Assembly (NCBI GenBank): GCA_050010535.1
Contig: JBEKKT010000003.1
Span: forward strand, 1,374-65,373
DNA from: Methanomassiliicoccales archaeon
GTDB taxonomy: Archaea; Thermoplasmatota; Thermoplasmata; Methanomassiliicoccales; JACIVX01
DNA: 64,000 nt
Direction: 5' to 3'
Part shown: positions 1 to 64,000 of the stretch, one piece after another
How positions within the stretch are numbered: position 1 is the stretch's first letter
How the letters are laid out: each line of letters begins with the position of its first letter
Notes under the pieces: generated by a model
The model's database searches: none
The model's input: the letters and a program-made list of their open reading frames with translations, nothing else
What the model was told of the DNA's origin: nothing
Program-made: the position numbers and the translations under genes

Positions 1-777
1 GTTTTCCTCTTCATGATACCTCTTGTGCTCGCATTGCATCGTCGTCTAAGGCTTTCGGCCCTGACCATCGCAGTGGGTCTCTGGACAAAGATATTTAATG
101 TGTTCTTCTATCCCGTGCTCTTCCTGAATACGAGGTTGTGGAAAGAACGTTTCGTGCAGATCGGCATCATTGTTCTAGTGTCGCTGTTTGTCGCCGCGCC
201 CTTCTTGGCGGTTGCTCCGAACGAGTTCTTGGCTTTTCCAAGTTACTACTTCCTTGGAGGCGGGTCGGGGCCAACTGGCGGCATCAGCATATGGGATTTC
301 CTGGCGATGGGAGGAATCAGCATCCCGGGGACTTTGCTCCTAGTCATCGTCGCCTGCGCCTTCGTGGCTTCTTTGTGGATAGTCTATAGGAAGAAACTTG
401 GATTCTGGGAGGGGATGCTGGTTGTGCTCGTTGCAGTGCTCATCTCGTACCCCCGGACAGCCCTGGTCTATTACACGCTGCCCGTCACTCTGCTGCTTCT
501 CTGGGGCTCTGAGTACACGGGCATCGCGATCCGCTGCTTTGTCATGTACGTTCCTTTCGGCGCATGCGTGTTTTTCAGCAAGAGCAACGTGCTCGGCGTC
601 CCGGTGATTAACGTCCCATGGGGGTGGGCCGCCGGGGTTCTCTTTTCAATCCTTGGATCCGCTTTGCTTATTGAGACGACATTGACCGCGCTTAAGAAGA
701 CCCCGTTCACTGCGCGCAATCAAATAGCTGAAAAGGAGAGACGACCAATCGGTGTCGACTCTGTTCCGAAAGCTTAA
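1..777 (+). CDS. polytopic integral membrane protein, C-terminal part (5' end lies outside the window)
   Basis: Frame 1 is open from base 1, and track ORF 13..777 is the in-window part. The product is a chain of hydrophobic helices (LTIAVGLWTKIFNVFFYPVLFL, LLLVIVACAFVASLWIVY, TLPVTLLLLWG) with a short polar tail. No catalytic motif was recognised and no family is assigned. Confidence 0.6.
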   Translation, partial: VFLFMIPLVLALHRRLRLSALTIAVGLWTKIFNVFFYPVLFLNTRLWKERFVQIGIIVLVSLFVAAPFLAVAPNEFLAFPSYYFLGGGSGPTGGISIWDFLAMGGISIPGTLLLVIVACAFVASLWIVYRKKLGFWEGMLVVLVAVLISYPRTALVYYTLPVTLLLLWGSEYTGIAIRCFVMYVPFGACVFFSKSNVLGVPVINVPWGWAAGVLFSILGSALLIETTLTALKKTPFTARNQIAEKERRPIGVDSVPKA

Positions 778-793
778 TGAGTTCTGAAAGGGA

Positions 794-1348
794 GTGCCAA
801 AGGCGATGGGAGAACCGAGGGGAGAGAAGCATCGGGATGCAGATACGTACGATATCAGCCCGATCGATGACGCCGAGTTCATAATCGAGCAAGAGAGACC
901 CTACGATGAACACGAAGATGTGATTCAGTTCTTCGTTTCTGGCGATCCCAAACCACAGGGCAGCACGAAATCGTTCTATGTAAAGAAGATTGACAAAGTC
1001 GTCACGACCCATGGTAACAAGAACACGAAGAGATGGCAACTACGCATCGCGATGGAAGCTCAACGTGCGAACGAGAAGCGAGCGCGATCCTTCTATTCCG
1101 GGGACGTTTGCTGCGGTTACGAGGTTACGACGAACTTCGTGCTTCCCCGACCGAAGAGCCTCCCGAGGAAGAGACGTCTGAACACCAAGAGGCCTGATCT
1201 CGACAAGCTGATCAGGACTGTCCTTGACGGCCTCGCTAAGATCATTCTCCCGGACGATGCTCAGGTCGTTTCGATAGTCGCCAGCAAGCGCTATACCGTT
1301 GACGATGAAAACCCAGGCGTATTGGTGAAGGTTGTCAGAGTGAATTAG
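794..1348 (+). CDS. rusA: RusA-family crossover junction endodeoxyribonuclease (Holliday junction resolvase) with an acidic N-terminal extension
   Basis: The 184-aa ORF carries RusA signatures: FFVSGDPKPQGSTKSF, then KRPDLDKLIRTVLDGL and PDDAQVV. Compare E. coli RusA RRRDLDNL...DDAQV. About 55 aa of Asp/Glu-rich leader precede the core. The start is GTG 794 or ATG 806. It ends in TAG. Confidence 0.75.
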   Translation: MPKAMGEPRGEKHRDADTYDISPIDDAEFIIEQERPYDEHEDVIQFFVSGDPKPQGSTKSFYVKKIDKVVTTHGNKNTKRWQLRIAMEAQRANEKRARSFYSGDVCCGYEVTTNFVLPRPKSLPRKRRLNTKRPDLDKLIRTVLDGLAKIILPDDAQVVSIVASKRYTVDDENPGVLVKVVRVN

Positions 1349-1471
1349 GGCTCTGATTCATTGGATACTCGAAGAAAGTTTCGATGCCAGACTTTGATCG
1401 TCCCCGTCGTCATGGCGTGGAAGACTCTAACCCTGACTGCAAAGGACTGTCCGGCGATTGGACCCTTCTCG

Positions 1472-1708
1472 TCACAGGCTGCATCGCCTTCTCAACCATA
1501 AGGGGGCAAAGGAGCGATGCCTTGCAGTTATTAGACAGTCATATTCATCGCAGTCGGTGAAACTCGCGAGTCATTTCGAGACTGCGCATCGGTAGACTTC
1601 GCAATAGTATCTAGAATACATCTTCATTTCCTGAAGGCATCCTTCGCACTCGACGACGTAGAGGGGAAACTTATCGCAGAGTTTCCCGCAGACTCCAATG
1701 ACCGACAT
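1472..1708 (-). pseudogene. Cys-rich DUF3795-like small ORF interrupted by an in-frame TGA
   Basis: My own translation from ATG 1708 gives MSVIGVCGKLCDKFPLYVVECEGCLQEMKMYSRYYCEVYRCAVSK, then TGA at 1571..1573, then in frame LASFTDCDEYDCL... to TGA at 1472. The CG..C...C.GC...C..YRC...C.EYDC spacing resembles DUF3795 zinc-binding proteins. The 45-codon piece is below the track cutoff. Confidence 0.3.
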
Positions 1709-1976
1709 CAGACGATTGCTTGAGATAAGCAGATATAAGAATTCTCTTCTGCGACATCAGAGCGAGCGCTGATTGCTCCCGAATGTCGGCGCGCGTCGGA
1801 AACGAGGGAGGGGGTTGGCCGATGGAATCTGCACTCATAGGGTTCATCATCTCCTTACGGATCAGCTGATCCTCTTCTCTTCATCTAGAGACTTCTATGA
1901 TCATCATCGGCCCCGATACCGACTCATCTACCATTCCACCAACGGAGGAATCGTATTTAGACCTGCCTGTGCAGGC

Positions 1977-3191
1977 TCAGTCAAGCAGCCTCTTCTCTCC
2001 CTGGATCTTCTGGATGCGTGCTATGTCCTGAGAAACCTCCAGGCATCCGACATACTTGCCGTTCCTATCTCTCATAGCTACATACTGTATGACGACAAAC
2101 TTCTCTCCCAAATGCAGCCAGAATTTCGCCAAGTCCCTTCGCCCTGCTCTGAAATCCTTAAGAATTCTGTCGACGACGTCCACGCTCTTCTGAGGGTGGC
2201 ACTTCTGAACCTTTCGCCCAATGATCGCTTTCGTGCGCGGGAATATCCTGTCCTTCGCCTGGTTGAAGTATCGGACCGTGTCTTCGTCATCGACGAAGGT
2301 GATGTCGACTGGAAGTGAGTTGAGAACGCATTCCAGCTGATTCACCTTGAACACGCCAGACTCGAGCACGATTTCGCTCCCAAGTTTCTTTGCCTTCGCG
2401 GCAGTCGTCTTGATCTCTCCCACCGCGTCTTTCGGGGTGAAGTAGCAGTACCCGAGATCGTCCATCGACGCTTTGATCTCCTTCCATTCTTTCTCCCTGA
2501 TGATCTTCAAGGCAGTAGGATAGAGTATGTTCTCCTCCTTGTAGAAGTGTGACGGTATCTGCTCAGCAAGAGCACGCAAAACTGGAAGGGCTCTCTCCTT
2601 GAACTTCGAAATGCCAAGCTCCTCACTTCTCTTCAGCGTTTTCGTGGCATCCTTAATGAGCTTCCTCTGCTGATCGTGTTCGGACCACATCACCGCCGGT
2701 GGCTGAATCACACCGTGCTTCTCCATCAACGGGAAAAGAGCGTTTTCTTCTCTCACCTTGTGCTTGTCATACTCTCTCAAGTGTCCCAGCAGTTGATCGA
2801 GTCGCACCATGGTCTCCTTGATCTCCGGGAATCCTTTGACCTTCTCAATGATCGGCAAGAGCCTCGATATCTCGTCCGCGACGTCTCTCACGAACCTGTG
2901 CTCTTCGACGAGGATGTAGATGGGATGCCCGGCCGAAATCTCGATCTTGGCTTTGTCCGCTGCCTCCTTGAATATGGCAAGGTGCACATCGCAAAGCCTT
3001 TGTATCTCCTGGGGCGGAAGGCCCTCTCTTACGAGCTCATCCTCAATCTCTGTTATGTCAGCCGACTCCATCCCGCCAAGAATGTCTTCGAAATCGGTCT
3101 TAACCTTCTCGGGACTCGCCCCCGCGCGCAGCGCTTCGATCAATTCCCTGACTCGCTCCTTAGGCCCCTTAGATTCCCCGCTCACAACCAT
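1977..3191 (-). CDS. DUF438 / hemerythrin-like / PAS domain protein
   Basis: The 404-aa ORF has an N-terminal DUF438-like region (ELIEALRAGASPEKVKTDFEDIL). It has hemerythrin-type segments (HPIYILVEEHR, REENALFP, HFYKEENILYP). The C-terminal PAS-like end reads VDITFVDDEDTVRYFNQ...FPRTKAIIGRKVQKCHP. Confidence 0.75.
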   Translation of the reverse strand: MVVSGESKGPKERVRELIEALRAGASPEKVKTDFEDILGGMESADITEIEDELVREGLPPQEIQRLCDVHLAIFKEAADKAKIEISAGHPIYILVEEHRFVRDVADEISRLLPIIEKVKGFPEIKETMVRLDQLLGHLREYDKHKVREENALFPLMEKHGVIQPPAVMWSEHDQQRKLIKDATKTLKRSEELGISKFKERALPVLRALAEQIPSHFYKEENILYPTALKIIREKEWKEIKASMDDLGYCYFTPKDAVGEIKTTAAKAKKLGSEIVLESGVFKVNQLECVLNSLPVDITFVDDEDTVRYFNQAKDRIFPRTKAIIGRKVQKCHPQKSVDVVDRILKDFRAGRRDLAKFWLHLGEKFVVIQYVAMRDRNGKYVGCLEVSQDIARIQKIQGEKRLLD

Positions 3192-3434
3192 TCCCCCATT
3201 ACAACTACAACCAGGATCACGTTTGGCCAGAGAGGATGATGTTCACAATGTTCCCTCCGGCCCGTCTTCATTTGAAATCGATGGCAGCAAGAGATACTTC
3301 AACATTTTGTATTTCGATACGGGTCAAGATCATAGTCTGTGACTGTGCAGGAATCGAGACGTTGAGAGCGCGCAAGGACCCAGATTCCAACGGATGCGAT
3401 TAGGTTAAAAGACCTCAACGACAATTCAATATAC

Positions 3435-3674
3435 ATGCCTAACGCGATAGTCCTCGTCAATTCCGAGGTTGGGAAGGAATCCGACATCATCGATGCGTTG
3501 GCCAAGTACGAAGAGGTCGAGGAAGCTTATCTTGTCTACGGCGTATACGACATCGTGGCCAAGGTCAATTCGGACACGATGGAGAGACTCGAAAGCGTCA
3601 TTACCCAGAAGGTAAGACAGATACCATCAATTCGTTCCACACTCACCCTAATCGTCAGCAGGCAAGAGAAATGA
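3435..3674 (+). CDS. stand-alone Lrp/AsnC ligand-binding (RAM) domain protein
   Basis: The 79-aa ORF MPNAIVLVNSEVGKESDIIDALAKYEEVEEAYLVYGVYDIVAKVNSD...IPSIRSTLTLIV follows the AsnC_trans_reg pattern. It has no helix-turn-helix part. Confidence 0.7.
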   Translation: MPNAIVLVNSEVGKESDIIDALAKYEEVEEAYLVYGVYDIVAKVNSDTMERLESVITQKVRQIPSIRSTLTLIVSRQEK

Positions 3675-3764
3675 GAGTGAAACACCAACCCTTGGATGAT
3701 CATTGGACTTGGTTTGAGAAGGCGAGACCAGTGACAGACCAGGTGATACAGAGAGGATGACTCA

Positions 3765-4400
3765 TTGAACGAGTTCGACAGAGACATTGAGACGCTTATT
3801 GACAGGTTGAAAGTGGGCACTAGTCCAGAGGTGGAGAAGAAGATTGCTGGGCTCGCCGGGCGGCTTGTCGAGCTTCGCGATATGAACCTGCTCAAGATCA
3901 ATCACTCGGTCTTGGAGATGATCGTTGCGAAGAACCTCATCGTTAGCGGGTACGACGTGAACCTTGAGTGCACTGTGGGGAACAGTCTCGCATGCGATGT
4001 GCTGGCCATCAAGGGCATGGGGACGATGATAGTCGAGATAGAGACCGGCTATGTTCCTCCCGCTCACGCCCTCGATCCCACCAACTACATCCGGGCCAGG
4101 ATTGCAAGCAAGATAGCTAGGTACAGCAACTACTCCAATAAGTTCGCGCTTGGCGCGCCTCCCCACTACTTGCTCCCGATACCGAAGTGTCTGACGAAGC
4201 CACCGAGGTACAGAACCGAGGAAGAGATCAAGATGATCAAATCATATTGCGATATGTACTACTCCAATCCGCCAGTGTCGAAGGAGGAGATTCTGAATTC
4301 AAGGATCCACAGCGTCCACGTCATCGATGTCGAGAACATGGTTGTCAGGGAGACGGATCCCGGCGACTACTTGAAACGGTGTGCGCAGTGGGGCGTGTGA
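3765..4400 (+). CDS. hypothetical protein, possible PD-(D/E)xK-like nuclease fold
   Basis: The 211-aa ORF starts at TTG, preceded by GAGAGGA. The only recognisable pattern is E..(VLEMIV)...CDVLAIKGMGTMIVEIETG, an Asp-strand followed by an E-x-E strand. No family is recognised. Confidence 0.45.
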   Translation: MNEFDRDIETLIDRLKVGTSPEVEKKIAGLAGRLVELRDMNLLKINHSVLEMIVAKNLIVSGYDVNLECTVGNSLACDVLAIKGMGTMIVEIETGYVPPAHALDPTNYIRARIASKIARYSNYSNKFALGAPPHYLLPIPKCLTKPPRYRTEEEIKMIKSYCDMYYSNPPVSKEEILNSRIHSVHVIDVENMVVRETDPGDYLKRCAQWGV

Positions 4401-4465
4401 AGAATCCCAACGATCACGAATGATATGAGAGTCTTTATACGGGCTGCTCTTTGGTGGGTCAGATC

Positions 4466-5095
4466 ATGACCCTGCCCGATTCTCCTCTGTTGTTTCTAGC
4501 GATGGTGGCATTTGTTTCCTTGTCCGGGGTAATCATGCCTGGTCCAGTGTTCGCAGCGACGGTTGCGAAAGGTTACGGCGACCTGAAGGCGGGGCTAAAG
4601 ACAGCAGCGGGACATGCCGTGGTGGAGGTTCCGTTGATTGCGGCGATATTCCTCGGTTTCGACACGGTCTTGAATGACCGCTACGTCTTCGCCGTCGTGG
4701 GCATCCTCGGAGGCCTTCTTCTCTTCTACATGGGGGCCGAGATGGTAAGGTCGAGAGAGAAACTCGCTCGAGGGAACGATGAGATGAGATACAGCTCTTT
4801 CACGGCTGGTATCATTACGACCATCGCCAATCCTTATTTCCTTCTTTGGTGGGCGACTGTCGGAGCCGTGTTGATCACCGGTGCCGTGCAGTTCGGGCTG
4901 ATAATGCTCCCGGTCTTCGCCATCGTCCACATCTCGTGCGACTTCGGCTGGAACCACTTCGTTTCCGTCACTGTCTTCAAATCCAAGGGACTTTGGAACG
5001 AGAGGAGACACCACTATCTCTTCGTGATCTCCGGGGTCATAATGCTGTTCTTCGCAATCTACTTCATCGCTAGCTCGGTCCTCGGTCTGATCTGA
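4466..5095 (+). CDS. LysE/RhtB family amino-acid exporter
   Basis: This hydrophobic protein of about 209 aa begins MTLPDSPLLFLAMVAFVSLSGVIMPGPVFAATV, containing the conserved PGP motif. It continues with NPYFLLWWATVG. The track ORF starts at TTG 4451, but ATG 4466 is preferred. Confidence 0.75.
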   Translation: MTLPDSPLLFLAMVAFVSLSGVIMPGPVFAATVAKGYGDLKAGLKTAAGHAVVEVPLIAAIFLGFDTVLNDRYVFAVVGILGGLLLFYMGAEMVRSREKLARGNDEMRYSSFTAGIITTIANPYFLLWWATVGAVLITGAVQFGLIMLPVFAIVHISCDFGWNHFVSVTVFKSKGLWNERRHHYLFVISGVIMLFFAIYFIASSVLGLI

Positions 5096-5283
5096 GAAGC
5101 CAATAAGCATACACGCCTCGATACACGTCAGAATCCCAAATGGCCAGGGCAAGGTCGAGTACTGGATGCCTACGGAATACCGCATGCGTTAGGGACTCTT
5201 TTCTTCGGTACCTTTTCTTTTTTTCTCTCATTCCATCCGAACGGCTGGCACGGCTGTCGCATTCTACCGAGGAAGCCCGCCGA

Positions 5284-6192
5284 CTAATCCCCTCTTCCGA
5301 TATCCATCATCCTTCGCAGTGGGGTTCTGGCCCGTTCCATGGTCTCCGGGTCAATCTCGACGGTGGGTTCGAGCGTCTGGAGTGCTTTGAGCACCGATCT
5401 CATCGTTATCATTTTCATCGTAGGGCAGACCGCTCCAGGAATGGAATAGAACAACTTTCCGGGGTTCTCCTTCTTCAGACGATAGATGAGCTCCTTCTCG
5501 GTCCCGATGATGAACTCGCGCATATCAGACGACTTCACGAATTTGACGATGCCTTCGGTCGATTTGACCGCGTCCGCAAGGTCGATGACCCCAGGCCTGC
5601 ATTCTGGATGAACGATCACGACGGCCTCGGGGTGTTCTTCCTTGGCCTTCAGGATCTTCTCGGGACTGATACGATCATGAGTGGGGCAGAACCCTGGCCA
5701 GAGAATAATTTCCTTGTCTTTGACGAACCTCTGCACATACTTGCCAAGATTCTCGTCGGGTACGAAAATGACCTTCTTCGAATCGACTGACTGCACAACC
5801 TTGACCGCATTGGAAGAAGTGCAACAAATGTCCATCTGAGCTTTACAGGCTGCGGTTGTGTTCACATAGCCGACTACCTTGGCGTCAGGATGCTTTCGAA
5901 TCAGCTCGACCAGACCCGTAGAATCGCACATAGCCGCCATCGGGCACTTCGCACCAGGCACCGGGTGCACCACTCGTTTCTCAGGATTGAGAATCTTGGC
6001 GCTCTCGGCCATGAAGTCGACTCCGCAGAAGATGATGACCTTTGCATCGACCTTCGTAGCCTGAATAGAGAGGCCGAGAGAATCCCCGACGAAGTCCGCT
6101 AGATCCTGGATCTCCGGACGCTGGTAGTTGTGCGCCAGTATGACAGCGTTCTTCTCCTTCTTGAGCTCCAGAATTCTCTCTCTCTCTGACAT
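5284..6192 (-). CDS. nadA: quinolinate synthase
   Basis: MSERERILELKKEKNAVILAHNYQRPEIQDLADFVGDSLGLS is a typical NadA N-terminus. Conserved Cys residues sit in CPMAAMC and FCPTH. ATG 6192 is preceded by GGGGGT. The track ORF extends to 6249. Confidence 0.9.
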   Translation of the reverse strand: MSERERILELKKEKNAVILAHNYQRPEIQDLADFVGDSLGLSIQATKVDAKVIIFCGVDFMAESAKILNPEKRVVHPVPGAKCPMAAMCDSTGLVELIRKHPDAKVVGYVNTTAACKAQMDICCTSSNAVKVVQSVDSKKVIFVPDENLGKYVQRFVKDKEIILWPGFCPTHDRISPEKILKAKEEHPEAVVIVHPECRPGVIDLADAVKSTEGIVKFVKSSDMREFIIGTEKELIYRLKKENPGKLFYSIPGAVCPTMKMITMRSVLKALQTLEPTVEIDPETMERARTPLRRMMDIGRGD

Positions 6193-6249
6193 CGAACCCC
6201 CGGATGACTGGGCATATATAAGAATCTGATGAAGGGAGACTGCGGGCAA

Positions 6250-7242
6250 TCAAGCATGTCCGATGTAGGGCTTGAAGGCATTTTCAAGCCGCTGGTTCTC
6301 CTCTACCGACAGCCTCCATCCAACCGCGCCACAATTGTCCTCGACCTGCTTTGGCCCACTTGCCCCGGGTATCGCCACCATATTGTCCCATCGGAGAACC
6401 CAATTAAGAGCGCTTTGAGCTGGTGTCTTCGAGTGCCTCAAGGACACAGCTTCAAGGTCATCCAGCGACGGCTTGAGCCTCCTCAGGCTCCTCCTCGAGA
6501 ACGCTGGTCTGAAGCGTCGGATACCGCCCGCTTTCACGCCCGGCAAGTACTTGCCGGTCAAAAGACCCTGCTCAAGCGGACTCCAAGCTATGATCCCAAT
6601 GTTGTTCTTCCTGCAATACTCGATAGTGCCGTCGAATTCCGGCTTCCTTGCCATCAGACTGTAGTGAACCTGATCCGAGACCACATCGCAGAAAGAGAGG
6701 GCTGACCGAGCCTCTTCGAGGCCCTTGACACCGAAATTGCTCAGGCCTATGTATCTGACCTTGCCATCCTTGACAAGCCTTTCCAAGTTCCTCATCAGCT
6801 TCCTCAAGGAATTAGTCGGATTCGGAAAGTGCACTTGATATAAGTCGATTGAGTCGACTTTCAATCGGTCAAGTGATTTCCTCACGGACCTGAAAACGAA
6901 ATCGGAGGAAAGCTTGAAAGGCCAGTATTTCGACGCGATGATGGGGCGCTTGTCTTTCTGAATGATTTCTCCGATCATCCGCTCTGACATCCCTCGGCCG
7001 TATAGCTCGGCCGTGTCTATGAAATTAATGCCTCCCTCAACCGCCTTGTCCCAGATTCTGATGACCTCGTCCCTTCCATATCTCTTGCCATAGCCCCAAT
7101 AAGTTCCAGATCCCCACTGCCAGGCTCCAAGACCGATGGAGGAGACGACCAAGTCGCTTCTCCCGAGCTTCCTATATTCCACGACAAGAGCATTTCCCTT
7201 TGAGTATAAGAGAGTTGCACGGGCGGACCACGCCTTCCGCAT
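6250..7242 (-). CDS. aldo/keto reductase
   Basis: AKR signatures are present: EYRKLGRSDLVVSSIGLGAWQWG, INFIDTAELYG and IGLSNF. The start is uncertain: ATG 7293, ATG 7242 or GTG 7182, the last giving MEYRKLG. Confidence 0.85.
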   Translation of the reverse strand: MRKAWSARATLLYSKGNALVVEYRKLGRSDLVVSSIGLGAWQWGSGTYWGYGKRYGRDEVIRIWDKAVEGGINFIDTAELYGRGMSERMIGEIIQKDKRPIIASKYWPFKLSSDFVFRSVRKSLDRLKVDSIDLYQVHFPNPTNSLRKLMRNLERLVKDGKVRYIGLSNFGVKGLEEARSALSFCDVVSDQVHYSLMARKPEFDGTIEYCRKNNIGIIAWSPLEQGLLTGKYLPGVKAGGIRRFRPAFSRRSLRRLKPSLDDLEAVSLRHSKTPAQSALNWVLRWDNMVAIPGASGPKQVEDNCGAVGWRLSVEENQRLENAFKPYIGHA

Positions 7243-7343
7243 CGACCCCTGGACGACAGACCTCTGACTACTGTCATCTGGTCGACCTTGCACTCATAAA
7301 CCTATAAATTATCAGAGATAGATGAGGCGACAGAGCTGTCACC

Positions 7344-7607
7344 ATGGAGGTCCGAGTCAACCCCGAGTACTGCAAAGGATGCCGTCTCTGTGTGATCGTA
7401 TGTCCTCACAGAGTCATCGAGGAGGGCACCGAGCTGAGTGAGAAAGGATATATTCCTCCAATCGTCTCGCACCCAGAGAAGTGTGCCAACTGGAAGAGGA
7501 CAGATAAGAGGAAGGCCGTGTGCGAGATGTGCATCCTCACCTGCCCGGATCATGCTCTTGAGTGGGACGAGAAGGCGGGGACAAAGGCGGAGGCTGTTGA
7601 GGAATGA
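7344..7607 (+). CDS. korD: 2-oxoacid:ferredoxin oxidoreductase delta subunit (2x[4Fe-4S] ferredoxin)
   Basis: The 87-aa ORF has two cluster motifs, CKGCRLCVIVCP and CEMCILTCP. It overlaps the alpha subunit gene by 4 nt. Confidence 0.8.
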   Translation: MEVRVNPEYCKGCRLCVIVCPHRVIEEGTELSEKGYIPPIVSHPEKCANWKRTDKRKAVCEMCILTCPDHALEWDEKAGTKAEAVEE

Positions 7608-8722
7608 GACTGAGGGCTGGCAACTACTTCATGCAGGGAAACGAGGCTTGCGTCGAAGGTGCGATAGCAGCCGGAATTCGTTTCTTCGCAGGTTACCCGA
7701 TCACACCATCCACGGAAATAGCAGAGGGGTTAGCAGAACGGTTGCCACAAGAGGGCGGCATCTTCATTCAGATGGAGGACGAAATAGCCTCGATCGCGGC
7801 AGTCATCGGCTCCTCCTGGGTGGGAGCGAAGGCGATGACCGCGACATCGGGTCCCGGATTCAGCCTCATGCAAGAGAATATCGGATATGCTGCAATGACC
7901 GAGACACCTCTAGTGATCATAGATGTCATGAGGGGAGGTCCTTCGACCGGTCTCCCGACTTTGCCTTCCCAGGGCGATGTGATGCAAGCGAAGTTCGGCT
8001 CTCACGGCGATTATCAGGTCGTCGCGCTGGCACCGGCCACTGTACAGGACATGTTCGATCTCACGATCAAGGCATTCAATTTCAGCGAGACTTATAGAAT
8101 CCCAGCGATCGTCCTTTCGGATGCAGAAGTGGGGCACATGAGAGGGAAGTTTACCGTGCCGAAGGACATTGAGGTTTTGGAAAGGAAGATGAGGACCGAT
8201 AAGGTCTGGCATGACGGATTCGCGTATGACGAGTCTCTTGTTCCACGGTTTCCCGTATTCGGCAAAGGATTTCGAGTTCACGTGACTGGCATATCCCATG
8301 ACATCGCAGGCTATCCGAGAAACGAGCCGGAGGTTCATGAGGAGCTCGTGAGACGCCTGACCGAGAAGGTGCTCAGGCACCGAAACAAGATCTCCATTAC
8401 CGAAAGATACAATGAGAATGCAGACCGTTTCATCGTTGCGTATGGTTCCCCGACGTTGTCCGCGATGGAGGTTATAGCTAACGATCCGTCTATCGGGTTG
8501 CTGCAGTTGAAGACTATCTGGCCGGTCCCAGAGGAGGCAATCAGGACGATCGCGAAGGATGCTAGGGAGATCGTTGTTCTTGAGATGAATATGGGACAGG
8601 TCTTCAGGGAAGTTGAGAGGCTGGCGTGCATGGAAGGGTGCAAGAAGGTCCGGCTTCTCTCGAAAGTCGGGGGCGAGGTACACGCTCCCGCAGAGATCGT
8701 CCAGTTTCTTGGGAGAGTCTGA
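7604..8722 (+). CDS. korA: 2-oxoacid:ferredoxin oxidoreductase alpha subunit
   Basis: GNEACVEGAIAAGIRFFAGYPITPSTEIAE is the typical POR/KOR alpha N-terminus. Length is 372 aa. Confidence 0.9.
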   Translation: MRLRAGNYFMQGNEACVEGAIAAGIRFFAGYPITPSTEIAEGLAERLPQEGGIFIQMEDEIASIAAVIGSSWVGAKAMTATSGPGFSLMQENIGYAAMTETPLVIIDVMRGGPSTGLPTLPSQGDVMQAKFGSHGDYQVVALAPATVQDMFDLTIKAFNFSETYRIPAIVLSDAEVGHMRGKFTVPKDIEVLERKMRTDKVWHDGFAYDESLVPRFPVFGKGFRVHVTGISHDIAGYPRNEPEVHEELVRRLTEKVLRHRNKISITERYNENADRFIVAYGSPTLSAMEVIANDPSIGLLQLKTIWPVPEEAIRTIAKDAREIVVLEMNMGQVFREVERLACMEGCKKVRLLSKVGGEVHAPAEIVQFLGRV

Positions 8723-8723
8723 T

Positions 8724-9557
8724 ATGAACGACTTCTTCGACCTCTACAGAAAGGACAGATGGCCGACGATATTCTGCCCCGGTTGCGGCATCGGGACGGT
8801 CATGAACTGCTTCTACAGGGCGTTCTCGGAGCTCGGCATGGACCAGGACAAGGTCGTGTTCGTGTCGGGAGTCGGATGCAGCTCGAGAATACCGGGGTAC
8901 ATCCGTGCAGATTCGATACACACGACGCATGGTAGGGCACTTGCAGTGGCGACAGGCCTCAGTCTGTCGAATCCTGACCTGAAGGTGATCGTCTTCACGG
9001 GGGATGGAGACCTCGGAGCGATCGGGGGCAATCACTTCATCCACTCAAGCAGGAGAAACGCTGATATGACGGTGTTCTGCGTAAACAATAACATTTACGG
9101 GATGACCGGGGGTCAGGCTTCGACGACCACGCCCCACAAAGCGTTCAGCACAACGACACCCTACGGCAACATGGAATTCCCTTTCGATCTCGCTGAGTTG
9201 GCCGTTACCGCTGGAGCGAATTACGTCGCTCGATGGACCGTTCGGAACGTGAAGGAACTAATAGGATCAATGAAGAAGGCCCTCGTCAAGGACGGATTCA
9301 GCTTTGTGGAGGTGGCCTCCCCCTGCCCGACAGGTTTCGGCAGGAAGAACAAGATGGGCGATCCTAGACAGATGTACGAATGGTTGAAGATAAAGTCCGT
9401 CAGGAAGGAGAAGTCCGAGCTGTGGAAGATGGATCCAGTCGATTTGAATATCAGGGGACAGATCACGATAGGGGAGTTTGTCGATAGAAGTAGGCCATCT
9501 CTTGGCTCGATGCTCAGATCGATGATGAATGAGGATCGACATGAGAATGAAGACTGA
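8724..9557 (+). CDS. korB: 2-oxoacid:ferredoxin oxidoreductase beta subunit (TPP-binding)
   Basis: ATG 8724 lies 1 nt after the korA stop. It has WPTIFCPGCGIG, the TPP motif GDGDLGAIGGNH, and CVNNNIYGMTGGQ. The longer upstream extension of track ORF 8613..9557 overlaps korA and is rejected. Confidence 0.9.
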   Translation: MNDFFDLYRKDRWPTIFCPGCGIGTVMNCFYRAFSELGMDQDKVVFVSGVGCSSRIPGYIRADSIHTTHGRALAVATGLSLSNPDLKVIVFTGDGDLGAIGGNHFIHSSRRNADMTVFCVNNNIYGMTGGQASTTTPHKAFSTTTPYGNMEFPFDLAELAVTAGANYVARWTVRNVKELIGSMKKALVKDGFSFVEVASPCPTGFGRKNKMGDPRQMYEWLKIKSVRKEKSELWKMDPVDLNIRGQITIGEFVDRSRPSLGSMLRSMMNEDRHENED

Positions 9558-9738
9558 TCGAAGCATGTCCATAACTATCTTGTCAGAGTGCCCGCATGGC
9601 ACTCACCCTCATGACCTGCCTGATGCGGGGCAGCTCACGGAATAGGATCTGAGCAGGATCTATTATGTCCCACCTCAAAGACAATGTGGCTTTCCAGTCT
9701 GGCCTCATCGCTTCGTCCAGTCTATAGCTGACGGTCCT

Positions 9739-10303
9739 CTAGTTAACAATGTTCCAGAAGGCGTCGACGAACTTGGGCCGCAGATTCCTGTAATCAATGT
9801 AGTATGCATGCTCCCAGACATCCAAGACCAGCAGGATAGACATTCACGTTGTGTTTCTCGATCTGCATTATAAGCAGGGGTTTCGTCTGCCTGCAGTATG
9901 CCAAGGCAGCCCAACCACATCCCTCGACGCTGTTAGCGACTTGATTAAACTCCTTCTTGAATCTGTCAAAACTCCCGAACTCTCCGCCTATCTCATCTCC
10001 CAAGTAACCGCCGGGGGGGGGCGCCTCCACTTTCTCCAGCAGGAGCCATGTTCTCCAGAACAATGAATGAAGAAGATGTCCTCCGATGTGGAATGATAAT
10101 TCCTTTAGCGTGGACTTCACATCGAAATCCAAACCGTCTTTCCTTGCCTTCTCCATTTTCTCCAATATCGCGTTGGCGCCATTCAAACAGACGAGATGGT
10201 GTTTGTCGTGGTGTGTCGTCAGTGGTTCCTCCGAAATGATCGGCTCCAAGCCCTTGTACCCGTATCTCAGTTTTGGAAGCGAGTGGGACTTCGTCGTTTT
10301 CAT
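9739..10303 (-). pseudogene. sod: Fe/Mn superoxide dismutase, disrupted by three indels
   Basis: Track ORF 9794..10303 has SOD motifs (LPKLRYGYKGLEPIISEE, HHDKHH, FGSFDRFKKEF, GCGWAAL) but ends early. The missing C-terminus [34 protein letters not shown] is present in another frame, ending at 9739. The shift is near 9831..9836. Between 10013 and 10057 the conserved FWENMAPAGESGGAPPGG reads only in an alternate frame, so two compensating indels are inferred, one of them in a G9 run. Confidence 0.8.
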
Positions 10304-10430
10304 TTGATCACCTCTGACAAAACACCTGAGTTCCGCGTATGGCTTGATTTTGGAGGTGATGCTGACAAGGGACGAGAATAGAAAAGGAGATTTAGTTGAA
10401 TCTGGATAGGAGTCGCATTAGTGGTATGAG

Positions 10431-10985
10431 ATGACCATTTCGGTGCGTTTTGCTGGTATGGGTGGGCAAGGGATCTTATTCTCGGGAATCGCACTCGCGC
10501 GGGCTGTCTCTCTCTACGAAAGGAGAGGAGGGAAGGAACTCTTTGCTGTTCAGACTCAGTCATATGGTCCCGAGGCCAGGGGTGGATCGTCTAAATGCGA
10601 TGTCAAGATATCTGAGAATCGGGACTTCTATCCTTTTGTCACCGTCCCTGATTATCTTCTTCTGATGTCCCAACCGGCGTACGACAGGTTCATCGGCGTC
10701 TCGCACAAGGATACGTTGGTCGTCCTTGACGAGGACGCCGTGGAGGGGAGGCCCGATCTGCTCTACTATGAGATACCAGCTACGAGAAAAGCAGAGGAGA
10801 TGGGCAAAAGAATTGTCGCGAATGTGGTGATGCTTGGCGCCTTCATCGAGATCAGCAGGCTTGTGAGCAAGAAATCCGTACTCAGGGCTCTCGCTGACAT
10901 CGCCCCGAAAGGTACCGAGACTCTCAACAAGAAGGCGTTCGAACTCGGCTCTTCGCTTGGCAAATCAGCAATTAAGGAAGACTAG
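10431..10985 (+). CDS. korC: 2-oxoacid:ferredoxin oxidoreductase gamma subunit
   Basis: MTISVRFAGMGGQGILFSGIALARAV is the typical gamma-subunit N-terminus. Length is 184 aa. The antisense sod pseudogene separates it from korDAB. Confidence 0.85.
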   Translation: MTISVRFAGMGGQGILFSGIALARAVSLYERRGGKELFAVQTQSYGPEARGGSSKCDVKISENRDFYPFVTVPDYLLLMSQPAYDRFIGVSHKDTLVVLDEDAVEGRPDLLYYEIPATRKAEEMGKRIVANVVMLGAFIEISRLVSKKSVLRALADIAPKGTETLNKKAFELGSSLGKSAIKED

Positions 10986-11117
10986 TTAGAAATAACCGGA
11001 GCCGACGAACAGTCCGAAATCACGATCCCTGGCTGCGAATCTAGTGACCGAACTCTCATCCTCGAGGAGAAAAGGTTAAATCCGCAATGCCATTGCAATT
11101 CCGTTGGAGGGACGCCA

Positions 11118-11789
11118 TTGGACCTAAGTTCAGCAAGAAGACAAGGGAGAAAGGGGCTCTCTGAGAGCGAGGTCAAGAGCCTTCTGAGGAGTCGCGGGGT
11201 CAAGACGACAGACTTCAGAGTACCGGAGAGGAGGGAGCTCGAATCGCTTGACGTCAAGTTCCCTGTCGCGGTCAAAGTGTGTTCCCCAGATATCCTTCAC
11301 AAGACCGAACTCGGCGGAGTCTTCCTCAACGTAAAGGACAGAAAAGAGATGATCGCTAGGTACGACGAAATCAAGTCTAAGTTTCCCAAAGCATCGGTGC
11401 TCATCGAACCAATGGAGAAACCCGGCATCGAGGTGATAATAGGGCTATTCAAGGACCCAAATTTCGGTCTCAGCATGATGTTCGGCATGGGTGGTGTGCT
11501 GACAGAGCTTTATAAGGATGTCTCTTTCCGCCTAGTGCCAATCAGCAGGCTAGATGCGGACGAGATGGTCAGTGAGATCAAGGCCGAGAGAGTGTTCCGC
11601 GGGTTCAGGGGGATGATAGCAGATCGGGACGCCCTGCTCGAATTGCTGGTTGAGGTATCCTCACTCGGAAACGAGGTCAGAGACCACATAAACCAATTAG
11701 ATCTCAACCCCGTCTTCGTGAGAGATGCCGATTGCGTGGTAGTGGATGCAAAACTGATTCTAGAGCCCTCGTGGTCTTTGCCACGATGA
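11118..11789 (+). CDS. acdB: acetate--CoA ligase (ADP-forming) beta subunit (ATP-grasp)
   Basis: The 223-aa ORF reads LSESEVKSLLRSRGVKT...FPVAVKVCSPDILHKTELGGVFLNV...LDLNPVFV, as in ATP-grasp_5 domains of NDP-forming acyl-CoA synthetases. TTG start with GGAGGGA upstream. Confidence 0.8.
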   Translation: MDLSSARRQGRKGLSESEVKSLLRSRGVKTTDFRVPERRELESLDVKFPVAVKVCSPDILHKTELGGVFLNVKDRKEMIARYDEIKSKFPKASVLIEPMEKPGIEVIIGLFKDPNFGLSMMFGMGGVLTELYKDVSFRLVPISRLDADEMVSEIKAERVFRGFRGMIADRDALLELLVEVSSLGNEVRDHINQLDLNPVFVRDADCVVVDAKLILEPSWSLPR

Positions 11790-11842
11790 CTTTTATTTAC
11801 ATCAAACAACAATGAGAGCATACACGTGAGACGGTTGATCAC

Positions 11843-12241
11843 ATGGCGACCCGGGACGAGCTGGCAATAGAGTATTTCAAATGCACAAAAAGAGAGCGAG
11901 CAGTTTTCGAAGCGGGCATCAAGCTCGGTACAGTATATCATCAGTTCATCGGAACGCCTGTCAGCGCCTCCAACGTCGGAAGCCTGGAGAAGGCGATCGA
12001 GGAAGGCGTCAAGGTCCAGCCGTTCGTTGATGACGTGAAAGTGAAAATCGATCGGAAGTCTCTGAGGAAGAAGCGAAACGAATTCGACTACCAGTCTCTG
12101 ACAGGCGCGATGTTGGACGTGAGAGTCAGGATTCGGGTCGAGAACGTCCGCGTCGTGGCCCGAATGAGATACGTCGAGGAGCTGAACTACCCTCTTATGT
12201 TCGTCGAGAAGATATCCGAGTCTCGACTGGGTGTTTTTTAA
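11843..12241 (+). CDS. mptD: archaeal dihydroneopterin aldolase MptD-like protein (COG2098)
   Basis: The 132-aa ORF has KRERAVFEAGIKLGTVYHQFIGTPVS, which I recognise as the conserved N-terminal block of the MptD family. The assignment is from memory only. Confidence 0.55.
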   Translation: MATRDELAIEYFKCTKRERAVFEAGIKLGTVYHQFIGTPVSASNVGSLEKAIEEGVKVQPFVDDVKVKIDRKSLRKKRNEFDYQSLTGAMLDVRVRIRVENVRVVARMRYVEELNYPLMFVEKISESRLGVF

Positions 12242-12338
12242 AAAGCCACAAAGATAATTAGACAGAAACGCCATATATCTTTTTACAATTTCCGCGGTCG
12301 GGAATATTGCACGGCTTATTTGTGCTTTGGTGGCGAAG

Positions 12339-12884
12339 ATGAATAGGGGGATTAAGATTGGTATAACTGGTCTTCCTGGCGCCGGGAAGACCCACGCACT
12401 CCTCAAAGTCGTCGAGATGCTAGAGACCGACGATCTCAAGGTCGGAGGAATGATCACTGAACCTATCATCGAGGACAACAAGCGGATTGGCTTCTATGTC
12501 ATTGACTGGCAGACGAAGAAGAAGGCGGTCCTCGCTGACGTCACCATCCAAAGCAAGTTCATGGTTGGGAAGTTCGGCGTTGACCTTAACGCGCTTGACG
12601 ACATTGGCGTGGCCGCCCTCACGAGAGCCTGCGAGCAGGCGGACGTCGTCGTTATCGATGAGGTGGGGAAGATGGAGGTTGAGAGCGAGAAGTTCGTCGT
12701 CGCGGTCAAGGCAGCCCTAGACGTCGACAAGCCAATCATTCTCACACTTCACAAGAAATCTCGGAACCCTTTGCTCCAGGACATAAGACGCAGAGATGAC
12801 ATACGGATCCTTGAGGTCACTCCGATCAACAGAAACCTCTTGCCGTACAAGATAATGAAGCTCATGAAAGGAGAGCTCTTGTGA
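12339..12884 (+). CDS. nucleoside-triphosphatase, THEP1/NTPase_1 family
   Basis: It has a Walker A motif (IGITGLPGAGKTH) and VVVIDEVGKMEVESEKF, typical of the MJ1559/THEP1 family. ATG 12339 is preferred over TTG 12327. Confidence 0.8.
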   Translation: MNRGIKIGITGLPGAGKTHALLKVVEMLETDDLKVGGMITEPIIEDNKRIGFYVIDWQTKKKAVLADVTIQSKFMVGKFGVDLNALDDIGVAALTRACEQADVVVIDEVGKMEVESEKFVVAVKAALDVDKPIILTLHKKSRNPLLQDIRRRDDIRILEVTPINRNLLPYKIMKLMKGELL

Positions 12885-13987
12885 GCAAGATTCCCGACTC
12901 CATACAAATCGTGGAAGGCTCAACGAACCTGGTTGTCCCGCTCGTTCATTCGGCTAGAGGTCCGGGAAAGAGAATCGGCCGAGTGTTCTACAACGAGCAG
13001 ATGGCGTTTAACCGCGATCTGACTATCATGGTGTTCAGAGCCCTTGATTTCGCAGGAAGAAAGGCTCTCGACAGCATGGCAGGTACTGGAGCGAGAGGAG
13101 TCAGGGTTTCGAATGAAGTGGGAGAGGATTTCAAGTTCTACGTCAACGATAAGGACGTGGAAGCCTTCCGCTACATCCAGAAGAACATAGAACTGAACGA
13201 TTTGGACAACTGCCTGGCTGTGAACTCCGACATGAAGTGCCTGCTTTCTGAACACGCGTTCGACTACATAGACGTCGACCCTTTCGGCACGCCTGTTCCG
13301 TACGTCTCCGCCGCAGTCCAGGGGTGCAAAAGGAGAGGAATCCTTGGAATAACGGCGACAGACACGGCTCCGCTGGCGGGTACTCATCCTAAGAAATGCA
13401 TCAGGAGATATGGTGCCAGACCGGTCAGGTGCTCTTTTGGCCACGAACTCGGGCTTAGGATATTGATTGGATACGTTGTGCGCAAGGCTGCCGAATTCGA
13501 CAAAGGTGTCAGACCGATGCTTTGCTTCTACGCAGACCACTACTTCCGTATGTATCTGCGCCTACAGGAGGGCGCAGGGGAGGCAGACAAATCCCTCCAT
13601 CAGCTCGGGTACGTTCAGTATGACCCCGAGACAGGCATTCGAAGCTGCTCCCTTGATCAATACCATAGCATGTCCTTTGGTCCGATTTGGGCCGGACCGC
13701 TCTATGACCGATCACTTCTAAGTTCGATGAATGCCAGCGAGGGATTAGCTAGAAGGGCGCGATGTGAGAAGTACCTTTCTCTGTGGAAGGAGGAGGTGGA
13801 CGTTCCATATTTCTACGACAATGACGAAATCGCTTCGCTGCTTCACGCGTCCCCTCCGACGATGGAAAGGCTACTCGAGAAGATCAGGGAGGTAGGGCGA
13901 GCGTCGAGGACGCACTTCTCCCCGACAGGTTTCAAGACCGACCTCACTCTTGCGGAATTGATGGAAATCATGTCAGAGATCGTCTAA
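12881..13987 (+). CDS. trm1: tRNA (guanine(26)-N2)-dimethyltransferase
   Basis: FYNEQMAFNRDLTIMV, ALDSMAGTGARGVR and IDVDPFGTP are Trm1 hallmarks. The GTG start overlaps the NTPase stop by 4 nt. Confidence 0.9.
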   Translation: MSKIPDSIQIVEGSTNLVVPLVHSARGPGKRIGRVFYNEQMAFNRDLTIMVFRALDFAGRKALDSMAGTGARGVRVSNEVGEDFKFYVNDKDVEAFRYIQKNIELNDLDNCLAVNSDMKCLLSEHAFDYIDVDPFGTPVPYVSAAVQGCKRRGILGITATDTAPLAGTHPKKCIRRYGARPVRCSFGHELGLRILIGYVVRKAAEFDKGVRPMLCFYADHYFRMYLRLQEGAGEADKSLHQLGYVQYDPETGIRSCSLDQYHSMSFGPIWAGPLYDRSLLSSMNASEGLARRARCEKYLSLWKEEVDVPYFYDNDEIASLLHASPPTMERLLEKIREVGRASRTHFSPTGFKTDLTLAELMEIMSEIV

Positions 13988-14036
13988 ACGGCGACCAAAC
14001 AGTTTATCTATTTCTCACATCATCCGAAGGTCTGGT

Positions 14037-15353
14037 GTGACTTTGCCAACACTCGCGATCATCGGCACTCAGTGGGGTGACGAAGGGAAGGGTAAGATCA
14101 CCGACTTTCTCGCGGAGGATGCAGACGTCGTGGTGAGGTTCCAGGGCGGCACGAACGCAGGGCACACCATCTGCATAGGCAACGAGGTCTTCAAACTCCA
14201 TCTCCTACCGTCGGGAATCCTGCGGCGAGAGACAATAGCGGTCATTGGGAACGGCGTTGTGGTCGATCTCGAAGAGCTTCTGGAAGAAATCAAAACCGTG
14301 GAGGCAAGCGGAAGATCTGTAGGGGGTCTGAGAATCTCCGACAGAGCGAATGTCATCATGCCCTATCACAAGACCCTGGATGGGGCCGAGGAGAAATACC
14401 GAGGAGCAAAAGGAGTGGGAACCACGAGGCGCGGAATAGGACCCTGCTACTCTGACAAGATTTCAAGGTACGGCGTGCGCATCGGCGATATCGTCGACAA
14501 AGTGGCGTTAGAAGAGAAGGTCAAAATGATATACCCGATAAAAGAAGGATTAATCACGGCTTTCGGAGGCACCACTCAGGACACAATCGACAGAATCATC
14601 GAGAAGTTGACGTACTACGGCTCCGTGCTCGGGCAATACGTGACAGACACGGTAGTCCTAGTGAACGATGCCATCAAGAACGGCAAGAATGTTCTTTTCG
14701 AAGGCGCTCAGGGCACAATGCTCGACATCGACTTTGGAACCTATCCTTACGTGACATCGTCTAACTGCGTCGCTGGTGGAATCTGCACAGGGGCCGGAGT
14801 GCCGCCTTCGTCGATAAGAGAAGTAATCGGAGTGATGAAAGCCTACACCACAAGGGTCGGAAGCGGGCCTTTTGTGACCGAGCTCCATGATGAGATTGGC
14901 GAGCACCTCCAGAGGAATGGTGGAGAGTACGGCACGACCACTGGAAGAGCCAGGAGATGCGGTTGGCTAGACCTCGTCGTTGTCAGGCACGCCTTGCGCC
15001 TGAGTGGGATCACTTCGCTTGCGATCACGAAGATCGATGTGCTGAACGGCATGAGGACTGTGAAGACCGCTACGGAATATGAGATCGACGGAGAAAGAAT
15101 CAAGGATTTCCCGGCGAGCATATCGAAGCTGAATAGGGCGAGACCGATCTACCAGGAGTTCGATGGGTGGAACGACTGGAGCGAGGAGGATGTCGCCAAG
15201 GTCATCAGCGATGGGTACAAGGCGCTTCCTGCCAGGATGAAGAAGTACTTGAGGTTCATCTCCTTGAACGTCGGAGTTCCTGTCAGCATAGTCAGCATTG
15301 GACCGAAACGAGAAGAGACGATAGACCTCAGAAAGAAGAAGTGGAAGAGCTAA
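14037..15353 (+). CDS. purA: adenylosuccinate synthetase
   Basis: IIGTQWGDEGKGKITD (P-loop), GGTNAGHT and GTTRRGIGPCY are present. Length is 438 aa with a GTG start. Confidence 0.95.
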   Translation: MTLPTLAIIGTQWGDEGKGKITDFLAEDADVVVRFQGGTNAGHTICIGNEVFKLHLLPSGILRRETIAVIGNGVVVDLEELLEEIKTVEASGRSVGGLRISDRANVIMPYHKTLDGAEEKYRGAKGVGTTRRGIGPCYSDKISRYGVRIGDIVDKVALEEKVKMIYPIKEGLITAFGGTTQDTIDRIIEKLTYYGSVLGQYVTDTVVLVNDAIKNGKNVLFEGAQGTMLDIDFGTYPYVTSSNCVAGGICTGAGVPPSSIREVIGVMKAYTTRVGSGPFVTELHDEIGEHLQRNGGEYGTTTGRARRCGWLDLVVVRHALRLSGITSLAITKIDVLNGMRTVKTATEYEIDGERIKDFPASISKLNRARPIYQEFDGWNDWSEEDVAKVISDGYKALPARMKKYLRFISLNVGVPVSIVSIGPKREETIDLRKKKWKS

Positions 15354-16615
15354 GGCAATGAGGCCTTCTCGAAGCCCTCCGCCCCGATTGGCTTCGTGGC
15401 GTCCATGCCCACTTTCGAGGTCAGTTCGTTCGAGCTCGGGTCCAGAGACGATCCAGCAGCGTTTTCGATCACCACGAGACCTCTGCTGGCCTGGAATCTG
15501 GTCGCAACGGCCCACTCCACATCCTGGTCATTGTACACATCGATATCCTTGTCAACGATAGTCACCTTCTTCATCGATGGGTGACCTGTGAACGCAGCCA
15601 TGATCGCGTTGATCCCGTCCCCCTCCTTGTTCTTCGTTATCGACACCACGCCGTGCAACCAGCAACATCCGCCTTCGGTCAGTCTGACATTGTGAACGGC
15701 AGGAACGACCTGACTGACCGTTCTGTAGATAAGCGGCTCTCGAGGAAGCCCCATCAGCAAGTAGTGTTCGACACTTCCCGGGAGCACTATGTGAAAGACC
15801 GGATCCTGTGCATGATAGATCCTATCGATTTCCACCACGGGCTGCATTCTTTTCTTATCGTAGGTTCCCGTGATGTCGACGAAGGGGCCCTCCTCCACCA
15901 TGCTCGAAGTGATCCTTCCCTCCAGGACGAACTCGGAATAGGCTGGAACGAAGATGCCGCTCCTTGTCCTCGCCACCTGGACCGGTTCCCCCAATGTCGA
16001 CTGCCTCAACGAGCTGGCGATTTCCATCTCATCCTGGTTGTACTCAAGGGAAGTTGCCGCGGCAAGAAGAATCGACGGACACACACCTATGCAGAACGCG
16101 ACGGGGAGATCCTTACCTTCAGCGATGCTGGACCTGTACATCATGTAAAGATGCCTTGGAACGAGGCGGATGGCGAATCTGCAGTCGTCAAGCAGCATTA
16201 GTCGGTGGAGCGAGAGATTCCTCTTACCTCCGAATTCTGAGGCCGCTACTGCTGACGTGACATACCTGCCGGCGTCTCCTTTGAACAGTCTGGGAATCGG
16301 TAGTTCTCTCAGATCAAAGTCCTCTTTCACATGATCGAGGAACTGAGGTCTATCGATCTCCGTCGGCTTGGTGGGATGCGAAATTGCATGGAGCATCTTC
16401 TTGGCAATCTCATTCTTCGCTATGTGAAAGTAAGATGAAATTCGTTCCCTGTCGCTCCAGAGATTCCCCACGGCCTCGTAGCCGTTCAAATTCATGAACA
16501 TGAACGGCGTGGTAGGACGCTCGGACAGAATTCTTGCCACGCCATACTCCAGCGGGACCTCTTTATCTACTATGGAGACGCCTTTCATGCTCGAGACAAT
16601 GCTCCTCACAGACAT
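15350..16615 (-). CDS. UbiD family decarboxylase
   Basis: The 421-aa ORF has UbiD-like blocks: GPFVDITGTYD, GGCCWLHGVVSI and GHPSMKKVTIVDKDIDV. Its TAG stop overlaps the purA stop region. Confidence 0.85.
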   Translation of the reverse strand: MSVRSIVSSMKGVSIVDKEVPLEYGVARILSERPTTPFMFMNLNGYEAVGNLWSDRERISSYFHIAKNEIAKKMLHAISHPTKPTEIDRPQFLDHVKEDFDLRELPIPRLFKGDAGRYVTSAVAASEFGGKRNLSLHRLMLLDDCRFAIRLVPRHLYMMYRSSIAEGKDLPVAFCIGVCPSILLAAATSLEYNQDEMEIASSLRQSTLGEPVQVARTRSGIFVPAYSEFVLEGRITSSMVEEGPFVDITGTYDKKRMQPVVEIDRIYHAQDPVFHIVLPGSVEHYLLMGLPREPLIYRTVSQVVPAVHNVRLTEGGCCWLHGVVSITKNKEGDGINAIMAAFTGHPSMKKVTIVDKDIDVYNDQDVEWAVATRFQASRGLVVIENAAGSSLDPSSNELTSKVGMDATKPIGAEGFEKASLP

Positions 16616-16742
16616 GCGAATGTAATCGCCGAGGCGGATATATTAACCCTGCACAGACAGGCTGCAAGACAACGAAGGCGCACACCTGTCGGACAATGGT
16701 CGAGAAGAAAGCTAATATAATGAGATAGGCGATGGCCATGCA

Positions 16743-18440
16743 ATGTCCGGCGGACACATGGAGGAGGTAATCAAGAAGTACGCCCTCCAGAACGCTGTTC
16801 TCTATGGAGGAAAGGCGAACGCGAAGGCCGTAGTAGGCAAGGTTCTGGCAGAAGACCCGGAAATGAGGCCCAAGGGCAGAGAGATCACTTCAATGGCCGA
16901 CGATATCGTGAAACGGATCAACGCCATTCCCGCGGAAGAGCAGCGCAAGATGCTTGAGAACATCGATGCATCCATGCTGAAAAAGGACAAGGTCGAGAGA
17001 ACCCACGTTCTCCCGGACCTTCCGGATGTCGTGAAAGGTGAGGTCGTGATGCGATTTGCTCCAGGACCATCAGGTCCTCTCCATATAGGGCATACGAGGG
17101 TAGCGATCCTAAACGATGAGTATGTCAAGAGATACGACGGGGAGTTCGTCAACAGAATTGAGGATACAAATCCTGAGAGGATAGACCCCGATGCATATCG
17201 CACAATCCCGGAGGACCTGACGTGGCTTGGTGTCAAGGTCCACAGGTTGGTCATCCAGACGGACCGATTCCAACTCTACTACGACATCGCCCGCCAACTT
17301 GTCGACATGGGGAAGGCGTACGTCTGCAAGTGTGCCGTCGATGACTGGAGAAGGATGAAAGAAGAGAGCCGGGCTTGCCCTCACCGCGACAGGAGCATTG
17401 AGGAACAACAAGACGAGCTCGACAAGATGCTTGCGGGCGTCTACAAGGATGAGGAGGCAGTGCTGGTCATCAAGACAGATCTTGACCATCCGAACCCTGC
17501 CATCAGGGATTTCGTTGGTCTGAGGATCGTGAGCTCGGTTCCGCACCCCAGAACTGGAACGAGGTATTGTGCCTATCCGATGATGAACTTCAGTGTCGCT
17601 ATCGACGATCACTTCCTCGGGCTGACCCACGTGCTCAGGGGAAAGGACCACCTGAACAACACCATTAGACAAGAATACATCTTCAACTACTTCGGCTGGA
17701 AGAGACCATGGTATCATCACTACGGTCTCGTTACCATACCTGACACGATTCTCAAGACCTCAATCGTCGGCAAAGGTATCAAAAGCGGCGAGTACTCTGG
17801 TTGGGACGACGTCCGTCTAGGTACCGTCAGGACGATGAAGAGAAGGGGCATCACCCCTGAGGCAATACGCGAGTACTGGGTCGACGTTGGTATGAAAGAG
17901 GTGGATATACAATTTTCCTGGGATACTCTGTACGCCTTCAACAAGCGACAGATCGACTCCGAGGCGGACAGATACTTCTTTGTGTGTGACCCCGTCCCAA
18001 TCTACATCTACGGCATCGAGGAACTGGAATCGTATGCTCCCTTACACCCAGACCACCCAGAGAGGGGTGTCAGGAGGTTGAGACTCCTCGGTAGCCCAAT
18101 ACGGATCATGGTCAATCGGGATGATTTCAACACCTTCAGGGAGCGATGCAAGATCCGCCTGAAGGACCTGTGCAATCTCGAGATGGTAGGCGGCAAGGCC
18201 ACATTCATTGGCAATGACTTGTCGATACTGAAGGACAAGGACCGAGTGCGCATAATCCACTGGGTGCCTGAAGCCTCAATGGAGGCCGTAGTGATGATGC
18301 CCGACGGTGAGAACAGAAAAGGGCTGGTCGAACCTGTACCAAATTCTGAGATCGGGAAGGTCGTCCAGTTCGAGAGATTCGGATTCGCCAGGATCGAAGA
18401 GACGCATCCAGTCCTTAGGGCTGTCTTCACTCAGAACTAG
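16743..18440 (+). CDS. gltX: glutamate--tRNA ligase (archaeal type)
   Basis: It has the class I HIGH motif in FAPGPSGPLHIGHTR. Length is 565 aa, with the anticodon-binding C-terminus typical of archaeal GluRS. The start is ATG 16743 or ATG 16758. Confidence 0.9.
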   Translation: MSGGHMEEVIKKYALQNAVLYGGKANAKAVVGKVLAEDPEMRPKGREITSMADDIVKRINAIPAEEQRKMLENIDASMLKKDKVERTHVLPDLPDVVKGEVVMRFAPGPSGPLHIGHTRVAILNDEYVKRYDGEFVNRIEDTNPERIDPDAYRTIPEDLTWLGVKVHRLVIQTDRFQLYYDIARQLVDMGKAYVCKCAVDDWRRMKEESRACPHRDRSIEEQQDELDKMLAGVYKDEEAVLVIKTDLDHPNPAIRDFVGLRIVSSVPHPRTGTRYCAYPMMNFSVAIDDHFLGLTHVLRGKDHLNNTIRQEYIFNYFGWKRPWYHHYGLVTIPDTILKTSIVGKGIKSGEYSGWDDVRLGTVRTMKRRGITPEAIREYWVDVGMKEVDIQFSWDTLYAFNKRQIDSEADRYFFVCDPVPIYIYGIEELESYAPLHPDHPERGVRRLRLLGSPIRIMVNRDDFNTFRERCKIRLKDLCNLEMVGGKATFIGNDLSILKDKDRVRIIHWVPEASMEAVVMMPDGENRKGLVEPVPNSEIGKVVQFERFGFARIEETHPVLRAVFTQN

Positions 18441-18449
18441 TGAACTGGA

Positions 18450-18685
18450 CTAGATTCCGCTAAGGATGAAGTGAGCCACACCTCCCGGGGCGAATGAGAG
18501 GATGATCAATCCGGTTGTGACCTTGAGGGCGTCCTTTAGAAAGAATTCTTTGACCATCACGGTGAAGGCTGCTATGCACGGAACGTAGGTCGCCATAATG
18601 AGGGGAAAACGAAAAGCTGGTCTGCCATGAGGACGACGGACAATTCCGTCGTTCCGAACAAAAGGACGAGCATCTGGATGGACAT
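18450..18685 (-). pseudogene. frameshifted remnant resembling the C-terminal membrane tail of FeoB
   Basis: My own translation gives two pieces. From ATG 18685: MSIQMLVLLFGTTELSVVLMADQLFVFP. After a 1-nt shift at the G4 run 18602..18605: LIMATYVPCIAAFTVMVKEFFLKDALKVTTGLIILSFAPGGVAHFILSGI-TAG. The Y-x-PC-x-A...E pattern is the conserved FeoB gate/C-terminal motif. No G-domain is present. Confidence 0.35.
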
Positions 18686-18808
18686 TTCTTTTCTAAAGGA
18701 TACCAAAGACAAGGGCGATGTTTCGGCACTCCTAAATCACTCTGAAGAAGTCGAACCCCTTTAAGCAATGGAGCCTGCCACGGACTCCAGGACCGCTTTG
18801 GGATTGGG

Positions 18809-19849
18809 TCAGATGTCTCTGAATGGTACTATGTCGCAGCAAGTGCACGCATGGCACATTGTCCTGAACGATCTGGGATCAAGGTCGTAGAGCTCGAAGA
18901 TCGACCGTTGCTCCTCTGCGAGCCCGATGATCCGCTCTGGCGTGACAGCTTCGAGATGGCCTAAAGCATCCTCCAGCGCTTTCCTATTCATGTTGTTTAT
19001 CCTGAGGGGCCTCAGCGTCGCCAAGCACCCCATCTTCGCGAGATGATCGATACCTTCTATCACGTTCTCGTCCGTCTCGCCCAGACCAACTATGATATTC
19101 GAGCAGACTCTACCCGTACCAAATACACCGACCGCGTACTTGATTGTCTTCAGAAGCCAGTCAAGATCACGCTTTCCGCAGACTCTCCCGAATATGTCTC
19201 GGTCGTACGTTTCGATATTTATCTTGATCTCATCGGCACCAGCGGCCCTCAGGCGGTCGATATCGTCGTGACTTTCGACATAGGGCTCAACGCCTATTGA
19301 GATGGTGGGGTCGAGCTCTTCCCTCACCCGGCTTATCACGTACGCGAGCCTTCCAACGGTCATTGAAGGAGAATCCACCACAGCGCTTGTGAAGGCGACT
19401 GCCTTGAAGTCGTCCCTCTTTGACGCTTCCATCACAAGATCCACGATCCTGTCGAGATCGAGGTTCTTCGTTATTCGCTTGTCGAGTTTTCTCGTCGCGC
19501 AGAATTTGCAGTCATATATGCAATCGGTGTCGAGATTGAAGAAAGCCTGCTCAGGGGAATGGAATATCGTTGGCTCTATTTCAACGACAGAGACGAACGG
19601 GCTGCCATCCCTCAGAAGTCTGAAGCCACCATCCTTCCGTACCAACTCGAATTCTCCGACCTTCTTGGAAATCGCCTTCTTGACCCTCATCCCTTCGAAC
19701 GAGAGTACGATTGATGCGGCGCCGGCCCCAGGCCCCGCTGTCGACCTGCTCGGATAGAATGGCAGTTTGACGTCAGCTCCAACCTTCACTGATCCGCCGG
19801 TGATGAGTATCGCTTTCTTCATCACCGGACTTCCTATTTCCTCTTCCAT
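18809..19849 (-). CDS. radical SAM protein, function unassigned
   Basis: It has a CIYDCKFC (CxxxCxxC) motif and a TIM-barrel-like body. The C-terminal Cys cluster reads MCHACTCCDIVPF. It overlaps the cysS stop by 16 nt if ATG 19849 is used. Confidence 0.75.
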   Translation of the reverse strand: MEEEIGSPVMKKAILITGGSVKVGADVKLPFYPSRSTAGPGAGAASIVLSFEGMRVKKAISKKVGEFELVRKDGGFRLLRDGSPFVSVVEIEPTIFHSPEQAFFNLDTDCIYDCKFCATRKLDKRITKNLDLDRIVDLVMEASKRDDFKAVAFTSAVVDSPSMTVGRLAYVISRVREELDPTISIGVEPYVESHDDIDRLRAAGADEIKINIETYDRDIFGRVCGKRDLDWLLKTIKYAVGVFGTGRVCSNIIVGLGETDENVIEGIDHLAKMGCLATLRPLRINNMNRKALEDALGHLEAVTPERIIGLAEEQRSIFELYDLDPRSFRTMCHACTCCDIVPFRDI

Positions 19850-21231
19850 TTCACGCCCTCAGCCGTATCTTCTAGCTCGATGCCTTTCTGAAGAAGCTTG
19901 TCCCTGATGATGTCAGCGAGGTCGAACAGCTTCCGCATCCTCAGCTCCTCCCTCACTTCCGCCAGGATCTGAATCATCTCGAACGACACATCCTTCCTCT
20001 CTTCTTCCCTCGAGAGGATTCCAAGGACCTGATCGACCTCATCGAAGAACCCGATGATGTTTGCCGCACCCTTCATGCTGAGGCCGCCCTCCGCCAATAG
20101 ATGATTAGTCTCTCTTGCCATATCGAAAATCCCGGAGATTGCCGCTCGGGTGTTGAAATCGTCATCCATTGACTCGATGAACGCCTGTCTCGCATTCTCT
20201 ACCAGTGGGACGGCGTCGTTGCTCCCGCCTGCCGTCTGAACGGCTCTCTTCAGAGCAGAATACGCATTGTCAAGTCTCTTCAAACTGGCAGCAGCCTCCT
20301 CCATCGCGGCCTCGCTGAAGTTCAATGGTCCCCGATAGTGCGTGTTCAGGATGAAGAATCGGATGTCCTCTCTTGTGAAGTCCTCCAGAACTTGCCTCAC
20401 AGTGAAGAAATTCTTCAAGGACTTCGACATCTTCTCCTCCTGGATTTGCAGCATGCCATTGTGTATCCAATAATTGGCGAGTGGTTTGTGCGTTACCGAC
20501 CAAGATTGGAGTATCTCGTTCTCATGATGCGGGAAGATGAGATCGCTGCCGCCGCCGTGGATGTCGATCGTCTCCCCTAGCAGATTCATGCACATCGCTG
20601 AGCACTCTATGTGCCATCCAGGTCGCCCCGGCCCCCATGGGCTCGGCCAAGAAATCTCGCCGGGTCTCGCTGCCTTCCAAAGAGCGAAATCCATAGGGTT
20701 TCGCTTGCCCTCGTCAACACCGACCCTCGCACCAGCGATGAGCTCCTCTAGCTTGATTCCTGAGAGCTTCCCGTAGTCCTTCACATTGTCCATGCTGAAA
20801 TAGACGCTCCCATCCCTGACCTGATACGCATAGCCCGCCGCTTTGATCTTCTTCACCATGTCGACGATCTGCGGAATGAACTCGCTCGCTTTCGGGTAGA
20901 CGTCCGCCCTCTTAACGCCAAGCAGCTCGATCTCACTGAAATATCGATCAACGTATGTTCTCGACAACTGCAAGGGCGGCACGCCAAGCTCGTTCGCCCG
21001 GTTTATTATCTTGTCATCCACGTCCGTGAAGTTGGTGATATGGGTCACGTCATAGCCCCTGTACCGGAGGTATCGGACGATCATATCGAATACGACGATG
21101 TGCCTTGCATGGCCCATGTGGATGTCGTCATATACGGTGACGCCGCAGACGTACATCTTGACCTTCATGTCGTCGATCGGCTTGAATTCCTCCTTCCTCT
21201 TCGTCAGGGTGTTGTGTACTTGAAGAGCCAT
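19834..21231 (-). CDS. cysS: cysteine--tRNA ligase
   Basis: MALQVHNTLTKRKEEFKP..MYVCGVTVYDDIHMGHAR carries the HIGH motif. KMSKSLKN is the KMSKS motif. ATG 21231 is preferred over TTG 21252. Confidence 0.92.
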   Translation of the reverse strand: MALQVHNTLTKRKEEFKPIDDMKVKMYVCGVTVYDDIHMGHARHIVVFDMIVRYLRYRGYDVTHITNFTDVDDKIINRANELGVPPLQLSRTYVDRYFSEIELLGVKRADVYPKASEFIPQIVDMVKKIKAAGYAYQVRDGSVYFSMDNVKDYGKLSGIKLEELIAGARVGVDEGKRNPMDFALWKAARPGEISWPSPWGPGRPGWHIECSAMCMNLLGETIDIHGGGSDLIFPHHENEILQSWSVTHKPLANYWIHNGMLQIQEEKMSKSLKNFFTVRQVLEDFTREDIRFFILNTHYRGPLNFSEAAMEEAAASLKRLDNAYSALKRAVQTAGGSNDAVPLVENARQAFIESMDDDFNTRAAISGIFDMARETNHLLAEGGLSMKGAANIIGFFDEVDQVLGILSREEERKDVSFEMIQILAEVREELRMRKLFDLADIIRDKLLQKGIELEDTAEGVKWKRK

Positions 21232-21263
21232 CGCAAAGGCCTCAGACACCAATGAAGGTCTGG

Positions 21264-21920
21264 TTATTTTTCCTTTTTCACAAGCTTCTCGAGTTCCGCC
21301 ACGCGATTCTCCAGCTCGGCGATGTTATTGAAAACATTCATGAAGGCATCCACCAGCGGGTCTGGCAACAGGTCGTGCCTGAAATCGATCTTCATCTCAC
21401 CATCTCTCTTCACGACCTTGCCAGGCACCCCGACGACCGTCGAATTGGGAGGAACGTCCCTGACCACGACCGACCCAGCTCCGATTTTGACGTTGTCGCC
21501 GATGTGGATGTTTCCAAGGACGGTGGAGTTCGCCCCAACCACAACGTTATTGCCAAGAGTCGGGTGACGCTTGCCCTTCTGCGTGCTCACGCCTCCAAGG
21601 GTCACTCCCTGAAAGATGCAAACGTTGTCTCCGATTTCCGACGTCTCACCGATGACCACACCAGTTGCGTGGTCTATGAAAAATCCCTTTCCAATGATCG
21701 CGCCTGGATGGATGTCGGCCCCAGTCAGGACCCTCGAGAAGTAGTTCACCCCTCTAGCCAGCAAGAACTGTCCCTTGAGATAAATACGGTGCGACATCCG
21801 ATGAAGTAGTATCGCGTGCAGTCCAGGGCTGAAAAGAAGTGCCTCTCTAAACGATCTTGGCGCAGGGTCTCGTTCGAGAACAGTGTAAACGTCGTCTTTC
21901 CAACTCATCGAAATGCTCAC
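21264..21920 (-). CDS. cysE: serine O-acetyltransferase
   Basis: It has the SATase N-terminal region (DPAPRSFREALLFSPGLHAILLHRMSH) followed by left-handed beta-helix hexapeptide repeats (IHPGAIIGKGFFIDHATGVVIGETSEIGDNVCIFQGVTLGG). Confidence 0.9.
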   Translation of the reverse strand: MSISMSWKDDVYTVLERDPAPRSFREALLFSPGLHAILLHRMSHRIYLKGQFLLARGVNYFSRVLTGADIHPGAIIGKGFFIDHATGVVIGETSEIGDNVCIFQGVTLGGVSTQKGKRHPTLGNNVVVGANSTVLGNIHIGDNVKIGAGSVVVRDVPPNSTVVGVPGKVVKRDGEMKIDFRHDLLPDPLVDAFMNVFNNIAELENRVAELEKLVKKEK

Positions 21921-22906
21921 TCTAGGAACAAGTCTGTACTCAAATACCTTTCCCCGCTGTCTGGAAGCAGAACAACAACCTTCTTCCGGGGGCCCAGCTC
22001 TCTTCCGATCTCGAGCCCTGCATACAACGCCGCTCCCGATGAGATTCCTGCCAATATGCCCTCCTTCTTCGCAAGTTGCCTCGCAGTTCGCTTAGCATCC
22101 CCATCGGAAACTCTCACAACACGGTCGATCACCGACATGTCCATGACCTTTGGAATGAATCCGGCTCCAATGCCTTGTATACCGTGAGAACCGGCCTTCC
22201 CTCCCGAAAGCACGGGAGAAGTCGCTGGCTCGACGGCGACTATCAATGTTTTCGGTTGCTCGGCTTTCAAAACATTCCCCACACCAGTGATCGTCCCACC
22301 GGTTCCGACTCCTGCAACGAATGCATCGAGATCTGGCGTATCCACAAGGATCTCCCTTGCGGTAGTCCTCATGTGGACCTCAGGATTGGCAGGATTCTCG
22401 AACTGTTGCGGCATGAACATGTTATTCTTGCCACGGCAGATATCCGTTGCGTATTCGATCGCACCAGCCATGCCGCTTGTCACCGGCGTCAACACAAGTT
22501 CCGCTCCGAGAGCATTAAGGAGCCTTCTCCTTTCCACACTCATGCTCTCAGGCATGGTCAGTATGAGGCGATATCCCTTGGATGCACACACCATGGCGAG
22601 ACCTATACCTGTGTTGCCGGAGGTCGGCTCGACAACGCACATGCCCTTCCTCAACTTCCCACCTCTCTCGGCCTTCTCGATCATTGCCAGTGCTATCCTG
22701 TCCTTGACCGAGGACATGGGATTGAATGATTCTAACTTGCAGTAGATATGCGCAGACCGCTCGTCTGGCAGCCTTTGGAGCTTCACAATAGGAGTCCTGC
22801 CTATCGTTTCGAGAATACTGTCATAGAGCATTGCGTTCACCATCGTTAAGGAGGGCGCGGCTTCATCAATGTTGCGACCATTGGAGGTTTCTCTATGAAT
22901 GACCAT
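21917..22906 (-). CDS. cysK: cysteine synthase A (O-acetylserine sulfhydrylase)
   Basis: IGRTPIVKL, the PLP-lysine block NPMSSVKDRIALAMI, and GNTGIGLAMV, GTGGTITG are present. The start may be ATG 22906, 22843 or 22831. The stop overlaps the cysE start. Confidence 0.9.
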   Translation of the reverse strand: MVIHRETSNGRNIDEAAPSLTMVNAMLYDSILETIGRTPIVKLQRLPDERSAHIYCKLESFNPMSSVKDRIALAMIEKAERGGKLRKGMCVVEPTSGNTGIGLAMVCASKGYRLILTMPESMSVERRRLLNALGAELVLTPVTSGMAGAIEYATDICRGKNNMFMPQQFENPANPEVHMRTTAREILVDTPDLDAFVAGVGTGGTITGVGNVLKAEQPKTLIVAVEPATSPVLSGGKAGSHGIQGIGAGFIPKVMDMSVIDRVVRVSDGDAKRTARQLAKKEGILAGISSGAALYAGLEIGRELGPRKKVVVLLPDSGERYLSTDLFLE

Positions 22907-23180
22907 ACGTCATTATCAAGGTTCGTGGAGAGAGTGGACTAGCGACCCATTCCCATCGCCTCTTGTGGAGACAAATTACACTGAGAACCGCGACGACGAA
23001 CAACGCACCGACGATCAGATGTGTAATCTCTGAATAGTCATTTCAATCCGCCCAAACGTCAGGAGACGATCTAAGTGAAGTAACTGCTGGGATACCCGTG
23101 TAATGCTGAGATCTCGTTCATTTATCCAACTCAGTTTGGCAGTGGATGAAAAGGGCGCGATCAAGTGTGCAGAAGTATAG

Positions 23181-23264
23181 AGCCGGGACCGAGATTTGAA
23201 CTCGGGTATGCGGATTCCTACCATGGGACTGCAGTCCGCCACATGGCCGCTCTGTCACCCCGGC
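23181..23264 (-). tRNA. tRNA-Cys (GCA) with a 13-nt intron at position 37/38
   Basis: The reverse complement is GCCGGGG TG ACAGAGCGGCCATGT G GCGGA CTGCAG[TCCCATGGTAGGA]A TCCGC ATAC CCGAG TTCAAAT CTCGG TCCCGGC T. It has a 7-bp acceptor stem, a T-arm with TTCAAAT, anticodon loop CUGCAGA, G37 and discriminator U73. The intron is at 23216..23228 and is flanked by a bulge-helix-bulge motif. Confidence 0.85.
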
Positions 23265-23287
23265 GTGCCCCGGATTATTCTGTTCCT

Positions 23288-23299
23288 TTATATATTTAC
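23288..23299 (-). promoter_or_regulatory. putative archaeal TATA box for tRNA-Cys
   Basis: The minus strand reads AAATATATAAAGG, centred about 30 nt upstream of the tRNA 5' end at 23264. Spacing and composition fit an archaeal TATA/BRE promoter. Confidence 0.45.
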
Positions 23300-23528
23300 T
23301 TTGTGCAGTCGCTGGCATTCTTGAGTCGATACTCGAAATCGATCAGCGGATGAGATGAGAGCGATCGAGCGTACGTTCTCCCACGCAGCCTCCAAACAAT
23401 TCGACAACCCAAGGGGGGAGAAGTGACATGATTAATAGCACTATTAAGCGATCCGGTACGACTCTTCGGCGCAATCAAGAACAAGCTGACGATGCTCAAC
23501 CCAGCACAAGGAATTTAAGCGCCCTCGC

Positions 23529-24404
23529 ATGTTGAGGTATCCAATGATCCCCGGACACTGCAAGAGCGTTTCGATCAGGAACGTTGCTTTTCCACTGACC
23601 GTTGACGATATCGGGAAACATGTCGAGGGAAAGAAGGCATACACGAGGACGGAGTACCTGATTCTGAGAAACGGAGAAGACCTTGCTGTAATCAGGATCG
23701 AGAAAGAGAACGGCGTGCCGCTGTTCCGTCCCATCACTCATTTTGAGATCGTCTCGCTGCCCCCGGACACGATCTATGTGGAGGACCAGAGCATAGATGT
23801 TCTGAACGCGTCACAGATGGCGAAACTGAGCCGGGAGCACGAGCAGAAAACCGTCGTGGTTTCGGGGATGTTCAACCACGTATCTTTTGTGAAGGATGAG
23901 CGTGGGCTCGAGCTCAGAGTGATGGACGTGGTTCCACCGTACCCTTCGAAACTTGCTGTCCTGGTGGAGAAGGCGCTCGACTCCTTCCTGATCGAGTTTC
24001 CCGTCGTCCCGATGGTCGAGCATATCGACCTGAACGATTTTGCCAAGAATATCGAGACACCAGGTATTATCTTTCCCTGCAGAGCTTCCGGAATCACCAC
24101 CGGCAAGTCTGTCCACTTTCTAGACGAAACACCGCAGATCGTAGAGGAATGCACTCTTGTCGGATGCGACCTCTCGAGGAGAATCTTCTCTTCGACGTAC
24201 CGAAAGGAGATCGTCCAGGTTAACATGTGTCCCAGAGATCTGGCGCCGAAGGATGGATTTCCGAGGATTGTGAAGTGCTGCAAGATCAAAGAGGGATACG
24301 AGCTGGATGGGAGCACAGCGATCGTGCCTTGGGGGGCGACCGTAAAGGAGGTTGCCGAGGCAGTGCGAGCGCTGCTCAATCGGAGCACTTCTAGCGGAGC
24401 CTAG
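23529..24404 (+). CDS. hypothetical protein
   Basis: This is a 291-aa ORF with an ATG start and coding-like composition. No motif is recognised. Confidence 0.55.
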   Translation: MLRYPMIPGHCKSVSIRNVAFPLTVDDIGKHVEGKKAYTRTEYLILRNGEDLAVIRIEKENGVPLFRPITHFEIVSLPPDTIYVEDQSIDVLNASQMAKLSREHEQKTVVVSGMFNHVSFVKDERGLELRVMDVVPPYPSKLAVLVEKALDSFLIEFPVVPMVEHIDLNDFAKNIETPGIIFPCRASGITTGKSVHFLDETPQIVEECTLVGCDLSRRIFSSTYRKEIVQVNMCPRDLAPKDGFPRIVKCCKIKEGYELDGSTAIVPWGATVKEVAEAVRALLNRSTSSGA

Positions 24405-24793
24405 CTTTGGGCGGTCTCCTGCGCCCGATCGATATGGAACGATAGCCTTCTTCGTTCCTTCCTATCTTGCACAATGCCTATCCCCTCACCTGCCAAGCGT
24501 CGGCATCATTGGGATGAAACTTAAGGTGCTTGTCGAACAGTCTGATCGCCTCGTTGTATCTTCCAGTCGAAACGAGTTCCCTGCCCTTCCGAACCGGTGT
24601 CTTCTCTTTCTCTATCTGCTTCGCCCAGGTCAGACTTGCCTCCGCTATGATTAGTGTCTATGGCGTCTGGGGAAAGCCACGGGTATCTGCCCACAAGCTT
24701 GTGCTTGAAATCATCCGCTTGTGATTGCTCTATTGAAGACCTTCGCTTAAAGAGTCTAAGAGGAACGTTCATGATCATCTTCGTGTGGATCAT
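24394..24793 (-). pseudogene. decayed TPR-repeat gene (frameshift plus in-frame TAG)
   Basis: My own translation shows a clean TPR repeat, GRELVSTGRYNEAIRLFDKHLKFHPNDADAW. The next repeat, QVRG-TAG-ALCKIGRNEEGYRSISIGRRRPP, keeps TPR spacing (W4 G8 L11 G15 G20 P32) across the TAG at 24478..24480. The only ATG-initiated upstream piece is track ORF 24521..24793, which is in a different frame. Confidence 0.45.
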
Positions 24794-25098
24794 CTAGATG
24801 AAGTCTCGATTCTTCATTTCACCTTTCTCGATCGCCACTGTCCGCTGTCATTGCTCGCCACATTGAATTATCTTCTCCCCTTCTGGCGGGAAGATTGGTC
24901 TAATTCATCATACCAGTCCTGAGATCGCCCTCTCGTGGAATCCTGGTGAGAAGTCGGAACCATTGGGAATCGCATCCAATCCGACTTCACCCTCCCCTAT
25001 GGAAACAATCTACGAAAGGTTGATGAATCAAAGCAGCGGAAGGGTCAGCGACAAAGAATTCGAGAGGATCGTCCATGAAGCGATGAATGCCAAATAGG

Positions 25099-25875
25099 CT
25101 ACAGTCTGACCTTTAATCCAGCCTCGTCCCTTTTGCATTTCCCGAACTCGGACATTGATTCAAGCTCGTGTCCCCAGAATACAGGTCCGTCCGTGCAAAC
25201 CCTTCTGTCGTCCAAGACGCATGAGCCGCATAGACCGACACCGCACTTCATCAGCCTCTCCAGAGAGAACTGGCATTTGACCCCGTGCGCCTTGCCAAGC
25301 TCCAGGAGACTGTTTAACATAATCTCCGGACCACAGGCGAGTATCGTGCCGTACTTCTTTTCCTCCATCATGAGCCGGGCAAGATCGACAGCTGTACCCC
25401 TCATGCCGCAGGTTCCGTCGTCGGTCGAGGTCCTCACATCCGCTGAGCAGCGTTTGGCTCTCTCTTCGAAGATCACCTCATCCTTGGTCCTAGCTCCGAT
25501 CGCGATATCGACCTTCCCCGTGTCGCGGACTGCCTCCGCCGCGGGCATGACCGATGCCGCCCCAATGCCACCGCAAACGAACAGACTCCTGCCAGAAGAG
25601 AGCTCGAAATACCTTCCGAAGGGACCCCTGAGAGCTATCGAATCGCCGACATGAAGCGAAGACAAGGCTCTCGTGGCCTCCCCCACGTCTTTGATTGTAA
25701 TCCCCTTGAGACCGTCGACATAGGAAAGTGACATCGGGATTTCATCGACGCCTGGCAACCAGACCATCACGAATTGCCCCGGTAGCGCACGTCTGCCGAA
25801 CCTGAATCTAAGGGTCGTGAGCTCCTTGCCCTCGACCTGCACTTCCCGTACCCTAGTGAAGACCTGATTACTCAT
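25099..25875 (-). CDS. pyrK: dihydroorotate dehydrogenase electron transfer subunit
   Basis: It has an FAD/NAD-binding fold and the C-terminal 2Fe-2S motif CGVGLCGSCV. ATG 25875 overlaps the pyrD stop. Confidence 0.88.
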   Translation of the reverse strand: MSNQVFTRVREVQVEGKELTTLRFRFGRRALPGQFVMVWLPGVDEIPMSLSYVDGLKGITIKDVGEATRALSSLHVGDSIALRGPFGRYFELSSGRSLFVCGGIGAASVMPAAEAVRDTGKVDIAIGARTKDEVIFEERAKRCSADVRTSTDDGTCGMRGTAVDLARLMMEEKKYGTILACGPEIMLNSLLELGKAHGVKCQFSLERLMKCGVGLCGSCVLDDRRVCTDGPVFWGHELESMSEFGKCKRDEAGLKVRL

Positions 25876-26776
25876 GGGCCACTCCCACGAGCTCTCCGAG
25901 ATCATCCAGCTCTCTTGACTCCAAGTACCTTCTCAACCCCGAACTTATTTCACCGAACACCTTCAGCCCTTTCCTTCCGACGGCGCTTCCGATCTGGACC
26001 GCCCTCGCTCCCGCCATAATGTACTCCATCGCATCCCGCCAGGTCTCGACGCCCCCCGTTCCAATAATCGGTATTCCTAGCGCCTCGTAGAGTTCGTACA
26101 CGCATCTGAGGCCAACAGGCTTCACCGCAGGTCCCGAGAGACCTCCGAACTTGTTCGAGAGGATAGGTCCTCCCATCTCGACCGAGATCGCCATCGCTCT
26201 CAAGGTGTTTATCGCAACGACCCCATCCCCGCCCGCCTCCTGAACCGCTCGGCCAACTTCCACGATTCCGTGCGTGTTCGGCGTGAGCTTCGCGAAGACA
26301 GGTATATGGATTGTCTTCTTGACCGCCCTAACGATCCGACGCACCTGGTCAGGGTCGACCCCGATCTCCATGCCGTATCCCGATGCATGGGGGCAACTGA
26401 GGTTCAGCTCAACGGCCGACGCCCCATATTTCTCCATCTTCGAGCACAGCATTGCGAAGTTCTCAGAGTTCGGGGCGAATACGCTACCGATCACGGGCCG
26501 ACCGCCAAGAACCGCAGCGGACATCTCTTCGCCGAACGCTTCGATCCCTGGGTTCGGCAGGCCCATTGCATTTATGTAACCGTAGGGCAGTTCGACGACC
26601 GTTGGATTGGCGCAGCCCTTGCGCACTTCTATTCCGATCGACTTTGTAACGACGGCACCCGCTCCCGCCTTGATCGCGCTCAGAAGAGATCCACCAGTCT
26701 CCCCGATGATGCCTGAAGCGAGGATGGTCGGGTTCTCGAGAATGATTCCGGCCAGGCTCACCCTCAAGGATGTCAT
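25868..26776 (-). CDS. pyrD: dihydroorotate dehydrogenase 1B catalytic subunit
   Basis: NPTILASGI, NAMGLPNPG, ELNLSCPH and GGLSGPAVKP are class 1B DHOD blocks. Length is 302 aa. Confidence 0.92.
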   Translation of the reverse strand: MTSLRVSLAGIILENPTILASGIIGETGGSLLSAIKAGAGAVVTKSIGIEVRKGCANPTVVELPYGYINAMGLPNPGIEAFGEEMSAAVLGGRPVIGSVFAPNSENFAMLCSKMEKYGASAVELNLSCPHASGYGMEIGVDPDQVRRIVRAVKKTIHIPVFAKLTPNTHGIVEVGRAVQEAGGDGVVAINTLRAMAISVEMGGPILSNKFGGLSGPAVKPVGLRCVYELYEALGIPIIGTGGVETWRDAMEYIMAGARAVQIGSAVGRKGLKVFGEISSGLRRYLESRELDDLGELVGVAHE

Positions 26777-26979
26777 GGTACCGGCACATAATCTCTATAG
26801 GTAATATTAATATTCCTGACTTGTTGGCTCTGTGACGATTCTTTCATGGAATGAAATCAGCGCATAGACCGAGCCGAGCGGACCACCTCTGTCGCAAAGT
26901 CCCCAGACTGTTTTATCTCGTCATGTCGAGCAAGTGGAAGCAGATATATACGGCCTATTTCCCTCTCCCGAGGGATAGA

Positions 26980-28191
26980 ATGGACGTTGAGAGAGTTCGC
27001 GGGGATTTCCCGATCTACTCCTCCGCAAGAGGCGATATCGTCTACTTCGACAACGCCTGTCAGACCTTCAGGCCCCGACAGGTGATCGAAGCGAGCAACG
27101 ACTACTATTTTGACTTCCCGGCGTGTGGAGGAAGGAGCATCCATCGACTCGCGACCCAGGTCTCGATAAGAATCGATGAGGCGAGAGAGAAGATCGCGCG
27201 GTTCATTGGATGTCCGAACCCCAATGAGATCGTGTTCACGAAGAACTGCACAGAGGGTCTGAATCTAGTCGCGAAAGGGATGAAGTACAAGAAAGGAGAC
27301 GTCGTGCTGACAACGGATATGGAACACAATAGCAACCACGTTCCTTGGATACAATTGACCAAAACGGTCGGCATCAGAAGGAAGTATGTCAAGACCCCTT
27401 CAACTGGTGTCTTCAATGTCGAGGCTTTCAAGGAAGCCATGGCAAAGGAAGTCAGAATCGTAAGCCTAGTTCACACAAATAACGTCACGGGAACGACGAT
27501 CCCGGCAAAGGATGTCGTCGAGATTGCCCACGATCAAGGCGCCGTAGTAATGCTGGACGGAGCTCAGGCAGCCCCTCATATGAGAATCGATATGAAGAAG
27601 CTCGAAGTCGATTTCTACGTGTTCTCGATGCACAAAATGCTCGGTCCTTCAGGGGTCGGTGTGCTGTACGCGAAGGAGGAGATCGCCAAAGACATCGAAC
27701 CGTTGATCACAGGGGGAGGTGGGGTGAGCCTCGCAGAATACGATAGCGCGACTTATCTGCCAATGCCGGACCGATTCGAGGCAGGACTCATGAACTACTC
27801 TGGAGTTATTGGGTCGGCCGCCGCCGTCGATTACCTCTCGGCCCTTGGGATGGATGAGATAAGGGAACACGAGACTGCCTTGAACTCATATGTGACGAAG
27901 GAGTTGAAGGACATCGATCTTGTCAAGGTCCTGGAGCCCCTCGATCCAAGAAAGCGCGGGAGCATATTTCCATTCAATGTGAAAGGGTTGGGATCGCATG
28001 ATGTGGCAATGATTCTTGACGAAGTTGACAAGGTAATGATACGGTCCGGAATGCACTGCACGCACCCATTCTTCATATCAAGAGGTATCGACGGATGCGC
28101 CAGGGCATCCTTCTACGTCTACAACATGATATCAGAGTGTGAGAGGTTCGTGAAAGCGGTCAGAGTGCTAGTCGACAAGTTCTCCATGTAA
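26980..28191 (+). CDS. cysteine desulfurase (class V aminotransferase, SufS/CsdA-like)
   Basis: MDVERVRGDFPIY..YFDNACQTFRP, the PLP lysine block FSMHKMLGPSGVGVLY, and the active-site Cys region RSGMHCTHP are present. ATG 26980 is preferred to the longer track ORF. Confidence 0.88.
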   Translation: MDVERVRGDFPIYSSARGDIVYFDNACQTFRPRQVIEASNDYYFDFPACGGRSIHRLATQVSIRIDEAREKIARFIGCPNPNEIVFTKNCTEGLNLVAKGMKYKKGDVVLTTDMEHNSNHVPWIQLTKTVGIRRKYVKTPSTGVFNVEAFKEAMAKEVRIVSLVHTNNVTGTTIPAKDVVEIAHDQGAVVMLDGAQAAPHMRIDMKKLEVDFYVFSMHKMLGPSGVGVLYAKEEIAKDIEPLITGGGGVSLAEYDSATYLPMPDRFEAGLMNYSGVIGSAAAVDYLSALGMDEIREHETALNSYVTKELKDIDLVKVLEPLDPRKRGSIFPFNVKGLGSHDVAMILDEVDKVMIRSGMHCTHPFFISRGIDGCARASFYVYNMISECERFVKAVRVLVDKFSM

Positions 28192-28339
28192 ACTGACAGC
28201 GTCATTTCATCCTCTCGGACACTCGATTCAACTACGGTTAGCATTCAAACGTCGATCAGAGAAGGGCAGAACGACTCGATGCTATACCTACTGACATGTA
28301 GCAAGACGTCGGGTGTCCAGCCACCCAAATTGCGGGATA

Positions 28340-28900
28340 TCAGACGCCTTTCAATCTGACTTCCTCCACAGTGGAATAAGTCGGTCCTTTGGGACTCAGT
28401 ACACTCTTCTTCAGACTGAGAGCGTCCATCAACTGCACACCGAACTCCTCGTTCATTGAAGCATCGAGTAACTCCCTGACGAATCCCGCAGAACCTCCTT
28501 CTCTCATCCTTGCAAGCGTAATGTGCGGCGCGAAAGGTCTTTCCTCTCTCTTGAATCCATGAAACGAGAGCTCATCGTCGAGCCGTCTTGCTATTAGGCT
28601 CATGTTCTCCCCACCTTCAACGCCAATCCAGACCACCTTAATTCTCGAAATGCTGGGGAAGGCCCCGACACCTTTGAATCTCACGGACATCGGTGCCACG
28701 CCTTCAACAGATCTCTCCATCGCTTCCCTTATTCTTGGTATGAGGACCTCGTCCGTCTCGCCCAGGAACTTGAAAGTCAGATGAATGATATTGGGGTCGA
28801 CGACCTTGAGCATTGATCCGCGGCGTCTTAGCTCCTTGGAGAACTCGACGATTTTCGGATGGACGGCAACGTCCATCGAGATGAAAGCCCTGAAGCTCAA
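28340..28900 (-). CDS. thpR: RNA 2',3'-cyclic phosphodiesterase (2H phosphoesterase, ThpR/LigT family)
   Basis: Two H-x-T/S motifs are present, HLTFKFLG and HITLAR. Length is 186 aa. The TTG start overlaps the macro gene stop. Confidence 0.85.
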   Translation of the reverse strand: MSFRAFISMDVAVHPKIVEFSKELRRRGSMLKVVDPNIIHLTFKFLGETDEVLIPRIREAMERSVEGVAPMSVRFKGVGAFPSISRIKVVWIGVEGGENMSLIARRLDDELSFHGFKREERPFAPHITLARMREGGSAGFVRELLDASMNEEFGVQLMDALSLKKSVLSPKGPTYSTVEEVRLKGV

Positions 28901-29436
28901 CTGCGATCCCCCACCCTTTCCAAGGCGACCTCGAATGCCTTCCTCGCTTCATCATCAAATAGCGTGAACCTTATGAGCCTGATGTGCGTGCCCTTCTGGA
29001 CATAGTCGATTGCCGCACCGATCATCACCGATGCCGCCTCATCCAGAGGGAACCCGCCGACGCCAGTGCCAATCGCAGGAAACGATATGCTCTTCGCCTC
29101 CACGTCGTCTGCCCTCCGGAGGCTCGCTTTCGTGCAGGAGGCAATCTTTCTGGCATCGGTGGCTAGGTCTTTTCCCATTCCAGCGGCGTGAACGACGTAT
29201 TTTGCCTTGAGTCGGCCAGCAGACGTAACGACTGCTTCGCCGATTGGGATTGGACCTTTGGACACTGCCTCTGCCTCGATCGAGGCCCCTCCTCTCATCT
29301 TTATGGCCCCCGCCACGCCCGCCCCCATCCAAAGCCTGTTGTTCGCGGCGTTCACGATCGCATCAGTATCCATCTCGGCTATGTCTCCCTTCATGACTTC
29401 GAAACCCACTCCTCCGATGATCCTCCTCGTCGCCAT
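28897..29436 (-). CDS. macro domain protein (ADP-ribose binding/hydrolase)
   Basis: DAIVNAANNRLWMGAGVAGAI and SISFPAIGTGVGGFP are canonical macro-domain blocks. Length is 179 aa. Confidence 0.88.
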   Translation of the reverse strand: MATRRIIGGVGFEVMKGDIAEMDTDAIVNAANNRLWMGAGVAGAIKMRGGASIEAEAVSKGPIPIGEAVVTSAGRLKAKYVVHAAGMGKDLATDARKIASCTKASLRRADDVEAKSISFPAIGTGVGGFPLDEAASVMIGAAIDYVQKGTHIRLIRFTLFDDEARKAFEVALERVGDRS

Positions 29437-29537
29437 TACCCATTCTCCCTTTCAAGCATTGTCCATTATGTCATCGACGATGTCTCGGGCAAACCTTAAA
29501 GAAATGGTTATCCAAATGGAGTGACGTTGGAAAATCA

Positions 29538-30475
29538 ATGATTTACGATTTGATCATAATCGGCGCCGGACCGGGCGGCCTTACCGCGGGAGTGTTCGCC
29601 AGATCCAGGAAGCTCAGTACGCTCATTCTGGTGCGGGTGTTTCGGGTGGGCAGCTCGTGACCCTTTATCCAGACAAAGGGGTAGAGAATTACCCAGGCTG
29701 TGTGATCACCCAGGCAGCGAAGCTCGCCCAGAGACTGAGGACCCACGCCCAGAGCATGGGTTGCGAAATCTGCGAGAATGAGAATGTCCTCGACATAATC
29801 GATAGGGATGGGAACCTAGCCGTCAGGTCGGACCATGGAGAGTATGAGGCAAAGGGCGTGATGATCGCCATAGGCATCGGTCTCTTCAAACCAAAGAAGC
29901 TCGATGCACCGGGAGAGGAGAAGTTCGTTGACGGCGGAGTCTTCTACAAGCTTCCAGACAAGGAACGACTGGTCGACAAGCGTGTGCTGTTCGTCGGCGG
30001 AGGCAACAGTGCTCTCGAGATGGCACTCATCGCGAAGGATGTGGCGAAGGTATATATCGTCCATCGACGCGACAAGTTCAGAGCAGATGAGAGCATCGTG
30101 GAGCGTGTCAACGCCGCCAGGATCAGGGCGATCATGAGTGCCGAGGTCGAGGAGATTTGCGGTGGGGACACTGTCGAGCATGTGTGGGTTAGGACAGGGA
30201 ATCCCCCTGAGAGAATGAAAATCGATGTCGATCTTGTCATCATCAACATCGGATTCACCCCTGAAATCGAGCATCTTGAAAGATGGGGGGTCGAGATTGA
30301 GGACAACCAGATCAAGGTCGATACAGACATGCGAACCTCTAGACAGGGTGTTTTCGCATGCGGGGACATCGTTACTTACAAAGGGGAGTACGAGCAGATT
30401 GTGACGGTGTGCGGGGAGGCAGCTACCGCTGCCAACAGCGCGTACAAGTACATCATGAAGCCGTACTGGGCATAA
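29538..30475 (+). pseudogene. thioredoxin-reductase-like ferredoxin-NADP+ reductase, frameshifted
   Basis: ATG 29538 opens MIYDLIIIGAGPGGLTAGVFARSRKLSTLIL, the FAD GxGxxG fold. This frame stops at 29658..29660. The continuation AGVSGGQLVTLYPDKGVENYPG... (track ORF 29657..30475, with GGGNSALEMA and ACGD) is in frame +2 starting at 29633. One nucleotide therefore appears to be missing near 29631..29633. No CxxC redox motif is present, so it is FNR-type rather than TrxR. Confidence 0.75.
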
Positions 30476-30531
30476 GAAGACTCCTTCCCGGAAGAATCAC
30501 TTCTCCGAACCTATCTTGGCCTTGACCGCCT

Positions 30532-31235
30532 TCACGGAGAGTGCAACCAAGATAAACGCAATGCCAGACCTACGAAGTCCGCGATAGGGCCAATCTTCGA
30601 ATCAAACAGGCCGCCGAAAGAAAGGAACAGATTGAAGATCGCGTGCATGAGGACCGCCAAAAGGTACTAGGGTACCTATGACCTTCCCCCGATTCTGCTC
30701 CTCGCCAGGCCGTATCTGCTCATCCACGTTGCGCAGCCATGAATCAGAGCGGACGAGAAGCCCCTGTGAATGTGGTTGTCAGGAAAAGCACGACCACTCC
30801 ACTGAGATAACCTGATCCTTCGTTATGCATGTTCTCGGTAGCTATGAATTCCAGGCCGACCGCCGCCCCGAAAATGAGCCCGCTATTCGAGTGATCGATG
30901 AACCCTCATGTTCGGAAGAGTCATAAGAGCTTGGCGAACTCCTTGATGAATGAGGCGACGATGACAACCATCAGGAACGTCATCATTGACGTGTCCTTTA
31001 CGAATAGATCATCCTCTTTGACAATCGGAAACGACAGAAGCGCGGTCGCAAGAAGCTCGAGCGTGATCGAGATTACGATGGCGACAAAGACCCCGAATAG
31101 AAACGCGATTGAAAGCTGGAACGATGGCTGCTTTCTTCCCCTTGCCCCAGACATGATCCAAGCCAGGAATATCATTGCTTGGACAAAGGAGGCATGGGTT
31201 ATGATCAATAGCGTGCCGGCACTGGTCGGGACCAT
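30532..31235 (-). pseudogene. PrsW-family intramembrane protease, heavily decayed
   Basis: Track ORF 30921..31235 ends FIKEFAKLL-TGA. Continuing in the same frame gives LFRT-TGA-GFIDHSNSGLIFGAAVGLEFIATENMHN...ASRPL-TGA, which contains the GxGFaxxEN motif. After a shift it reads LIHGCATWMSRYGLARSRIGGRS-TAG-VP-TAG-YLLAVLMHAIFNLFLSF..., which contains the H..fN motif. That is five in-frame stops and at least one frameshift. Confidence 0.7.
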
Positions 31236-31410
31236 CCAGTTGGAAATGCTGCACTTCAGTATTGATGGTTCGCCCCTGAGTCACGTGGTCAAGGCGTGCG
31301 ACTAGGATTCCAGAACAAGACCCGAAAGACCCTCATAGAAAAGAAAGAATCCCAGCGATGGTTGGAATCCGTATGCGACTCGAATCCACTCGGTGACCGA
31401 ACCAGATGCT

Positions 31411-31587
31411 CTACTTTTTGACAACAGTGACGGCGTTGTTCGGACACTCATCCGCGCATGCGCCGCAGTCCACACATTCTCCTTCGTTGACGACAGCGAC
31501 ATCATCGACCGCAATAGCCTCTCGAGGACAGACATCCGCGCACGCGCCGCACCCAACACATTCGTCAACATTGACCTTGGCAACCAT
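31411..31587 (-). CDS. 2x[4Fe-4S] ferredoxin (58 aa, absent from the ORF track)
   Basis: My own translation is MVAKVNVDECVGCGACADVCPREAIAVDDVAVVNEGECVDCGACADECPNNAVTVVKK-TAG. It has two CxxCxxCxxxCP motifs. The 120-aa track ORF 31302..31664 on this strand is in a different frame and is rejected. Confidence 0.85.
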   Translation of the reverse strand: MVAKVNVDECVGCGACADVCPREAIAVDDVAVVNEGECVDCGACADECPNNAVTVVKK

Positions 31588-31695
31588 AGTGATACCTCTC
31601 CGCCCCTTACATGAAATGGGATATAAAATGTTTTTGAAGAACTAGTAAGGGAGAGTGCGCACAAATTAAAGTATTCAGCCCTCTATTCATCGCTG

Positions 31696-32769
31696 ATGCG
31701 GTACGTGGAGGGGTCCGTTTTCACCGACTGTGGTTTCATTAATGGATACGTTGGTTTCGAGGCCGGGCTCATCAAAGAGGTAGAAAGGGGGCGTGTTGAT
31801 TCTCCCTTGGCGAAAGGGATCGTCCTCCCCACCTTCGTGAATTCCCACACACACCTTGCTGACTATGTCGTTCCGGTTGATCTGGCCCTTAGTCTCGAAG
31901 AAATCGTTGCACCCCCCTCCGGTTTGAAGCACAGAATCTTGAAAGAGACGCCGCCAGAGGTCCTTAGCCGATCGATGAGGATGCTATCCCAGCGGATGTT
32001 TCGCCGGGGTACGTCCAGATTCGTCGATTTCAGAGAAGGTGGAATTAGAGGTACTTATCAACTGTCTTCGCAACGGGAGGGTCGGTGCAGACCTGTCATA
32101 CTTGGCAGGCCTGAGGACCTCGATTTCGACAAAGAGGAGATGACCCAGCTCCTGAAAGTTGTCGACGGAGTGGGGTTATCGAGCGTTTCCGACTGGAACC
32201 CGGACACGATCGCCAGGCTCGCATCGTTCGTCAGGTCAAAGGGGAAGATGTTCGCGATTCACGCCAGCGAGAGGGTTAGAGAGAACCTCGATCAGATTCT
32301 CGACCTGAGGCCATCTTTCCTCGTACATATGACGATGGCCACGCATGATGATATCGCTATCTGCGCGCAGGAGGGCATCCCGATCGTCGTCTGCCCCCGA
32401 TCAAACCTTTTCTTCGGGAAGATGCCCCCCTTGAAAGAGATGATCGAGGCCGGGGTTACACTAGCTCTCGGGACCGACAACGCGATGTTCTCGGTGCCGG
32501 ACATGTTCATCGAGATGGAATTCGCGGGCAGGTTGCTCCGTTGTCAGGGCGTGAAGAAAGTCGATCATGCGGTCGATATGGCTGTGAGCAATGGGCGAAA
32601 GATATTAAATCAGAAGGTTGCAATAGGTATTGAGCCCGACACGCCATGTGACTTCATGGTAGTGGGCACAAAGAACGGTGATGCCGCGACGGATCTAGTA
32701 CTGCGCTCCACTGCGGACGATCCTAAGCTAATCTGCATGGGTAAAAAGGTCTGGAGAGTGAACCGATGA
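31696..32769 (+). CDS. amidohydrolase family protein (metal-dependent hydrolase/deaminase-like)
   Basis: It has the FVNSHTHLADY HxH metal motif near the N-terminus, IHASE, and LGTDNAM. Length is 357 aa. The substrate is not assignable. Confidence 0.75.
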   Translation: MRYVEGSVFTDCGFINGYVGFEAGLIKEVERGRVDSPLAKGIVLPTFVNSHTHLADYVVPVDLALSLEEIVAPPSGLKHRILKETPPEVLSRSMRMLSQRMFRRGTSRFVDFREGGIRGTYQLSSQREGRCRPVILGRPEDLDFDKEEMTQLLKVVDGVGLSSVSDWNPDTIARLASFVRSKGKMFAIHASERVRENLDQILDLRPSFLVHMTMATHDDIAICAQEGIPIVVCPRSNLFFGKMPPLKEMIEAGVTLALGTDNAMFSVPDMFIEMEFAGRLLRCQGVKKVDHAVDMAVSNGRKILNQKVAIGIEPDTPCDFMVVGTKNGDAATDLVLRSTADDPKLICMGKKVWRVNR

Positions 32770-33212
32770 GTCTGTTCAAGAAGATACTGATACCGACTGA
32801 TGGAAGTGAGTACACGAAAGCGGCCATAGGCAAGGGCCTCGAACTTGCCAAACTCATGGACGCTCAGGTCACGGCCCTTTACGTCGTCGACCAGACCTCA
32901 TTCATCAATTTCCCGATGGATTCAACGATAGTCAGCGTCTATTCGCTTCTGGAGAAGGAGGGCAAGGATGCTGTGGATTTCGTGAAGACGGAGGGCGCGA
33001 AGACCGGCGTCAAGGTGGACGCGATCGTGGAGGAGGGCTCGCCAGTGAGAAAGATCGTTGAGGCCTCTCGAGCTCATGATCTCATCGTCATGGGAACGCT
33101 CGGCCGAACCGGCATGTCCAAAATCCTTCTGGGCAGCGTTGCCGAGCGCGTCGTGAGATACGCTCATTGCCCCGTTCTCGTCGTCAGGGCGACCAGGGAG
33201 GAATCTTCATGA
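32766..33212 (+). CDS. universal stress protein (UspA family)
   Basis: KKILIPTDGSEYTKAA and MGTLGRTGMSKILLGSVAERVVRYAHCPVLVV are present. It overlaps both neighbouring genes by 4 nt. Confidence 0.88.
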   Translation: MSLFKKILIPTDGSEYTKAAIGKGLELAKLMDAQVTALYVVDQTSFINFPMDSTIVSVYSLLEKEGKDAVDFVKTEGAKTGVKVDAIVEEGSPVRKIVEASRAHDLIVMGTLGRTGMSKILLGSVAERVVRYAHCPVLVVRATREESS

Positions 33213-34060
33213 CAATGGTAGAGGAAGTGATGACCCCGAATCCGATAGTCGCCCAGGTACCGGGCAACAGAAACGATGTGCTAAAGACAATGGTCAAACA
33301 CAATCTGACCGGACTGCCCGTCGTTAGGAGGAACGATGGTTCTTTGGCAGGGTTGATAACCAGGCAGGACATATTCGAAAAGCCAGACGAGGATCAGTTG
33401 GCGTTGATAATGAACAGGGACCCACCATCCATCGGCCCGAAGGACAACGTGAAGAAGGCGGCCCAGATATTCTGCACGAGGCAGACCCGCCATCTTCCCG
33501 TGGTGGAAGCAAAGAAGCTCGTGGGGATCGTCACACCAACCGACCTCCTATCCGTCGTGGAGAAGATTGCGACGAACGTCCCGGTCGAGAGCGTGATCCG
33601 CTCCCCGTGCGTCCCGATTTATCAGGACGCCCCCTTGGCTGTCGCCCTTGTGACATTCAAAGTCACGAAGGCGAATGCGCTGCCGGTCCTCGACGACACC
33701 GGCAGACTGTCTGGCATACTGACGGACAGGGACATTTTCAACAAATCGTACGTCAACGGCTCCGTTGCGATGGCGGACCTGGGGATAGGGCAAGACGAGG
33801 ACGAGTGGACCTGGGAGGGTCTTCGGAACGTCATGAAGCTTTGGTACGAGGTGTCGAAGATAGAACTCCCTGGTTTACCAGTCAGGGATATTATGGTCCG
33901 CTCCCCGGTCACGGTTTTCAGGAAGACGAGCATATCCGAAGCGGCCAGGATCATGAGGAAGAACGATTTCGGACAGCTGCCGGTCAGAGATTCGAAGGAC
34001 AACCTGCTTGCCATGATTTATGATTTTGACGTCATATCGTTTCTTGCTGGGGATTTGTGA
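33209..34060 (+). CDS. CBS domain protein (four CBS motifs)
   Basis: ATG 33209 overlaps the usp TGA (ATGA). It has repeated CBS blocks: VMTPNPIV...LTGLPVV, GIVTPTDLL, ALPVLDDTGRLSGILTDRDI and GQLPVRDSKDNLLAMIYDFDV. Confidence 0.85.
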   Translation: MTMVEEVMTPNPIVAQVPGNRNDVLKTMVKHNLTGLPVVRRNDGSLAGLITRQDIFEKPDEDQLALIMNRDPPSIGPKDNVKKAAQIFCTRQTRHLPVVEAKKLVGIVTPTDLLSVVEKIATNVPVESVIRSPCVPIYQDAPLAVALVTFKVTKANALPVLDDTGRLSGILTDRDIFNKSYVNGSVAMADLGIGQDEDEWTWEGLRNVMKLWYEVSKIELPGLPVRDIMVRSPVTVFRKTSISEAARIMRKNDFGQLPVRDSKDNLLAMIYDFDVISFLAGDL

Positions 34061-35751
34061 TGGAAGCTGCGGACGTCCTTTCGCTGTGCAAGCGAAGAGG
34101 ATTCATTTGGCCGGCTTATGAGATATATGGCGGTGTGGCGGGCATGTATGATTACGGCCCGCTTGGTGTGATACTGAAGAACAACATCATCGACGTTTGG
34201 CGGAATGCATACACGCTGGGCGAGGGCTTCATCGAGATCGACGGCGACACGATCGGACCTGAGATCGTTTTCAAGGCCTCGGGTCACGTCGACGCGTTCT
34301 CGGACAAGATTGTCTCTTGCCTCTCTTGCAAGGAGTCGTTCAGAGCGGACCACCTGGCGAAGGACCTCAGCCCAAAGTCCGGCGCTCTTCCGATTAAGGA
34401 ACTCGAGGACCTTCTGAAAGCGAACGGGGTCAAGTGCCCACAGTGCGGAGGAGACCTTTCAAATGTCGAGGATTTCAATCTAATGTTCAAGACTACGATA
34501 GGCCCGGGTTTCGGCAGGAAGGGGTATCTTAGGCCGGAGACCGCGCAGGGAATCTTCGTGGATTACGTCCCTTTGTATCGATACGTGAGGGAGAGATTGC
34601 CTTTCGGAGCCATACAAATAGGGAGGGGGTATAGGAATGAGATCTCTCCCCGCCAGGGCGTCATCAGGCTGAGGGAATTCAACATGATGGAGGCGGAGCT
34701 GTTCGTGGACCCTGAGAACAAGACCTGGCCTCGCTTCGACAAGGTGAGGAACGAGATGATGAAGCTCGTCCCGAACGACGGATCCGAGGTGGAGATGACA
34801 GTCGGAGAGGCCGTTGACAAGGGCGTCATCGCGCACGCGACACTCGGGTACTTCATGTGTTTCACTCAAGAATTCCTGAAGACGGTCGGAGTCGATCCGG
34901 AGAGAATGAGGTTCCGCCAACATCTCAAGACGGAGATGGCACACTACGCGATCGACTGCTGGGACGTCGAGGCGCTGCTCAGCTACGGCTGGACGGAGAT
35001 CGTCGGCATTGCGGATAGGGGAGCTTGGGACCTGTCCAGGCACATCCAGTTCTCGAATGCGGACATGACGGCTTTCAAGCGCTTCGACGAACCGCAGGAG
35101 GTCGAGCGCGAGGTGATCAAGGCCAGGTACGATACACTAGGTCCAGTTTTCAAGGGCAAGTCCGCAAAGATCGGGAAAACGCTCGAGGCGGCGGACCCAT
35201 CTGAAGCGAGGGTGGGGCACATCACCATCGAAGTCGATGGGGAGCCCATCACCCTCGAAAGCAAGTACTTCGAGGTTGCGAAAGTCAAGGAGAAGATCAG
35301 CGGGAAGAAGGTCGTTCCGCACGTGATCGAGCCCTCCCACGGTCTGGACCGGATATTGTACACCTGCCTTGAGCACGCATACAGTCCGTCGGCCGACGGA
35401 TACATCGTGCTTCGCCTCAAGCCGATTGTCGCGCCGATCAAGGTGGGCGTTTTTCCACTCATGTCAAAGGATAATCTTGACACGAAGGCGGCCGAGATCG
35501 ACGAGAGGCTCAGGATGAGCGGCATAACGACTTACTTCGACGACTCGGGATCAATCGGCAGGCGATATGCGAGGATGGATGAAGCGGGAACCCCCTGGTG
35601 CATCACTGTGGACTATGACACTCCAAAGGATGGGTCGGTCACGATTCGGGACAGAAATACGACTAAGCAGATCCGGATACCGGCCGAGAGCGTGGTTTCA
35701 ATAGTGAACGCATTGATTTGCGGAAGCCCGTTCAACGACCTTAAGAAATGA
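34057..35751 (+). CDS. glyS: glycine--tRNA ligase (archaeal/eukaryotic dimeric type)
   Basis: KRRGFIWPAYEIYGGVAGMYDYGPLG, RPETAQGIF and FRNEISPRQGVIRLREF are GlyRS class II motifs. Length is 564 aa. Confidence 0.92.
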   Translation: MMEAADVLSLCKRRGFIWPAYEIYGGVAGMYDYGPLGVILKNNIIDVWRNAYTLGEGFIEIDGDTIGPEIVFKASGHVDAFSDKIVSCLSCKESFRADHLAKDLSPKSGALPIKELEDLLKANGVKCPQCGGDLSNVEDFNLMFKTTIGPGFGRKGYLRPETAQGIFVDYVPLYRYVRERLPFGAIQIGRGYRNEISPRQGVIRLREFNMMEAELFVDPENKTWPRFDKVRNEMMKLVPNDGSEVEMTVGEAVDKGVIAHATLGYFMCFTQEFLKTVGVDPERMRFRQHLKTEMAHYAIDCWDVEALLSYGWTEIVGIADRGAWDLSRHIQFSNADMTAFKRFDEPQEVEREVIKARYDTLGPVFKGKSAKIGKTLEAADPSEARVGHITIEVDGEPITLESKYFEVAKVKEKISGKKVVPHVIEPSHGLDRILYTCLEHAYSPSADGYIVLRLKPIVAPIKVGVFPLMSKDNLDTKAAEIDERLRMSGITTYFDDSGSIGRRYARMDEAGTPWCITVDYDTPKDGSVTIRDRNTTKQIRIPAESVVSIVNALICGSPFNDLKK

Positions 35752-35889
35752 ATGGGCTGGAATCGGTGGGATTGGAGGCAGGAATGCAGCTCCGATGCGC
35801 ATCGATCCTGATGTAAACCCGACTCGATAGACCGGTAGATGCTGTTTAAGTAACTTTGGCTCCAATATGCAGGAACGGGGTGAGAGGAA

Positions 35890-37077
35890 GTGAATGGCGA
35901 GGGTTTGGAAACTGTGAAGGCACGAGAAAAGCTCAGGTCCATGATCGAGTCACACAAGACCGAGGACCTGATGGCCAAACAGTACGAGACCGCGGATCCA
36001 GAAATGACGATTTCGGACGTCGTCGCAAGGATGCGAGCGATGGACCTACACGAGATACCAGTGGTCGCAGACAGCAACAAGCTGATGGGCATAATCAGCT
36101 ACGGTTCGTTGTTGAAGAGGAAGAACCTGCCGATCAGCACGAAGGCTAAATCAGTGATGGAGAACCCGCCGGAAATCAAGGAGGAGACCGCGATCACGGA
36201 GGTCGCGGAGAAGATTGTCTCTACGGGATACCGCCAGATCCCCGTGGTGCGCGGGAAGAAGATCCTCGGTGTAATCTCGAGGGAGCACATCGTGAAGATG
36301 GTCCTGGATATCAAAGACCTGAAGAGCATCCCGGTCAAGGAGGTGATGACCACCGAGGTCCAGACGGTTACGTCTGGGGACTCGCTGAAGCGTGCAATTG
36401 AGCTCATGGGAAAGCTAGACGTAAAAGCGTTGCCGGTAGTCGATGAAATGAACCGGCTCGTCGGGATCATCGGAGTGAAGGACATTGTGAATTACGGCTG
36501 GGCCAGTCGAACCAGCGAGACGGTAGGGGAGATTTCAGGCAGAAGTAAGCCGGTCGAAGTAGAAGTGGGATCCCTTTCAGTGGATAACCCAGTCACTGTA
36601 GGGCCCGAGAGCTCCATCGGGCAGGCAGCGGGCATGATGCTTGATAGGAAGATATCCACTCTGCCGGTGGTGGAGAAGGACCAGATCAAAGGGATATTGA
36701 CCACCTACGATGTCGTCGAGCTGATAGCCTCATTCAGAGCGAGGGACATGGTCTACGTCCAGATCACCGGTCTAGAAGAGGAGGACCGCCACTCCCTGGA
36801 TGTGATGGACCGGGAGATTGAGGCAGAATTGAAGAAGATCGCCAGGCTGTCGAAGCCTCTTCTGTTTACGCTGCACGTCGCGAAGCACAATCCCGCCGGC
36901 AACGTGGCCAAGTACAGTCTCCACGGCCGGCTGATAACCGAGGACAAGATCTTTGTCGCTAAGGCGATCGAATGGAACCTTATCAAAGCCACGATCGCGA
37001 CGATGGAACGGCTCCAGAACATGGTGAAGGAAATGAAGGAGTCTAGGTTGGACCAGCGGAGAAAGGCGAAGGGTTGA
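35890..37077 (+). CDS. four-CBS-domain protein with a C-terminal RaiA/HPF-like domain
   Basis: Residues 28-280 form four CBS motifs. Residues 287-385 (nt 36748..37044) read MVYVQITGLEEE.. DVMDREIEAELKKIARL.. LLFTLHVAKHN.. KYSLHGRLITEDKIFVAKAIEW NLIKATIATMERLQNMVKEMKE. This beta-alpha-beta-beta-beta-alpha layout resembles ribosome-associated inhibitor A / hibernation factor. The GTG start is preceded by GAGAGGAA. Confidence 0.7.
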   Translation: MNGEGLETVKAREKLRSMIESHKTEDLMAKQYETADPEMTISDVVARMRAMDLHEIPVVADSNKLMGIISYGSLLKRKNLPISTKAKSVMENPPEIKEETAITEVAEKIVSTGYRQIPVVRGKKILGVISREHIVKMVLDIKDLKSIPVKEVMTTEVQTVTSGDSLKRAIELMGKLDVKALPVVDEMNRLVGIIGVKDIVNYGWASRTSETVGEISGRSKPVEVEVGSLSVDNPVTVGPESSIGQAAGMMLDRKISTLPVVEKDQIKGILTTYDVVELIASFRARDMVYVQITGLEEEDRHSLDVMDREIEAELKKIARLSKPLLFTLHVAKHNPAGNVAKYSLHGRLITEDKIFVAKAIEWNLIKATIATMERLQNMVKEMKESRLDQRRKAKG

Positions 37078-37131
37078 GCCCTTGGCCCCTCAGCAACTTT
37101 TTAAAGCGGGCCAATGGTATTCCCCCTCCTC

Positions 37132-39753
37132 ATGACTCAATACGAAGCCGTGCCTACCGAGAGGAAGTGGCAGAAGAAGTGGAAGGAGTGGGATCTTTAC
37201 AGGTTCGATCAGTCGTCCTCGACTCCCGTTTATAGCGTTGACAACCCGCCGAGGTACACATCCGGCTCCCTGCACTTGGGACATGCCACTGGATATTCCT
37301 TGATTGATTTCGCTGCGAGATATCACCGAATGAGAGGGTACAACGTCTTCTTCCCCCTTTGCTTCGACGTGAACGGGACGCCCACGGAGGTCAGGGTCGA
37401 AAAGAAGTACGGGATCACGAAGCTGTCGATACCGAGGCAGGAGTACATCAAGCTCTGTAGCGAATACGCGAATAGCTTCATAGATGAGATGACTCACCAG
37501 TTCGAGATCCTCGGGGAATCGATGGACCCGAGCATCTACTATCAGACCGACGCGCCCTACTACAGAAGAATCACCCAGATATCGTTTCTGAGGATGCTCG
37601 AAAAGGGCATCGTTTACAAAGGGACTTACCCCGTCAACTGGTGCCCGAGGTGCATCACCGCCCTGGCAGATGCTGAAATCGAGTACCAGCAGAACGTCAC
37701 TAAGCTCAATTTCGTCAAGTTCCGCGTGAAGGGTACGGACGAATGCGCCATCATTGCTACCACGAGGCCGGAGCTCATCTGCACGTGCCAGCTCGTGGCG
37801 GTCCATCCTGATGACAAGGCCAAGAAGGCATTGGTCAGTGGGACCCTTCTCACCCCTATTTACGACAGAGAGGTCAAGATCATCGCGGATCCGAAGGTCG
37901 ACCCGAAGTTCGGATCGGGAATCGTCATGATCTGCACGATCGGGGACAAGGATGACCTGGAATGGGTCATGAAATATGATCTTCCATTCGAGAAAGGAAT
38001 CGACGAGCAGGGGAGGATGACCGAGGTCGCAGGAAAGTATTCAGGGCTGCCAGTGAGAGAGGCGAGGAAGAGGGTGATCGAGGATCTTAAGGAAGCCGGG
38101 CTTCTGGTCAAACAGGAGGACACGGAACAGAACGTCAGCACCTGCTGGCGCTGTCACGAACCGATCGAGTTCCTCCAGGTGCCCCAGTGGTTCCTGAAGA
38201 CCCTCGACTTCAAGGACGATGTCCTGGCGAAATCAAATGAACTGAGGTGGTTCCCAGACTTCATGAAGGTCCGCCTGCGCGATTGGGTGGAATCCCTCGA
38301 ATGGGACTGGGTAATATCAAGACAACGGTACTTTGCAACCCCGATCCCCATATGGGAGTGCGTGGAGTGCGGCCAGGTAGTTCCGGCGAGGGAAGAGGAC
38401 TGTTATGTCGATCCCACCGTGGACCCCCCCATTGTCGAGAAGTGCCCGAAATGCGGGGGCAAGCTCAAGGGTTGCGAGGATGTGTTCGACACCTGGATGG
38501 ACTCAAGCATCTCGCCCCTCTACAATACCTACTGGCTCCGAGACCTGGAGAAGTTCAAGAGACTCTATCCGATGTCCCTTCGCCCGCAGTCGCACGACAT
38601 CATCCGGACCTGGGCATTCTACACGCTTCTTAGAGAGCATTTGCTCGTGGCACAGAAGCCCTGGAACGACATCATGATTCACGGATTCATCATGGCCGCG
38701 GATGGCACCCCAATGCACTCATCCCTGGGGAACGTGATCGACCCGATGCCGATCCTGGAGAAGAACGGAGCAGATGCACTCCGATATTATGCATGCACCT
38801 GCTCGCTCGGCGAGGACAACGCGTTTAGGGAGAAGGACGTCGTGCATGGCGGCAGACTCTGCACGAAGCTGTGGAACATTGGCAAGTTCGTCGGGAGCGT
38901 CGTCACGGAGCAACCGAACATGGAGGGGCTGCGCCCCACCGACAAGTGGATACTTAGCAGATACAGCAGAGTGGTCGAGTCCGCCACGGGGCACTATGAC
39001 AACTACTCTTTCGACAAGGCGATGAGGGCGATAGAAGACTTTGTGTGGCACGAGTTCGCCGACCACTACTTGGAAATGATCAAGTTCAGGACCAGAGACC
39101 CAAGCGATGAAGGCGTCAAGTTCACGCTCTATACCGTCTGTCTCGGGATTTTGAAAATGCTCGCTCCTCTACTACCTCACGTCACTGAGGAAGTGTACCA
39201 AACCAGCTTCCGGGCGATCGAGGGGAACAAGAGCATACACGTGAGCAAGTGGCCCGTGCCAGTTCTTGTTGACGAAAAGGAGGAGGGGCGCGGAGAGTTG
39301 GTGAAAGAGGTCATTGGCGCCCTGAGATCATGGAAGGCCGAGAATGGGATTCCCCTAAACGAGGAGATAGCCCTGATCGAACTCATCGGGGAGGGAGCGG
39401 AGCGGCTGTTCGGCTGCGAGAGGGACATTGCTCAGACGATCAGGGCGAAAGAGCTCAAGATAGAAAGACAGGTCGAGCTAGAAGAGAAGATAGTCGCGCT
39501 GAAGCCCGTGATGTCGAGGATTGGGCCGATGTTCAAACAGAAGGCGAATGAGATCATCGACAGGTTGCAGGCACTTGACCCCGCCGAGGTCGCTGCTTCG
39601 ATCGATGCTACTCCAGTCGAAATCGGATTGTCGGATGGGTCAACAGTTCAAGTGGACAAGGATCTTGTGACTTTCAAGAGGAAGCTCGTTCTGCACGGCG
39701 AAGAAGTGAAGACATTCCAGGTCAGGAAAGTGCTGGTCGCGGTGCAGAGATGA
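37132..39753 (+). CDS. valS: valine--tRNA ligase (class I Val/Ile/Leu family)
   Basis: VDNPPRYTSGSLHLGHA (HIGH), a CP1 editing region, the KMSKS variant PMHSSLGN, and a C-terminal coiled region are present. Length is about 873 aa. Val specificity is inferred from length and motif style. Confidence 0.8.
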   Translation: MTQYEAVPTERKWQKKWKEWDLYRFDQSSSTPVYSVDNPPRYTSGSLHLGHATGYSLIDFAARYHRMRGYNVFFPLCFDVNGTPTEVRVEKKYGITKLSIPRQEYIKLCSEYANSFIDEMTHQFEILGESMDPSIYYQTDAPYYRRITQISFLRMLEKGIVYKGTYPVNWCPRCITALADAEIEYQQNVTKLNFVKFRVKGTDECAIIATTRPELICTCQLVAVHPDDKAKKALVSGTLLTPIYDREVKIIADPKVDPKFGSGIVMICTIGDKDDLEWVMKYDLPFEKGIDEQGRMTEVAGKYSGLPVREARKRVIEDLKEAGLLVKQEDTEQNVSTCWRCHEPIEFLQVPQWFLKTLDFKDDVLAKSNELRWFPDFMKVRLRDWVESLEWDWVISRQRYFATPIPIWECVECGQVVPAREEDCYVDPTVDPPIVEKCPKCGGKLKGCEDVFDTWMDSSISPLYNTYWLRDLEKFKRLYPMSLRPQSHDIIRTWAFYTLLREHLLVAQKPWNDIMIHGFIMAADGTPMHSSLGNVIDPMPILEKNGADALRYYACTCSLGEDNAFREKDVVHGGRLCTKLWNIGKFVGSVVTEQPNMEGLRPTDKWILSRYSRVVESATGHYDNYSFDKAMRAIEDFVWHEFADHYLEMIKFRTRDPSDEGVKFTLYTVCLGILKMLAPLLPHVTEEVYQTSFRAIEGNKSIHVSKWPVPVLVDEKEEGRGELVKEVIGALRSWKAENGIPLNEEIALIELIGEGAERLFGCERDIAQTIRAKELKIERQVELEEKIVALKPVMSRIGPMFKQKANEIIDRLQALDPAEVAASIDATPVEIGLSDGSTVQVDKDLVTFKRKLVLHGEEVKTFQVRKVLVAVQR

Positions 39754-39791
39754 TCCAGCACCACGACCTGAGCGCCCGCAAGATCCGATAA

Positions 39792-41207
39792 CTAGCTGGC
39801 CGAACGGCGCGGCACCGGATCGGCTCTGATCCTCTTACCACGATAGTCCGCCTGATCAAGGCCCTTCATCGCGTTGTAAGCCACGTCCTTGTGAACCTCG
39901 AACTCGCTAGACTTCTCCCCCAGTTCAACATGACCGATGGCTATCTCGCTGATGTCCCCCCTTTTCCGAACGAACTCGACGATGTCGTTCATTCCAACCT
40001 TGTCCGCCTTCCCGAGGTTGATTCTGAACTTCACCATGCCGAATATGTCCACATACTCGTCGAAGTCCCACACCTTCCTGACAACATCCCTTTCCCCGGT
40101 CGTCGGGACCTCCGCTTGCTCGATCCCCGCTCCTCCGAATTCCTTGATTCCCTCGAGAAGATGCTCCTCGTCAGAGCTGACGAAAGTGATGGCCTTTCCT
40201 TCCTTGCCAGCCCTGCCTGTCCGCCCGATGCGGTGCACATACCACTCGGGACTCTCAGGTATGTCGTAGTTGATGACGATGGTTACATCCTCGATGTCCA
40301 AGCCCCTCGCGGCCACGTCCGTCGCGATGAGCACCTTCACCTTGCCCTTGCGGAAATCGGTCAGGACCCGCTCCCTCTGAGCCTGTGAAAGATCACCGTG
40401 CAGCGCCTCGGCCGGATAGCCATAGGATTTCAATCGCTGCTCCAGGATGTCCACCATCCGTTTCGTGGAGCAGAAGACAATCGCTTTGGGCTTCTCCTTG
40501 TCAAGGACCCTGCAGAGGGCCCATATCTTGTTCTTCCTGCCGACCTTGAAGTATATCTGTTTGGTCGACGGAAGGACGAGCTCTTCCTCGCTGATGATAA
40601 CCATTTCCGGATTCTTCATGTGGTCCGCGCCGAGCCTTCTGACCCCCTCAGGGATCGTGGCCGAGAAGAGGTACGTGTTCCGCTCCTTCGGAATTTGCCT
40701 GATGATGTAGTCAATGTCCTCAATGAAACCCATGTCAAGCATCCGGTCTGCCTCGTCGAGAACCAGGAAGCGAATGCCGCTCAGGTCCAGGGTCTTACGC
40801 TTTATATGGTCTATGACTCTTCCCGGAGTGCCTGACACGATATCGACCCCTCTCTTCAGGGCCTCGAACTGGACGGATATCGCCTGTCCACCGTATACTG
40901 GAATCGTCTTGATGTCCAAGTGCGCTCCGAGCTTCTTTATCTCTTCAGAGACTTGAATGGCGAGCTCACGGGTCGGCACAAGCACGAGCGCACTCGGCTT
41001 CATCCCGTGGCGCATCTTCTGAAGGATGGGGATCGCGAACGCAGCAGTCTTCCCGGTGCCGGTTTGTGCCTGCGATATGACATCTCTTCCCTGTGCCATC
41101 AATGGTATCGCTGCCAGCTGCACAGGCGTAGGTTCGGTGAACCCCATTTCCTCTATAGATCTCATTATTCGAGAGTCAATGTTCAGTGATTCAAAACCAT
41201 CGCTCAT
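39792..41207 (-). CDS. DEAD-box ATP-dependent RNA helicase with a C-terminal DbpA-like RNA-binding domain
   Basis: It has the Q motif region, AQTGTGKTAAF, VLDEADRML, SAT, and HRIGRTGRAG. The C-terminal part (FRINLGKADKVGMNDIVEF) is typical of DbpA/DeaD RBDs. Confidence 0.9.
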   Translation of the reverse strand: MSDGFESLNIDSRIMRSIEEMGFTEPTPVQLAAIPLMAQGRDVISQAQTGTGKTAAFAIPILQKMRHGMKPSALVLVPTRELAIQVSEEIKKLGAHLDIKTIPVYGGQAISVQFEALKRGVDIVSGTPGRVIDHIKRKTLDLSGIRFLVLDEADRMLDMGFIEDIDYIIRQIPKERNTYLFSATIPEGVRRLGADHMKNPEMVIISEEELVLPSTKQIYFKVGRKNKIWALCRVLDKEKPKAIVFCSTKRMVDILEQRLKSYGYPAEALHGDLSQAQRERVLTDFRKGKVKVLIATDVAARGLDIEDVTIVINYDIPESPEWYVHRIGRTGRAGKEGKAITFVSSDEEHLLEGIKEFGGAGIEQAEVPTTGERDVVRKVWDFDEYVDIFGMVKFRINLGKADKVGMNDIVEFVRKRGDISEIAIGHVELGEKSSEFEVHKDVAYNAMKGLDQADYRGKRIRADPVPRRSAS

Positions 41208-41354
41208 GATTCATCACGCTAACGAGGAGTCCGATGACACTTATGTTCTATAACCTTTGCCTCTATCGGGGGGGGTTCAGTGGATGTCACCGACTGGACA
41301 CGCAAATGAAACAAAGTTTATATGAAGCAAGGACGTTCAGATGGGCAGGGCCAC

Positions 41355-41428
41355 GCGGGCGTAGTGTAGACTGGTTATCACTTAAGCTTGCCAAGCTTAA
41401 AACTCGGGTTCAAATCCCGACGCCCGCA
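41355..41428 (+). tRNA. tRNA-Gly (GCC)
   Basis: The sequence is GCGGGCG TA GTGTAGACTGGTTATCAC T TAAGC TTGCCAA GCTTA AAAC TCGGG TTCAAAT CCCGA CGCCCGC A. It forms a perfect acceptor stem, anticodon stem and T stem, with anticodon GCC. No CCA is encoded. Confidence 0.9.
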
Positions 41429-41731
41429 CTCTCAATTGGGGATATGTATGTGATTCCGGCAAAGGATACAAAGAAAAAGGACCTTTGAGACTGACGGCGA
41501 TTCGCGAGACAATCGAAGCTTAGGCAGAGGACCGCAACGTGCCGAAGCTTTTCAATCTAATGGATTTGCTCACTTTAGGCGAAAGTCCCTTATACTTGAC
41601 TGATCTGTCCCGGTATTAGGCTAAATTGAATAGCCAAGCTGGGCTTGGTAACTGGCACGGATGCAAAACCGACAAGTTCCACCAGGATGAGGCGTTAGAT
41701 TTAGTCAAGAGTCAGATGGAGGTGAATAGAA

Positions 41732-41884
41732 GTGTACGACAGGCCACCGCGCGAAATGCACAAGGCGGTTTGCTCCGATTGCGGCAAGGAATGCGAAGTT
41801 CCTTTCAAGCCCACAGACGGCAGACCAGTATATTGCCGCGATTGCTACCAGAAGCATCGCCCACCGAGGCGAAGCAGGTACTAA
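41732..41884 (+). CDS. CxxC-x17-CxxC zinc-ribbon protein (50 aa, absent from the ORF track)
   Basis: My own translation from GTG 41732, with GGAGGTGA 7 nt upstream, is (M)YDRPPREMHKAVCSDCGKECEVPFKPTDGRPVYCRDCYQKHRPPRRSRY-TAA. This is a widely conserved small zinc-ribbon pattern. Overlapping track ORF 41626..41925 is in another frame and is rejected. Confidence 0.75.
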   Translation: MYDRPPREMHKAVCSDCGKECEVPFKPTDGRPVYCRDCYQKHRPPRRSRY

Positions 41885-41891
41885 ACATCAA

Positions 41892-41942
41892 GGCATTAAG
41901 AATGCCTAGTGAGCGGATTTTTTAGCTCCAAAAATCTTTTTT
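41892..41942 (+). terminator. putative transcription terminator (two hairpins with oligo-T tracts)
   Basis: Directly after the zinc-ribbon stop there is a GGCATT-AAG-AATGCC hairpin. It is followed by GATTTTT(T)-AGCTCC-AAAAATC and a T6 tract at 41937..41942. Oligo-T tracts are the known archaeal termination signal. Confidence 0.45.
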
Positions 41943-42457
41943 GTTATTACTCTGCAATTGTACAAGCCGGGGGGCCTGGCTTGTCCTGTATGCCGATGAT
42001 TTGACCCCTGGATCACGCCACTCCAGGTCAGCTAGATCATCAAACGCTGGAGCGAACGGAATCGGAAGCTCATCGATATTCGTCGGCTGACAAAGAGTCT
42101 GCGGCATTGAGACATAGATCGCAAGCAAACTGCAAGACCGAGGATACAAATTCCGTGGCTGGATTGATCGGTCCGTCAACGGTTTCAGAGGTCGCTCATA
42201 CGAGACACGGAGCAGTCCTTATGTTTTCGTCGGAGGCGACTCGGACGATGGGGGCGAAAAGTCGAAGCATTATTAATAATACGTGCACGATAATCGATGC
42301 AAATCCTTCAATTCTTGATGGTTTTACCCTTCATAATGAAGTATTGCCATTCTACCCGAAGTAATGTGCCGTATTCAGGCTTATCTATCTGAGATTCTCG
42401 GATACATTTTTAAGAACAAAGCACGATTGCCCACACCAGAAAAGGGGGTTCTGTCAT

Positions 42458-44365
42458 ATGGAGGAGAAGCAACTGATACAATATCCGCCCCATCTCCGAT
42501 GGATCTTGGACAGAGCTTTGGACGATCCGAAGGGATTTTGGGGTGAGATTGCTGAGGAACTTCACTGGTTCAAGCGATGGAACAACATCTTCGAGGGGAG
42601 CGGCCCTAACTTCAAGTGGTTCGTAGGCGGCGAGACGAACCTCTGCTACAACTGCCTCGACTATCACGTCAAGAGGGGTAAGGGTAACAGGGCTGCCATC
42701 ATCTGGGAAAACGGCGAGAACGAGCGACCAAGGGTCCTAACTTATAACGAGTTGCTCTTCGAAGTAAAGCGTTTCGCAGGCGCCCTGAAAGCACAAGGCG
42801 TGAAGAAAGGTGACAGAGTCACGATTTACATGCCCATGATCCCTGAAGCCGCGATCGCGATGCTGGCGACGGTGAGGATCGGCGCCGTGCACTCCGTCGT
42901 TTTCGGAGGGTTCGGAGAAGGTGCCCTGGCCGACAGGATCGACGATGCTGGGTCTGAAGTCGTCGTGACAGCGGACATCGGATTGCGAAGAGGCAAGCCG
43001 ATCCAGCTTAAGGAGGTCGTTGACCAGGCACTCAACATGGCAAAGGGGGTCAGGAAGGTCATCGTCCTGAAAAGGGGGACGAAAGAGCCACCGATGACGG
43101 CAGAGAGGGACGTTTACTGGAACGATGCCATTGAGAAAGGTGCTGGCCAGGACACGGATGCAGTTCCGATGAAGGCGGACGAACTGGCATTCATCCTATA
43201 CACCTCTGGGACAATGGCCAAGCCGAAAGGCACGGTGCAGCCTCACGGGAGCTATCAGGTGTACGTCTATGCCATGGGCAAATGGGTGTACGATTTGAGG
43301 GAAACCGATACCTGGTGGTCGACCTCAGATGTTGGATGGATAGTCGGTCACAGCTACGTTGTGTACGGCCCTCTGCTGGTAGGCTGCTCGACTATCATGT
43401 ACGAAGGATCACCGGACTTCCCGACGCCCGACGTGTGGTGGAAAATCGTGGAGAGATACAAGGTCACTCAGATGTGGATCTCACCAACTGGCGTGAGGGG
43501 CCTGATGCAGTATGGCGATGACTACCCGAACAAGCACGACATGAGCTCCGTCAGGCTGGTCGTTTGCGCCGGCGAGGTGTTAAACCCGCCAGCGTATGAA
43601 TGGCTCTCGAAGAAGGTATTCCACGGCAGGATCCCGGTTGTGGACCATATGTGGCAGACGGAGACGAGCGGCCCAATTGTCGGCAACCCCGTGGGAATAT
43701 CTATGCTGCCGATCATACCGGGTTGCGCTACAATAGCACTGCCTGGGATTGAGGCGGACATAGTCAACGATAAGGGAGAAACGCTTCCGCCGGGAGTCGA
43801 AGGTAACTTCGTCATTCGCAGGCCGTTCCCCGGGCTGACCCCGACCATCTGGAGGGACCCGGAGAGGTATGTCAGGGATTATTGGACGAGGATACCGGGC
43901 TGTTACTACACAGGCGATGGTGCATCAAGAGACCAGAACGGGTACATAACCTTCGTCGGCAGATTCGATGAGATCATCAAGATAGCCGCGCACCGGGTCG
44001 GGACGATAGAGATCGAGTCCGCCCTGCTCTATCACCCAGCGGTCGCCGAGGCGGCGGTTGTGGGAATGCCAGACGAGCTGAGAGGGGAGGTGGCTTTCGC
44101 CATTGTCGTCCTGAAGCCTGGCTACGAGGCCTCGGACAAGATGAAGGCTGAACTCAAGGCCCAAGTAAGGAAATCGATGGGCGCTCTCGTGGTAATTGGA
44201 GATATGGCTTTCGTAAATAAACTGCCCAAGACGAGGAGCGGCAAGATAATGAGAAGGGTGATTAAGGCGGTCGTTGCGAAGCAACCACTAGGCGACTACT
44301 CCACAATGGAAGATCCCACGGCGATCGACGAGGTCAAGAGGGCCTTGGCTAAAGCCAACAAGTGA
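42458..44365 (+). CDS. acs: acetyl-CoA synthetase (AMP-forming)
   Basis: The 635-aa ORF has WWSTSDVGWIVGHSY, YTSGTMAKPKG, and TGDGASRDQNGYITFVGRFDEIIKIAAHRVGT. The C-terminal LPKTRSGKIMRR contains the acetylatable lysine context. Confidence 0.93.
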   Translation: MEEKQLIQYPPHLRWILDRALDDPKGFWGEIAEELHWFKRWNNIFEGSGPNFKWFVGGETNLCYNCLDYHVKRGKGNRAAIIWENGENERPRVLTYNELLFEVKRFAGALKAQGVKKGDRVTIYMPMIPEAAIAMLATVRIGAVHSVVFGGFGEGALADRIDDAGSEVVVTADIGLRRGKPIQLKEVVDQALNMAKGVRKVIVLKRGTKEPPMTAERDVYWNDAIEKGAGQDTDAVPMKADELAFILYTSGTMAKPKGTVQPHGSYQVYVYAMGKWVYDLRETDTWWSTSDVGWIVGHSYVVYGPLLVGCSTIMYEGSPDFPTPDVWWKIVERYKVTQMWISPTGVRGLMQYGDDYPNKHDMSSVRLVVCAGEVLNPPAYEWLSKKVFHGRIPVVDHMWQTETSGPIVGNPVGISMLPIIPGCATIALPGIEADIVNDKGETLPPGVEGNFVIRRPFPGLTPTIWRDPERYVRDYWTRIPGCYYTGDGASRDQNGYITFVGRFDEIIKIAAHRVGTIEIESALLYHPAVAEAAVVGMPDELRGEVAFAIVVLKPGYEASDKMKAELKAQVRKSMGALVVIGDMAFVNKLPKTRSGKIMRRVIKAVVAKQPLGDYSTMEDPTAIDEVKRALAKANK

Positions 44366-44525
44366 ACGCGGAACTGACGATTGGAACGGAGTGACAATCG
44401 GTCGGAGAGGCTGAATGCCGCTCGGCCGTCTTCCTTTTTCTTTCATTCCATTGCTGTTCCAACCTTTGGTATTGACAGACACCTTGAAATATCCGCCATC
44501 ATGTTACACTTTAGAGGGGAAGCCA

Positions 44526-46394
44526 GTGGCAAAGGATTGTAAGGAAGACTTGAGGCTGAAGCTAAGGACGGCCAAGGACGCCGTCGATGTGATTGAGAGA
44601 GGACAACGGGTCTTCATCGGCACTGCCTGCGGAGAGCCGCAGATGCTCGTGAAGGCGCTCGTCGCCAAGGCAGATTCGCTCGCCGACAACGAGATAATCC
44701 ACACACTATCCCTAGGCCTCACCCCTTACTCTGAAGAGAAGTTCACGGATCAGTTCAGAGTCAATGCCTTCTTCATCGGACCCAACGTACGGACCTCCGT
44801 CAACGAAGGACGTGCTGATTATACCCCCGTCTACCTGTCCGAGATCGGGAACCTGCTGGAGTAGGGTAGGATTCCAATCGACGTGGCGTTAATCCAGGTC
44901 TCTCCGCCGGATGAACACGGTTACTGCAGCTTCGGCGTCTCGGTGGACATAACGAAGACTGCCACTGAGGCGGCTGATGTCGTCATCGCCCAGATCAATC
45001 AGAACATGCCCAGGGTATTGGGGGACAGCTTCATCCACATCTCCGACATCGACTACCTGGTGGAGGGCAATGAGCCGTTGCTGGAGTGGCCGAGCGTCGA
45101 TCCCGGCACGCAAATAGAGGCGGACAGCATTGGGCGGTTCGTTGCAGACCTTGTCGAAGACGGCTCCACAATCCAGATAGGATATGGAGCGATCCCGAAC
45201 TCCGTGCTGAAGAATTTGAAGGACAAGAGGGACCTTGGGGTCCACACGGAGATGTTCTCGGACGGTATCGTTGACCTTGTCGAGTCCGGAGTCGTGAATG
45301 GCAAGAGGAAGACCGTCCACAAAGACAAGATAATCGCATCCTTCTGCATCGGCAGCAAGAGCCTGTTCGACTTCGTCCACAATAACCCTGCGATCGAGTT
45401 CCATCCATCCAACTACACAAACGACCCTTGTCTGATCGGCAGGAACGAGAAGATGGTAGCCATCAACTCCGCCCTCGAGGTGGATCTCACAGGCCAGGTC
45501 TGCGCAGACCAGATCGGTTACATGTTCTATTCCGGACTGGGAGGACAGGTGGATTTCGTGAGGGGCGCTGCCCGTTCCAAAGGCGGAAAACCGATTATCG
45601 CACTCCCTTCGACCGCCCAGGGCGGGCAGGTCTCCAGAATAGCCCCAAGACTTTCCGACGGTGCTGGTGTAACGACGACTAGGGGCGACGTCCACTATGT
45701 CGTCACCGAGTATGGAGTTGCGGAGCTGCATGGAAAGAGCATAATGCAGCGGGCCCTGGCAATGATCAACATCGCTCATCCGAAGTTCAGGGAGGACCTG
45801 CTGGCAGCGGCGAAGTTCCTTCGATACGTCTTCCTCGATCAATCCGATGTCCCTTATCGCGGACTTCCATATCCGCAGGAATATGAGACGTACAGAACCT
45901 TCGGCGACTCGCAGGTTTTCTTCAGGCCGATCAGGCCGACCGACGAAGAACCCCTGAAGGATCTTTTCTATTCGTTCTCTCAGAGGTCAATATACCTCCG
46001 TTTCATGGGGCCGAAGATCAGGATGCCACACAGGGAGTTGCAGTCATTTGTCAACATCGATTACGACACCGCAATGGCAATCGTCGGCGTCGTGCGCGAG
46101 AAGGAAAGGTTGAAGATCATCGCGGTTGGGAGATACGTACTGGACAAGAAGACTAACGACGCGGAAGTGGCGTTCGCCGTACACGATGACTGGCAGAACA
46201 AAGGTATCGGCACATTCCTTCTAGGTTATCTGATACGTATAGCCAAGGAAAGAGGAATAAGGACCTTCTCTGCAGAGGTGCTCGCAGAAAACAGGCCGAT
46301 GCTTGACGTCTTCTACCAGTCAGGAGTCAAGGTCGAAACGACCGTGGAAGAGGGCACATACAGTTTAGTCCTCAATCTCCAGCAGAAGCTATAG
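44526..46394 (+). pseudogene. acetyl-CoA hydrolase/transferase-GNAT (Pat-type) fusion interrupted by one in-frame TAG
   Basis: Track ORFs 44415..44864 and 44883..46394 are in the same frame, separated only by TAG 44862..44864. Across the stop the sequence reads YLSEIGNLLE-TAG-GRIPIDVALIQVSPPDEHGYCSFG. The N-terminal part is AcetylCoA_hydro-like. The last ~190 aa are a Pat-type GNAT (FRPIRPTDEEPLKDLFYSFSQRSIYLRFMG...DYDTAMAIVGVV...DDWQNKGIGTFLL). The likely start is GTG 44526 after GAGGGGAA. Confidence 0.75.
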
Positions 46395-46414
46395 GCTCTG
46401 GACCGCGGACCCAT

Positions 46415-46906
46415 CTAACGGATTCTCTCGACGTTCCCGACGTAGCTGGCTATGTGGTCAGAGTGCTCTGCCTCTTCCCGTATCAGCAGGTCGATCGTAG
46501 AGAAGAAGAACGGCAAGTCCTCAGTCTTGATAAAACGGTCCACGTCGGAGTGCTTGAGTGCTTCCCTGATGTTAACGTAAGTATCATACGCCAGCTTCTC
46601 ATATTTCGAAAGGTCCATCATGATCTCGAATTCCGTCTTGTTCTTGAAGTTGAAGGCATGCGGCTGAAGCGGCAAGGCCTCGGGCCCAAGTGAGATACTA
46701 ATCTTCGATATCATCTTTTCGACCAGGGTTCTATGCTTCTCCGACTCGTAGATGAGCTCGAAAATGACATCCCGAAACTCGTCCTTCTTGACGTTTATGT
46801 AACCTTCCCACTGGGAGACTGACTCAAAACCTGCTTCGATCTCGAGCGCCTTCTTCAAGAAGCTTGCCAGTTCTTCCCCCGTTCTGACTTCGACCAAAGG
46901 GGGCAT
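46415..46906 (-). CDS. ferritin-like (rubrerythrin-type four-helix bundle) protein
   Basis: The 163-aa ORF has paired E..H motifs (YESEKHRTLVEKM and REEAEHSDHI), consistent with a diiron ferritin-like fold. Confidence 0.6.
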   Translation of the reverse strand: MPPLVEVRTGEELASFLKKALEIEAGFESVSQWEGYINVKKDEFRDVIFELIYESEKHRTLVEKMISKISISLGPEALPLQPHAFNFKNKTEFEIMMDLSKYEKLAYDTYVNIREALKHSDVDRFIKTEDLPFFFSTIDLLIREEAEHSDHIASYVGNVERIR

Positions 46907-47221
46907 CGCTTTTTGATAATACTTTTAGATATTTAACAACCGGGAAACCTCCTTCGATCTTTTGAGGCAGAATCAAGAAAGCTGGATGAAGGTTGGAGTC
47001 CCCTCGTCATCTCTTGAACACATCACTTGGAAAATCGACACTCTCACGGTTCGACATGATTCGGACCAGAAAGAAAGACGCCCAGAAGGGTGGAATATCG
47101 AGGAAGGAAATGGTTTGCCGATCGGCGCTGGCCAGACGTAACGGCCCAGCTCAAGCAGTATCTCCCCGTCTCTGGTGCTAAGTAGTGTGGCTGTCTAGAG
47201 CATCTCGCCCCGATCAGGACC

Positions 47222-47650
47222 TCACTTCTTCCTCTTGCCTTCCTTCACCGATGTGAAGAAATCGTGGTGCTCTTCCTCTTCCTCGAGGATTTCCTTGAAT
47301 ATGAACTCGGTGGTCGGATCCCCCTCGGCCGCAGCAACTTTCTGGATCCCTTTATACATGACAATCGCTCCCATTTCTGCCTTGATGTCGTTGTCCACCA
47401 TCTCCCAAAGATCTCCACCGACCTCTATCGTGGCTGGTTTTGTCGTCGGAAGACCACCAAGATACCAGAGTCGCTCGGCAATCTTCTCCGCGTGCTTCAT
47501 TTCCGCAACCGCGATGTCCTGAAACTCGTCAGAAACCGCGAAGTGCTCCGGCCCGGCCCATTGCACGTGTTGCCACATGTACTGGACAGAAACCTGAATC
47601 TCGCTTGCGATTGCCTTGTTCAGCAAGTCCTTTAGCTTCTGTGATGTCAA
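47222..47650 (-). CDS. bacterioferritin/ferritin-like protein
   Basis: AIASEIQVSVQYMWQH, VAEMKHAEKIAERLWYLGGLPT and EEEEEHHDFF fit the bacterioferritin diiron ligand pattern. Length is 142 aa. Confidence 0.75.
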   Translation of the reverse strand: MTSQKLKDLLNKAIASEIQVSVQYMWQHVQWAGPEHFAVSDEFQDIAVAEMKHAEKIAERLWYLGGLPTTKPATIEVGGDLWEMVDNDIKAEMGAIVMYKGIQKVAAAEGDPTTEFIFKEILEEEEEHHDFFTSVKEGKRKK

Positions 47651-47952
47651 ACAAATTCCTCCTGTCTCAGCCTGCCATTGCGCAGGTCTATATTGCTATT
47701 CCGACTGAAGGCTAATAAACCTTTTGGAATTCGGAACGGCAACTGTTAGCCACTGGGATGTCAGTCGCCAAGAAGCCCCCGATCGCAAGCGGACCTGCTC
47801 GGTCTCAGTCAACCGGAAAGAAGTAAGCTTACACTCGCCACGAGGGACATCTTCTGCGTTTGCGGATGTTTCGGTCAAAACGTCTCAGAAGGGCCTCGCA
47901 CCAAGGCATCCCGATTCTTATTAGGTCGCTTCTCAATTGCAGATCTGTGAGG

Positions 47953-48540
47953 ATGAGCCCAAGTTCATGGGTCAGGTTCGGGGCGGTTGCGGGTATCGTT
48001 GGAGCGACACTTTTCTCGGCTATGTGGGTCATTGCGGCTGTGAAAGATGGTCATTGGATACTGGGCGAGCAAACGCTCAGCGAACTTGGAGGAAATAGAC
48101 CCGGATTGTTTTTCTTCAATTCGGGCGTGATCCTTGAGGGTACGCTTGCGCTCGTCTTCACATTCGGATTGTGGCACGCGATGGAGAAAACGACCCTGCA
48201 GAGGATCGGGAATATCCTCCTCCTTTTCGCCTCATGCGCCCTGATACTGGTCGGCATCTTTCCGATAACAACAGGACTGCTCCATGGCATCGCGAGCTAC
48301 GCGTTCTTCGGATTAACGCTCGTTGCGATTCTTCTTTTGATTCATCCACTGTGGACCGACGGAGACTTCGGTCCAGTGGCTGGGATCGTGACCCTGGGCG
48401 CTGTCATCCTGTCCATAGCGTTCCTTTCTTTTGCGACCATCGCGCTAACCGAGGCGGTAGGGGTCATTTGTCTCCTTGCGTGGTCATCGCTCCTTTCTGC
48501 AATGATGCTGAGGAAAAACACGATTTCGATCAGGACCTAG
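47953..48540 (+). CDS. DUF998 family membrane protein
   Basis: This hydrophobic ORF has WVRFGAVAGIVGATLF and GEQTLSELGG, typical of DUF998. ATG 47953 is preceded by GTGAGG. The track ORF starts earlier, at 47860. Confidence 0.65.
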   Translation: MSPSSWVRFGAVAGIVGATLFSAMWVIAAVKDGHWILGEQTLSELGGNRPGLFFFNSGVILEGTLALVFTFGLWHAMEKTTLQRIGNILLLFASCALILVGIFPITTGLLHGIASYAFFGLTLVAILLLIHPLWTDGDFGPVAGIVTLGAVILSIAFLSFATIALTEAVGVICLLAWSSLLSAMMLRKNTISIRT

Positions 48541-48565
48541 AGGAGCGTCCCGCTAGAAATCGGTC

Positions 48566-49648
48566 TCATCTAGTGGGTTTCTTCGTTCTGTACCTGTAGC
48601 TGATATTGCAGCTGCCCTCTCTGCTGACCATGCAGGGGCCGATGGGATTGCCTGGCGAGCATGTCGCTCCAAACGCTGGGCACTCTTCGGACGCGATCAG
48701 ACCCCGAAGCACCTCTCCGCATCTACACCCCTCCAGCTCGTCTTGGATGCTTGGCAAATCCTTGAGAGTCTTCGTATAGCGCAGCCTCGCATCTTGGAAT
48801 CGGAACTCATCGCTCAACTCAAGGGCGCTCTTCTTGATGACAGGCAAGCCCCTCCATGCTTTGTCCACGGGTGTGAAGACCCGCTTGACAAGGGCGAGTG
48901 CACGGGGGTTCCCTTCGGGTTTGACAACCCTCGTGTATTCGTTCTCGACCTCTGCCCTTCCCTCGGCCACCTGCCTCACGAGCATGTAGACCGCAACAAG
49001 AAGGTCCAAAGGCTCGAATCCCGCGACAACCTGTGGAATATGCCTCTTCTCTGATATTTCGCGATAGGGACCAATACCGATGATTGTGGAAACGTGACCC
49101 GGTTCGATGAGCCCATCAACCTTCACCTCTCCCATCTCGAAAATAGTATCTAGGGCCGGTGACAGGAGCCTGTGACAGCTCAGCACCGAGAATGAATCTG
49201 GAACTCCGTCCGCAAGGGCGGACGCAGTCGTGGGGCTTGTCGTCTCGAAGCCGATAGCCAAGAACACGATCCTGCTTCCATCCTTCGCAAGACGAACGGC
49301 GTCGTCGACAGAGTAGACGACCCTCACGTCGCCGCCTCTGGCTCTTGCGTCCGCCAGGGACCCCCTCGGCGTCGGGACTGCAAGCATGTCGCCAAAGACC
49401 GCCAAAGTCACCCCGGAATCGACCAAGGCGATAGCTTCGCAGATCTCCCTAGAAGTCGTCACGCACACGGGACAGCCTGGACCCTGCCGAATCTCGATCC
49501 CCGCTTCCTTGAGGAGTCCCTGCAATCCGAACCTCACGAGAGTGTCCTGATGCGTCCCGCAGACGTGCATGAACCTCAAGTTGACATCGAACTTCTTGAT
49601 CTTGTCAATGATTCCCCTGGCAGTCGACTCGCCTCTGAAATGGAACAT
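48566..49648 (-). CDS. hypD: hydrogenase maturation protein HypD
   Basis: FMHVCGTHQD and GPGCPVCVT are present, together with the C-terminal Cys-rich end (CRCGEVLRG..CPAFGATCSPGNPIGPCMVS). Length is 360 aa. Confidence 0.92.
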   Translation of the reverse strand: MFHFRGESTARGIIDKIKKFDVNLRFMHVCGTHQDTLVRFGLQGLLKEAGIEIRQGPGCPVCVTTSREICEAIALVDSGVTLAVFGDMLAVPTPRGSLADARARGGDVRVVYSVDDAVRLAKDGSRIVFLAIGFETTSPTTASALADGVPDSFSVLSCHRLLSPALDTIFEMGEVKVDGLIEPGHVSTIIGIGPYREISEKRHIPQVVAGFEPLDLLVAVYMLVRQVAEGRAEVENEYTRVVKPEGNPRALALVKRVFTPVDKAWRGLPVIKKSALELSDEFRFQDARLRYTKTLKDLPSIQDELEGCRCGEVLRGLIASEECPAFGATCSPGNPIGPCMVSREGSCNISYRYRTKKPTR

Positions 49649-50023
49649 CTATTTCTCAACCACCTTCACGGAAACCACTCGGCAACTTGCGCCCTTCTTG
49701 ACTTCGATCTTCTGTCCACACGACGGGCATCGGAGTATGGGGACGGAGAGATGAAATGATTCGTCCTCCACATAGTCAATTCTCCCTTCATAGCTACAAA
49801 AGGGGCACCTGACCATCACTTCCTCTTCCTCGATTCTCAGCCCTGCCCCTTCGAGCATTGTGTCCTTTGAGAGGACCTCGAACGCAAACTGAAGTTGCCC
49901 GTGCCCAAGGAAGGTGAGTCTCCCGACCGCGAGAACGACCTCTTCCACTTTCTCGACGTCATGCTTGCTGAGCTCGGAGAGAACGGCGTCGATGATTCCT
50001 GACATTACCGAGACTTCATGCAT
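49649..50023 (-). CDS. hypA: hydrogenase nickel incorporation protein HypA
   Basis: It has the MHEVSVM N-terminus (nickel-binding MHE) and a zinc site, CPFC...CPSC. It lies immediately upstream of hypD. Confidence 0.88.
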   Translation of the reverse strand: MHEVSVMSGIIDAVLSELSKHDVEKVEEVVLAVGRLTFLGHGQLQFAFEVLSKDTMLEGAGLRIEEEEVMVRCPFCSYEGRIDYVEDESFHLSVPILRCPSCGQKIEVKKGASCRVVSVKVVEK

Positions 50024-50223
50024 CCAGCTCCTCAACGGGATCACATCTATTAATTATCTCTTCGAAACGACCCTTTGAGACCGCCCTTCGGGGCAGAGGC
50101 AGACTTCCATACCGGCTCCAAAGGCGCTCATCCTAGAATCCGAGGCTCTCTCTTTCCAGCGTCGCCAGGAACAATGTGGCAATATTCTTATACGCTTATC
50201 AAGATACGAGCGAAAGGTGCGGC

Positions 50224-50514
50224 ATGGCAACAGGTGAGAGGAAATCCAGGAAAGAACTGACCCTCGAGTCCATCGTTGAAGGTAAGAAGATGGAGGCCTA
50301 CGTCGAGCATAGGACGAAGGACATGCACTCCTGCTGGATCTGTGGAACGATAGGCTACAAGAAGAAGGCGATGAAGAACGTCGGCTCGAAGTGGATCTGC
50401 ATCGACTGCCTGCGCAACCTGAAGGAAGTCCTTGAGACCTTGGACCAGTGGGAGGCGGAGATCCAAATGGAAAAGGAGATGAGCAAGAAGATCGACGAAA
50501 CGCTCGGCATATAG
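50224..50514 (+). CDS. hypothetical small zinc-ribbon-like protein
   Basis: From ATG 50224 the 96-aa product has CWIC...CIDC and a charged coiled C-terminus. No family is recognised. Confidence 0.5.
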   Translation: MATGERKSRKELTLESIVEGKKMEAYVEHRTKDMHSCWICGTIGYKKKAMKNVGSKWICIDCLRNLKEVLETLDQWEAEIQMEKEMSKKIDETLGI

Positions 50515-50539
50515 TCGCGACCGGCGTCACCTCTCGATA

Positions 50540-51172
50540 TCAATTCTTCTGAAAGACCTTTGAGTAGTAGTCGCAGTATCTGTTGACTGGGCAGCCGCTG
50601 CATTTCGGTCCGACCGGCCTGCAGACCGTCTTTCCGAATGAAACGAAAAGCGTGTTGACGACCTTCCAGAGGTCCCTGGGAACAATCTGGACAAATTCAC
50701 GTTCCGTTTCTTCCGGGCCCTTCGTCTTGACGAGCCCGATCCTGTTCGAGACACGATGGACGTGAGTGTCGACGGGTATCGCATCCAGACCGAATCCATA
50801 GACTAGGACGCAGTTGGCCGTCTTCCTTCCTACGAGCGGAAGGGCGAGGAGCGATTCCATGTCGACAGGCACCTCATCGCCATAGTCCTCATGAATTATC
50901 CTGGCAATATCCTTGATCGCCTTCGACTTGACCGCAGGGAAACCAGCGGGGCGGATCAAAGAACGTATCACATCCAATGGGGCGTCAGCCAGCGCCTTTG
51001 GTGTGTCGAATCTTGAGAACAGCTGGGTTGACGCTACATGAGTATTCTTGTCCTTCGTCCGTTGTGACAGAACCGTGGAAATGAGCACGTGAAAAGGATC
51101 TGTCTTCCAGCTTACCTCCCCCTCGTCGCCCTTCCCAGGAAAAGCACCAGTTGGGAAGCTTCTTGCGATCAC
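50540..51172 (-). CDS. nth: endonuclease III (HhH-GPD DNA glycosylase/lyase)
   Basis: VLISTVLSQRTKD, LPLVGRKTANCVL, and the C-terminal 4Fe-4S loop CRPVGPKCSGCPVNRYC are present. GTG start. Confidence 0.9.
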   Translation of the reverse strand: MIARSFPTGAFPGKGDEGEVSWKTDPFHVLISTVLSQRTKDKNTHVASTQLFSRFDTPKALADAPLDVIRSLIRPAGFPAVKSKAIKDIARIIHEDYGDEVPVDMESLLALPLVGRKTANCVLVYGFGLDAIPVDTHVHRVSNRIGLVKTKGPEETEREFVQIVPRDLWKVVNTLFVSFGKTVCRPVGPKCSGCPVNRYCDYYSKVFQKN

Positions 51173-51185
51173 CTGGACAATCTTC

Positions 51186-52478
51186 CTAACGGGTTTCGTG
51201 CGAATCCCACCACCTCTTTCCCTCGCCTATAGTATAGAGAGAACCAGTCACAAGGACCGTGTCGTTCTTGGTCGAGACTGTCATTGCTCTCGCAAACGCC
51301 TCCCCGACGTCGCCGATCATCTCCACGTGAGAGCAGTGTTCTCTCAGAGCGTCACGTACTGTCGCCGCAGGGAAGGCGCGTTTAGTATCTGGCGATGTCG
51401 CAATCGCCATTGAGGCGATACTCCCAAAATGCTTTGAAATCCCGCTGAGGTCCTTGTCGTTCAGCACCCCGAGCACAAGGATTAATCTTCCCTTTGCCAG
51501 TCTCTTGATGTCGGCGGCAACGACAGCTGCTCCATCCGGAGTGTGACTTGCGTCAAGAATGACGTGTGGGGCTTTGGACAGCACCTCGATTCTCCCCGGC
51601 CAATCGACCTTACTGAGACCTTCGACTATCGCATCATCTGGCACATCGACTCCCCTTCCCCTAAGCTCAAGAAGGCAACCATACGACAATGCGATATTGG
51701 ACGCCTGATACGATCCGGGAAGAGGGACGTGAACCTCGCTGGAAAGACCGTGAAGAAGAACCGTTGTATCGTCCAGGGTCGACGAGATAAGCTGGTACTT
51801 GATGTCCTTGCCCACGATTCTGAGAGGAGACCTCTTGTTCTTTGACACCGAACGGAGCACCGCGAGCGCGTCCTCCTTGTCTTCGGCAGTTATTACTGGC
51901 ACCTCAGGTTTTATGATTCCCGCTTTCTCGCCAGCGATCTTCGTTATCGTGTCCCCTAGGTATCCTGTGTGCTCAAGGCCTATCCTCGTTATCACCGTGC
52001 AGTCCGGTGCTATCACATTCGTCGCATCCAGTCTTCCGCCCATGCCGACCTCCACGACGGCTTCCTCGACCTCCATGTCGACGAAGTAGGCGAACGCTAT
52101 TGCTGTTGTGATCTCAAAGAACGTGAGACGTCTATCCGAACCCGAAAGGGCCATCTCTTCGACGAACGGCCTGACGTCTTCGACCAGCGCCAGCAATTTG
52201 GAATCTGGGATCTTCACTCCATCCACTTGGATCCTTTCCCGAAAATCGAGGATGTGAGGGGACGTGTATAGACCGACCTTGTAACCCGCCTCTTTAAGCA
52301 CCGAAGAGGTCATTGCGCACACCGAACCCTTGCCGTTGGTGCCCGCGACATGGACCGACCTGAACTCCTTATGAGGATTTCCAAGATGTTCGAGGAGCTC
52401 GCTCACATTCCTGAGGCCAAACTTTATTCCCACCGTCTCAAGACCATAGAGCCAGTCGAGCGTTTCACGGTAGCCCAT
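51186..52478 (-). CDS. folC: folylpolyglutamate synthase/dihydrofolate synthase-like Mur ligase
   Basis: MGYRETLDWLYGL, the P-loop HVAGTNGKGS and the Mur ligase middle and C domains are present. ATG 52478 is preferred, since the 52541 start would overlap the upstream gene by 38 nt. Confidence 0.85.
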   Translation of the reverse strand: MGYRETLDWLYGLETVGIKFGLRNVSELLEHLGNPHKEFRSVHVAGTNGKGSVCAMTSSVLKEAGYKVGLYTSPHILDFRERIQVDGVKIPDSKLLALVEDVRPFVEEMALSGSDRRLTFFEITTAIAFAYFVDMEVEEAVVEVGMGGRLDATNVIAPDCTVITRIGLEHTGYLGDTITKIAGEKAGIIKPEVPVITAEDKEDALAVLRSVSKNKRSPLRIVGKDIKYQLISSTLDDTTVLLHGLSSEVHVPLPGSYQASNIALSYGCLLELRGRGVDVPDDAIVEGLSKVDWPGRIEVLSKAPHVILDASHTPDGAAVVAADIKRLAKGRLILVLGVLNDKDLSGISKHFGSIASMAIATSPDTKRAFPAATVRDALREHCSHVEMIGDVGEAFARAMTVSTKNDTVLVTGSLYTIGEGKRWWDSHETR

Positions 52479-52503
52479 CAACCCCTCGGATGCATGATGG
52501 TGT

Positions 52504-53301
52504 TTAAGGACTTTCCCCTTTATTGACAAGGTTCTCAACAAAGGACCCCAGCGTCTTGCCTTTGCGTCTCGCCGCGGCTTTCATCACCTTCATAATGCCC
52601 GAGCCGTACTGCGCCGCCTTCTTCTCCCTTGTCGCAATCTCTCCGAGACCGAGAGAGATACCAACATCCCTGAGCACGGCTTTTCGGACGCCATTCCTGA
52701 TGTGTTCTGCAACTGGAACCGCTTCCACGGCATCGATTACCCCGGGATGGAGATAGGGGTGCAGCACAGCCCTGCCGCAATACTCAGCGATTCGTCTCTC
52801 GTTCCTCAGACCGACGTCCAACAGACGAGCAAGGTCTTTTCTCATGCTCTCTCGCAGCTCGTCGAGAGGCATTCTTATGTATCTCGCGTATCCTCCAAAG
52901 AGCTCGTCGGCTCCCTGGCCGCTCACAAGCACATCCTCTTTCGAGCTCTTGGAGACGAAATACAGCGGCATTTCAAATGAAATCGTCAGCGGGTTTCTAG
53001 TGGAAATCAGTCTTGAAACGAGAATGACTGCTTGCATGATGTCCTCCTCATCGATGACCAAACCGACCCACGGCAATCCCATTGACGCTGCCGCGTGTTC
53101 CGCTGCAACAAGGTCGTGAGACCCTTCGATGCCAACCGTGTAAAGCGTCGGAGTGGAGCGATCGGCGATAACTGCTGCAAGTACGCTGCTATCCAATCCT
53201 CCAGAGAAGAGCAGCCCCGCCCCCCTTCGCGCGACCTGCTCATTCACAGCGAAAGTGAGCGCATCCAGTATGTTCCGGGTCCTGTTCATCTGTCGACTCA
53301 A
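52504..53301 (-). CDS. asparagine synthase C-terminal-domain-like PP-loop ATPase
   Basis: It has the LFSGGLDSSVLAA (SGGxDS PP-loop) motif and QGADELFGGYARY. At 265 aa it has no glutaminase domain. Confidence 0.7.
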   Translation of the reverse strand: MSRQMNRTRNILDALTFAVNEQVARRGAGLLFSGGLDSSVLAAVIADRSTPTLYTVGIEGSHDLVAAEHAAASMGLPWVGLVIDEEDIMQAVILVSRLISTRNPLTISFEMPLYFVSKSSKEDVLVSGQGADELFGGYARYIRMPLDELRESMRKDLARLLDVGLRNERRIAEYCGRAVLHPYLHPGVIDAVEAVPVAEHIRNGVRKAVLRDVGISLGLGEIATREKKAAQYGSGIMKVMKAAARRKGKTLGSFVENLVNKGESP

Positions 53302-53442
53302 TCCCTTCCTGGGTATTTAGTCTTCCTCTCGGGTCGACCTGATGCCTTAACGGGTTCTCACCATCCGAATTTCATATCCGCGCCAAATTCCCCTGAGTCT
53401 CGAATGAAAACTCTATAAAGGTACTAGCAGTTCCGGTGGAAG

Positions 53443-54852
53443 ATGGTGATGCATCTGGACCTACTCTTCAATCCGGCAAGCGTTGCGATAGTCGGAGCCT
53501 CTGACCATCCTGGAAAGATCGGCAACACGGTCGTCTTCAATCTTCTGCAGGGCAGCGCTAGAAAGCTCTATCCCGTCAACCCGAACGAAACAGAAGTACT
53601 GGGTCTAAAGTGCTATCCTAGCGTCAAGAGCCTGCCGGAGGTCGTGGACTTGGCAGTCCTCGCGGTGCCTGCGAAGCTAACGGTCGGCGTCGCAAGAGAG
53701 TGCGCTGAGGCCGGCGTACCCTATGTGATATGCATCGCAGCCGGATTCGGTGAGATAGGCGAGGAAGGGAAGGCGATGGAAGAGCGTTTGAGAGAGGCCA
53801 TAAGGGGCAGCGGAACGAGAATAATCGGGCCTAACACAATGGGGATCATCGCTCCGAGGTCCGACCTCGATACCTTCTTCACTCCCAGGGACAGAAGCCC
53901 AAGACCCGGAGATGGAGTCATATCCGTAATCTCGCAGAGCGGTTCTGTTCTCTGCGGAGTCTATGAGGGAGCGGAGGACACCGGGGTCGGACTCTCGACG
54001 GCCATCGGCCTCGGCAACAAGGTCGATCTGAATGAGAATGACTTCATGGAATACTTCAAGGATGATGACCTGACGCGATGCATAGTCCTCTATCTGGAAT
54101 CCTTCACAGACGGCAAGAGATTCCTCGAGTTATGCAAGGAAGTGACGCCAGACAAACCGGTCGTTGCGATCAAGGTCGGAAGGACCGAGAGAGGAGCGAA
54201 GGCCGCATCCTCCCACACTGGCGCCCTTGCGAGAGGTTCGGATGCATTGATAAATGGTGTTTTCAAGCAGTTCGGTATTGAGAGAGCCTACGACGAGCAG
54301 GAACTTCTCGACCACGCGAAAGTGCTTGCGTACCTCGACCATATAGACGGTGACAGGATCGCTGTTCTCAGCAACACCGGCGGTTTCGCGGTCATAGCGA
54401 CCGACTACATCGAATCGAAAGATAATGGCGTTGGGTTGCGGATGGCAACGATAAGCGACCACGCGAAGAAGGAGATCATGAGCAAGACCCAGTACTTCGC
54501 CTCCGCCCAGAACCCTGTGGACCTTACTGGAAGCGTCACCGACGAGACGTACGGTGATGCGCTCGAGATTCTTCAGAAGGAAGAGGACATCGACGCTATT
54601 CTCATACTACTCCAGCTTCAGGCGCCTCAACTCACGGAGGGCCTTGCGGACATCGTGGCAAGGATAGTCAACGAAGGCGGCAAGCCCGCGATTGTCTGCG
54701 CGATCGGCGGCAGCTTCCCAAGGCCGATGCTGAAGAGATTCGAACAGAAGGGGATACCTGCATATAGTTCGCTCAAACGCGCCATATGGTCCCTCAGAGC
54801 CCTCTACGACAGGGGAAAGTACCTCAAGAGAGTCGGCGCACTCAACGAGTAG
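53443..54852 (+). CDS. acdA: acetate--CoA ligase (ADP-forming) alpha subunit
   Basis: LFNPASVAIVGASDHPGKIG is the CoA-binding fold. ISQSGS, and ASSHTGALA with the phosphohistidine loop, are also present. Length is 469 aa. Confidence 0.88.
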   Translation: MVMHLDLLFNPASVAIVGASDHPGKIGNTVVFNLLQGSARKLYPVNPNETEVLGLKCYPSVKSLPEVVDLAVLAVPAKLTVGVARECAEAGVPYVICIAAGFGEIGEEGKAMEERLREAIRGSGTRIIGPNTMGIIAPRSDLDTFFTPRDRSPRPGDGVISVISQSGSVLCGVYEGAEDTGVGLSTAIGLGNKVDLNENDFMEYFKDDDLTRCIVLYLESFTDGKRFLELCKEVTPDKPVVAIKVGRTERGAKAASSHTGALARGSDALINGVFKQFGIERAYDEQELLDHAKVLAYLDHIDGDRIAVLSNTGGFAVIATDYIESKDNGVGLRMATISDHAKKEIMSKTQYFASAQNPVDLTGSVTDETYGDALEILQKEEDIDAILILLQLQAPQLTEGLADIVARIVNEGGKPAIVCAIGGSFPRPMLKRFEQKGIPAYSSLKRAIWSLRALYDRGKYLKRVGALNE

Positions 54853-54905
54853 AGAACGCACAGAAAGTGTCTTAAGCGGAGCATGCAGCTATCGGGACGA
54901 ACCCT

Positions 54906-55343
54906 ATGGACAAGGTCACGAGGATAGGAGTTTCGCTCGAACCAAGGCTTCTGAAGGAATTCGACGACCTCATTGCTGAAAAAAGGTATTCTGCGCGGTC
55001 CGAAGCGATAAGAGACCTTATTCGGGATGCACTCGCGGAGGAGACTTGGGAGAATGAGGAATCGAATGTGGTGGGAACGATCACGCTGTTGTACGAGTAC
55101 GAGAAGGGGGATGTGAGGGAGAGGCTTATTGAAATACAGCACCTCCACCATTCGCAGATATCATCCTCCATGCACATCCATTTGAACACCGAGCAGTGCC
55201 TGGAGGTCCTCGTCGTCTCAGGCAAGGCAGGGGACATGAAGCGGCTGTCCGATGAGCTCCGCAGCGTGCGCGGGGTCCTCCACGGCAAGCTGACCATGAC
55301 CGCCGGGGCAACGGGCACGCATGTGCATGAGGTAACAGATTGA
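54906..55343 (+). CDS. nikR: nickel-responsive transcriptional regulator NikR
   Basis: It has a ribbon-helix-helix N-terminus (RIGVSLEPRLLKEFDDLI..GYSARSEAIRDLIRDAL style). The C-terminal metal domain has HLHHSQ..H.H...C. Confidence 0.88.
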   Translation: MDKVTRIGVSLEPRLLKEFDDLIAEKRYSARSEAIRDLIRDALAEETWENEESNVVGTITLLYEYEKGDVRERLIEIQHLHHSQISSSMHIHLNTEQCLEVLVVSGKAGDMKRLSDELRSVRGVLHGKLTMTAGATGTHVHEVTD

Positions 55344-55449
55344 GAAACATCTAGGAGGCATATCAGCTTTAAGTAAACCAGAAGAAATGCCATCAGGGAG
55401 CAGGATTATCATATCCTATTTATACACAGGTCGCTTTGGACGGGGCTGA

Positions 55450-57738
55450 ATGAAGAAGCTTGTCATAAGCGAGAAGGTCAATGCCGCGGTGCGCATCGCC
55501 ACGATGCTCTCAAATGGATCTCTAAAACGGAGGAATCTTGGCGGTGTCCCGGTATTCCATTTAGAGTCCGGCGACGATGAGGTGGACGTGGTAGGTTTGC
55601 GCGGCCACATCCTGGAGCTCGACTACCCCGAGAATCTGAACGACTGGCACAAGGTCGATCCCGCCGATCTCGTTTACGCCGTCCCAGAGAAGCGAGTCGT
55701 GGCAAAGAACATAATAAGCACACTGAAGAAGCTTGCAAGCGAGTGTGACCAGGTCATCATCGCCACCGACTACGACAGAGAGGGGGAACTAATCGGACTT
55801 GAGACCGTCGATCAACTGGGCGTGGACCTTTCGAAGGTCAGTAGGGCCAGGTTTAGTGCGTTGACCAAGCAGGAGATTGACATCGCGTTCTCCTCCCTGA
55901 CCGAGCCAGACAAGAAGCTCGCTGAGTCCGCGGAATGCAGGCAGATAGTCGATCTCGCCTGGGGAGCATCCCTGACGAGATTCATTTCGATCGCCTCAAG
56001 ACAGGTCGGCACGAACTTCCTATCAGTAGGGAGGGTCCAAAGCCCCACTCTGAGTCTCATCGTGGACAGGAACAAGGAGATCGCCGAGTTCATCAAGAAA
56101 CCATACTGGGAAGTACAAGCCAGATTTGAGAAGAACGGCCAGTTCAGCGGTCAGCATCGAGGGAATCCTTTTTGGGAATTGAAGGCGGCTGAGAAGGTTG
56201 TCTCGACATGTGAAGAATCGAAGACAGGGAAGGTCGTGTCATTCAGCAGGGATGCGAGAGACGAGTATCCTCCGCCACCGTTCAACACGACGATGATGCT
56301 CGCTGAGGCGAACAAACTCGGATTCTCGGCAAGCAGGGCAATGAGCGTGGCCGAGGACCTATACACATCTGGATTCACATCCTATCCGAGGACAGATAAT
56401 ACGGTCTACCCGAGATCCCTATCTCTCCGAGGAGTCCTTGAGCAACTCAAGAAGTCTGAGTTCAGCAAGGAAGCGGAGGAGCTGCTCTCGCAGAAGCAGT
56501 TGCGTCCATCGAGAGGAAGAGTGAGGGCGACGGATCATCCTCCGATTTACCCTGTGGAGGGGGCAACAAAGAAGCTGTTGAAGGGGGACAGATGGACGCT
56601 ATATGAATTGATCGCGAGACGATTTATGGCCACGGTCGCCCCTTCTGCCCGTATCGAGCACACGAATTGCTCAGTGTCGGTCGAAGATCAACCTTTTGAT
56701 TCGAAGGGTTACAGGATTCTGTCGCAAGGATGGCGGAGCTACTATCCATACTATCGAGTCTTGGAGATCATCGTGCCTCAGCTTCAGGACGGAGACGAGG
56801 TCACGGTCTTAGACGTGTCCCTCGACAAGAGAGAAACCCAGCCTCCCTCCAGATACTCCCAGGGCACGTTGATTCAAGAGATGGAGAACCTTGGTCTCGG
56901 CACCAAGAGCACAAGGCACGAGATTGTCCAGAAACTCTATGATCGCAACTACGTCCAGGGCGGCAATCTCATTCCAACTCCGAGCGGGGTCGCCGTCGCG
57001 AGCTCACTAGAGAAGCACGCCAACATGATAACGGACAGCAAGATGACCGCCCACCTGGAGAAAGACATGGATGACATAGCCAAGGGCGAGAGTACGCTAG
57101 GGGACGTCGTGAGGGAATCCCAGGACATGCTTTCAGACGTAATCGAGACGATGGGACAGCACAAGGATGAGATTGGAAAGGAAATCAGAAAAGCACTTGA
57201 AGAGCAACAATACGTTGGCATATGCCCAGACTGCGGCGGAAGGCTTAGGATGATGCGGTCGCGGAAAGGTGGCGAGTTCATCGGTTGCTCCAACTACCCA
57301 GATTGCAAGAAGGCCTATCCGAAGCCACGCGGCGCTCTTGTCCAGCCGACCGAAGAAAAGTGCGAGGTGTGCGGTTCTCCGAAGCTGAGGGTCATCAGGA
57401 GGGGGCAGCCCCCACTCATTCACTGCGTAGACCCTGACTGTGAGAGCAACAAGAGGATGACCTCGATAGGGAAGTGCCCGAAATGCGGGAGCGAACTGCG
57501 CATAATTTATTCCAAGGCGGGGAAGCGGTTTATCGGATGCTCGAACTATCCAAAATGCAGGAAAACATACCCGCTTCCGCAGAGAGGAAGGATTAGCGTC
57601 TTGAACGAATCCTGCAATGCGTGCGGGGCCCCGATGATCGAGGTGAGGAATGGCGGGCGTTCCTGGCGACTGTGCGTCGACATGGAATGTGCTTCGAAGA
57701 AGAATGGGACAGCAAGGACCGGGAAGAGTCAGAAGTAG
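55450..57738 (+). CDS. topA: DNA topoisomerase I (type IA) with C-terminal zinc ribbons
   Basis: The Toprim motif IIATDYDREGE is present, with the catalytic Tyr region SGFTSYPRTDN. At least four C4 zinc-finger repeats follow (CPDCGG..C..C, CEVCGS, CPKCGS, CNACGA). Length is 762 aa. Confidence 0.93.
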   Translation: MKKLVISEKVNAAVRIATMLSNGSLKRRNLGGVPVFHLESGDDEVDVVGLRGHILELDYPENLNDWHKVDPADLVYAVPEKRVVAKNIISTLKKLASECDQVIIATDYDREGELIGLETVDQLGVDLSKVSRARFSALTKQEIDIAFSSLTEPDKKLAESAECRQIVDLAWGASLTRFISIASRQVGTNFLSVGRVQSPTLSLIVDRNKEIAEFIKKPYWEVQARFEKNGQFSGQHRGNPFWELKAAEKVVSTCEESKTGKVVSFSRDARDEYPPPPFNTTMMLAEANKLGFSASRAMSVAEDLYTSGFTSYPRTDNTVYPRSLSLRGVLEQLKKSEFSKEAEELLSQKQLRPSRGRVRATDHPPIYPVEGATKKLLKGDRWTLYELIARRFMATVAPSARIEHTNCSVSVEDQPFDSKGYRILSQGWRSYYPYYRVLEIIVPQLQDGDEVTVLDVSLDKRETQPPSRYSQGTLIQEMENLGLGTKSTRHEIVQKLYDRNYVQGGNLIPTPSGVAVASSLEKHANMITDSKMTAHLEKDMDDIAKGESTLGDVVRESQDMLSDVIETMGQHKDEIGKEIRKALEEQQYVGICPDCGGRLRMMRSRKGGEFIGCSNYPDCKKAYPKPRGALVQPTEEKCEVCGSPKLRVIRRGQPPLIHCVDPDCESNKRMTSIGKCPKCGSELRIIYSKAGKRFIGCSNYPKCRKTYPLPQRGRISVLNESCNACGAPMIEVRNGGRSWRLCVDMECASKKNGTARTGKSQK

Positions 57739-57740
57739 TG

Positions 57741-58010
57741 TCAGGCTTCGATCCTCGACAGCCTGAAGACGACCGGATTCCTCGGATCGATGCAACAGCA
57801 ATGGACGACCCCTTCTTCCTCCTCGAACTCCTTGAAGTCCCCTCCGAACCTCAGGGCCGTCACAAAAGGAAATATGACATACGTCGCCCAAACGCAAAGG
57901 TCGGTAGGCGGGAAGGCGCCGAACTCGAATGTGTCCCCTATCTTAATTCCCATGGGGCACTTGCCTGACCCATTTATTTCAACGACTTCCACCTTGACGT
58001 TGCAGGACAT
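57741..58010 (-). CDS. TIGR04076-family small protein
   Basis: From ATG 58010 the sequence is MSCNVKVEVVEINGSGKCPMGIKIGDTFEF...PTDLCVWATYVIFPFVTALRFGG...HCCCIDPRNPVVFRLSR. This matches my memory of the TIGR04076 pattern. The longer track ORF start at 58160 overlaps the radical SAM gene and is rejected. Confidence 0.65.
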   Translation of the reverse strand: MSCNVKVEVVEINGSGKCPMGIKIGDTFEFGAFPPTDLCVWATYVIFPFVTALRFGGDFKEFEEEEGVVHCCCIDPRNPVVFRLSRIEA

Positions 58011-58015
58011 GATGC

Positions 58016-59452
58016 TCACGACGATTTTTCCTCTACGTCCTTGATGATTTCGTTGTAGTACGCGACGTTGTTGATGCATCCCGGGTCCGGAGCCTTGTAG
58101 TTTCCGAAGTAACCGTAAGCACGGGCCCTGCAACCTCCGCAATGGTAGCGGTAGTCGCAACTCCTACAGTTGTCCTCGAGGATGTCCTTGTTGCGAAGTT
58201 CCGCGAACACCTTGTTGTTCCTCCAGATGTCCTCGATGTCGTCTGTGCGGACGTTTCCGACCCTCAGCGGGAAGAAGACGCACGGCTCGATGTTCCCATT
58301 CGCACGTATCGCCATGTAGAAGCGGCCTGCGCCACATCCTCCTATGAACTCCGTGAGACTGAAGAGGCTCCCGTCGACCTGGGGGTTCGAGAAGTGAGTC
58401 GGAACGACCAACGGTCCGCCTTCTCCGCAATTCTGGAGAGCGATCCTAGCATACTGGGGCGCGGTCGTGAGTATCTCAACGTCGGTCTCCTTGAGCTTAT
58501 TGAACAACATGACCAGGAGGTCCTCCCTCTCCTGCGGGGAAAGATCGTTCTCGATGATCAATTTCCCACGTCCGGTTGGGACGAAGTTGTAGACCATGAA
58601 CCAATTGACTCCTAGAGAGTCGCACAGGTCGATTATCTTCGGGATCTGGGTCAGGTTCTTCTTCGTCGCCGTCGTTGCAACGCTAACAAAGAACCCCTCA
58701 GCAACAGCATTCTTGACACCCTGGATGGTCTTGTCGAAGGCACCAGGTATCCCTCTGAAATTGTCGTGAGTAGCCGCATCTGCGCCATCGACGCTTATCT
58801 GCAGATAAGACACGCCGGCTTCTTTCATCCGCCGTGCCTTCTCCTTCGTTATGAGCGTCCCGTTGGTCGCAATCGAGACGTACATACCATGGTCTGCGCC
58901 GCGCCTGGCTATATCTAGTATGTCAGGGCGGACCAGGGGCTCACCACCAGACAAAGCGAGTACTGGAATGCCCATAGTAGCGAGTTTGTCGACGACTCTC
59001 AAGGCCTCTTCGTGCGTTAGCTCGTCCCCGCTGACCTTTCCTGCCTGGGCGTAACAGTGCTGGCATTTGAGGTTGCACGCATTGGTTACATCCCATACGA
59101 CCTGGAATGGGGCACCAGGAACGAACGGCTTTTTGACCCCGAAGTCCGCTATTCCTTTGACCACGCAAGAAAGACCTTTGCGCCAGTAGGGATTCTTGAA
59201 AGTCTTCTTCATCTCCTCTTCGGTCACCCCAAAGGACTTCGCGCCCCTTTTCAGGATCGATGCCAGAGGTTTCTTGGCGATCTTGCAATACGTGCAAGCG
59301 TCATCCCTCTCGCCAACATAGAGCTCAAGGGCGACCTCCAGTCGGTTCTTCTTATCGGTCTCGCAATACTTGCTCATCCCCGAAAGCACCTTACGAGTGA
59401 CAGGGTTCCCGATCATCGTTTTTAGGACCTGTACACTTGTGCCAGTCTTCAT
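58016..59452 (-). CDS. radical SAM/SPASM domain protein with a ~110-aa Cys-containing N-terminal extension
   Basis: It has VWDVTNACNLKCQHCYA (CxxxCxxC), NFVPTGRG and a canonical SPASM end (GGCGAGRFYMAIRANGNIEPCVF...CRSCDYRYHCGGCRARAY...DPGC). The N-terminal region has CETD...CTYC. Length is 478 aa. Confidence 0.85.
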   Translation of the reverse strand: MKTGTSVQVLKTMIGNPVTRKVLSGMSKYCETDKKNRLEVALELYVGERDDACTYCKIAKKPLASILKRGAKSFGVTEEEMKKTFKNPYWRKGLSCVVKGIADFGVKKPFVPGAPFQVVWDVTNACNLKCQHCYAQAGKVSGDELTHEEALRVVDKLATMGIPVLALSGGEPLVRPDILDIARRGADHGMYVSIATNGTLITKEKARRMKEAGVSYLQISVDGADAATHDNFRGIPGAFDKTIQGVKNAVAEGFFVSVATTATKKNLTQIPKIIDLCDSLGVNWFMVYNFVPTGRGKLIIENDLSPQEREDLLVMLFNKLKETDVEILTTAPQYARIALQNCGEGGPLVVPTHFSNPQVDGSLFSLTEFIGGCGAGRFYMAIRANGNIEPCVFFPLRVGNVRTDDIEDIWRNNKVFAELRNKDILEDNCRSCDYRYHCGGCRARAYGYFGNYKAPDPGCINNVAYYNEIIKDVEEKSS

Positions 59453-59711
59453 CTGATTTCACATCCCCACGCAAGCGATTAGGACCATGAGTCTTCCCTG
59501 CAATCCATTTATTAGACATGAACTCAGCCGTTTGGCAGCGGTGAGAATACCTTCAGTTTTCTATATATTACTTTTGGGCGTACAGGATAAATATGAACAA
59601 CTGGCACTGCTGAAAAGACGATCTCAGAATACATTGAATGACATTCTGACGTGAAAGCAAAGAGACCGCATTCTGGACTCACTGCCGCAAGTGCCCAGAC
59701 GTCCAGTGACG

Positions 59712-60170
59712 TCAATGAGTCTCATGCTGATCTTCATGAGCATGTTCGCGCACATGCTCATGTTCGTGCTCATGCTCGACGGCCAGATCTTCGATCTCGA
59801 CGAAGGAATCTGTGCCCGCCAGAACGGTATCCGAAGCCCGTACCACGACATCCTCAATCTTAGACCTATCAAGCCCATAGACCAACACATTGAGCACAAG
59901 GTCCAGACGGCGGGCCTCTCCTCCAAATTCGCCCTTGCATCTCACCTTCCCGCTCGAATCAGTAGCGCTGCAGGTGACAAACCCTCCCTTGCCAGCTTCC
60001 GCGATGCACTTTATGTGGCCGACCAGAGTCGCCCCTGCCTCACCACAACCTATGGCCGTCGTTGACATGAAGTCCTGCGCCAGCTGCCGGAGTTCGGTCG
60101 CGCTTCTTGGCCTCTTGAAGCGGGCATGAATCCGACCGGCATACGCGGCGAAGTCAGGCGTGTACATCAT
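59712..60170 (-). CDS. CobW_C-like protein with a His/Glu-rich C-terminal tail
   Basis: The 152-aa ORF ends in EHEHEHEHVREHAHEDQHETH. The body (GHIKCIAEAGKGG...RLDLVLNVLVYGLDRSKIEDVV) resembles the C-terminal domain of COG0523 proteins. Its ATG overlaps the stop of the upstream GTPase gene (ATGATG/TGA). Confidence 0.6.
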   Translation of the reverse strand: MMYTPDFAAYAGRIHARFKRPRSATELRQLAQDFMSTTAIGCGEAGATLVGHIKCIAEAGKGGFVTCSATDSSGKVRCKGEFGGEARRLDLVLNVLVYGLDRSKIEDVVVRASDTVLAGTDSFVEIEDLAVEHEHEHEHVREHAHEDQHETH

Positions 60171-60763
60171 TTCACCAGCAAGTCGACAACCTTGTCGAGG
60201 TTCGTTCCCTCAGTCGCCGAGGCCGCGACTATGCTACCAGACACGTGAAGATTCCTGAGAGCTCTCTCAATATCCTTGACAGCGAGGTCGTCGACCTCAT
60301 CGATCTTGTTAATTATTACGACATCCGCGGCCTTAACCTGTGCCTTCAGAGGTCTTTCCAGCGCCTTCACGAGTACTGAGAACCGAACAGAATCTACTAT
60401 TACGACTGTCTTCGTCTTCGCTACCGGGGGGCCCGTGTAGTAGCCCAGAGAGTTCAAGATGCTCTGGGGATCCGCTATCCCAGTAGGCTCGACGATGACG
60501 ATGTCCGGCTTGAAATTCTCTGCGACCTGTTTCAAAGTCTGGATGAAATCTGGACCAAGAGTGCAACAGATGCAGCCGCTGGAGAGCTCCTGCACCTTCA
60601 GGCCGTACTTATCCATCACCTTGCCATCAATGCCAATCTTCCCAAAATCGTTGACTATTATGGCGACCTTCTTGTTTGATTTCCCAATAAGCTTTCCTAT
60701 TGTCGAAAGAATCATCGTTGTTTTTCCAGAGCCTAGGAATCCTGCAATCACCAATACGTCCAT
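60167..60763 (-). CDS. COG0523 (CobW/YjiA-type) G3E GTPase, GTPase domain only
   Basis: It has Walker A (GFLGSGKTT), the metal-binding GCICCTL (CxCC), EPTGIADP, and NKID. At 198 aa it lacks the usual C-terminal domain. Confidence 0.85.
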   Translation of the reverse strand: MDVLVIAGFLGSGKTTMILSTIGKLIGKSNKKVAIIVNDFGKIGIDGKVMDKYGLKVQELSSGCICCTLGPDFIQTLKQVAENFKPDIVIVEPTGIADPQSILNSLGYYTGPPVAKTKTVVIVDSVRFSVLVKALERPLKAQVKAADVVIINKIDEVDDLAVKDIERALRNLHVSGSIVAASATEGTNLDKVVDLLVK

Positions 60764-60864
60764 GGCAACACCTGCAGCATCGAGGAACGAGTCGTGGTGG
60801 AGGCAATTTGCACTCCGTATACATAAAGCTAGTTCTCCTCAGATCCGACCATTGCCGCATTTTC

Positions 60865-60960
60865 GGAACTTCAAAATCGGATCCAGAGCGGTCTGATGCT
60901 TAGTGAGCGCCCGACAGTCGTACTGTCTGGCACCGAGGAAGTTCGAAATCGGATTCAGAG
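60865..60960. repeat. two 24-nt imperfect direct repeats flanking a short palindrome, in the spacer between the corrinoid protein and GTPase genes
   Basis: GGAACTTCAAAATCGGATCCAGAG (60865..60888) and GGAAGTTCGAAATCGGATTCAGAG (60937..60960) match at 21 of 24 positions. Between them lies GACAGT-CGT-ACTGTC (60913..60927). Confidence 0.6.
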
Positions 60961-61035
60961 TTCAATGAGCATTCTATCCGGTTTCACAAAGCTACGGACC
61001 GTCCCAACAATTTCCTGCTGAGTCATCTCAGCCAT

Positions 61036-61674
61036 CTACTGCACCCCCAGAGCTCTCTTTATGACATCAGCGCCTTCAAAGGCATTCTTGCCGTACAGGT
61101 CTCCTCCGATCTCCTTGACATAAGTCTTGTCGACCGGAGCTCCACCGCAAATTACCTTCACTTCCCCTCGAATCCCGTCCTCTACAAGCCGGTCGATCAC
61201 TTTCTTCAAGTTTACCATCGTAGTCGTGATGAGTGTGGACATGCCGATGACGTCCGCACCGGACGACTTCGCCGCTGATGAGAAGGTCGAGGGCTTGACA
61301 TCGTTGCCTAGGTCGACAACGTTGAAGCCGCTAACCTCTAACGCCACACACGCAAGATTCTTTCCAAGATCGTGGATGTCCCCTTCGACAGTGCCCATGA
61401 CTGCCGTCCCGATCTTCTTATCAGTCGCTTTGAAGTGAGGCCTCACCATTTCCATCGCTTTCTTGAAAGCGTTCGCAGCAACGATTACGTCGACCAAGAA
61501 GGCCTCGCCTTTCGCGAATCTCTCTCCAATTACGTCCATTCCCGGGGCGAGTCCTTTCTCGATAATTTCGATTGGAGACTTCTTCTCGGCATTCAGGGCC
61601 TTGTCGACGATTGATGTTACAACTTTGACATTGCCAACAATAACCGCATTAGCCAGGTCTCTGTAATTCACCAT
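61036..61674 (-). CDS. cobalamin-binding corrinoid protein (MtaC/MtbC/MttC-like)
   Basis: From ATG 61674 the sequence opens MVNYRDLANAVIVGN, an N-terminal helical cap. The B12-binding DxHxxG motif is GDIHDLGKN, with MSTLITTT and VKVICGGAP. The 61758 start in the track runs through a homopolymer leader and is not favoured. Confidence 0.85.
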   Translation of the reverse strand: MVNYRDLANAVIVGNVKVVTSIVDKALNAEKKSPIEIIEKGLAPGMDVIGERFAKGEAFLVDVIVAANAFKKAMEMVRPHFKATDKKIGTAVMGTVEGDIHDLGKNLACVALEVSGFNVVDLGNDVKPSTFSSAAKSSGADVIGMSTLITTTMVNLKKVIDRLVEDGIRGEVKVICGGAPVDKTYVKEIGGDLYGKNAFEGADVIKRALGVQ

Positions 61675-62126
61675 ATTATCCCTTTCCTTCCCCCCCCCAC
61701 CAGATGGCACATGTGTAGGCCGGGTCCAGAGATGATCGGCCAGACGATTCACTGGCATTGGCCACTGAGGGGCTTGTGATTGTCTTAATGAACCCTCACC
61801 TTTATTCTATGTAGTCCCCAAATTCCCCCAAGCATATATATTATGCACTTTCCTCCAGAGTCTGGTCTGGCAGATCGTCCAATAGAAAGGCGACCAATTC
61901 CATCACACGGACTGGATTTGATTCAGAGGATCGCGCGAGGAATGTTGCCTACGAAAAAACGACTTCGGCACCCATTAAAAGATTTGATGGTAAGGACAAC
62001 ACAAATGGGGGCCATATGTACTTGAGGGAGAGGACCTACTCCATTGAAGGACGCGATATACCAAGACAATCAAACAAGATCAAAATGAACTAGGGAACTC
62101 CAAGGCATACCAGAGGTCTGAAAAAC

Positions 62127-64000
62127 ATGGCGAGAATCAGATTCGAGCCGCTAGGAATTGTCGCTGAAACCCGACAAGGAGAGGAACGTTTGTTCGATGT
62201 CCTGGAGAGAGCGGGAATATCGGTTGAGACCGTTTGCGGCGGCAGAGGAAAATGCGGACGATGCCGAGTGATTGTCCGAGAGGGAACTACTCCTCCGACC
62301 GATGAGGACAGAAAAGCGATATCGAAAGATGATCTTGAAAAGGGATCGCGGCTCGCTTGCGGCATGAGAGTGCATTCCGACATGGTGATAGAGATACCGA
62401 AGGAAAACGCTAGAAACGAACAGGTGATCCTGGAGGATGCAATCGCTAGAACGACGCTCAGTCCGAGAATCAGGAGCTTCGTGCTCTCTGTTCCGCCTCC
62501 TTCCCTTGATTTCCAGGTTGGTGACCTGGAGCGCCTGCAACATGCGCTTTCCAAGCTGACGCAGATCGATTTCCAGGTGTCCATACGGACATTGAGACGA
62601 TTCCCTGCCTTGCTCAGGTCATGTGGGCAGGTCCGCCTTGTGACAAGGGGAGATGAGGTACTCGACATTGTCGCGGATTCTGATGAAAGTCTGTATGGCG
62701 TGGCGGTTGACATAGGTACGACAACTGCAGTTGCTTACTTGATCGACCTTGGCACAGGAGATTGCGTTGCCGTGCATTCGAGGATGAACCCACAGATAGC
62801 CCACGGGGACGACGTGATCTCCAGAATGACATTCGGGCTGAGGAACAGCGAGGGCGCGAAGACACTCCAGAGTCAGATAACAAACTGCGTTGACGAATTG
62901 ATTGGAGAATGCTGTGCGAGCGCCAGCGTTAGCAGGGAGAGAGTGTTCGAGATCGTCGTTGTCGGAAACACTGCCATGCACCACTTGTTCTTTGGTCTCG
63001 ATACTTCAAATCTTGGGCGCTCGCCTTTCGTTCCAGTCGTGGCCGGCCCTATTGAAGTGAAGTCCGCAGAACTCGGAATCACCGTCGGGAATGAAGCCTA
63101 CGTCTACTCCCTCCCAAACGTCGCAGGCTTCGTCGGAGCCGACCACATGGGCGTCCTCCTTGCCTGCCGTCTGTGGGAGTCCGAGGAAGCGCAAATGGCC
63201 ATCGACATCGGGACCAACGGAGAGATATCCGTTGGAGGGGGTTCAGGTGTGGCGAGTACCTCGTGCGCAGCTGGACCCGCGTTTGAGGGGGCGAACATCT
63301 GTTTCGGGATGAGAGCCACTACGGGAGCGATAGACCACCTGTCGATAGATGATGACTTCGAAGTATCCTATACTACAATAAACAACGGAAAGCCTCGCGG
63401 CTTGTGCGGCTCTGCCGTCGTTGACGCCATCTCGGAGATGTTCAGGGTGGGCATCATTAGACCAAACGGCAGGATAAGGAAGGAGATTGAATCCCAGAGA
63501 GTCGGAGTGGTGAATGGCGAGACGCAGTTCGTTCTCGCCACCGGGGAGGAGTCGCTAAACGGAGAAGCCGTGGCAATTACCCAGAAAGACATCGGAGAAG
63601 TGCAGTCAGCAAAGGCGGCCATGTACGCAGGGGCCACGATCCTAATGGAAGAGATGGGAGTGAATCAGGATGATCTGGATGCGATTTTGCTTGCGGGCGC
63701 ATTCGGCAACTACATCTCCCCGAAGAGCGCCATGGGCCTGGGCATATTTCCGGAGGTACCGGTGTCGAAAGTCAAGCAAATCGGGAATGCCGCCGGCTCC
63801 GGGGCGAAGATCGCTCTCCTAAATGAGATTGCGCGAGAAGAGGTGAGACAGCTTGCCAGAAGAATCAAGTTCGTTGAATTGGCGGCCAGACCGGAATTCC
63901 AGGATAGATTCTTTTGTGCGCTGTATATCCCTCACCGCGACACTACCATCTTCCCGACCGTTATGTCGGAAGTCGCTGACATCAACAGAGACAATTGGTC
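62127..64000 (+). CDS. RACo-type corrinoid activation protein (N-terminal 2Fe-2S ferredoxin + ASKHA ATPase, COG3894); 3' end outside the window
   Basis: This ORF is not in the track because it has no stop in the window. My own translation from ATG 62127 begins MARIRFEPLGIVAETRQGEERLFDVLERAGISVETVCGGRGKCGRCRVIV...LACGMRV, a plant-type 2Fe-2S motif. It continues with YGVAVDIGTTTAVAYLIDL, VVVGNTAMHHLFFGL, MAIDIGTNGEI and AGAFGN, and stays open through base 64000. Confidence 0.85.
   Translation, partial: MARIRFEPLGIVAETRQGEERLFDVLERAGISVETVCGGRGKCGRCRVIVREGTTPPTDEDRKAISKDDLEKGSRLACGMRVHSDMVIEIPKENARNEQVILEDAIARTTLSPRIRSFVLSVPPPSLDFQVGDLERLQHALSKLTQIDFQVSIRTLRRFPALLRSCGQVRLVTRGDEVLDIVADSDESLYGVAVDIGTTTAVAYLIDLGTGDCVAVHSRMNPQIAHGDDVISRMTFGLRNSEGAKTLQSQITNCVDELIGECCASASVSRERVFEIVVVGNTAMHHLFFGLDTSNLGRSPFVPVVAGPIEVKSAELGITVGNEAYVYSLPNVAGFVGADHMGVLLACRLWESEEAQMAIDIGTNGEISVGGGSGVASTSCAAGPAFEGANICFGMRATTGAIDHLSIDDDFEVSYTTINNGKPRGLCGSAVVDAISEMFRVGIIRPNGRIRKEIESQRVGVVNGETQFVLATGEESLNGEAVAITQKDIGEVQSAKAAMYAGATILMEEMGVNQDDLDAILLAGAFGNYISPKSAMGLGIFPEVPVSKVKQIGNAAGSGAKIALLNEIAREEVRQLARRIKFVELAARPEFQDRFFCALYIPHRDTTIFPTVMSEVADINRDNW

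Follow-up and report, generated by a model that had tools for sequence, protein, structure and literature searches.

An in-frame amber codon, apparently a private G-to-T change, in the acs-linked CoA-transferase–GNAT gene of a Methanomassiliicoccales archaeon

In the methylamine methyltransferase genes mtmB, mtbB and mttB, in-frame TAG codons are read as pyrrolysine (Pyl); they are conserved across orthologues, and the residue that they specify is catalytic. Methanomassiliicoccales as an order generally carries the pyrrolysine system, pylSBCD (PMC4153887, PMC7824343, PMC10804542), and in one of its members, 'Ca. Methanomethylophilus alvus', ambers have also been described in genes other than those of methyltransferases. 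There the TAG interrupts a housekeeping or metabolic gene that is otherwise intact, and homologues of the gene are without it (Borrel et al. 2014, PMC4153887). That organism has nearly abandoned TAG as a stop; the published shares of TAG among stop codons are 1.6 % for 'Ca. M. alvus', 11.3 % for M. luminyensis and 4–5 % for Methanosarcina (PMC4153887). A more commonplace source of in-frame ambers is the ordinary nonsense allele or nascent pseudogene, or the consensus error in a metagenome-assembled genome (MAG), recognizable by one substitution, by the ancestral codon in sister genomes and by the lack of further lesions; in a MAG, a nonsense allele also makes the gene caller fall back to a downstream start.

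The gene described here carries one in-frame TAG (Table 1) and lies in a stretch of DNA of 64,000 bases, referred to below as the window. Like mtmB, mtbB and mttB, it has its TAG in frame, and its host is an archaeon from an order that encodes Pyl; in contrast to theirs, its TAG is unique to one assembly, occupies a variable position and falls in an unrelated enzyme family. The resemblance to the ambers of 'Ca. M. alvus' goes further, as the order is the same, the gene is otherwise intact and its homologues lack the TAG, but TAG provides about 40 % of the stops here and is unfixed even within the population. With ordinary nonsense alleles and consensus errors the locus agrees in every respect listed above, the sole twist being that the host belongs to an order that usually has an amber-suppressing tRNA-Pyl. 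The finding is an ordinary one, a young knockout mutation or an assembly error. An in-frame TAG in the genome of a Pyl lineage does not by itself warrant a pyrrolysine reading without comparative support, and in the present case sister assemblies settle the matter.

The gene product has described counterparts of its own. Prokaryotic lysine acetyltransferases have been sorted into a five-type KAT scheme, and the Pat/PatZ enzymes that regulate Acs belong to its types I–III (PMC8556138). Like them, the protein predicted here has a C-terminal Pat-like GNAT domain after a large acyl-CoA-binding domain, and its gene lies beside acs. The N-terminal domains of Pat/PatZ are an inactive NDP-forming acyl-CoA synthetase, or cAMP, ACT or NADP domains, whereas the one found here is a putative class I CoA-transferase that appears to have kept its catalytic Glu.

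Table 1. Features of the interrupted gene and of its surroundings. Positions are those of the window unless another sequence is named.
Feature	Position	Strand	Remarks
acs, AMP-forming acetate--CoA ligase	42458..44365	+	160 nt upstream of the GTG start; TIGR02188, 761 bits, above cut-off
Full gene, 622 codons plus stop	44526..46394	+	JGI gene call P0123 on Ga0427939_0000332, identical save for Glu113
The 112 codons before the in-frame stop	44526..44861	+	Partial N-terminal CoA-transferase subdomain with GTACGEPQ motif, without the catalytic residue
In-frame TAG, gene codon 113	44862..44864	+	First base T is the region's sole difference from other assemblies of the population (G; GAG, Glu)
Codon of Glu242 (GAG), HTEM motif	45249..45251	+	Aligns to Glu238 of Clostridium aminobutyricum 4-hydroxybutyrate CoA-transferase (3GK7); downstream of the TAG
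C-terminal 380 codons	45252..46394	+	Only part of the gene to have a protein accession, MGD0056445.1, in the NCBI MAG whose neighbouring genes are identical
GNAT domain, candidate Pat/PatZ type, residues about 447-622	45864..46391	+	PDB 9it0 (6e-20), 4nxy (6e-18), 4ava (2e-13)
Natural gene stop, also TAG	46392..46394	+	Orthologues end here with TGA, TAA or TAG
Corrinoid-associated cluster	59712..64000; L137 16678..22289		Corrinoid protein, CobW-like GTPase, radical-SAM/SPASM protein, two RACo/RamA paralogues, AsnC regulator
Corrinoid protein	61036..61758	-	TIGR02370, 191 bits, under the 215 cut-off

The interrupted gene and its product

The ORFs 44415..44864 and 44883..46394 were confirmed to share a common frame, with the TAG at 44862-44864 between them, and the peptide across it reads TPVYLSEIGNLLE*GRIPIDVALIQVSPPDEHGYCS. 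The original prediction had described two ORFs in one frame split by a single TAG, and its coordinates, frame and quoted peptide all check out. The ATG at 44415 is probably not the start of the gene; the true start is probably the GTG at 44526, which gives the 622 codons of the JGI gene call P0123. When fused, the translation had thousands of matches to single-chain proteins of about 615-640 aa, with E = 0 and a coverage of 97-100 %; these came mainly from MAGs of Methanomassiliicoccales/Thermoplasmata and, farther out, from Desulfobacterota and other bacteria. It is also colinear across the TAG with solved 4-hydroxybutyrate CoA-transferases, residues 10-429 aligning end to end with 9vag (E 3.5e-144), 3eh7 (1.4e-133), 3gk7 (2.9e-118) and also 3d3u. 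Three Pfam domains, AcetylCoA_hydro PF02550, AcetylCoA_hyd_C PF13336 and Acetyltransf_1 PF00583, were found on the identical intact product. Because of the single-chain homologues, these domains and the colinear alignment with PDB structures across the TAG, we treat the two ORFs as one interrupted gene and not as a chance pair. The same full-length homologues, Pfam domains and PDB alignment bear out the earlier description of an otherwise intact CoA hydrolase/transferase-GNAT gene, and the further claim that there are no other lesions holds as well, as only one base differs when the 1,980 bases of 44415..46394 are set against the intact gene on two independent contigs.

That the locus is naturally two genes at this point, an idea for which the GTG at 44883, six codons past the TAG, could be cited, is next to impossible. 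All 120 homologues among the matches listed are single chains of about 615-660 aa, the 98 orthologous loci described below are without exception continuous across the site, and the break would fall within the N-terminal CoA-transferase subdomain. Orthologues occurring as two genes had been named in the original prediction as the finding that would count against it, and none were seen among these loci. Exact look-ups among about 15 billion catalogued proteins returned neither the fragment ending ...NLLE nor the C-terminal pieces that would begin at 44883, 44943 or 45006, nor an intact 622-aa form started with M.

The N-terminal part of the product is, to judge from the structures to which it aligns, a class I CoA-transferase of the 4-hydroxybutyrate CoA-transferase / acetyl-CoA hydrolase family. 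The residue to which Glu242 aligns, Glu238, we take to be the catalytic glutamate of 4-hydroxybutyrate CoA-transferase AbfT (3GK7). Both Glu242 and the GxGGQ motif (SGLGGQVDF) are retained, and both are invariant in 20 homologues. The closest solved relatives of the GNAT domain are Pat/PatZ, with 4ava representing mycobacterial Pat, and the Streptomyces PatA GNAT. Its best NCBIfam match is acetyltransferase Pat NF058543 (E 1.6e-26), with a score of 92.9 bits where the equivalog cut-off is 460 bits.

In each of the ten Methanomassiliicoccales loci examined, acs is the gene directly upstream, while among the bacterial loci it was found within 2.5 kb in only three; besides the window, the acs-linked fusion is seen at loci L002-L005, L053 and L057-L060. 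Acs is likely to be a substrate or partner of the GNAT domain. We infer that the product may be a Pat-like protein acetyltransferase that acts on Acs or is coupled to it, and in which a putatively active CoA-transferase would serve as the sensor or partner domain. This combination of a CoA-transferase with a Pat-like GNAT stands outside the five-type scheme (PMC8556138), and the family appears to be uncharacterised. In its intact form, and with its synteny with acs, it may be worth studying in its own right.

The site in sister assemblies and in orthologues

Contigs from JGI 3300038425, 3300038451, 3300018015 and 3300018021 and from Logan SRR13021855 and SRR13021960 tile the 64,000-base window with no base left uncovered, at 99.98-100 % identity and with three variable sites in all. 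At two of them, 10752 and 18485, the window goes with the majority and the odd one is a single other contig in each case (L131 and L127, respectively). At the third, 44862, the window alone has T, and both covering contigs have G. One of these, the Logan contig SRR13021855_292116 (L001, 11,793 bp), corresponds to window 38197..49989 and has as its sole mismatch the G at 44862, which makes the codon GAG (Glu). The other, JGI contig Ga0427939_0000332 (L129, from 3300038425, 96.6 kb), matches the 21,908 bases of window 32458..54365 apart from that one base, and it too has GAG. A third assembly, Ga0427963_0001017, has a 622-aa gene call at the locus. Two contigs are on record with exactly the intact protein P0123. 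As a side observation, the population is near-clonal across at least four samples.

From this comparison we take the TAG to be a G>T substitution private to one assembly of a near-clonal Methanomassiliicoccales population, and GAG, for Glu, to be the ancestral codon. A single disabling change, intact closest relatives and an identifiable ancestral codon are all found together, as they are in nonsense alleles. The original prediction had offered a very recent nonsense change, for example from a Tyr codon, as one of its options; of these options it is the one that the evidence supports, with the Tyr codon giving way to the Glu codon GAG of L001 and L129.

The same codon was then compared over a wider range of genomes. 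A 36-mer spanning the site, in which N replaced the variable base, found no exact match in a scan of metagenome contigs, and a protein-guided scan of the metagenome contigs was used in its place. GTDB genomes and JGI metagenomes supplied 98 orthologous loci that span the site, and TAG occurs in none of them; the residues found there are S (43), E (18), N (13), R (8), D (5), T (4), A (3), K (3) and G (1). The closest species carry GAA or GAG, those at 88-93 % protein identity having GAA, and in each of eight close orthologues the reading frame continues for 506-507 codons beyond the site. Since the site is so variable, no special residue can be needed there. The alignment of orthologues at the TAG, which had been put forward as a check, thus returned a sense codon at 98 of 98 loci, and a conserved in-frame TAG, by which Pyl genes are recognized, is not among the features of this family. 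Pyrrolysine insertion by design, another of the options first considered, finds no support in an unconserved TAG at a variable site, in a genome where TAG is a frequent and interchangeable terminator.

The alternative of programmed stop-codon read-through without Pyl, by which one gene would give two products, has in its favour the bare fact of an in-frame stop with an intact coding sequence downstream, and nothing else. A signal of this kind would be conserved, yet neither the near-identical genomes nor any of the orthologues have the stop. Neither a PYLIS-like structure nor any other structure that might stimulate read-through was found downstream of the TAG when one was sought, and the 120 nt from the stop fold no more stably than shuffled sequences (z = -0.85). 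Sister genomes lack the TAG, so that an evolved signal would not be expected in the first place. The 112-aa product would moreover be a fragment of a domain and not a module. With neither a conserved stop nor a conserved stimulatory context or structure at the locus, and with the TAG absent from the near-identical assemblies and the 98 loci, we give this option from the original prediction practically no credence.

Origin of the T and consequence for the gene

The TAG is very probably an unprogrammed and private single-base G-to-T change at 44862 that reads as an ordinary stop, be it a true allele or an error of the consensus. The change would turn Glu113 (GAG) into an amber stop, and translation would end after 112 of the 622 residues, ahead of the presumed catalytic Glu242, the GxGGQ CoA-binding motif and the entire GNAT domain. 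In a genome that carries it, the gene would be knocked out and would represent a pseudogene in the making; both termination at codon 113 and the loss of function are what we would expect of such a stop. Re-initiation at GTG 44883, or at ATG 45252, where the annotation begins, would drop at least 119 N-terminal residues of the CoA-transferase and would at best yield a free GNAT domain. With the TAG read as a stop, either outcome would mean the loss of the enzyme as designed.

Public annotation bears on where the T resides. An NCBI MAG (locus tags ABSB83_) has proteins identical to those of the window under consecutive accessions: ValRS MGD0056441, DEAD helicase MGD0056442, Acs MGD0056444, MGD0056445, and MGD0056446 for the next gene. 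MGD0056445, which lies in mid-contig, is a 380-aa 'GNAT family N-acetyltransferase' identical to the translation of window 45252..46394, and the 5' 240 codons of the gene have no protein accession in that MAG. The public record is a truncated call of the 622-aa protein. No intact NCBI call of the gene was found for this population, and related MAGs have 619-aa calls. A truncated call in mid-contig is what a 5' lesion is expected to produce, and, with the order of the accessions, it suggests that the T is present in the deposited NCBI MAG sequence.

The odds between a real allele and a consensus error as the source of this T are close to even, and we lean slightly towards a real young allele. 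The other reading, that an error of sequencing, assembly or consensus has placed the stop in one deposited MAG sequence only, while the organism has GAG and an intact gene, we rate as possible, at somewhat less than an even chance. Three other assemblies of the population disagree with the window, two by contigs with GAG and one by its 622-aa call, but they may come from other samples, and a real sample-specific allele is equally compatible with them. Private differences between the assemblies amount to about one per 60 kb, which is of the order of assembler error; against this, substitution errors are rare in a short-read consensus. Selection filters real nonsense alleles and does not filter errors, and a nonsense change is a priori unlikely as a surviving real variant, which adds weight to the error alternative. 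The two remaining private differences, at 10752 and 18485, also alter amino acids, if they lie inside genes. On the other side, the truncated NCBI annotation means that the base persisted at least until deposition. Consensus error, which the original prediction had named as a check of the reads and not as a main option, is to be treated as a serious rival.

The biological weight of the G-to-T change is small. A single strain of an uncultured Methanomassiliicoccales from peat or wetland would, at the most, recently have lost a CoA-transferase/acetyltransferase that putatively regulates Acs.

TAG as a terminator, and the pyrrolysine machinery

One point that speaks against a plain knockout by the G-to-T change is that the order usually encodes Pyl, so that there is a small possibility of some suppression at a new UAG. 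How TAG is used elsewhere in the window is relevant here. In a greedy non-overlapping set of long ORFs from the window, TAG terminates 27 of 66, or about 40 %; among the 55 ORFs of at least 120 aa, the stops are TAG in 21, TGA in 23 and TAA in 11. Genes that end with TAG include those of RusA, NadA, KorC, UbiD, GltX, CysS, a DEAD helicase, a FolC-like protein, the ACD alpha subunit and Topo I, and their ends coincide with JGI/NCBI gene calls, as for GltX, Topo I and the DEAD helicase. For the TAG-ended genes between 44 and 55 kb, the CoA-transferase-GNAT gene included, orthologues in sister species stop at the same residue, with TAG, TGA and TAA interchangeable. The earlier observation that TAG ends many well-supported genes is confirmed by these counts, and the interchange of stops among orthologues strengthens it. 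No enrichment of nearby back-up stops after TAG was found for the ORFs of the window.

Avoidance of TAG as a terminator, which would be expected under constitutive Pyl decoding, is therefore not a feature of this genome region. A share of about 40 % cannot be reconciled with an amber codon that is efficiently and constitutively decoded, but it leaves room for a regulated Pyl system; in Pyl-decoding bacteria with a regulated cassette, 20-30 % of the stops are TAG (PMC4153887). As TAG is a normal terminator here, and the sister assemblies and all orthologues have a sense codon at the site, we do not regard the TAG at codon 113 as recoding.

A second same-frame pair of ORFs across a TAG was met in the window, namely korC (10431..10985) and the ORF 11118..11789, both on the + strand, and was rejected as a case of read-through. 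KorC is the gamma subunit of a 2-oxoacid:ferredoxin oxidoreductase, and 11118..11789 encodes the ATP-grasp (beta) subunit of an ADP-forming acyl-CoA synthetase; the two are unrelated genes with a spacer of 132 nt, called separately in all assemblies. The alpha subunit that matches this beta subunit is encoded far off, at 53443..54852.

Neither pylT, pylS nor pylBCD was found in the 64-kb window and about 10 kb of flanking sequence, nor was a gene for a Pyl methyltransferase, and the two tRNAs of the window, for Cys and Gly, do not include tRNA-Pyl. Pyl machinery may be encoded elsewhere in the genome. If the T is real and pylTSBCD are present, a fraction of ribosomes might insert Pyl at UAG113 and some full-length enzyme would be made, a form of incidental suppression that we hold to be improbable. 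UAG113 would then be a nascent Pyl codon like those proposed for 'Ca. M. alvus'. The lineage, Methanomassiliicoccales/Methanomassiliicoccaceae, is consistent with it, as pyl genes have been reported for the order (PMC4153887, PMC7824343, PMC10804542), and so is the tolerance of the site, where S, E, N, R, D, T, A, K and G occur, long basic residues included; new in-frame ambers can also persist in a tRNA-Pyl background, according to Borrel et al. (PMC4153887). It is opposed by the lack of pyl and Pyl methyltransferase genes in the window and its flanks, by a TAG that is conserved nowhere and is followed by no structure, and by the use of TAG for about 40 % of stops with no enrichment of back-up stops, which implies that any Pyl decoding is weak or tightly regulated. 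There is likewise a slim chance that a real allele is segregating in a Pyl-encoding population, with UAG113 partly read as pyrrolysine, as a polymorphic and unfixed amber in a gene other than that of a methyltransferase. Were this the case, the locus would offer a snapshot of the first step in the spread of Pyl codons inferred for 'Ca. M. alvus', taken while TAG is still a major stop. We retain the private G-to-T change, acting as an ordinary stop, as the preferred explanation.

The original prediction had drawn part of the plausibility of a Pyl system from corrinoid-methyltransferase-type genes at the end of the window. A corrinoid protein and its putative activases are indeed encoded there, and no methyltransferase gene adjoins the cluster 59712..64000, nor is there a pyl gene. 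The CobW-like GTPase of this cluster has 'CobW-related selenoprotein' as its best NCBIfam match, below the cut-off, and an ORF at 62090..62713 (-), antisense to a RACo/RamA gene and with no family match, was taken to be spurious. Start calls for the corrinoid protein disagree, at 240 aa in Logan and some JGI assemblies and 212 aa in NCBI and other JGI assemblies. Of the two tRNAs, tRNA-Cys(GCA) at 23181..23264 (-) is unlisted by the full-window Rfam scan at the gathering threshold and reached 43 bits in a local scan. It measures 84-85 nt and has about 13 extra bases in the region of the anticodon loop, which are probably an archaeal tRNA intron.

Follow-up and report, generated by a model that had tools for sequence, protein, structure and literature searches.

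Does a pair of overlapping genes in a Methanomassiliicoccales archaeon, one encoding a GTPase of the COG0523 type and the other a small companion protein, represent a single metallochaperone encoded in two pieces, and, if so, which pathway does it serve? The pair lies in a stretch of 64,000 nucleotides that was analyzed as a whole and that we call the window; its features are collected in Table 1. Both ORFs are present on the minus strand as the first-pass annotation described them, namely a GTPase gene with a GSGKTT sequence, a CxCC-type site and an NKID sequence that overlaps a second ORF. The coordinates also bear out the placing of the pair between a gene for a corrinoid protein (upstream) and one for a radical SAM/SPASM protein (downstream), the order on the minus strand being corrinoid protein, 198-aa ORF, 152-aa ORF, radical SAM/SPASM protein and a small gene of the TIGR04076 family, beyond which are convergent topA and nikR genes. 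The corrinoid gene is separated from the GTPase gene by a spacer of about 272 nucleotides. Its longest ORF reaches position 61758, but the probable start is the Met codon at 61674, as in its relatives. Divergent from it is a gene for a RACo-type activator, which continues past the end of the window, and a second RACo paralogue is found outside the window, beyond that end. No gene for a zinc methyltransferase adjoins the pair in the window, the nearest gene of the URO-D type being separated from the RACo genes by some 8 kb that contain unrelated genes.

Table 1. Features of the two-gene module and of its neighbors, numbered from the first nucleotide of the window
Feature	Position	Strand	Length or residues	Remarks
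GTPase-only gene of the COG0523 type (G3E family)	60167..60763	-	198 aa	G-domain half of the module
GHIK-domain protein gene	59712..60170	-	152 aa	Predicted equivalent, as a separate protein, of the COG0523 C-terminal domain
Walker A (G1) motif GFLGSGKTT	60716..60742	-	GTPase residues 8-16	
GCICC	60563..60577	-	GTPase residues 63-67	CxCC metal-binding motif of COG0523
G4 motif NKID	60299..60310	-	GTPase residues 152-155	
ATGA stop/start overlap	60167..60170	-		Translational coupling
GHIK motif	60009..60020	-	Residues 51-54 of the 152-aa protein	Family hallmark
His/Glu-rich C-terminal tail EHEHEHEHVREHAHEDQHETH	59715..59777	-	Residues 132-152 of the 152-aa protein	Predicted disordered (AlphaFold2)
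Corrinoid (B12-binding) protein, MtbC/MtaC-like	61036..61674	-		Pfam B12-binding_2 and B12-binding; TIGR02370, 1e-56
RACo-type reductive activator of corrinoid proteins (2Fe-2S and ASKHA)	62127..63998	+		Pfam RACo_C_ter, Raco_middle, RACo_linker and Fer2
Radical SAM/SPASM protein, AhbD/NirJ-like	58016..59452	-		Downstream of the pair

The 198-aa protein comprises an entire G domain of the G3E family with nothing C-terminal to it, the counterpart domain being encoded by the separate gene. The Pfam cobW model (PF02492) matches residues 3-175 with a score of 144.4 bits (E = 3.6e-42; cut-off, 20.7), and among the NCBIfam models the protein is nearer to ZigA (7e-28) and CobW (3.5e-27) than to HypB (7e-12). 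The sequences that define COG0523 (Walker A GxxGxGKT, ExxG and NKxD) are all present, an EPTG motif occupying residues 92-95, as is a CxCC between G1 and G3, the feature that separates COG0523 proteins from HypB, UreG and MeaB. The best NCBIfam model is NF041053 (195 aa), which represents a CobW-related selenoprotein and is likewise a stand-alone G domain of about 195 residues that aligns with the window's GTPase from end to end. The score of 100 bits is, however, below the cut-off of 180 for that model, and the GCICC motif of the window's protein uses Cys codons rather than Sec.

The 152-aa protein belongs to an uncatalogued family, for which we propose the name GHIK domain. Searches with Pfam and NCBIfam yielded no match to the protein, nor did a comparison of the family profile with the sequences of the PDB. 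When 1.84 billion representatives were searched exhaustively with a profile, 479 cluster representatives of the family were recovered, most of which are stand-alone proteins of 120-160 aa. The hallmark of the family is the sequence LIGHIK; in an alignment of 125 diverse members (A3) Lys54 is invariant, and G51, H52, S68 and G99 are conserved at 90% or more. Weak matches to DUF2478 were seen in seven of these 125 members, the best with E = 0.002. Several relatives are longer (321-342 aa) and carry a Pfam cobW domain in front, with the GHIK domain at the C-terminus. Such natural fusions are represented by P0174, P0210, P0220, P0250 and P0261 and by 25 metagenome loci.

Is the division into two genes real? 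The TGA of the GTPase gene (60167-60169) overlaps the ATG of the 152-aa ORF (60168-60170), the junction reading GGTGAAATGATGTAC, and a Shine–Dalgarno-like GGTGA is located 3 nucleotides 5' of that ATG. A first search for homologues returned eight relatives besides the window's own 152-aa protein (39-82% identity), all of them stand-alone ORFs of 137-162 aa without a Pfam domain. These come from eight independent metagenome contigs, in each of which the relative is found directly 3' of a 198-aa cobW gene, with a 4-nucleotide overlap or abutting it. In some 30 related genomes every locus that was fetched has a cobW-only ORF of 195-230 aa directly 5' of the GHIK gene, and the ATGA-type overlap or direct abutment recurs among the relatives. 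A wider survey of split and fused forms, such as the first-pass annotation had recommended, found both, and both linked to genes of corrinoid methyl transfer: the 80 metagenome loci divide into 40 split, 25 fused and 15 in which only the GTPase is seen, many of these last on truncated contigs. Apparent fusions within Methanomassiliicoccales, seen as long open frames at weak genome matches, proved to be frame overlaps with the upstream GTPase gene. Every relative found in Methanomassiliicoccales thus shows the same two-gene layout, and the split is therefore not a sequencing error. The source assembly is a MAG, but there is next to no chance that a frameshift or assembly artefact divided one gene or that some unrelated small gene, in the form of the 152-aa ORF, lies downstream by accident, given that the architecture recurs in dozens of independent assemblies (the eight contigs, the 30 or so genomes and the 40 metagenome loci alike), that the 152-aa family, at 40-80% identity, persists as a separate ORF possessing its own start codon and Shine–Dalgarno-like element, that this form always follows a cobW-only gene, and that the two are joined in frame in other lineages. 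The two-gene form is the rule for the module in Methanomassiliicoccales.

The first-pass annotation had further claimed that the body of the 152-aa protein resembles the C-terminal domain of CobW, and it proposed the CobW_C model (PF07683) as the check. At the level of sequence the claim did not hold. PF07683 gave no match to the 152-aa protein at E<=1, none for the 125 diverse members among the families listed at E<=10 (threshold, 22 bits), none at E<=0.1 for the natural fused forms, and no match in the whole assembly from which the window comes. We also compared alignment A3, using hhalign, with an alignment of 76 CobW_C sequences built from the canonical COG0523 proteins of loci L100-L164. 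The result (P = 0.014 over 86 colinear columns, with Lys54 aligned to the Lys of the RxKG motif) was level with the controls (unrelated, CbiO, 0.016; reversed, 0.011), and hence we make no claim that the 152-aa protein and CobW_C are homologous in sequence.

At the level of predicted fold and position, in contrast, the resemblance stands. The AlphaFold2 model of the 152-aa protein (60 sequences; pLDDT 87.6, pTM 0.80), in which the tail is disordered, has the elements E8-22, H24-44, E49-59, E63-69, E77-82, E86-98 and H102-116 and an extra strand. Their order, beta1-alpha1-beta2-beta3-beta4-beta5-alpha2(-beta), matches that of the C-terminal domain of YjiA as its topology is described in PMC11672702. 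When the isolated domain was submitted to Foldseek the match to YjiA was weak (E = 1.4e-2, prob 0.97, TM 0.37) and stood among generic alpha/beta sandwiches, so that the isolated model is by itself no proof of kinship with CobW_C. The fused relatives are more telling. The sequence of one of them can be aligned with that of YjiA across the G domain and into beta1-alpha1 of the C-domain, and the predicted structure of another (L171, 331 aa; AlphaFold2 pLDDT 86) has YjiA as its best match in the PDB (E = 4e-13 over 363 columns), whereas HypB and UreG were matched over the G domain only (about 1e-9 to 1e-8, 205-216 columns). From where the domain lies in the fused relatives, from the order of its secondary-structure elements and from the Foldseek matches to YjiA, we conclude that the 152-aa protein, as modeled, corresponds to CobW_C in position and structure but is not a detectable sequence member of PF07683; it has, we conclude, diverged from the C-terminal domain of COG0523 proteins beyond sequence detection. 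The linkage to the GTPase is conserved, the GHIK gene being found behind a cobW-only gene in all fetched Methanomassiliicoccales loci.

A FastTree analysis of the G domains, midpoint-rooted and based on a sample biased by the manner of its collection, united all 113 GHIK-linked GTPases as a single clade (support 0.97) that excludes 77 canonical long COG0523 proteins. On the same tree parsimony called for at least four switches between the split and fused forms. The CxCC motif is present in all of the 113 sampled G domains and takes the form GCxCC in 112 of them.

We next turn to the neighbors of the module, which were counted using HMMs built for this analysis and stop-to-stop ORFs. Scans seeded with fused members covered 185,579 species genomes and the JGI metagenomes. 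Among the 40 split loci, genes for a URO-D-type (MtaA-like) methyltransferase were found in 22, for a corrinoid protein in 17, for RACo/RamA in eight, for a hydantoinase/MutL-like ATPase in eight and for DUF1638 in six. CbiO/CbiQ-like transporter genes were likewise found near eight of the 40, although the CbiO-like matches may include unrelated ABC ATPases. RACo, the commonest neighbor of the fused forms, adjoins the module in 11 of the 25 fused loci. Sporomusa aerivorans has the order corrinoid-GTPase-GHIK-RACo, and in Halobacteroidaceae and in a Nitrososphaeria MAG, where the module is fused, it stands beside genes for corrinoid proteins, URO-D methyltransferases and/or RACo. A Methanosarcinales MAG assigned to Methanimicrococcus (L093) carries two fused copies adjoining a corrinoid-URO-D fusion; the proteins fall inside the GHIK-linked clade and contain FVGHIKM. 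In Coriobacteriia, Actinomycetota and Methanomethylicaceae the GTPase-GHIK pair is present, and no methyl-transfer neighbor was detected there by these HMMs.

Within Methanomassiliicoccales four classes of locus can be distinguished. In class I, that of the window, the GTPase-GHIK pair precedes topA and nikR, which are convergent to it; the window's family alone has RACo and corrinoid genes upstream, and in other families of the order topA and nikR are the conserved neighbors and corrinoid genes are not. Class II has the order corrinoid, URO-D, GTPase, GHIK, small Cys-rich protein and hydantoinase-like gene, with CbiO/CbiQ-like transporter genes nearby; class III comprises MtrA/MtrH-like genes, RamA, GTPase, GHIK and two URO-D genes; and class IV consists of MtaB-MtaC, GTPase, GHIK and RamA. 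The tie to corrinoid-dependent methyl transfer that was suspected from the window alone is therefore upheld by corrinoid, MtaA-like or MtaB, and RACo/RamA neighbors in archaea and bacteria, whether the module is split or fused. The suggested link to the radical SAM/SPASM gene fared otherwise: that adjacency is limited to the window's family (f1), family f5 and one lineage of Halobacteroidaceae. The radical SAM/SPASM protein was considered as a client of the module and was rejected, as the linkage is not conserved.

A narrow profile applied to 401 genomes of the phylum found the GHIK family only in Methanomassiliicoccales. With a broad profile it was detected in 184 of the 201 genomes of that order (130 of the 140 of high quality), in all 37 genera, and in none of 143 genomes from the other orders of the phylum. 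Members of Methanomassiliicoccales carry mcrA and methyltransferase genes, and mcrA is present in the window's genome.

The tail of the window's 152-aa protein has eight His residues and eight Asp or Glu residues among its 21. Tails rich in His or in His and Cys characterize two of the locus classes, I (many members) and IV; those of class IV are the most striking, for example (GHSHDDDRGCGC)n, while many in class I have no His at all. Among the stand-alone family proteins collected, 106 of 255 have a tail of this kind, mostly close relatives of the window's protein, and elsewhere such tails are rare (one of 49 bacterial split forms and one of 27 fused forms). The His-rich tail is thus a lineage-specific add-on outside the family core; its composition is consistent with metal capture. 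Being lineage-specific, it cannot be essential to the core function of the family.

A G3E GTPase beside genes for corrinoid methyl transfer is not new, having been recognized since 2009. In their treatment of the family, Haas et al. (2009, BMC Genomics 10:470, PMC2770081) assign most archaeal COG0523 proteins to subfamily 13, with Methanosarcina MA4382 and MM1072 as examples. They report that its members co-localize with mtaA/mtaB/mtaC/ramM, a clustering also seen in clostridia, and remark that MtaA and MtaB are zinc enzymes. The window's module is a candidate member of subfamily 13, an assignment based on its corrinoid-methyltransferase gene context and on the Methanimicrococcus relative. In common with that subfamily it has a G3E GTPase, a CxCC motif and mta/ram-type neighbors, the co-localization being represented in the window by the corrinoid protein and RACo, and the GHIK domain is fused in Methanimicrococcus. 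It differs in consisting of two translationally coupled genes, with a His/Glu-rich C-terminus on the tail-domain protein. The passage of PMC2770081 on subfamily 13 mentions neither a split form nor a distinct family of C-domain, and our search of the literature for a functional study of the subfamily found none. What is noteworthy here is the split architecture, the uncatalogued family of C-domains and the near-universality of the module in Methanomassiliicoccales.

How does the module compare with characterized G3E GTPases? YjiA (1NIJ, 4IXM), ZigA, YeiR and ZNG1, which are linked to zinc, share with it the G motifs, the CxCC, the two-domain plan and the order of elements in the C-domain. Unlike the window's module, however, they are single polypeptides whose C-domain matches CobW_C, and their His-rich stretch, if there is one, is in the linker rather than at the C-terminus. 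The pairs UreG/UreE and HypB/HypA-SlyD resemble it in having a short G3E GTPase and a separately encoded partner, often with a His-rich tail, and they provide our working model; their partners differ in fold and their clients are different, UreG has no CxCC as such, and they serve nickel insertion. CobW, a Co(II) chaperone of aerobic B12 synthesis, and MeaB/MMAA, a chaperone of B12 mutases, are G3E GTPases linked to cobalt or B12, but CobW has a canonical CobW_C domain and the CobNST chelatase as its partner, and MeaB/MMAA lacks the CxCC and has a different C-terminal dimerization arm of its own.

We consider it likely that the two genes encode the halves of one G3E metallochaperone of the COG0523 type that serves corrinoid methyltransferase systems, with Zn(II) as the likeliest metal. 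The 198-aa protein would be the GTP-driven engine and would bear the CxCC metal site. The 152-aa protein would take the place of the COG0523 C-terminal domain and probably docks on both the client and the G domain. Capture or buffering of the metal ion is the probable task of its disordered His/Glu tail, much as the His-rich tail of UreE serves UreG, or HypA or SlyD serves HypB, and the binding and hydrolysis of GTP would gate transfer of the metal to the client. The likeliest clients would be zinc methyltransferases, that is, MT2 enzymes of the MtaA-like URO-D family and MtaB, an MT1 enzyme. The two-gene anatomy, the conserved linkage, the natural fusions, the modeled fold, the conserved CxCC and the genomic association with corrinoid methyl-transfer genes come directly from the analysis, whereas we infer that a complex forms, that the tail binds metal, and which metal and which client are concerned. 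Most characterized COG0523 proteins handle zinc. Delivery of zinc is favored because MT2/MT1 enzymes are the commonest direct neighbors, because of this record of other COG0523 proteins and because of the CxCC, the conservation of which indicates a predicted capacity to bind a free metal ion; the preference draws solely on what is known about the clients and about other members of COG0523.

The main rival to zinc is a role in handling cobalt or the corrinoid itself, which we judge unlikely though well worth weighing: acting beside RACo, the module would either help the corrinoid protein to acquire or exchange its cofactor, in the manner of MeaB with B12 mutases, or supply Co(II), as CobW does. 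The window gives this reading some encouragement, since the direct neighbors of the pair are a corrinoid protein and RACo activators and include no methyltransferase. It draws further support from the frequency of RACo beside the fused forms and from the CbiO/CbiQ-like genes near class II and some other split loci, with the reservation already made about matches to CbiO, and from the existence of G3E relatives, CobW and MeaB, whose targets are the B12 pathway and B12 enzymes. The conserved CxCC, however, points to a free metal ion rather than to a corrinoid, and MeaB has no such motif. Moreover, anaerobes carry out early cobalt insertion with ATP-independent chelatases and do not require CobW.

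A weak third possibility, and in our estimation a very improbable one, is that the His-tailed pair of class I is a nickel chaperone under NikR-governed homeostasis, acting for a nickel enzyme or cofactor such as hydrogenase or F430/MCR. The nikR gene is indeed two genes away, beyond topA, in nearly all class I loci and in several families, and His-rich tails are given in PMC2770081 as typical of nickel chaperones such as UreE, HypB, CooJ and SlyD. But topA and nikR, being convergent to the pair, have the look of conserved backbone synteny, the associations of the wider family are with methyltransferase genes rather than with nickel enzymes, the window's genome encodes a separate HypB, and the His-free tails of class I are numerous.

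Beyond zinc delivery by a two-piece metallochaperone, which remains our preferred reading, a broader idea can be put forward, tentatively and as something we hold to be possible but doubtful. GHIK would be a distinct adaptor that replaces CobW_C across a clade of COG0523 proteins, and the two-piece GTPase would be a general maturation or repair factor of corrinoid methyltransferase systems. In the predicted structure strand 2 bears an invariant His-x-Lys and strand 3 a conserved Ser, residues that may belong to such an adaptor, and the GTPase might, for example, gate the loading of metal or cofactor together with RACo/RamA, DUF1638 and the hydantoinase/MutL-like ATPase.

Finally, we note some consequences of these findings. 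There is a whole clade of COG0523 proteins whose C-terminal domain escapes the CobW_C model of Pfam, and annotation pipelines accordingly label the partner "hypothetical." Because nature has divided the protein into two small, separately expressible pieces, experiments on binding, metal transfer and stimulation of the GTPase should be straightforward. Methylotrophic methanogenesis, like much anaerobic demethylation, is built on corrinoid-dependent methyl transfer, for which the reductive activators RamA and RACo are the recognized helpers. The near-universal presence of the module in Methanomassiliicoccales, gut species included, suggests that it matters for the production of methane from methanol and methylamines. 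If the reading of GHIK as an adaptor is true, methylotrophic methanogenesis and acetogenic demethylation would need a fourth accessory activity.

In class-I loci (those of the window's type) from several families of the order, the genes for the GTPase and the GHIK-domain protein are followed in conserved order by convergent topA and nikR, an arrangement that is probably backbone synteny. The organism's own genome also encodes a second COG0523-like protein, whose G domain was placed within the GHIK-linked clade. Its fused C-domain is very divergent (VAHVKLML...LIVNARIV) and was unrecognised by the GHIK HMM (E = 0.36), and the sole Pfam match to the protein was cobW.

Features in the window and at fetched loci (L, fetched locus with positions within it; c, cluster of neighbour proteins)
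Feature	Length	Location	Remark
nikR		window 54906-55343	
topA		window 55450-57738	
AsnC-type regulator		L245:2369-3016	between first and second RACo
Second RACo paralogue	620 aa	L245:3033-4895	beyond window end, after first RACo
URO-D family gene		L245:10716-11843	contig end, ~8 kb on
Second COG0523-like gene	366 aa	own genome contig C1, L010:1456-2556	GCFCC motif and fused C-domain
Cys-rich protein	~107 aa	c10: L045, L051, L058, L065, L097, L098	several CxxC motifs
Hydantoinase_A/Hydant_A_N/MutL-like ASKHA protein	~677 aa	c4: L045, L047, L058, L065, L093, L192, L193 and others	

Tails far more extreme than that of the window's GHIK protein were found in three Methanomethylophilaceae-type loci adjoining mtaB/mtaC (L070, L072 and L080), where they consist of long His/Asp/Cys/Gly-rich repeats, for example GHSHDDDRGCGCGGHSHDDDRGCGC. 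In several bacterial split loci (L210, L213-L215, L220, L221 and L229) a DUF1638 gene lies immediately 5' of the short GTPase gene, forming a DUF1638–GTPase–GHIK trio.

Near class-II pairs a regulator judged by eye to be Fur-family-like (cluster c24, e.g., L073:7819-8217) adjoins CbiO/CbiQ-like transporter genes, a juxtaposition that hints at metal-responsive control. Directly 3' of class-II GHIK genes lies the gene for the Cys-rich protein, and a second small protein (c12, ~103 aa) adjoins corrinoid genes; neither matched Pfam. Beyond the window, genes for AOR, a flavin reductase, an aminotransferase and an amidohydrolase separate the RACo genes from the URO-D gene.

Finally, the ASKHA protein repeatedly adjoins the GTPase–GHIK pair and URO-D/corrinoid genes in both archaea and bacteria. 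MutL is the family of glutamate mutase reactivases, and hence the ASKHA protein could be a further maintenance ATPase for corrinoid enzymes.
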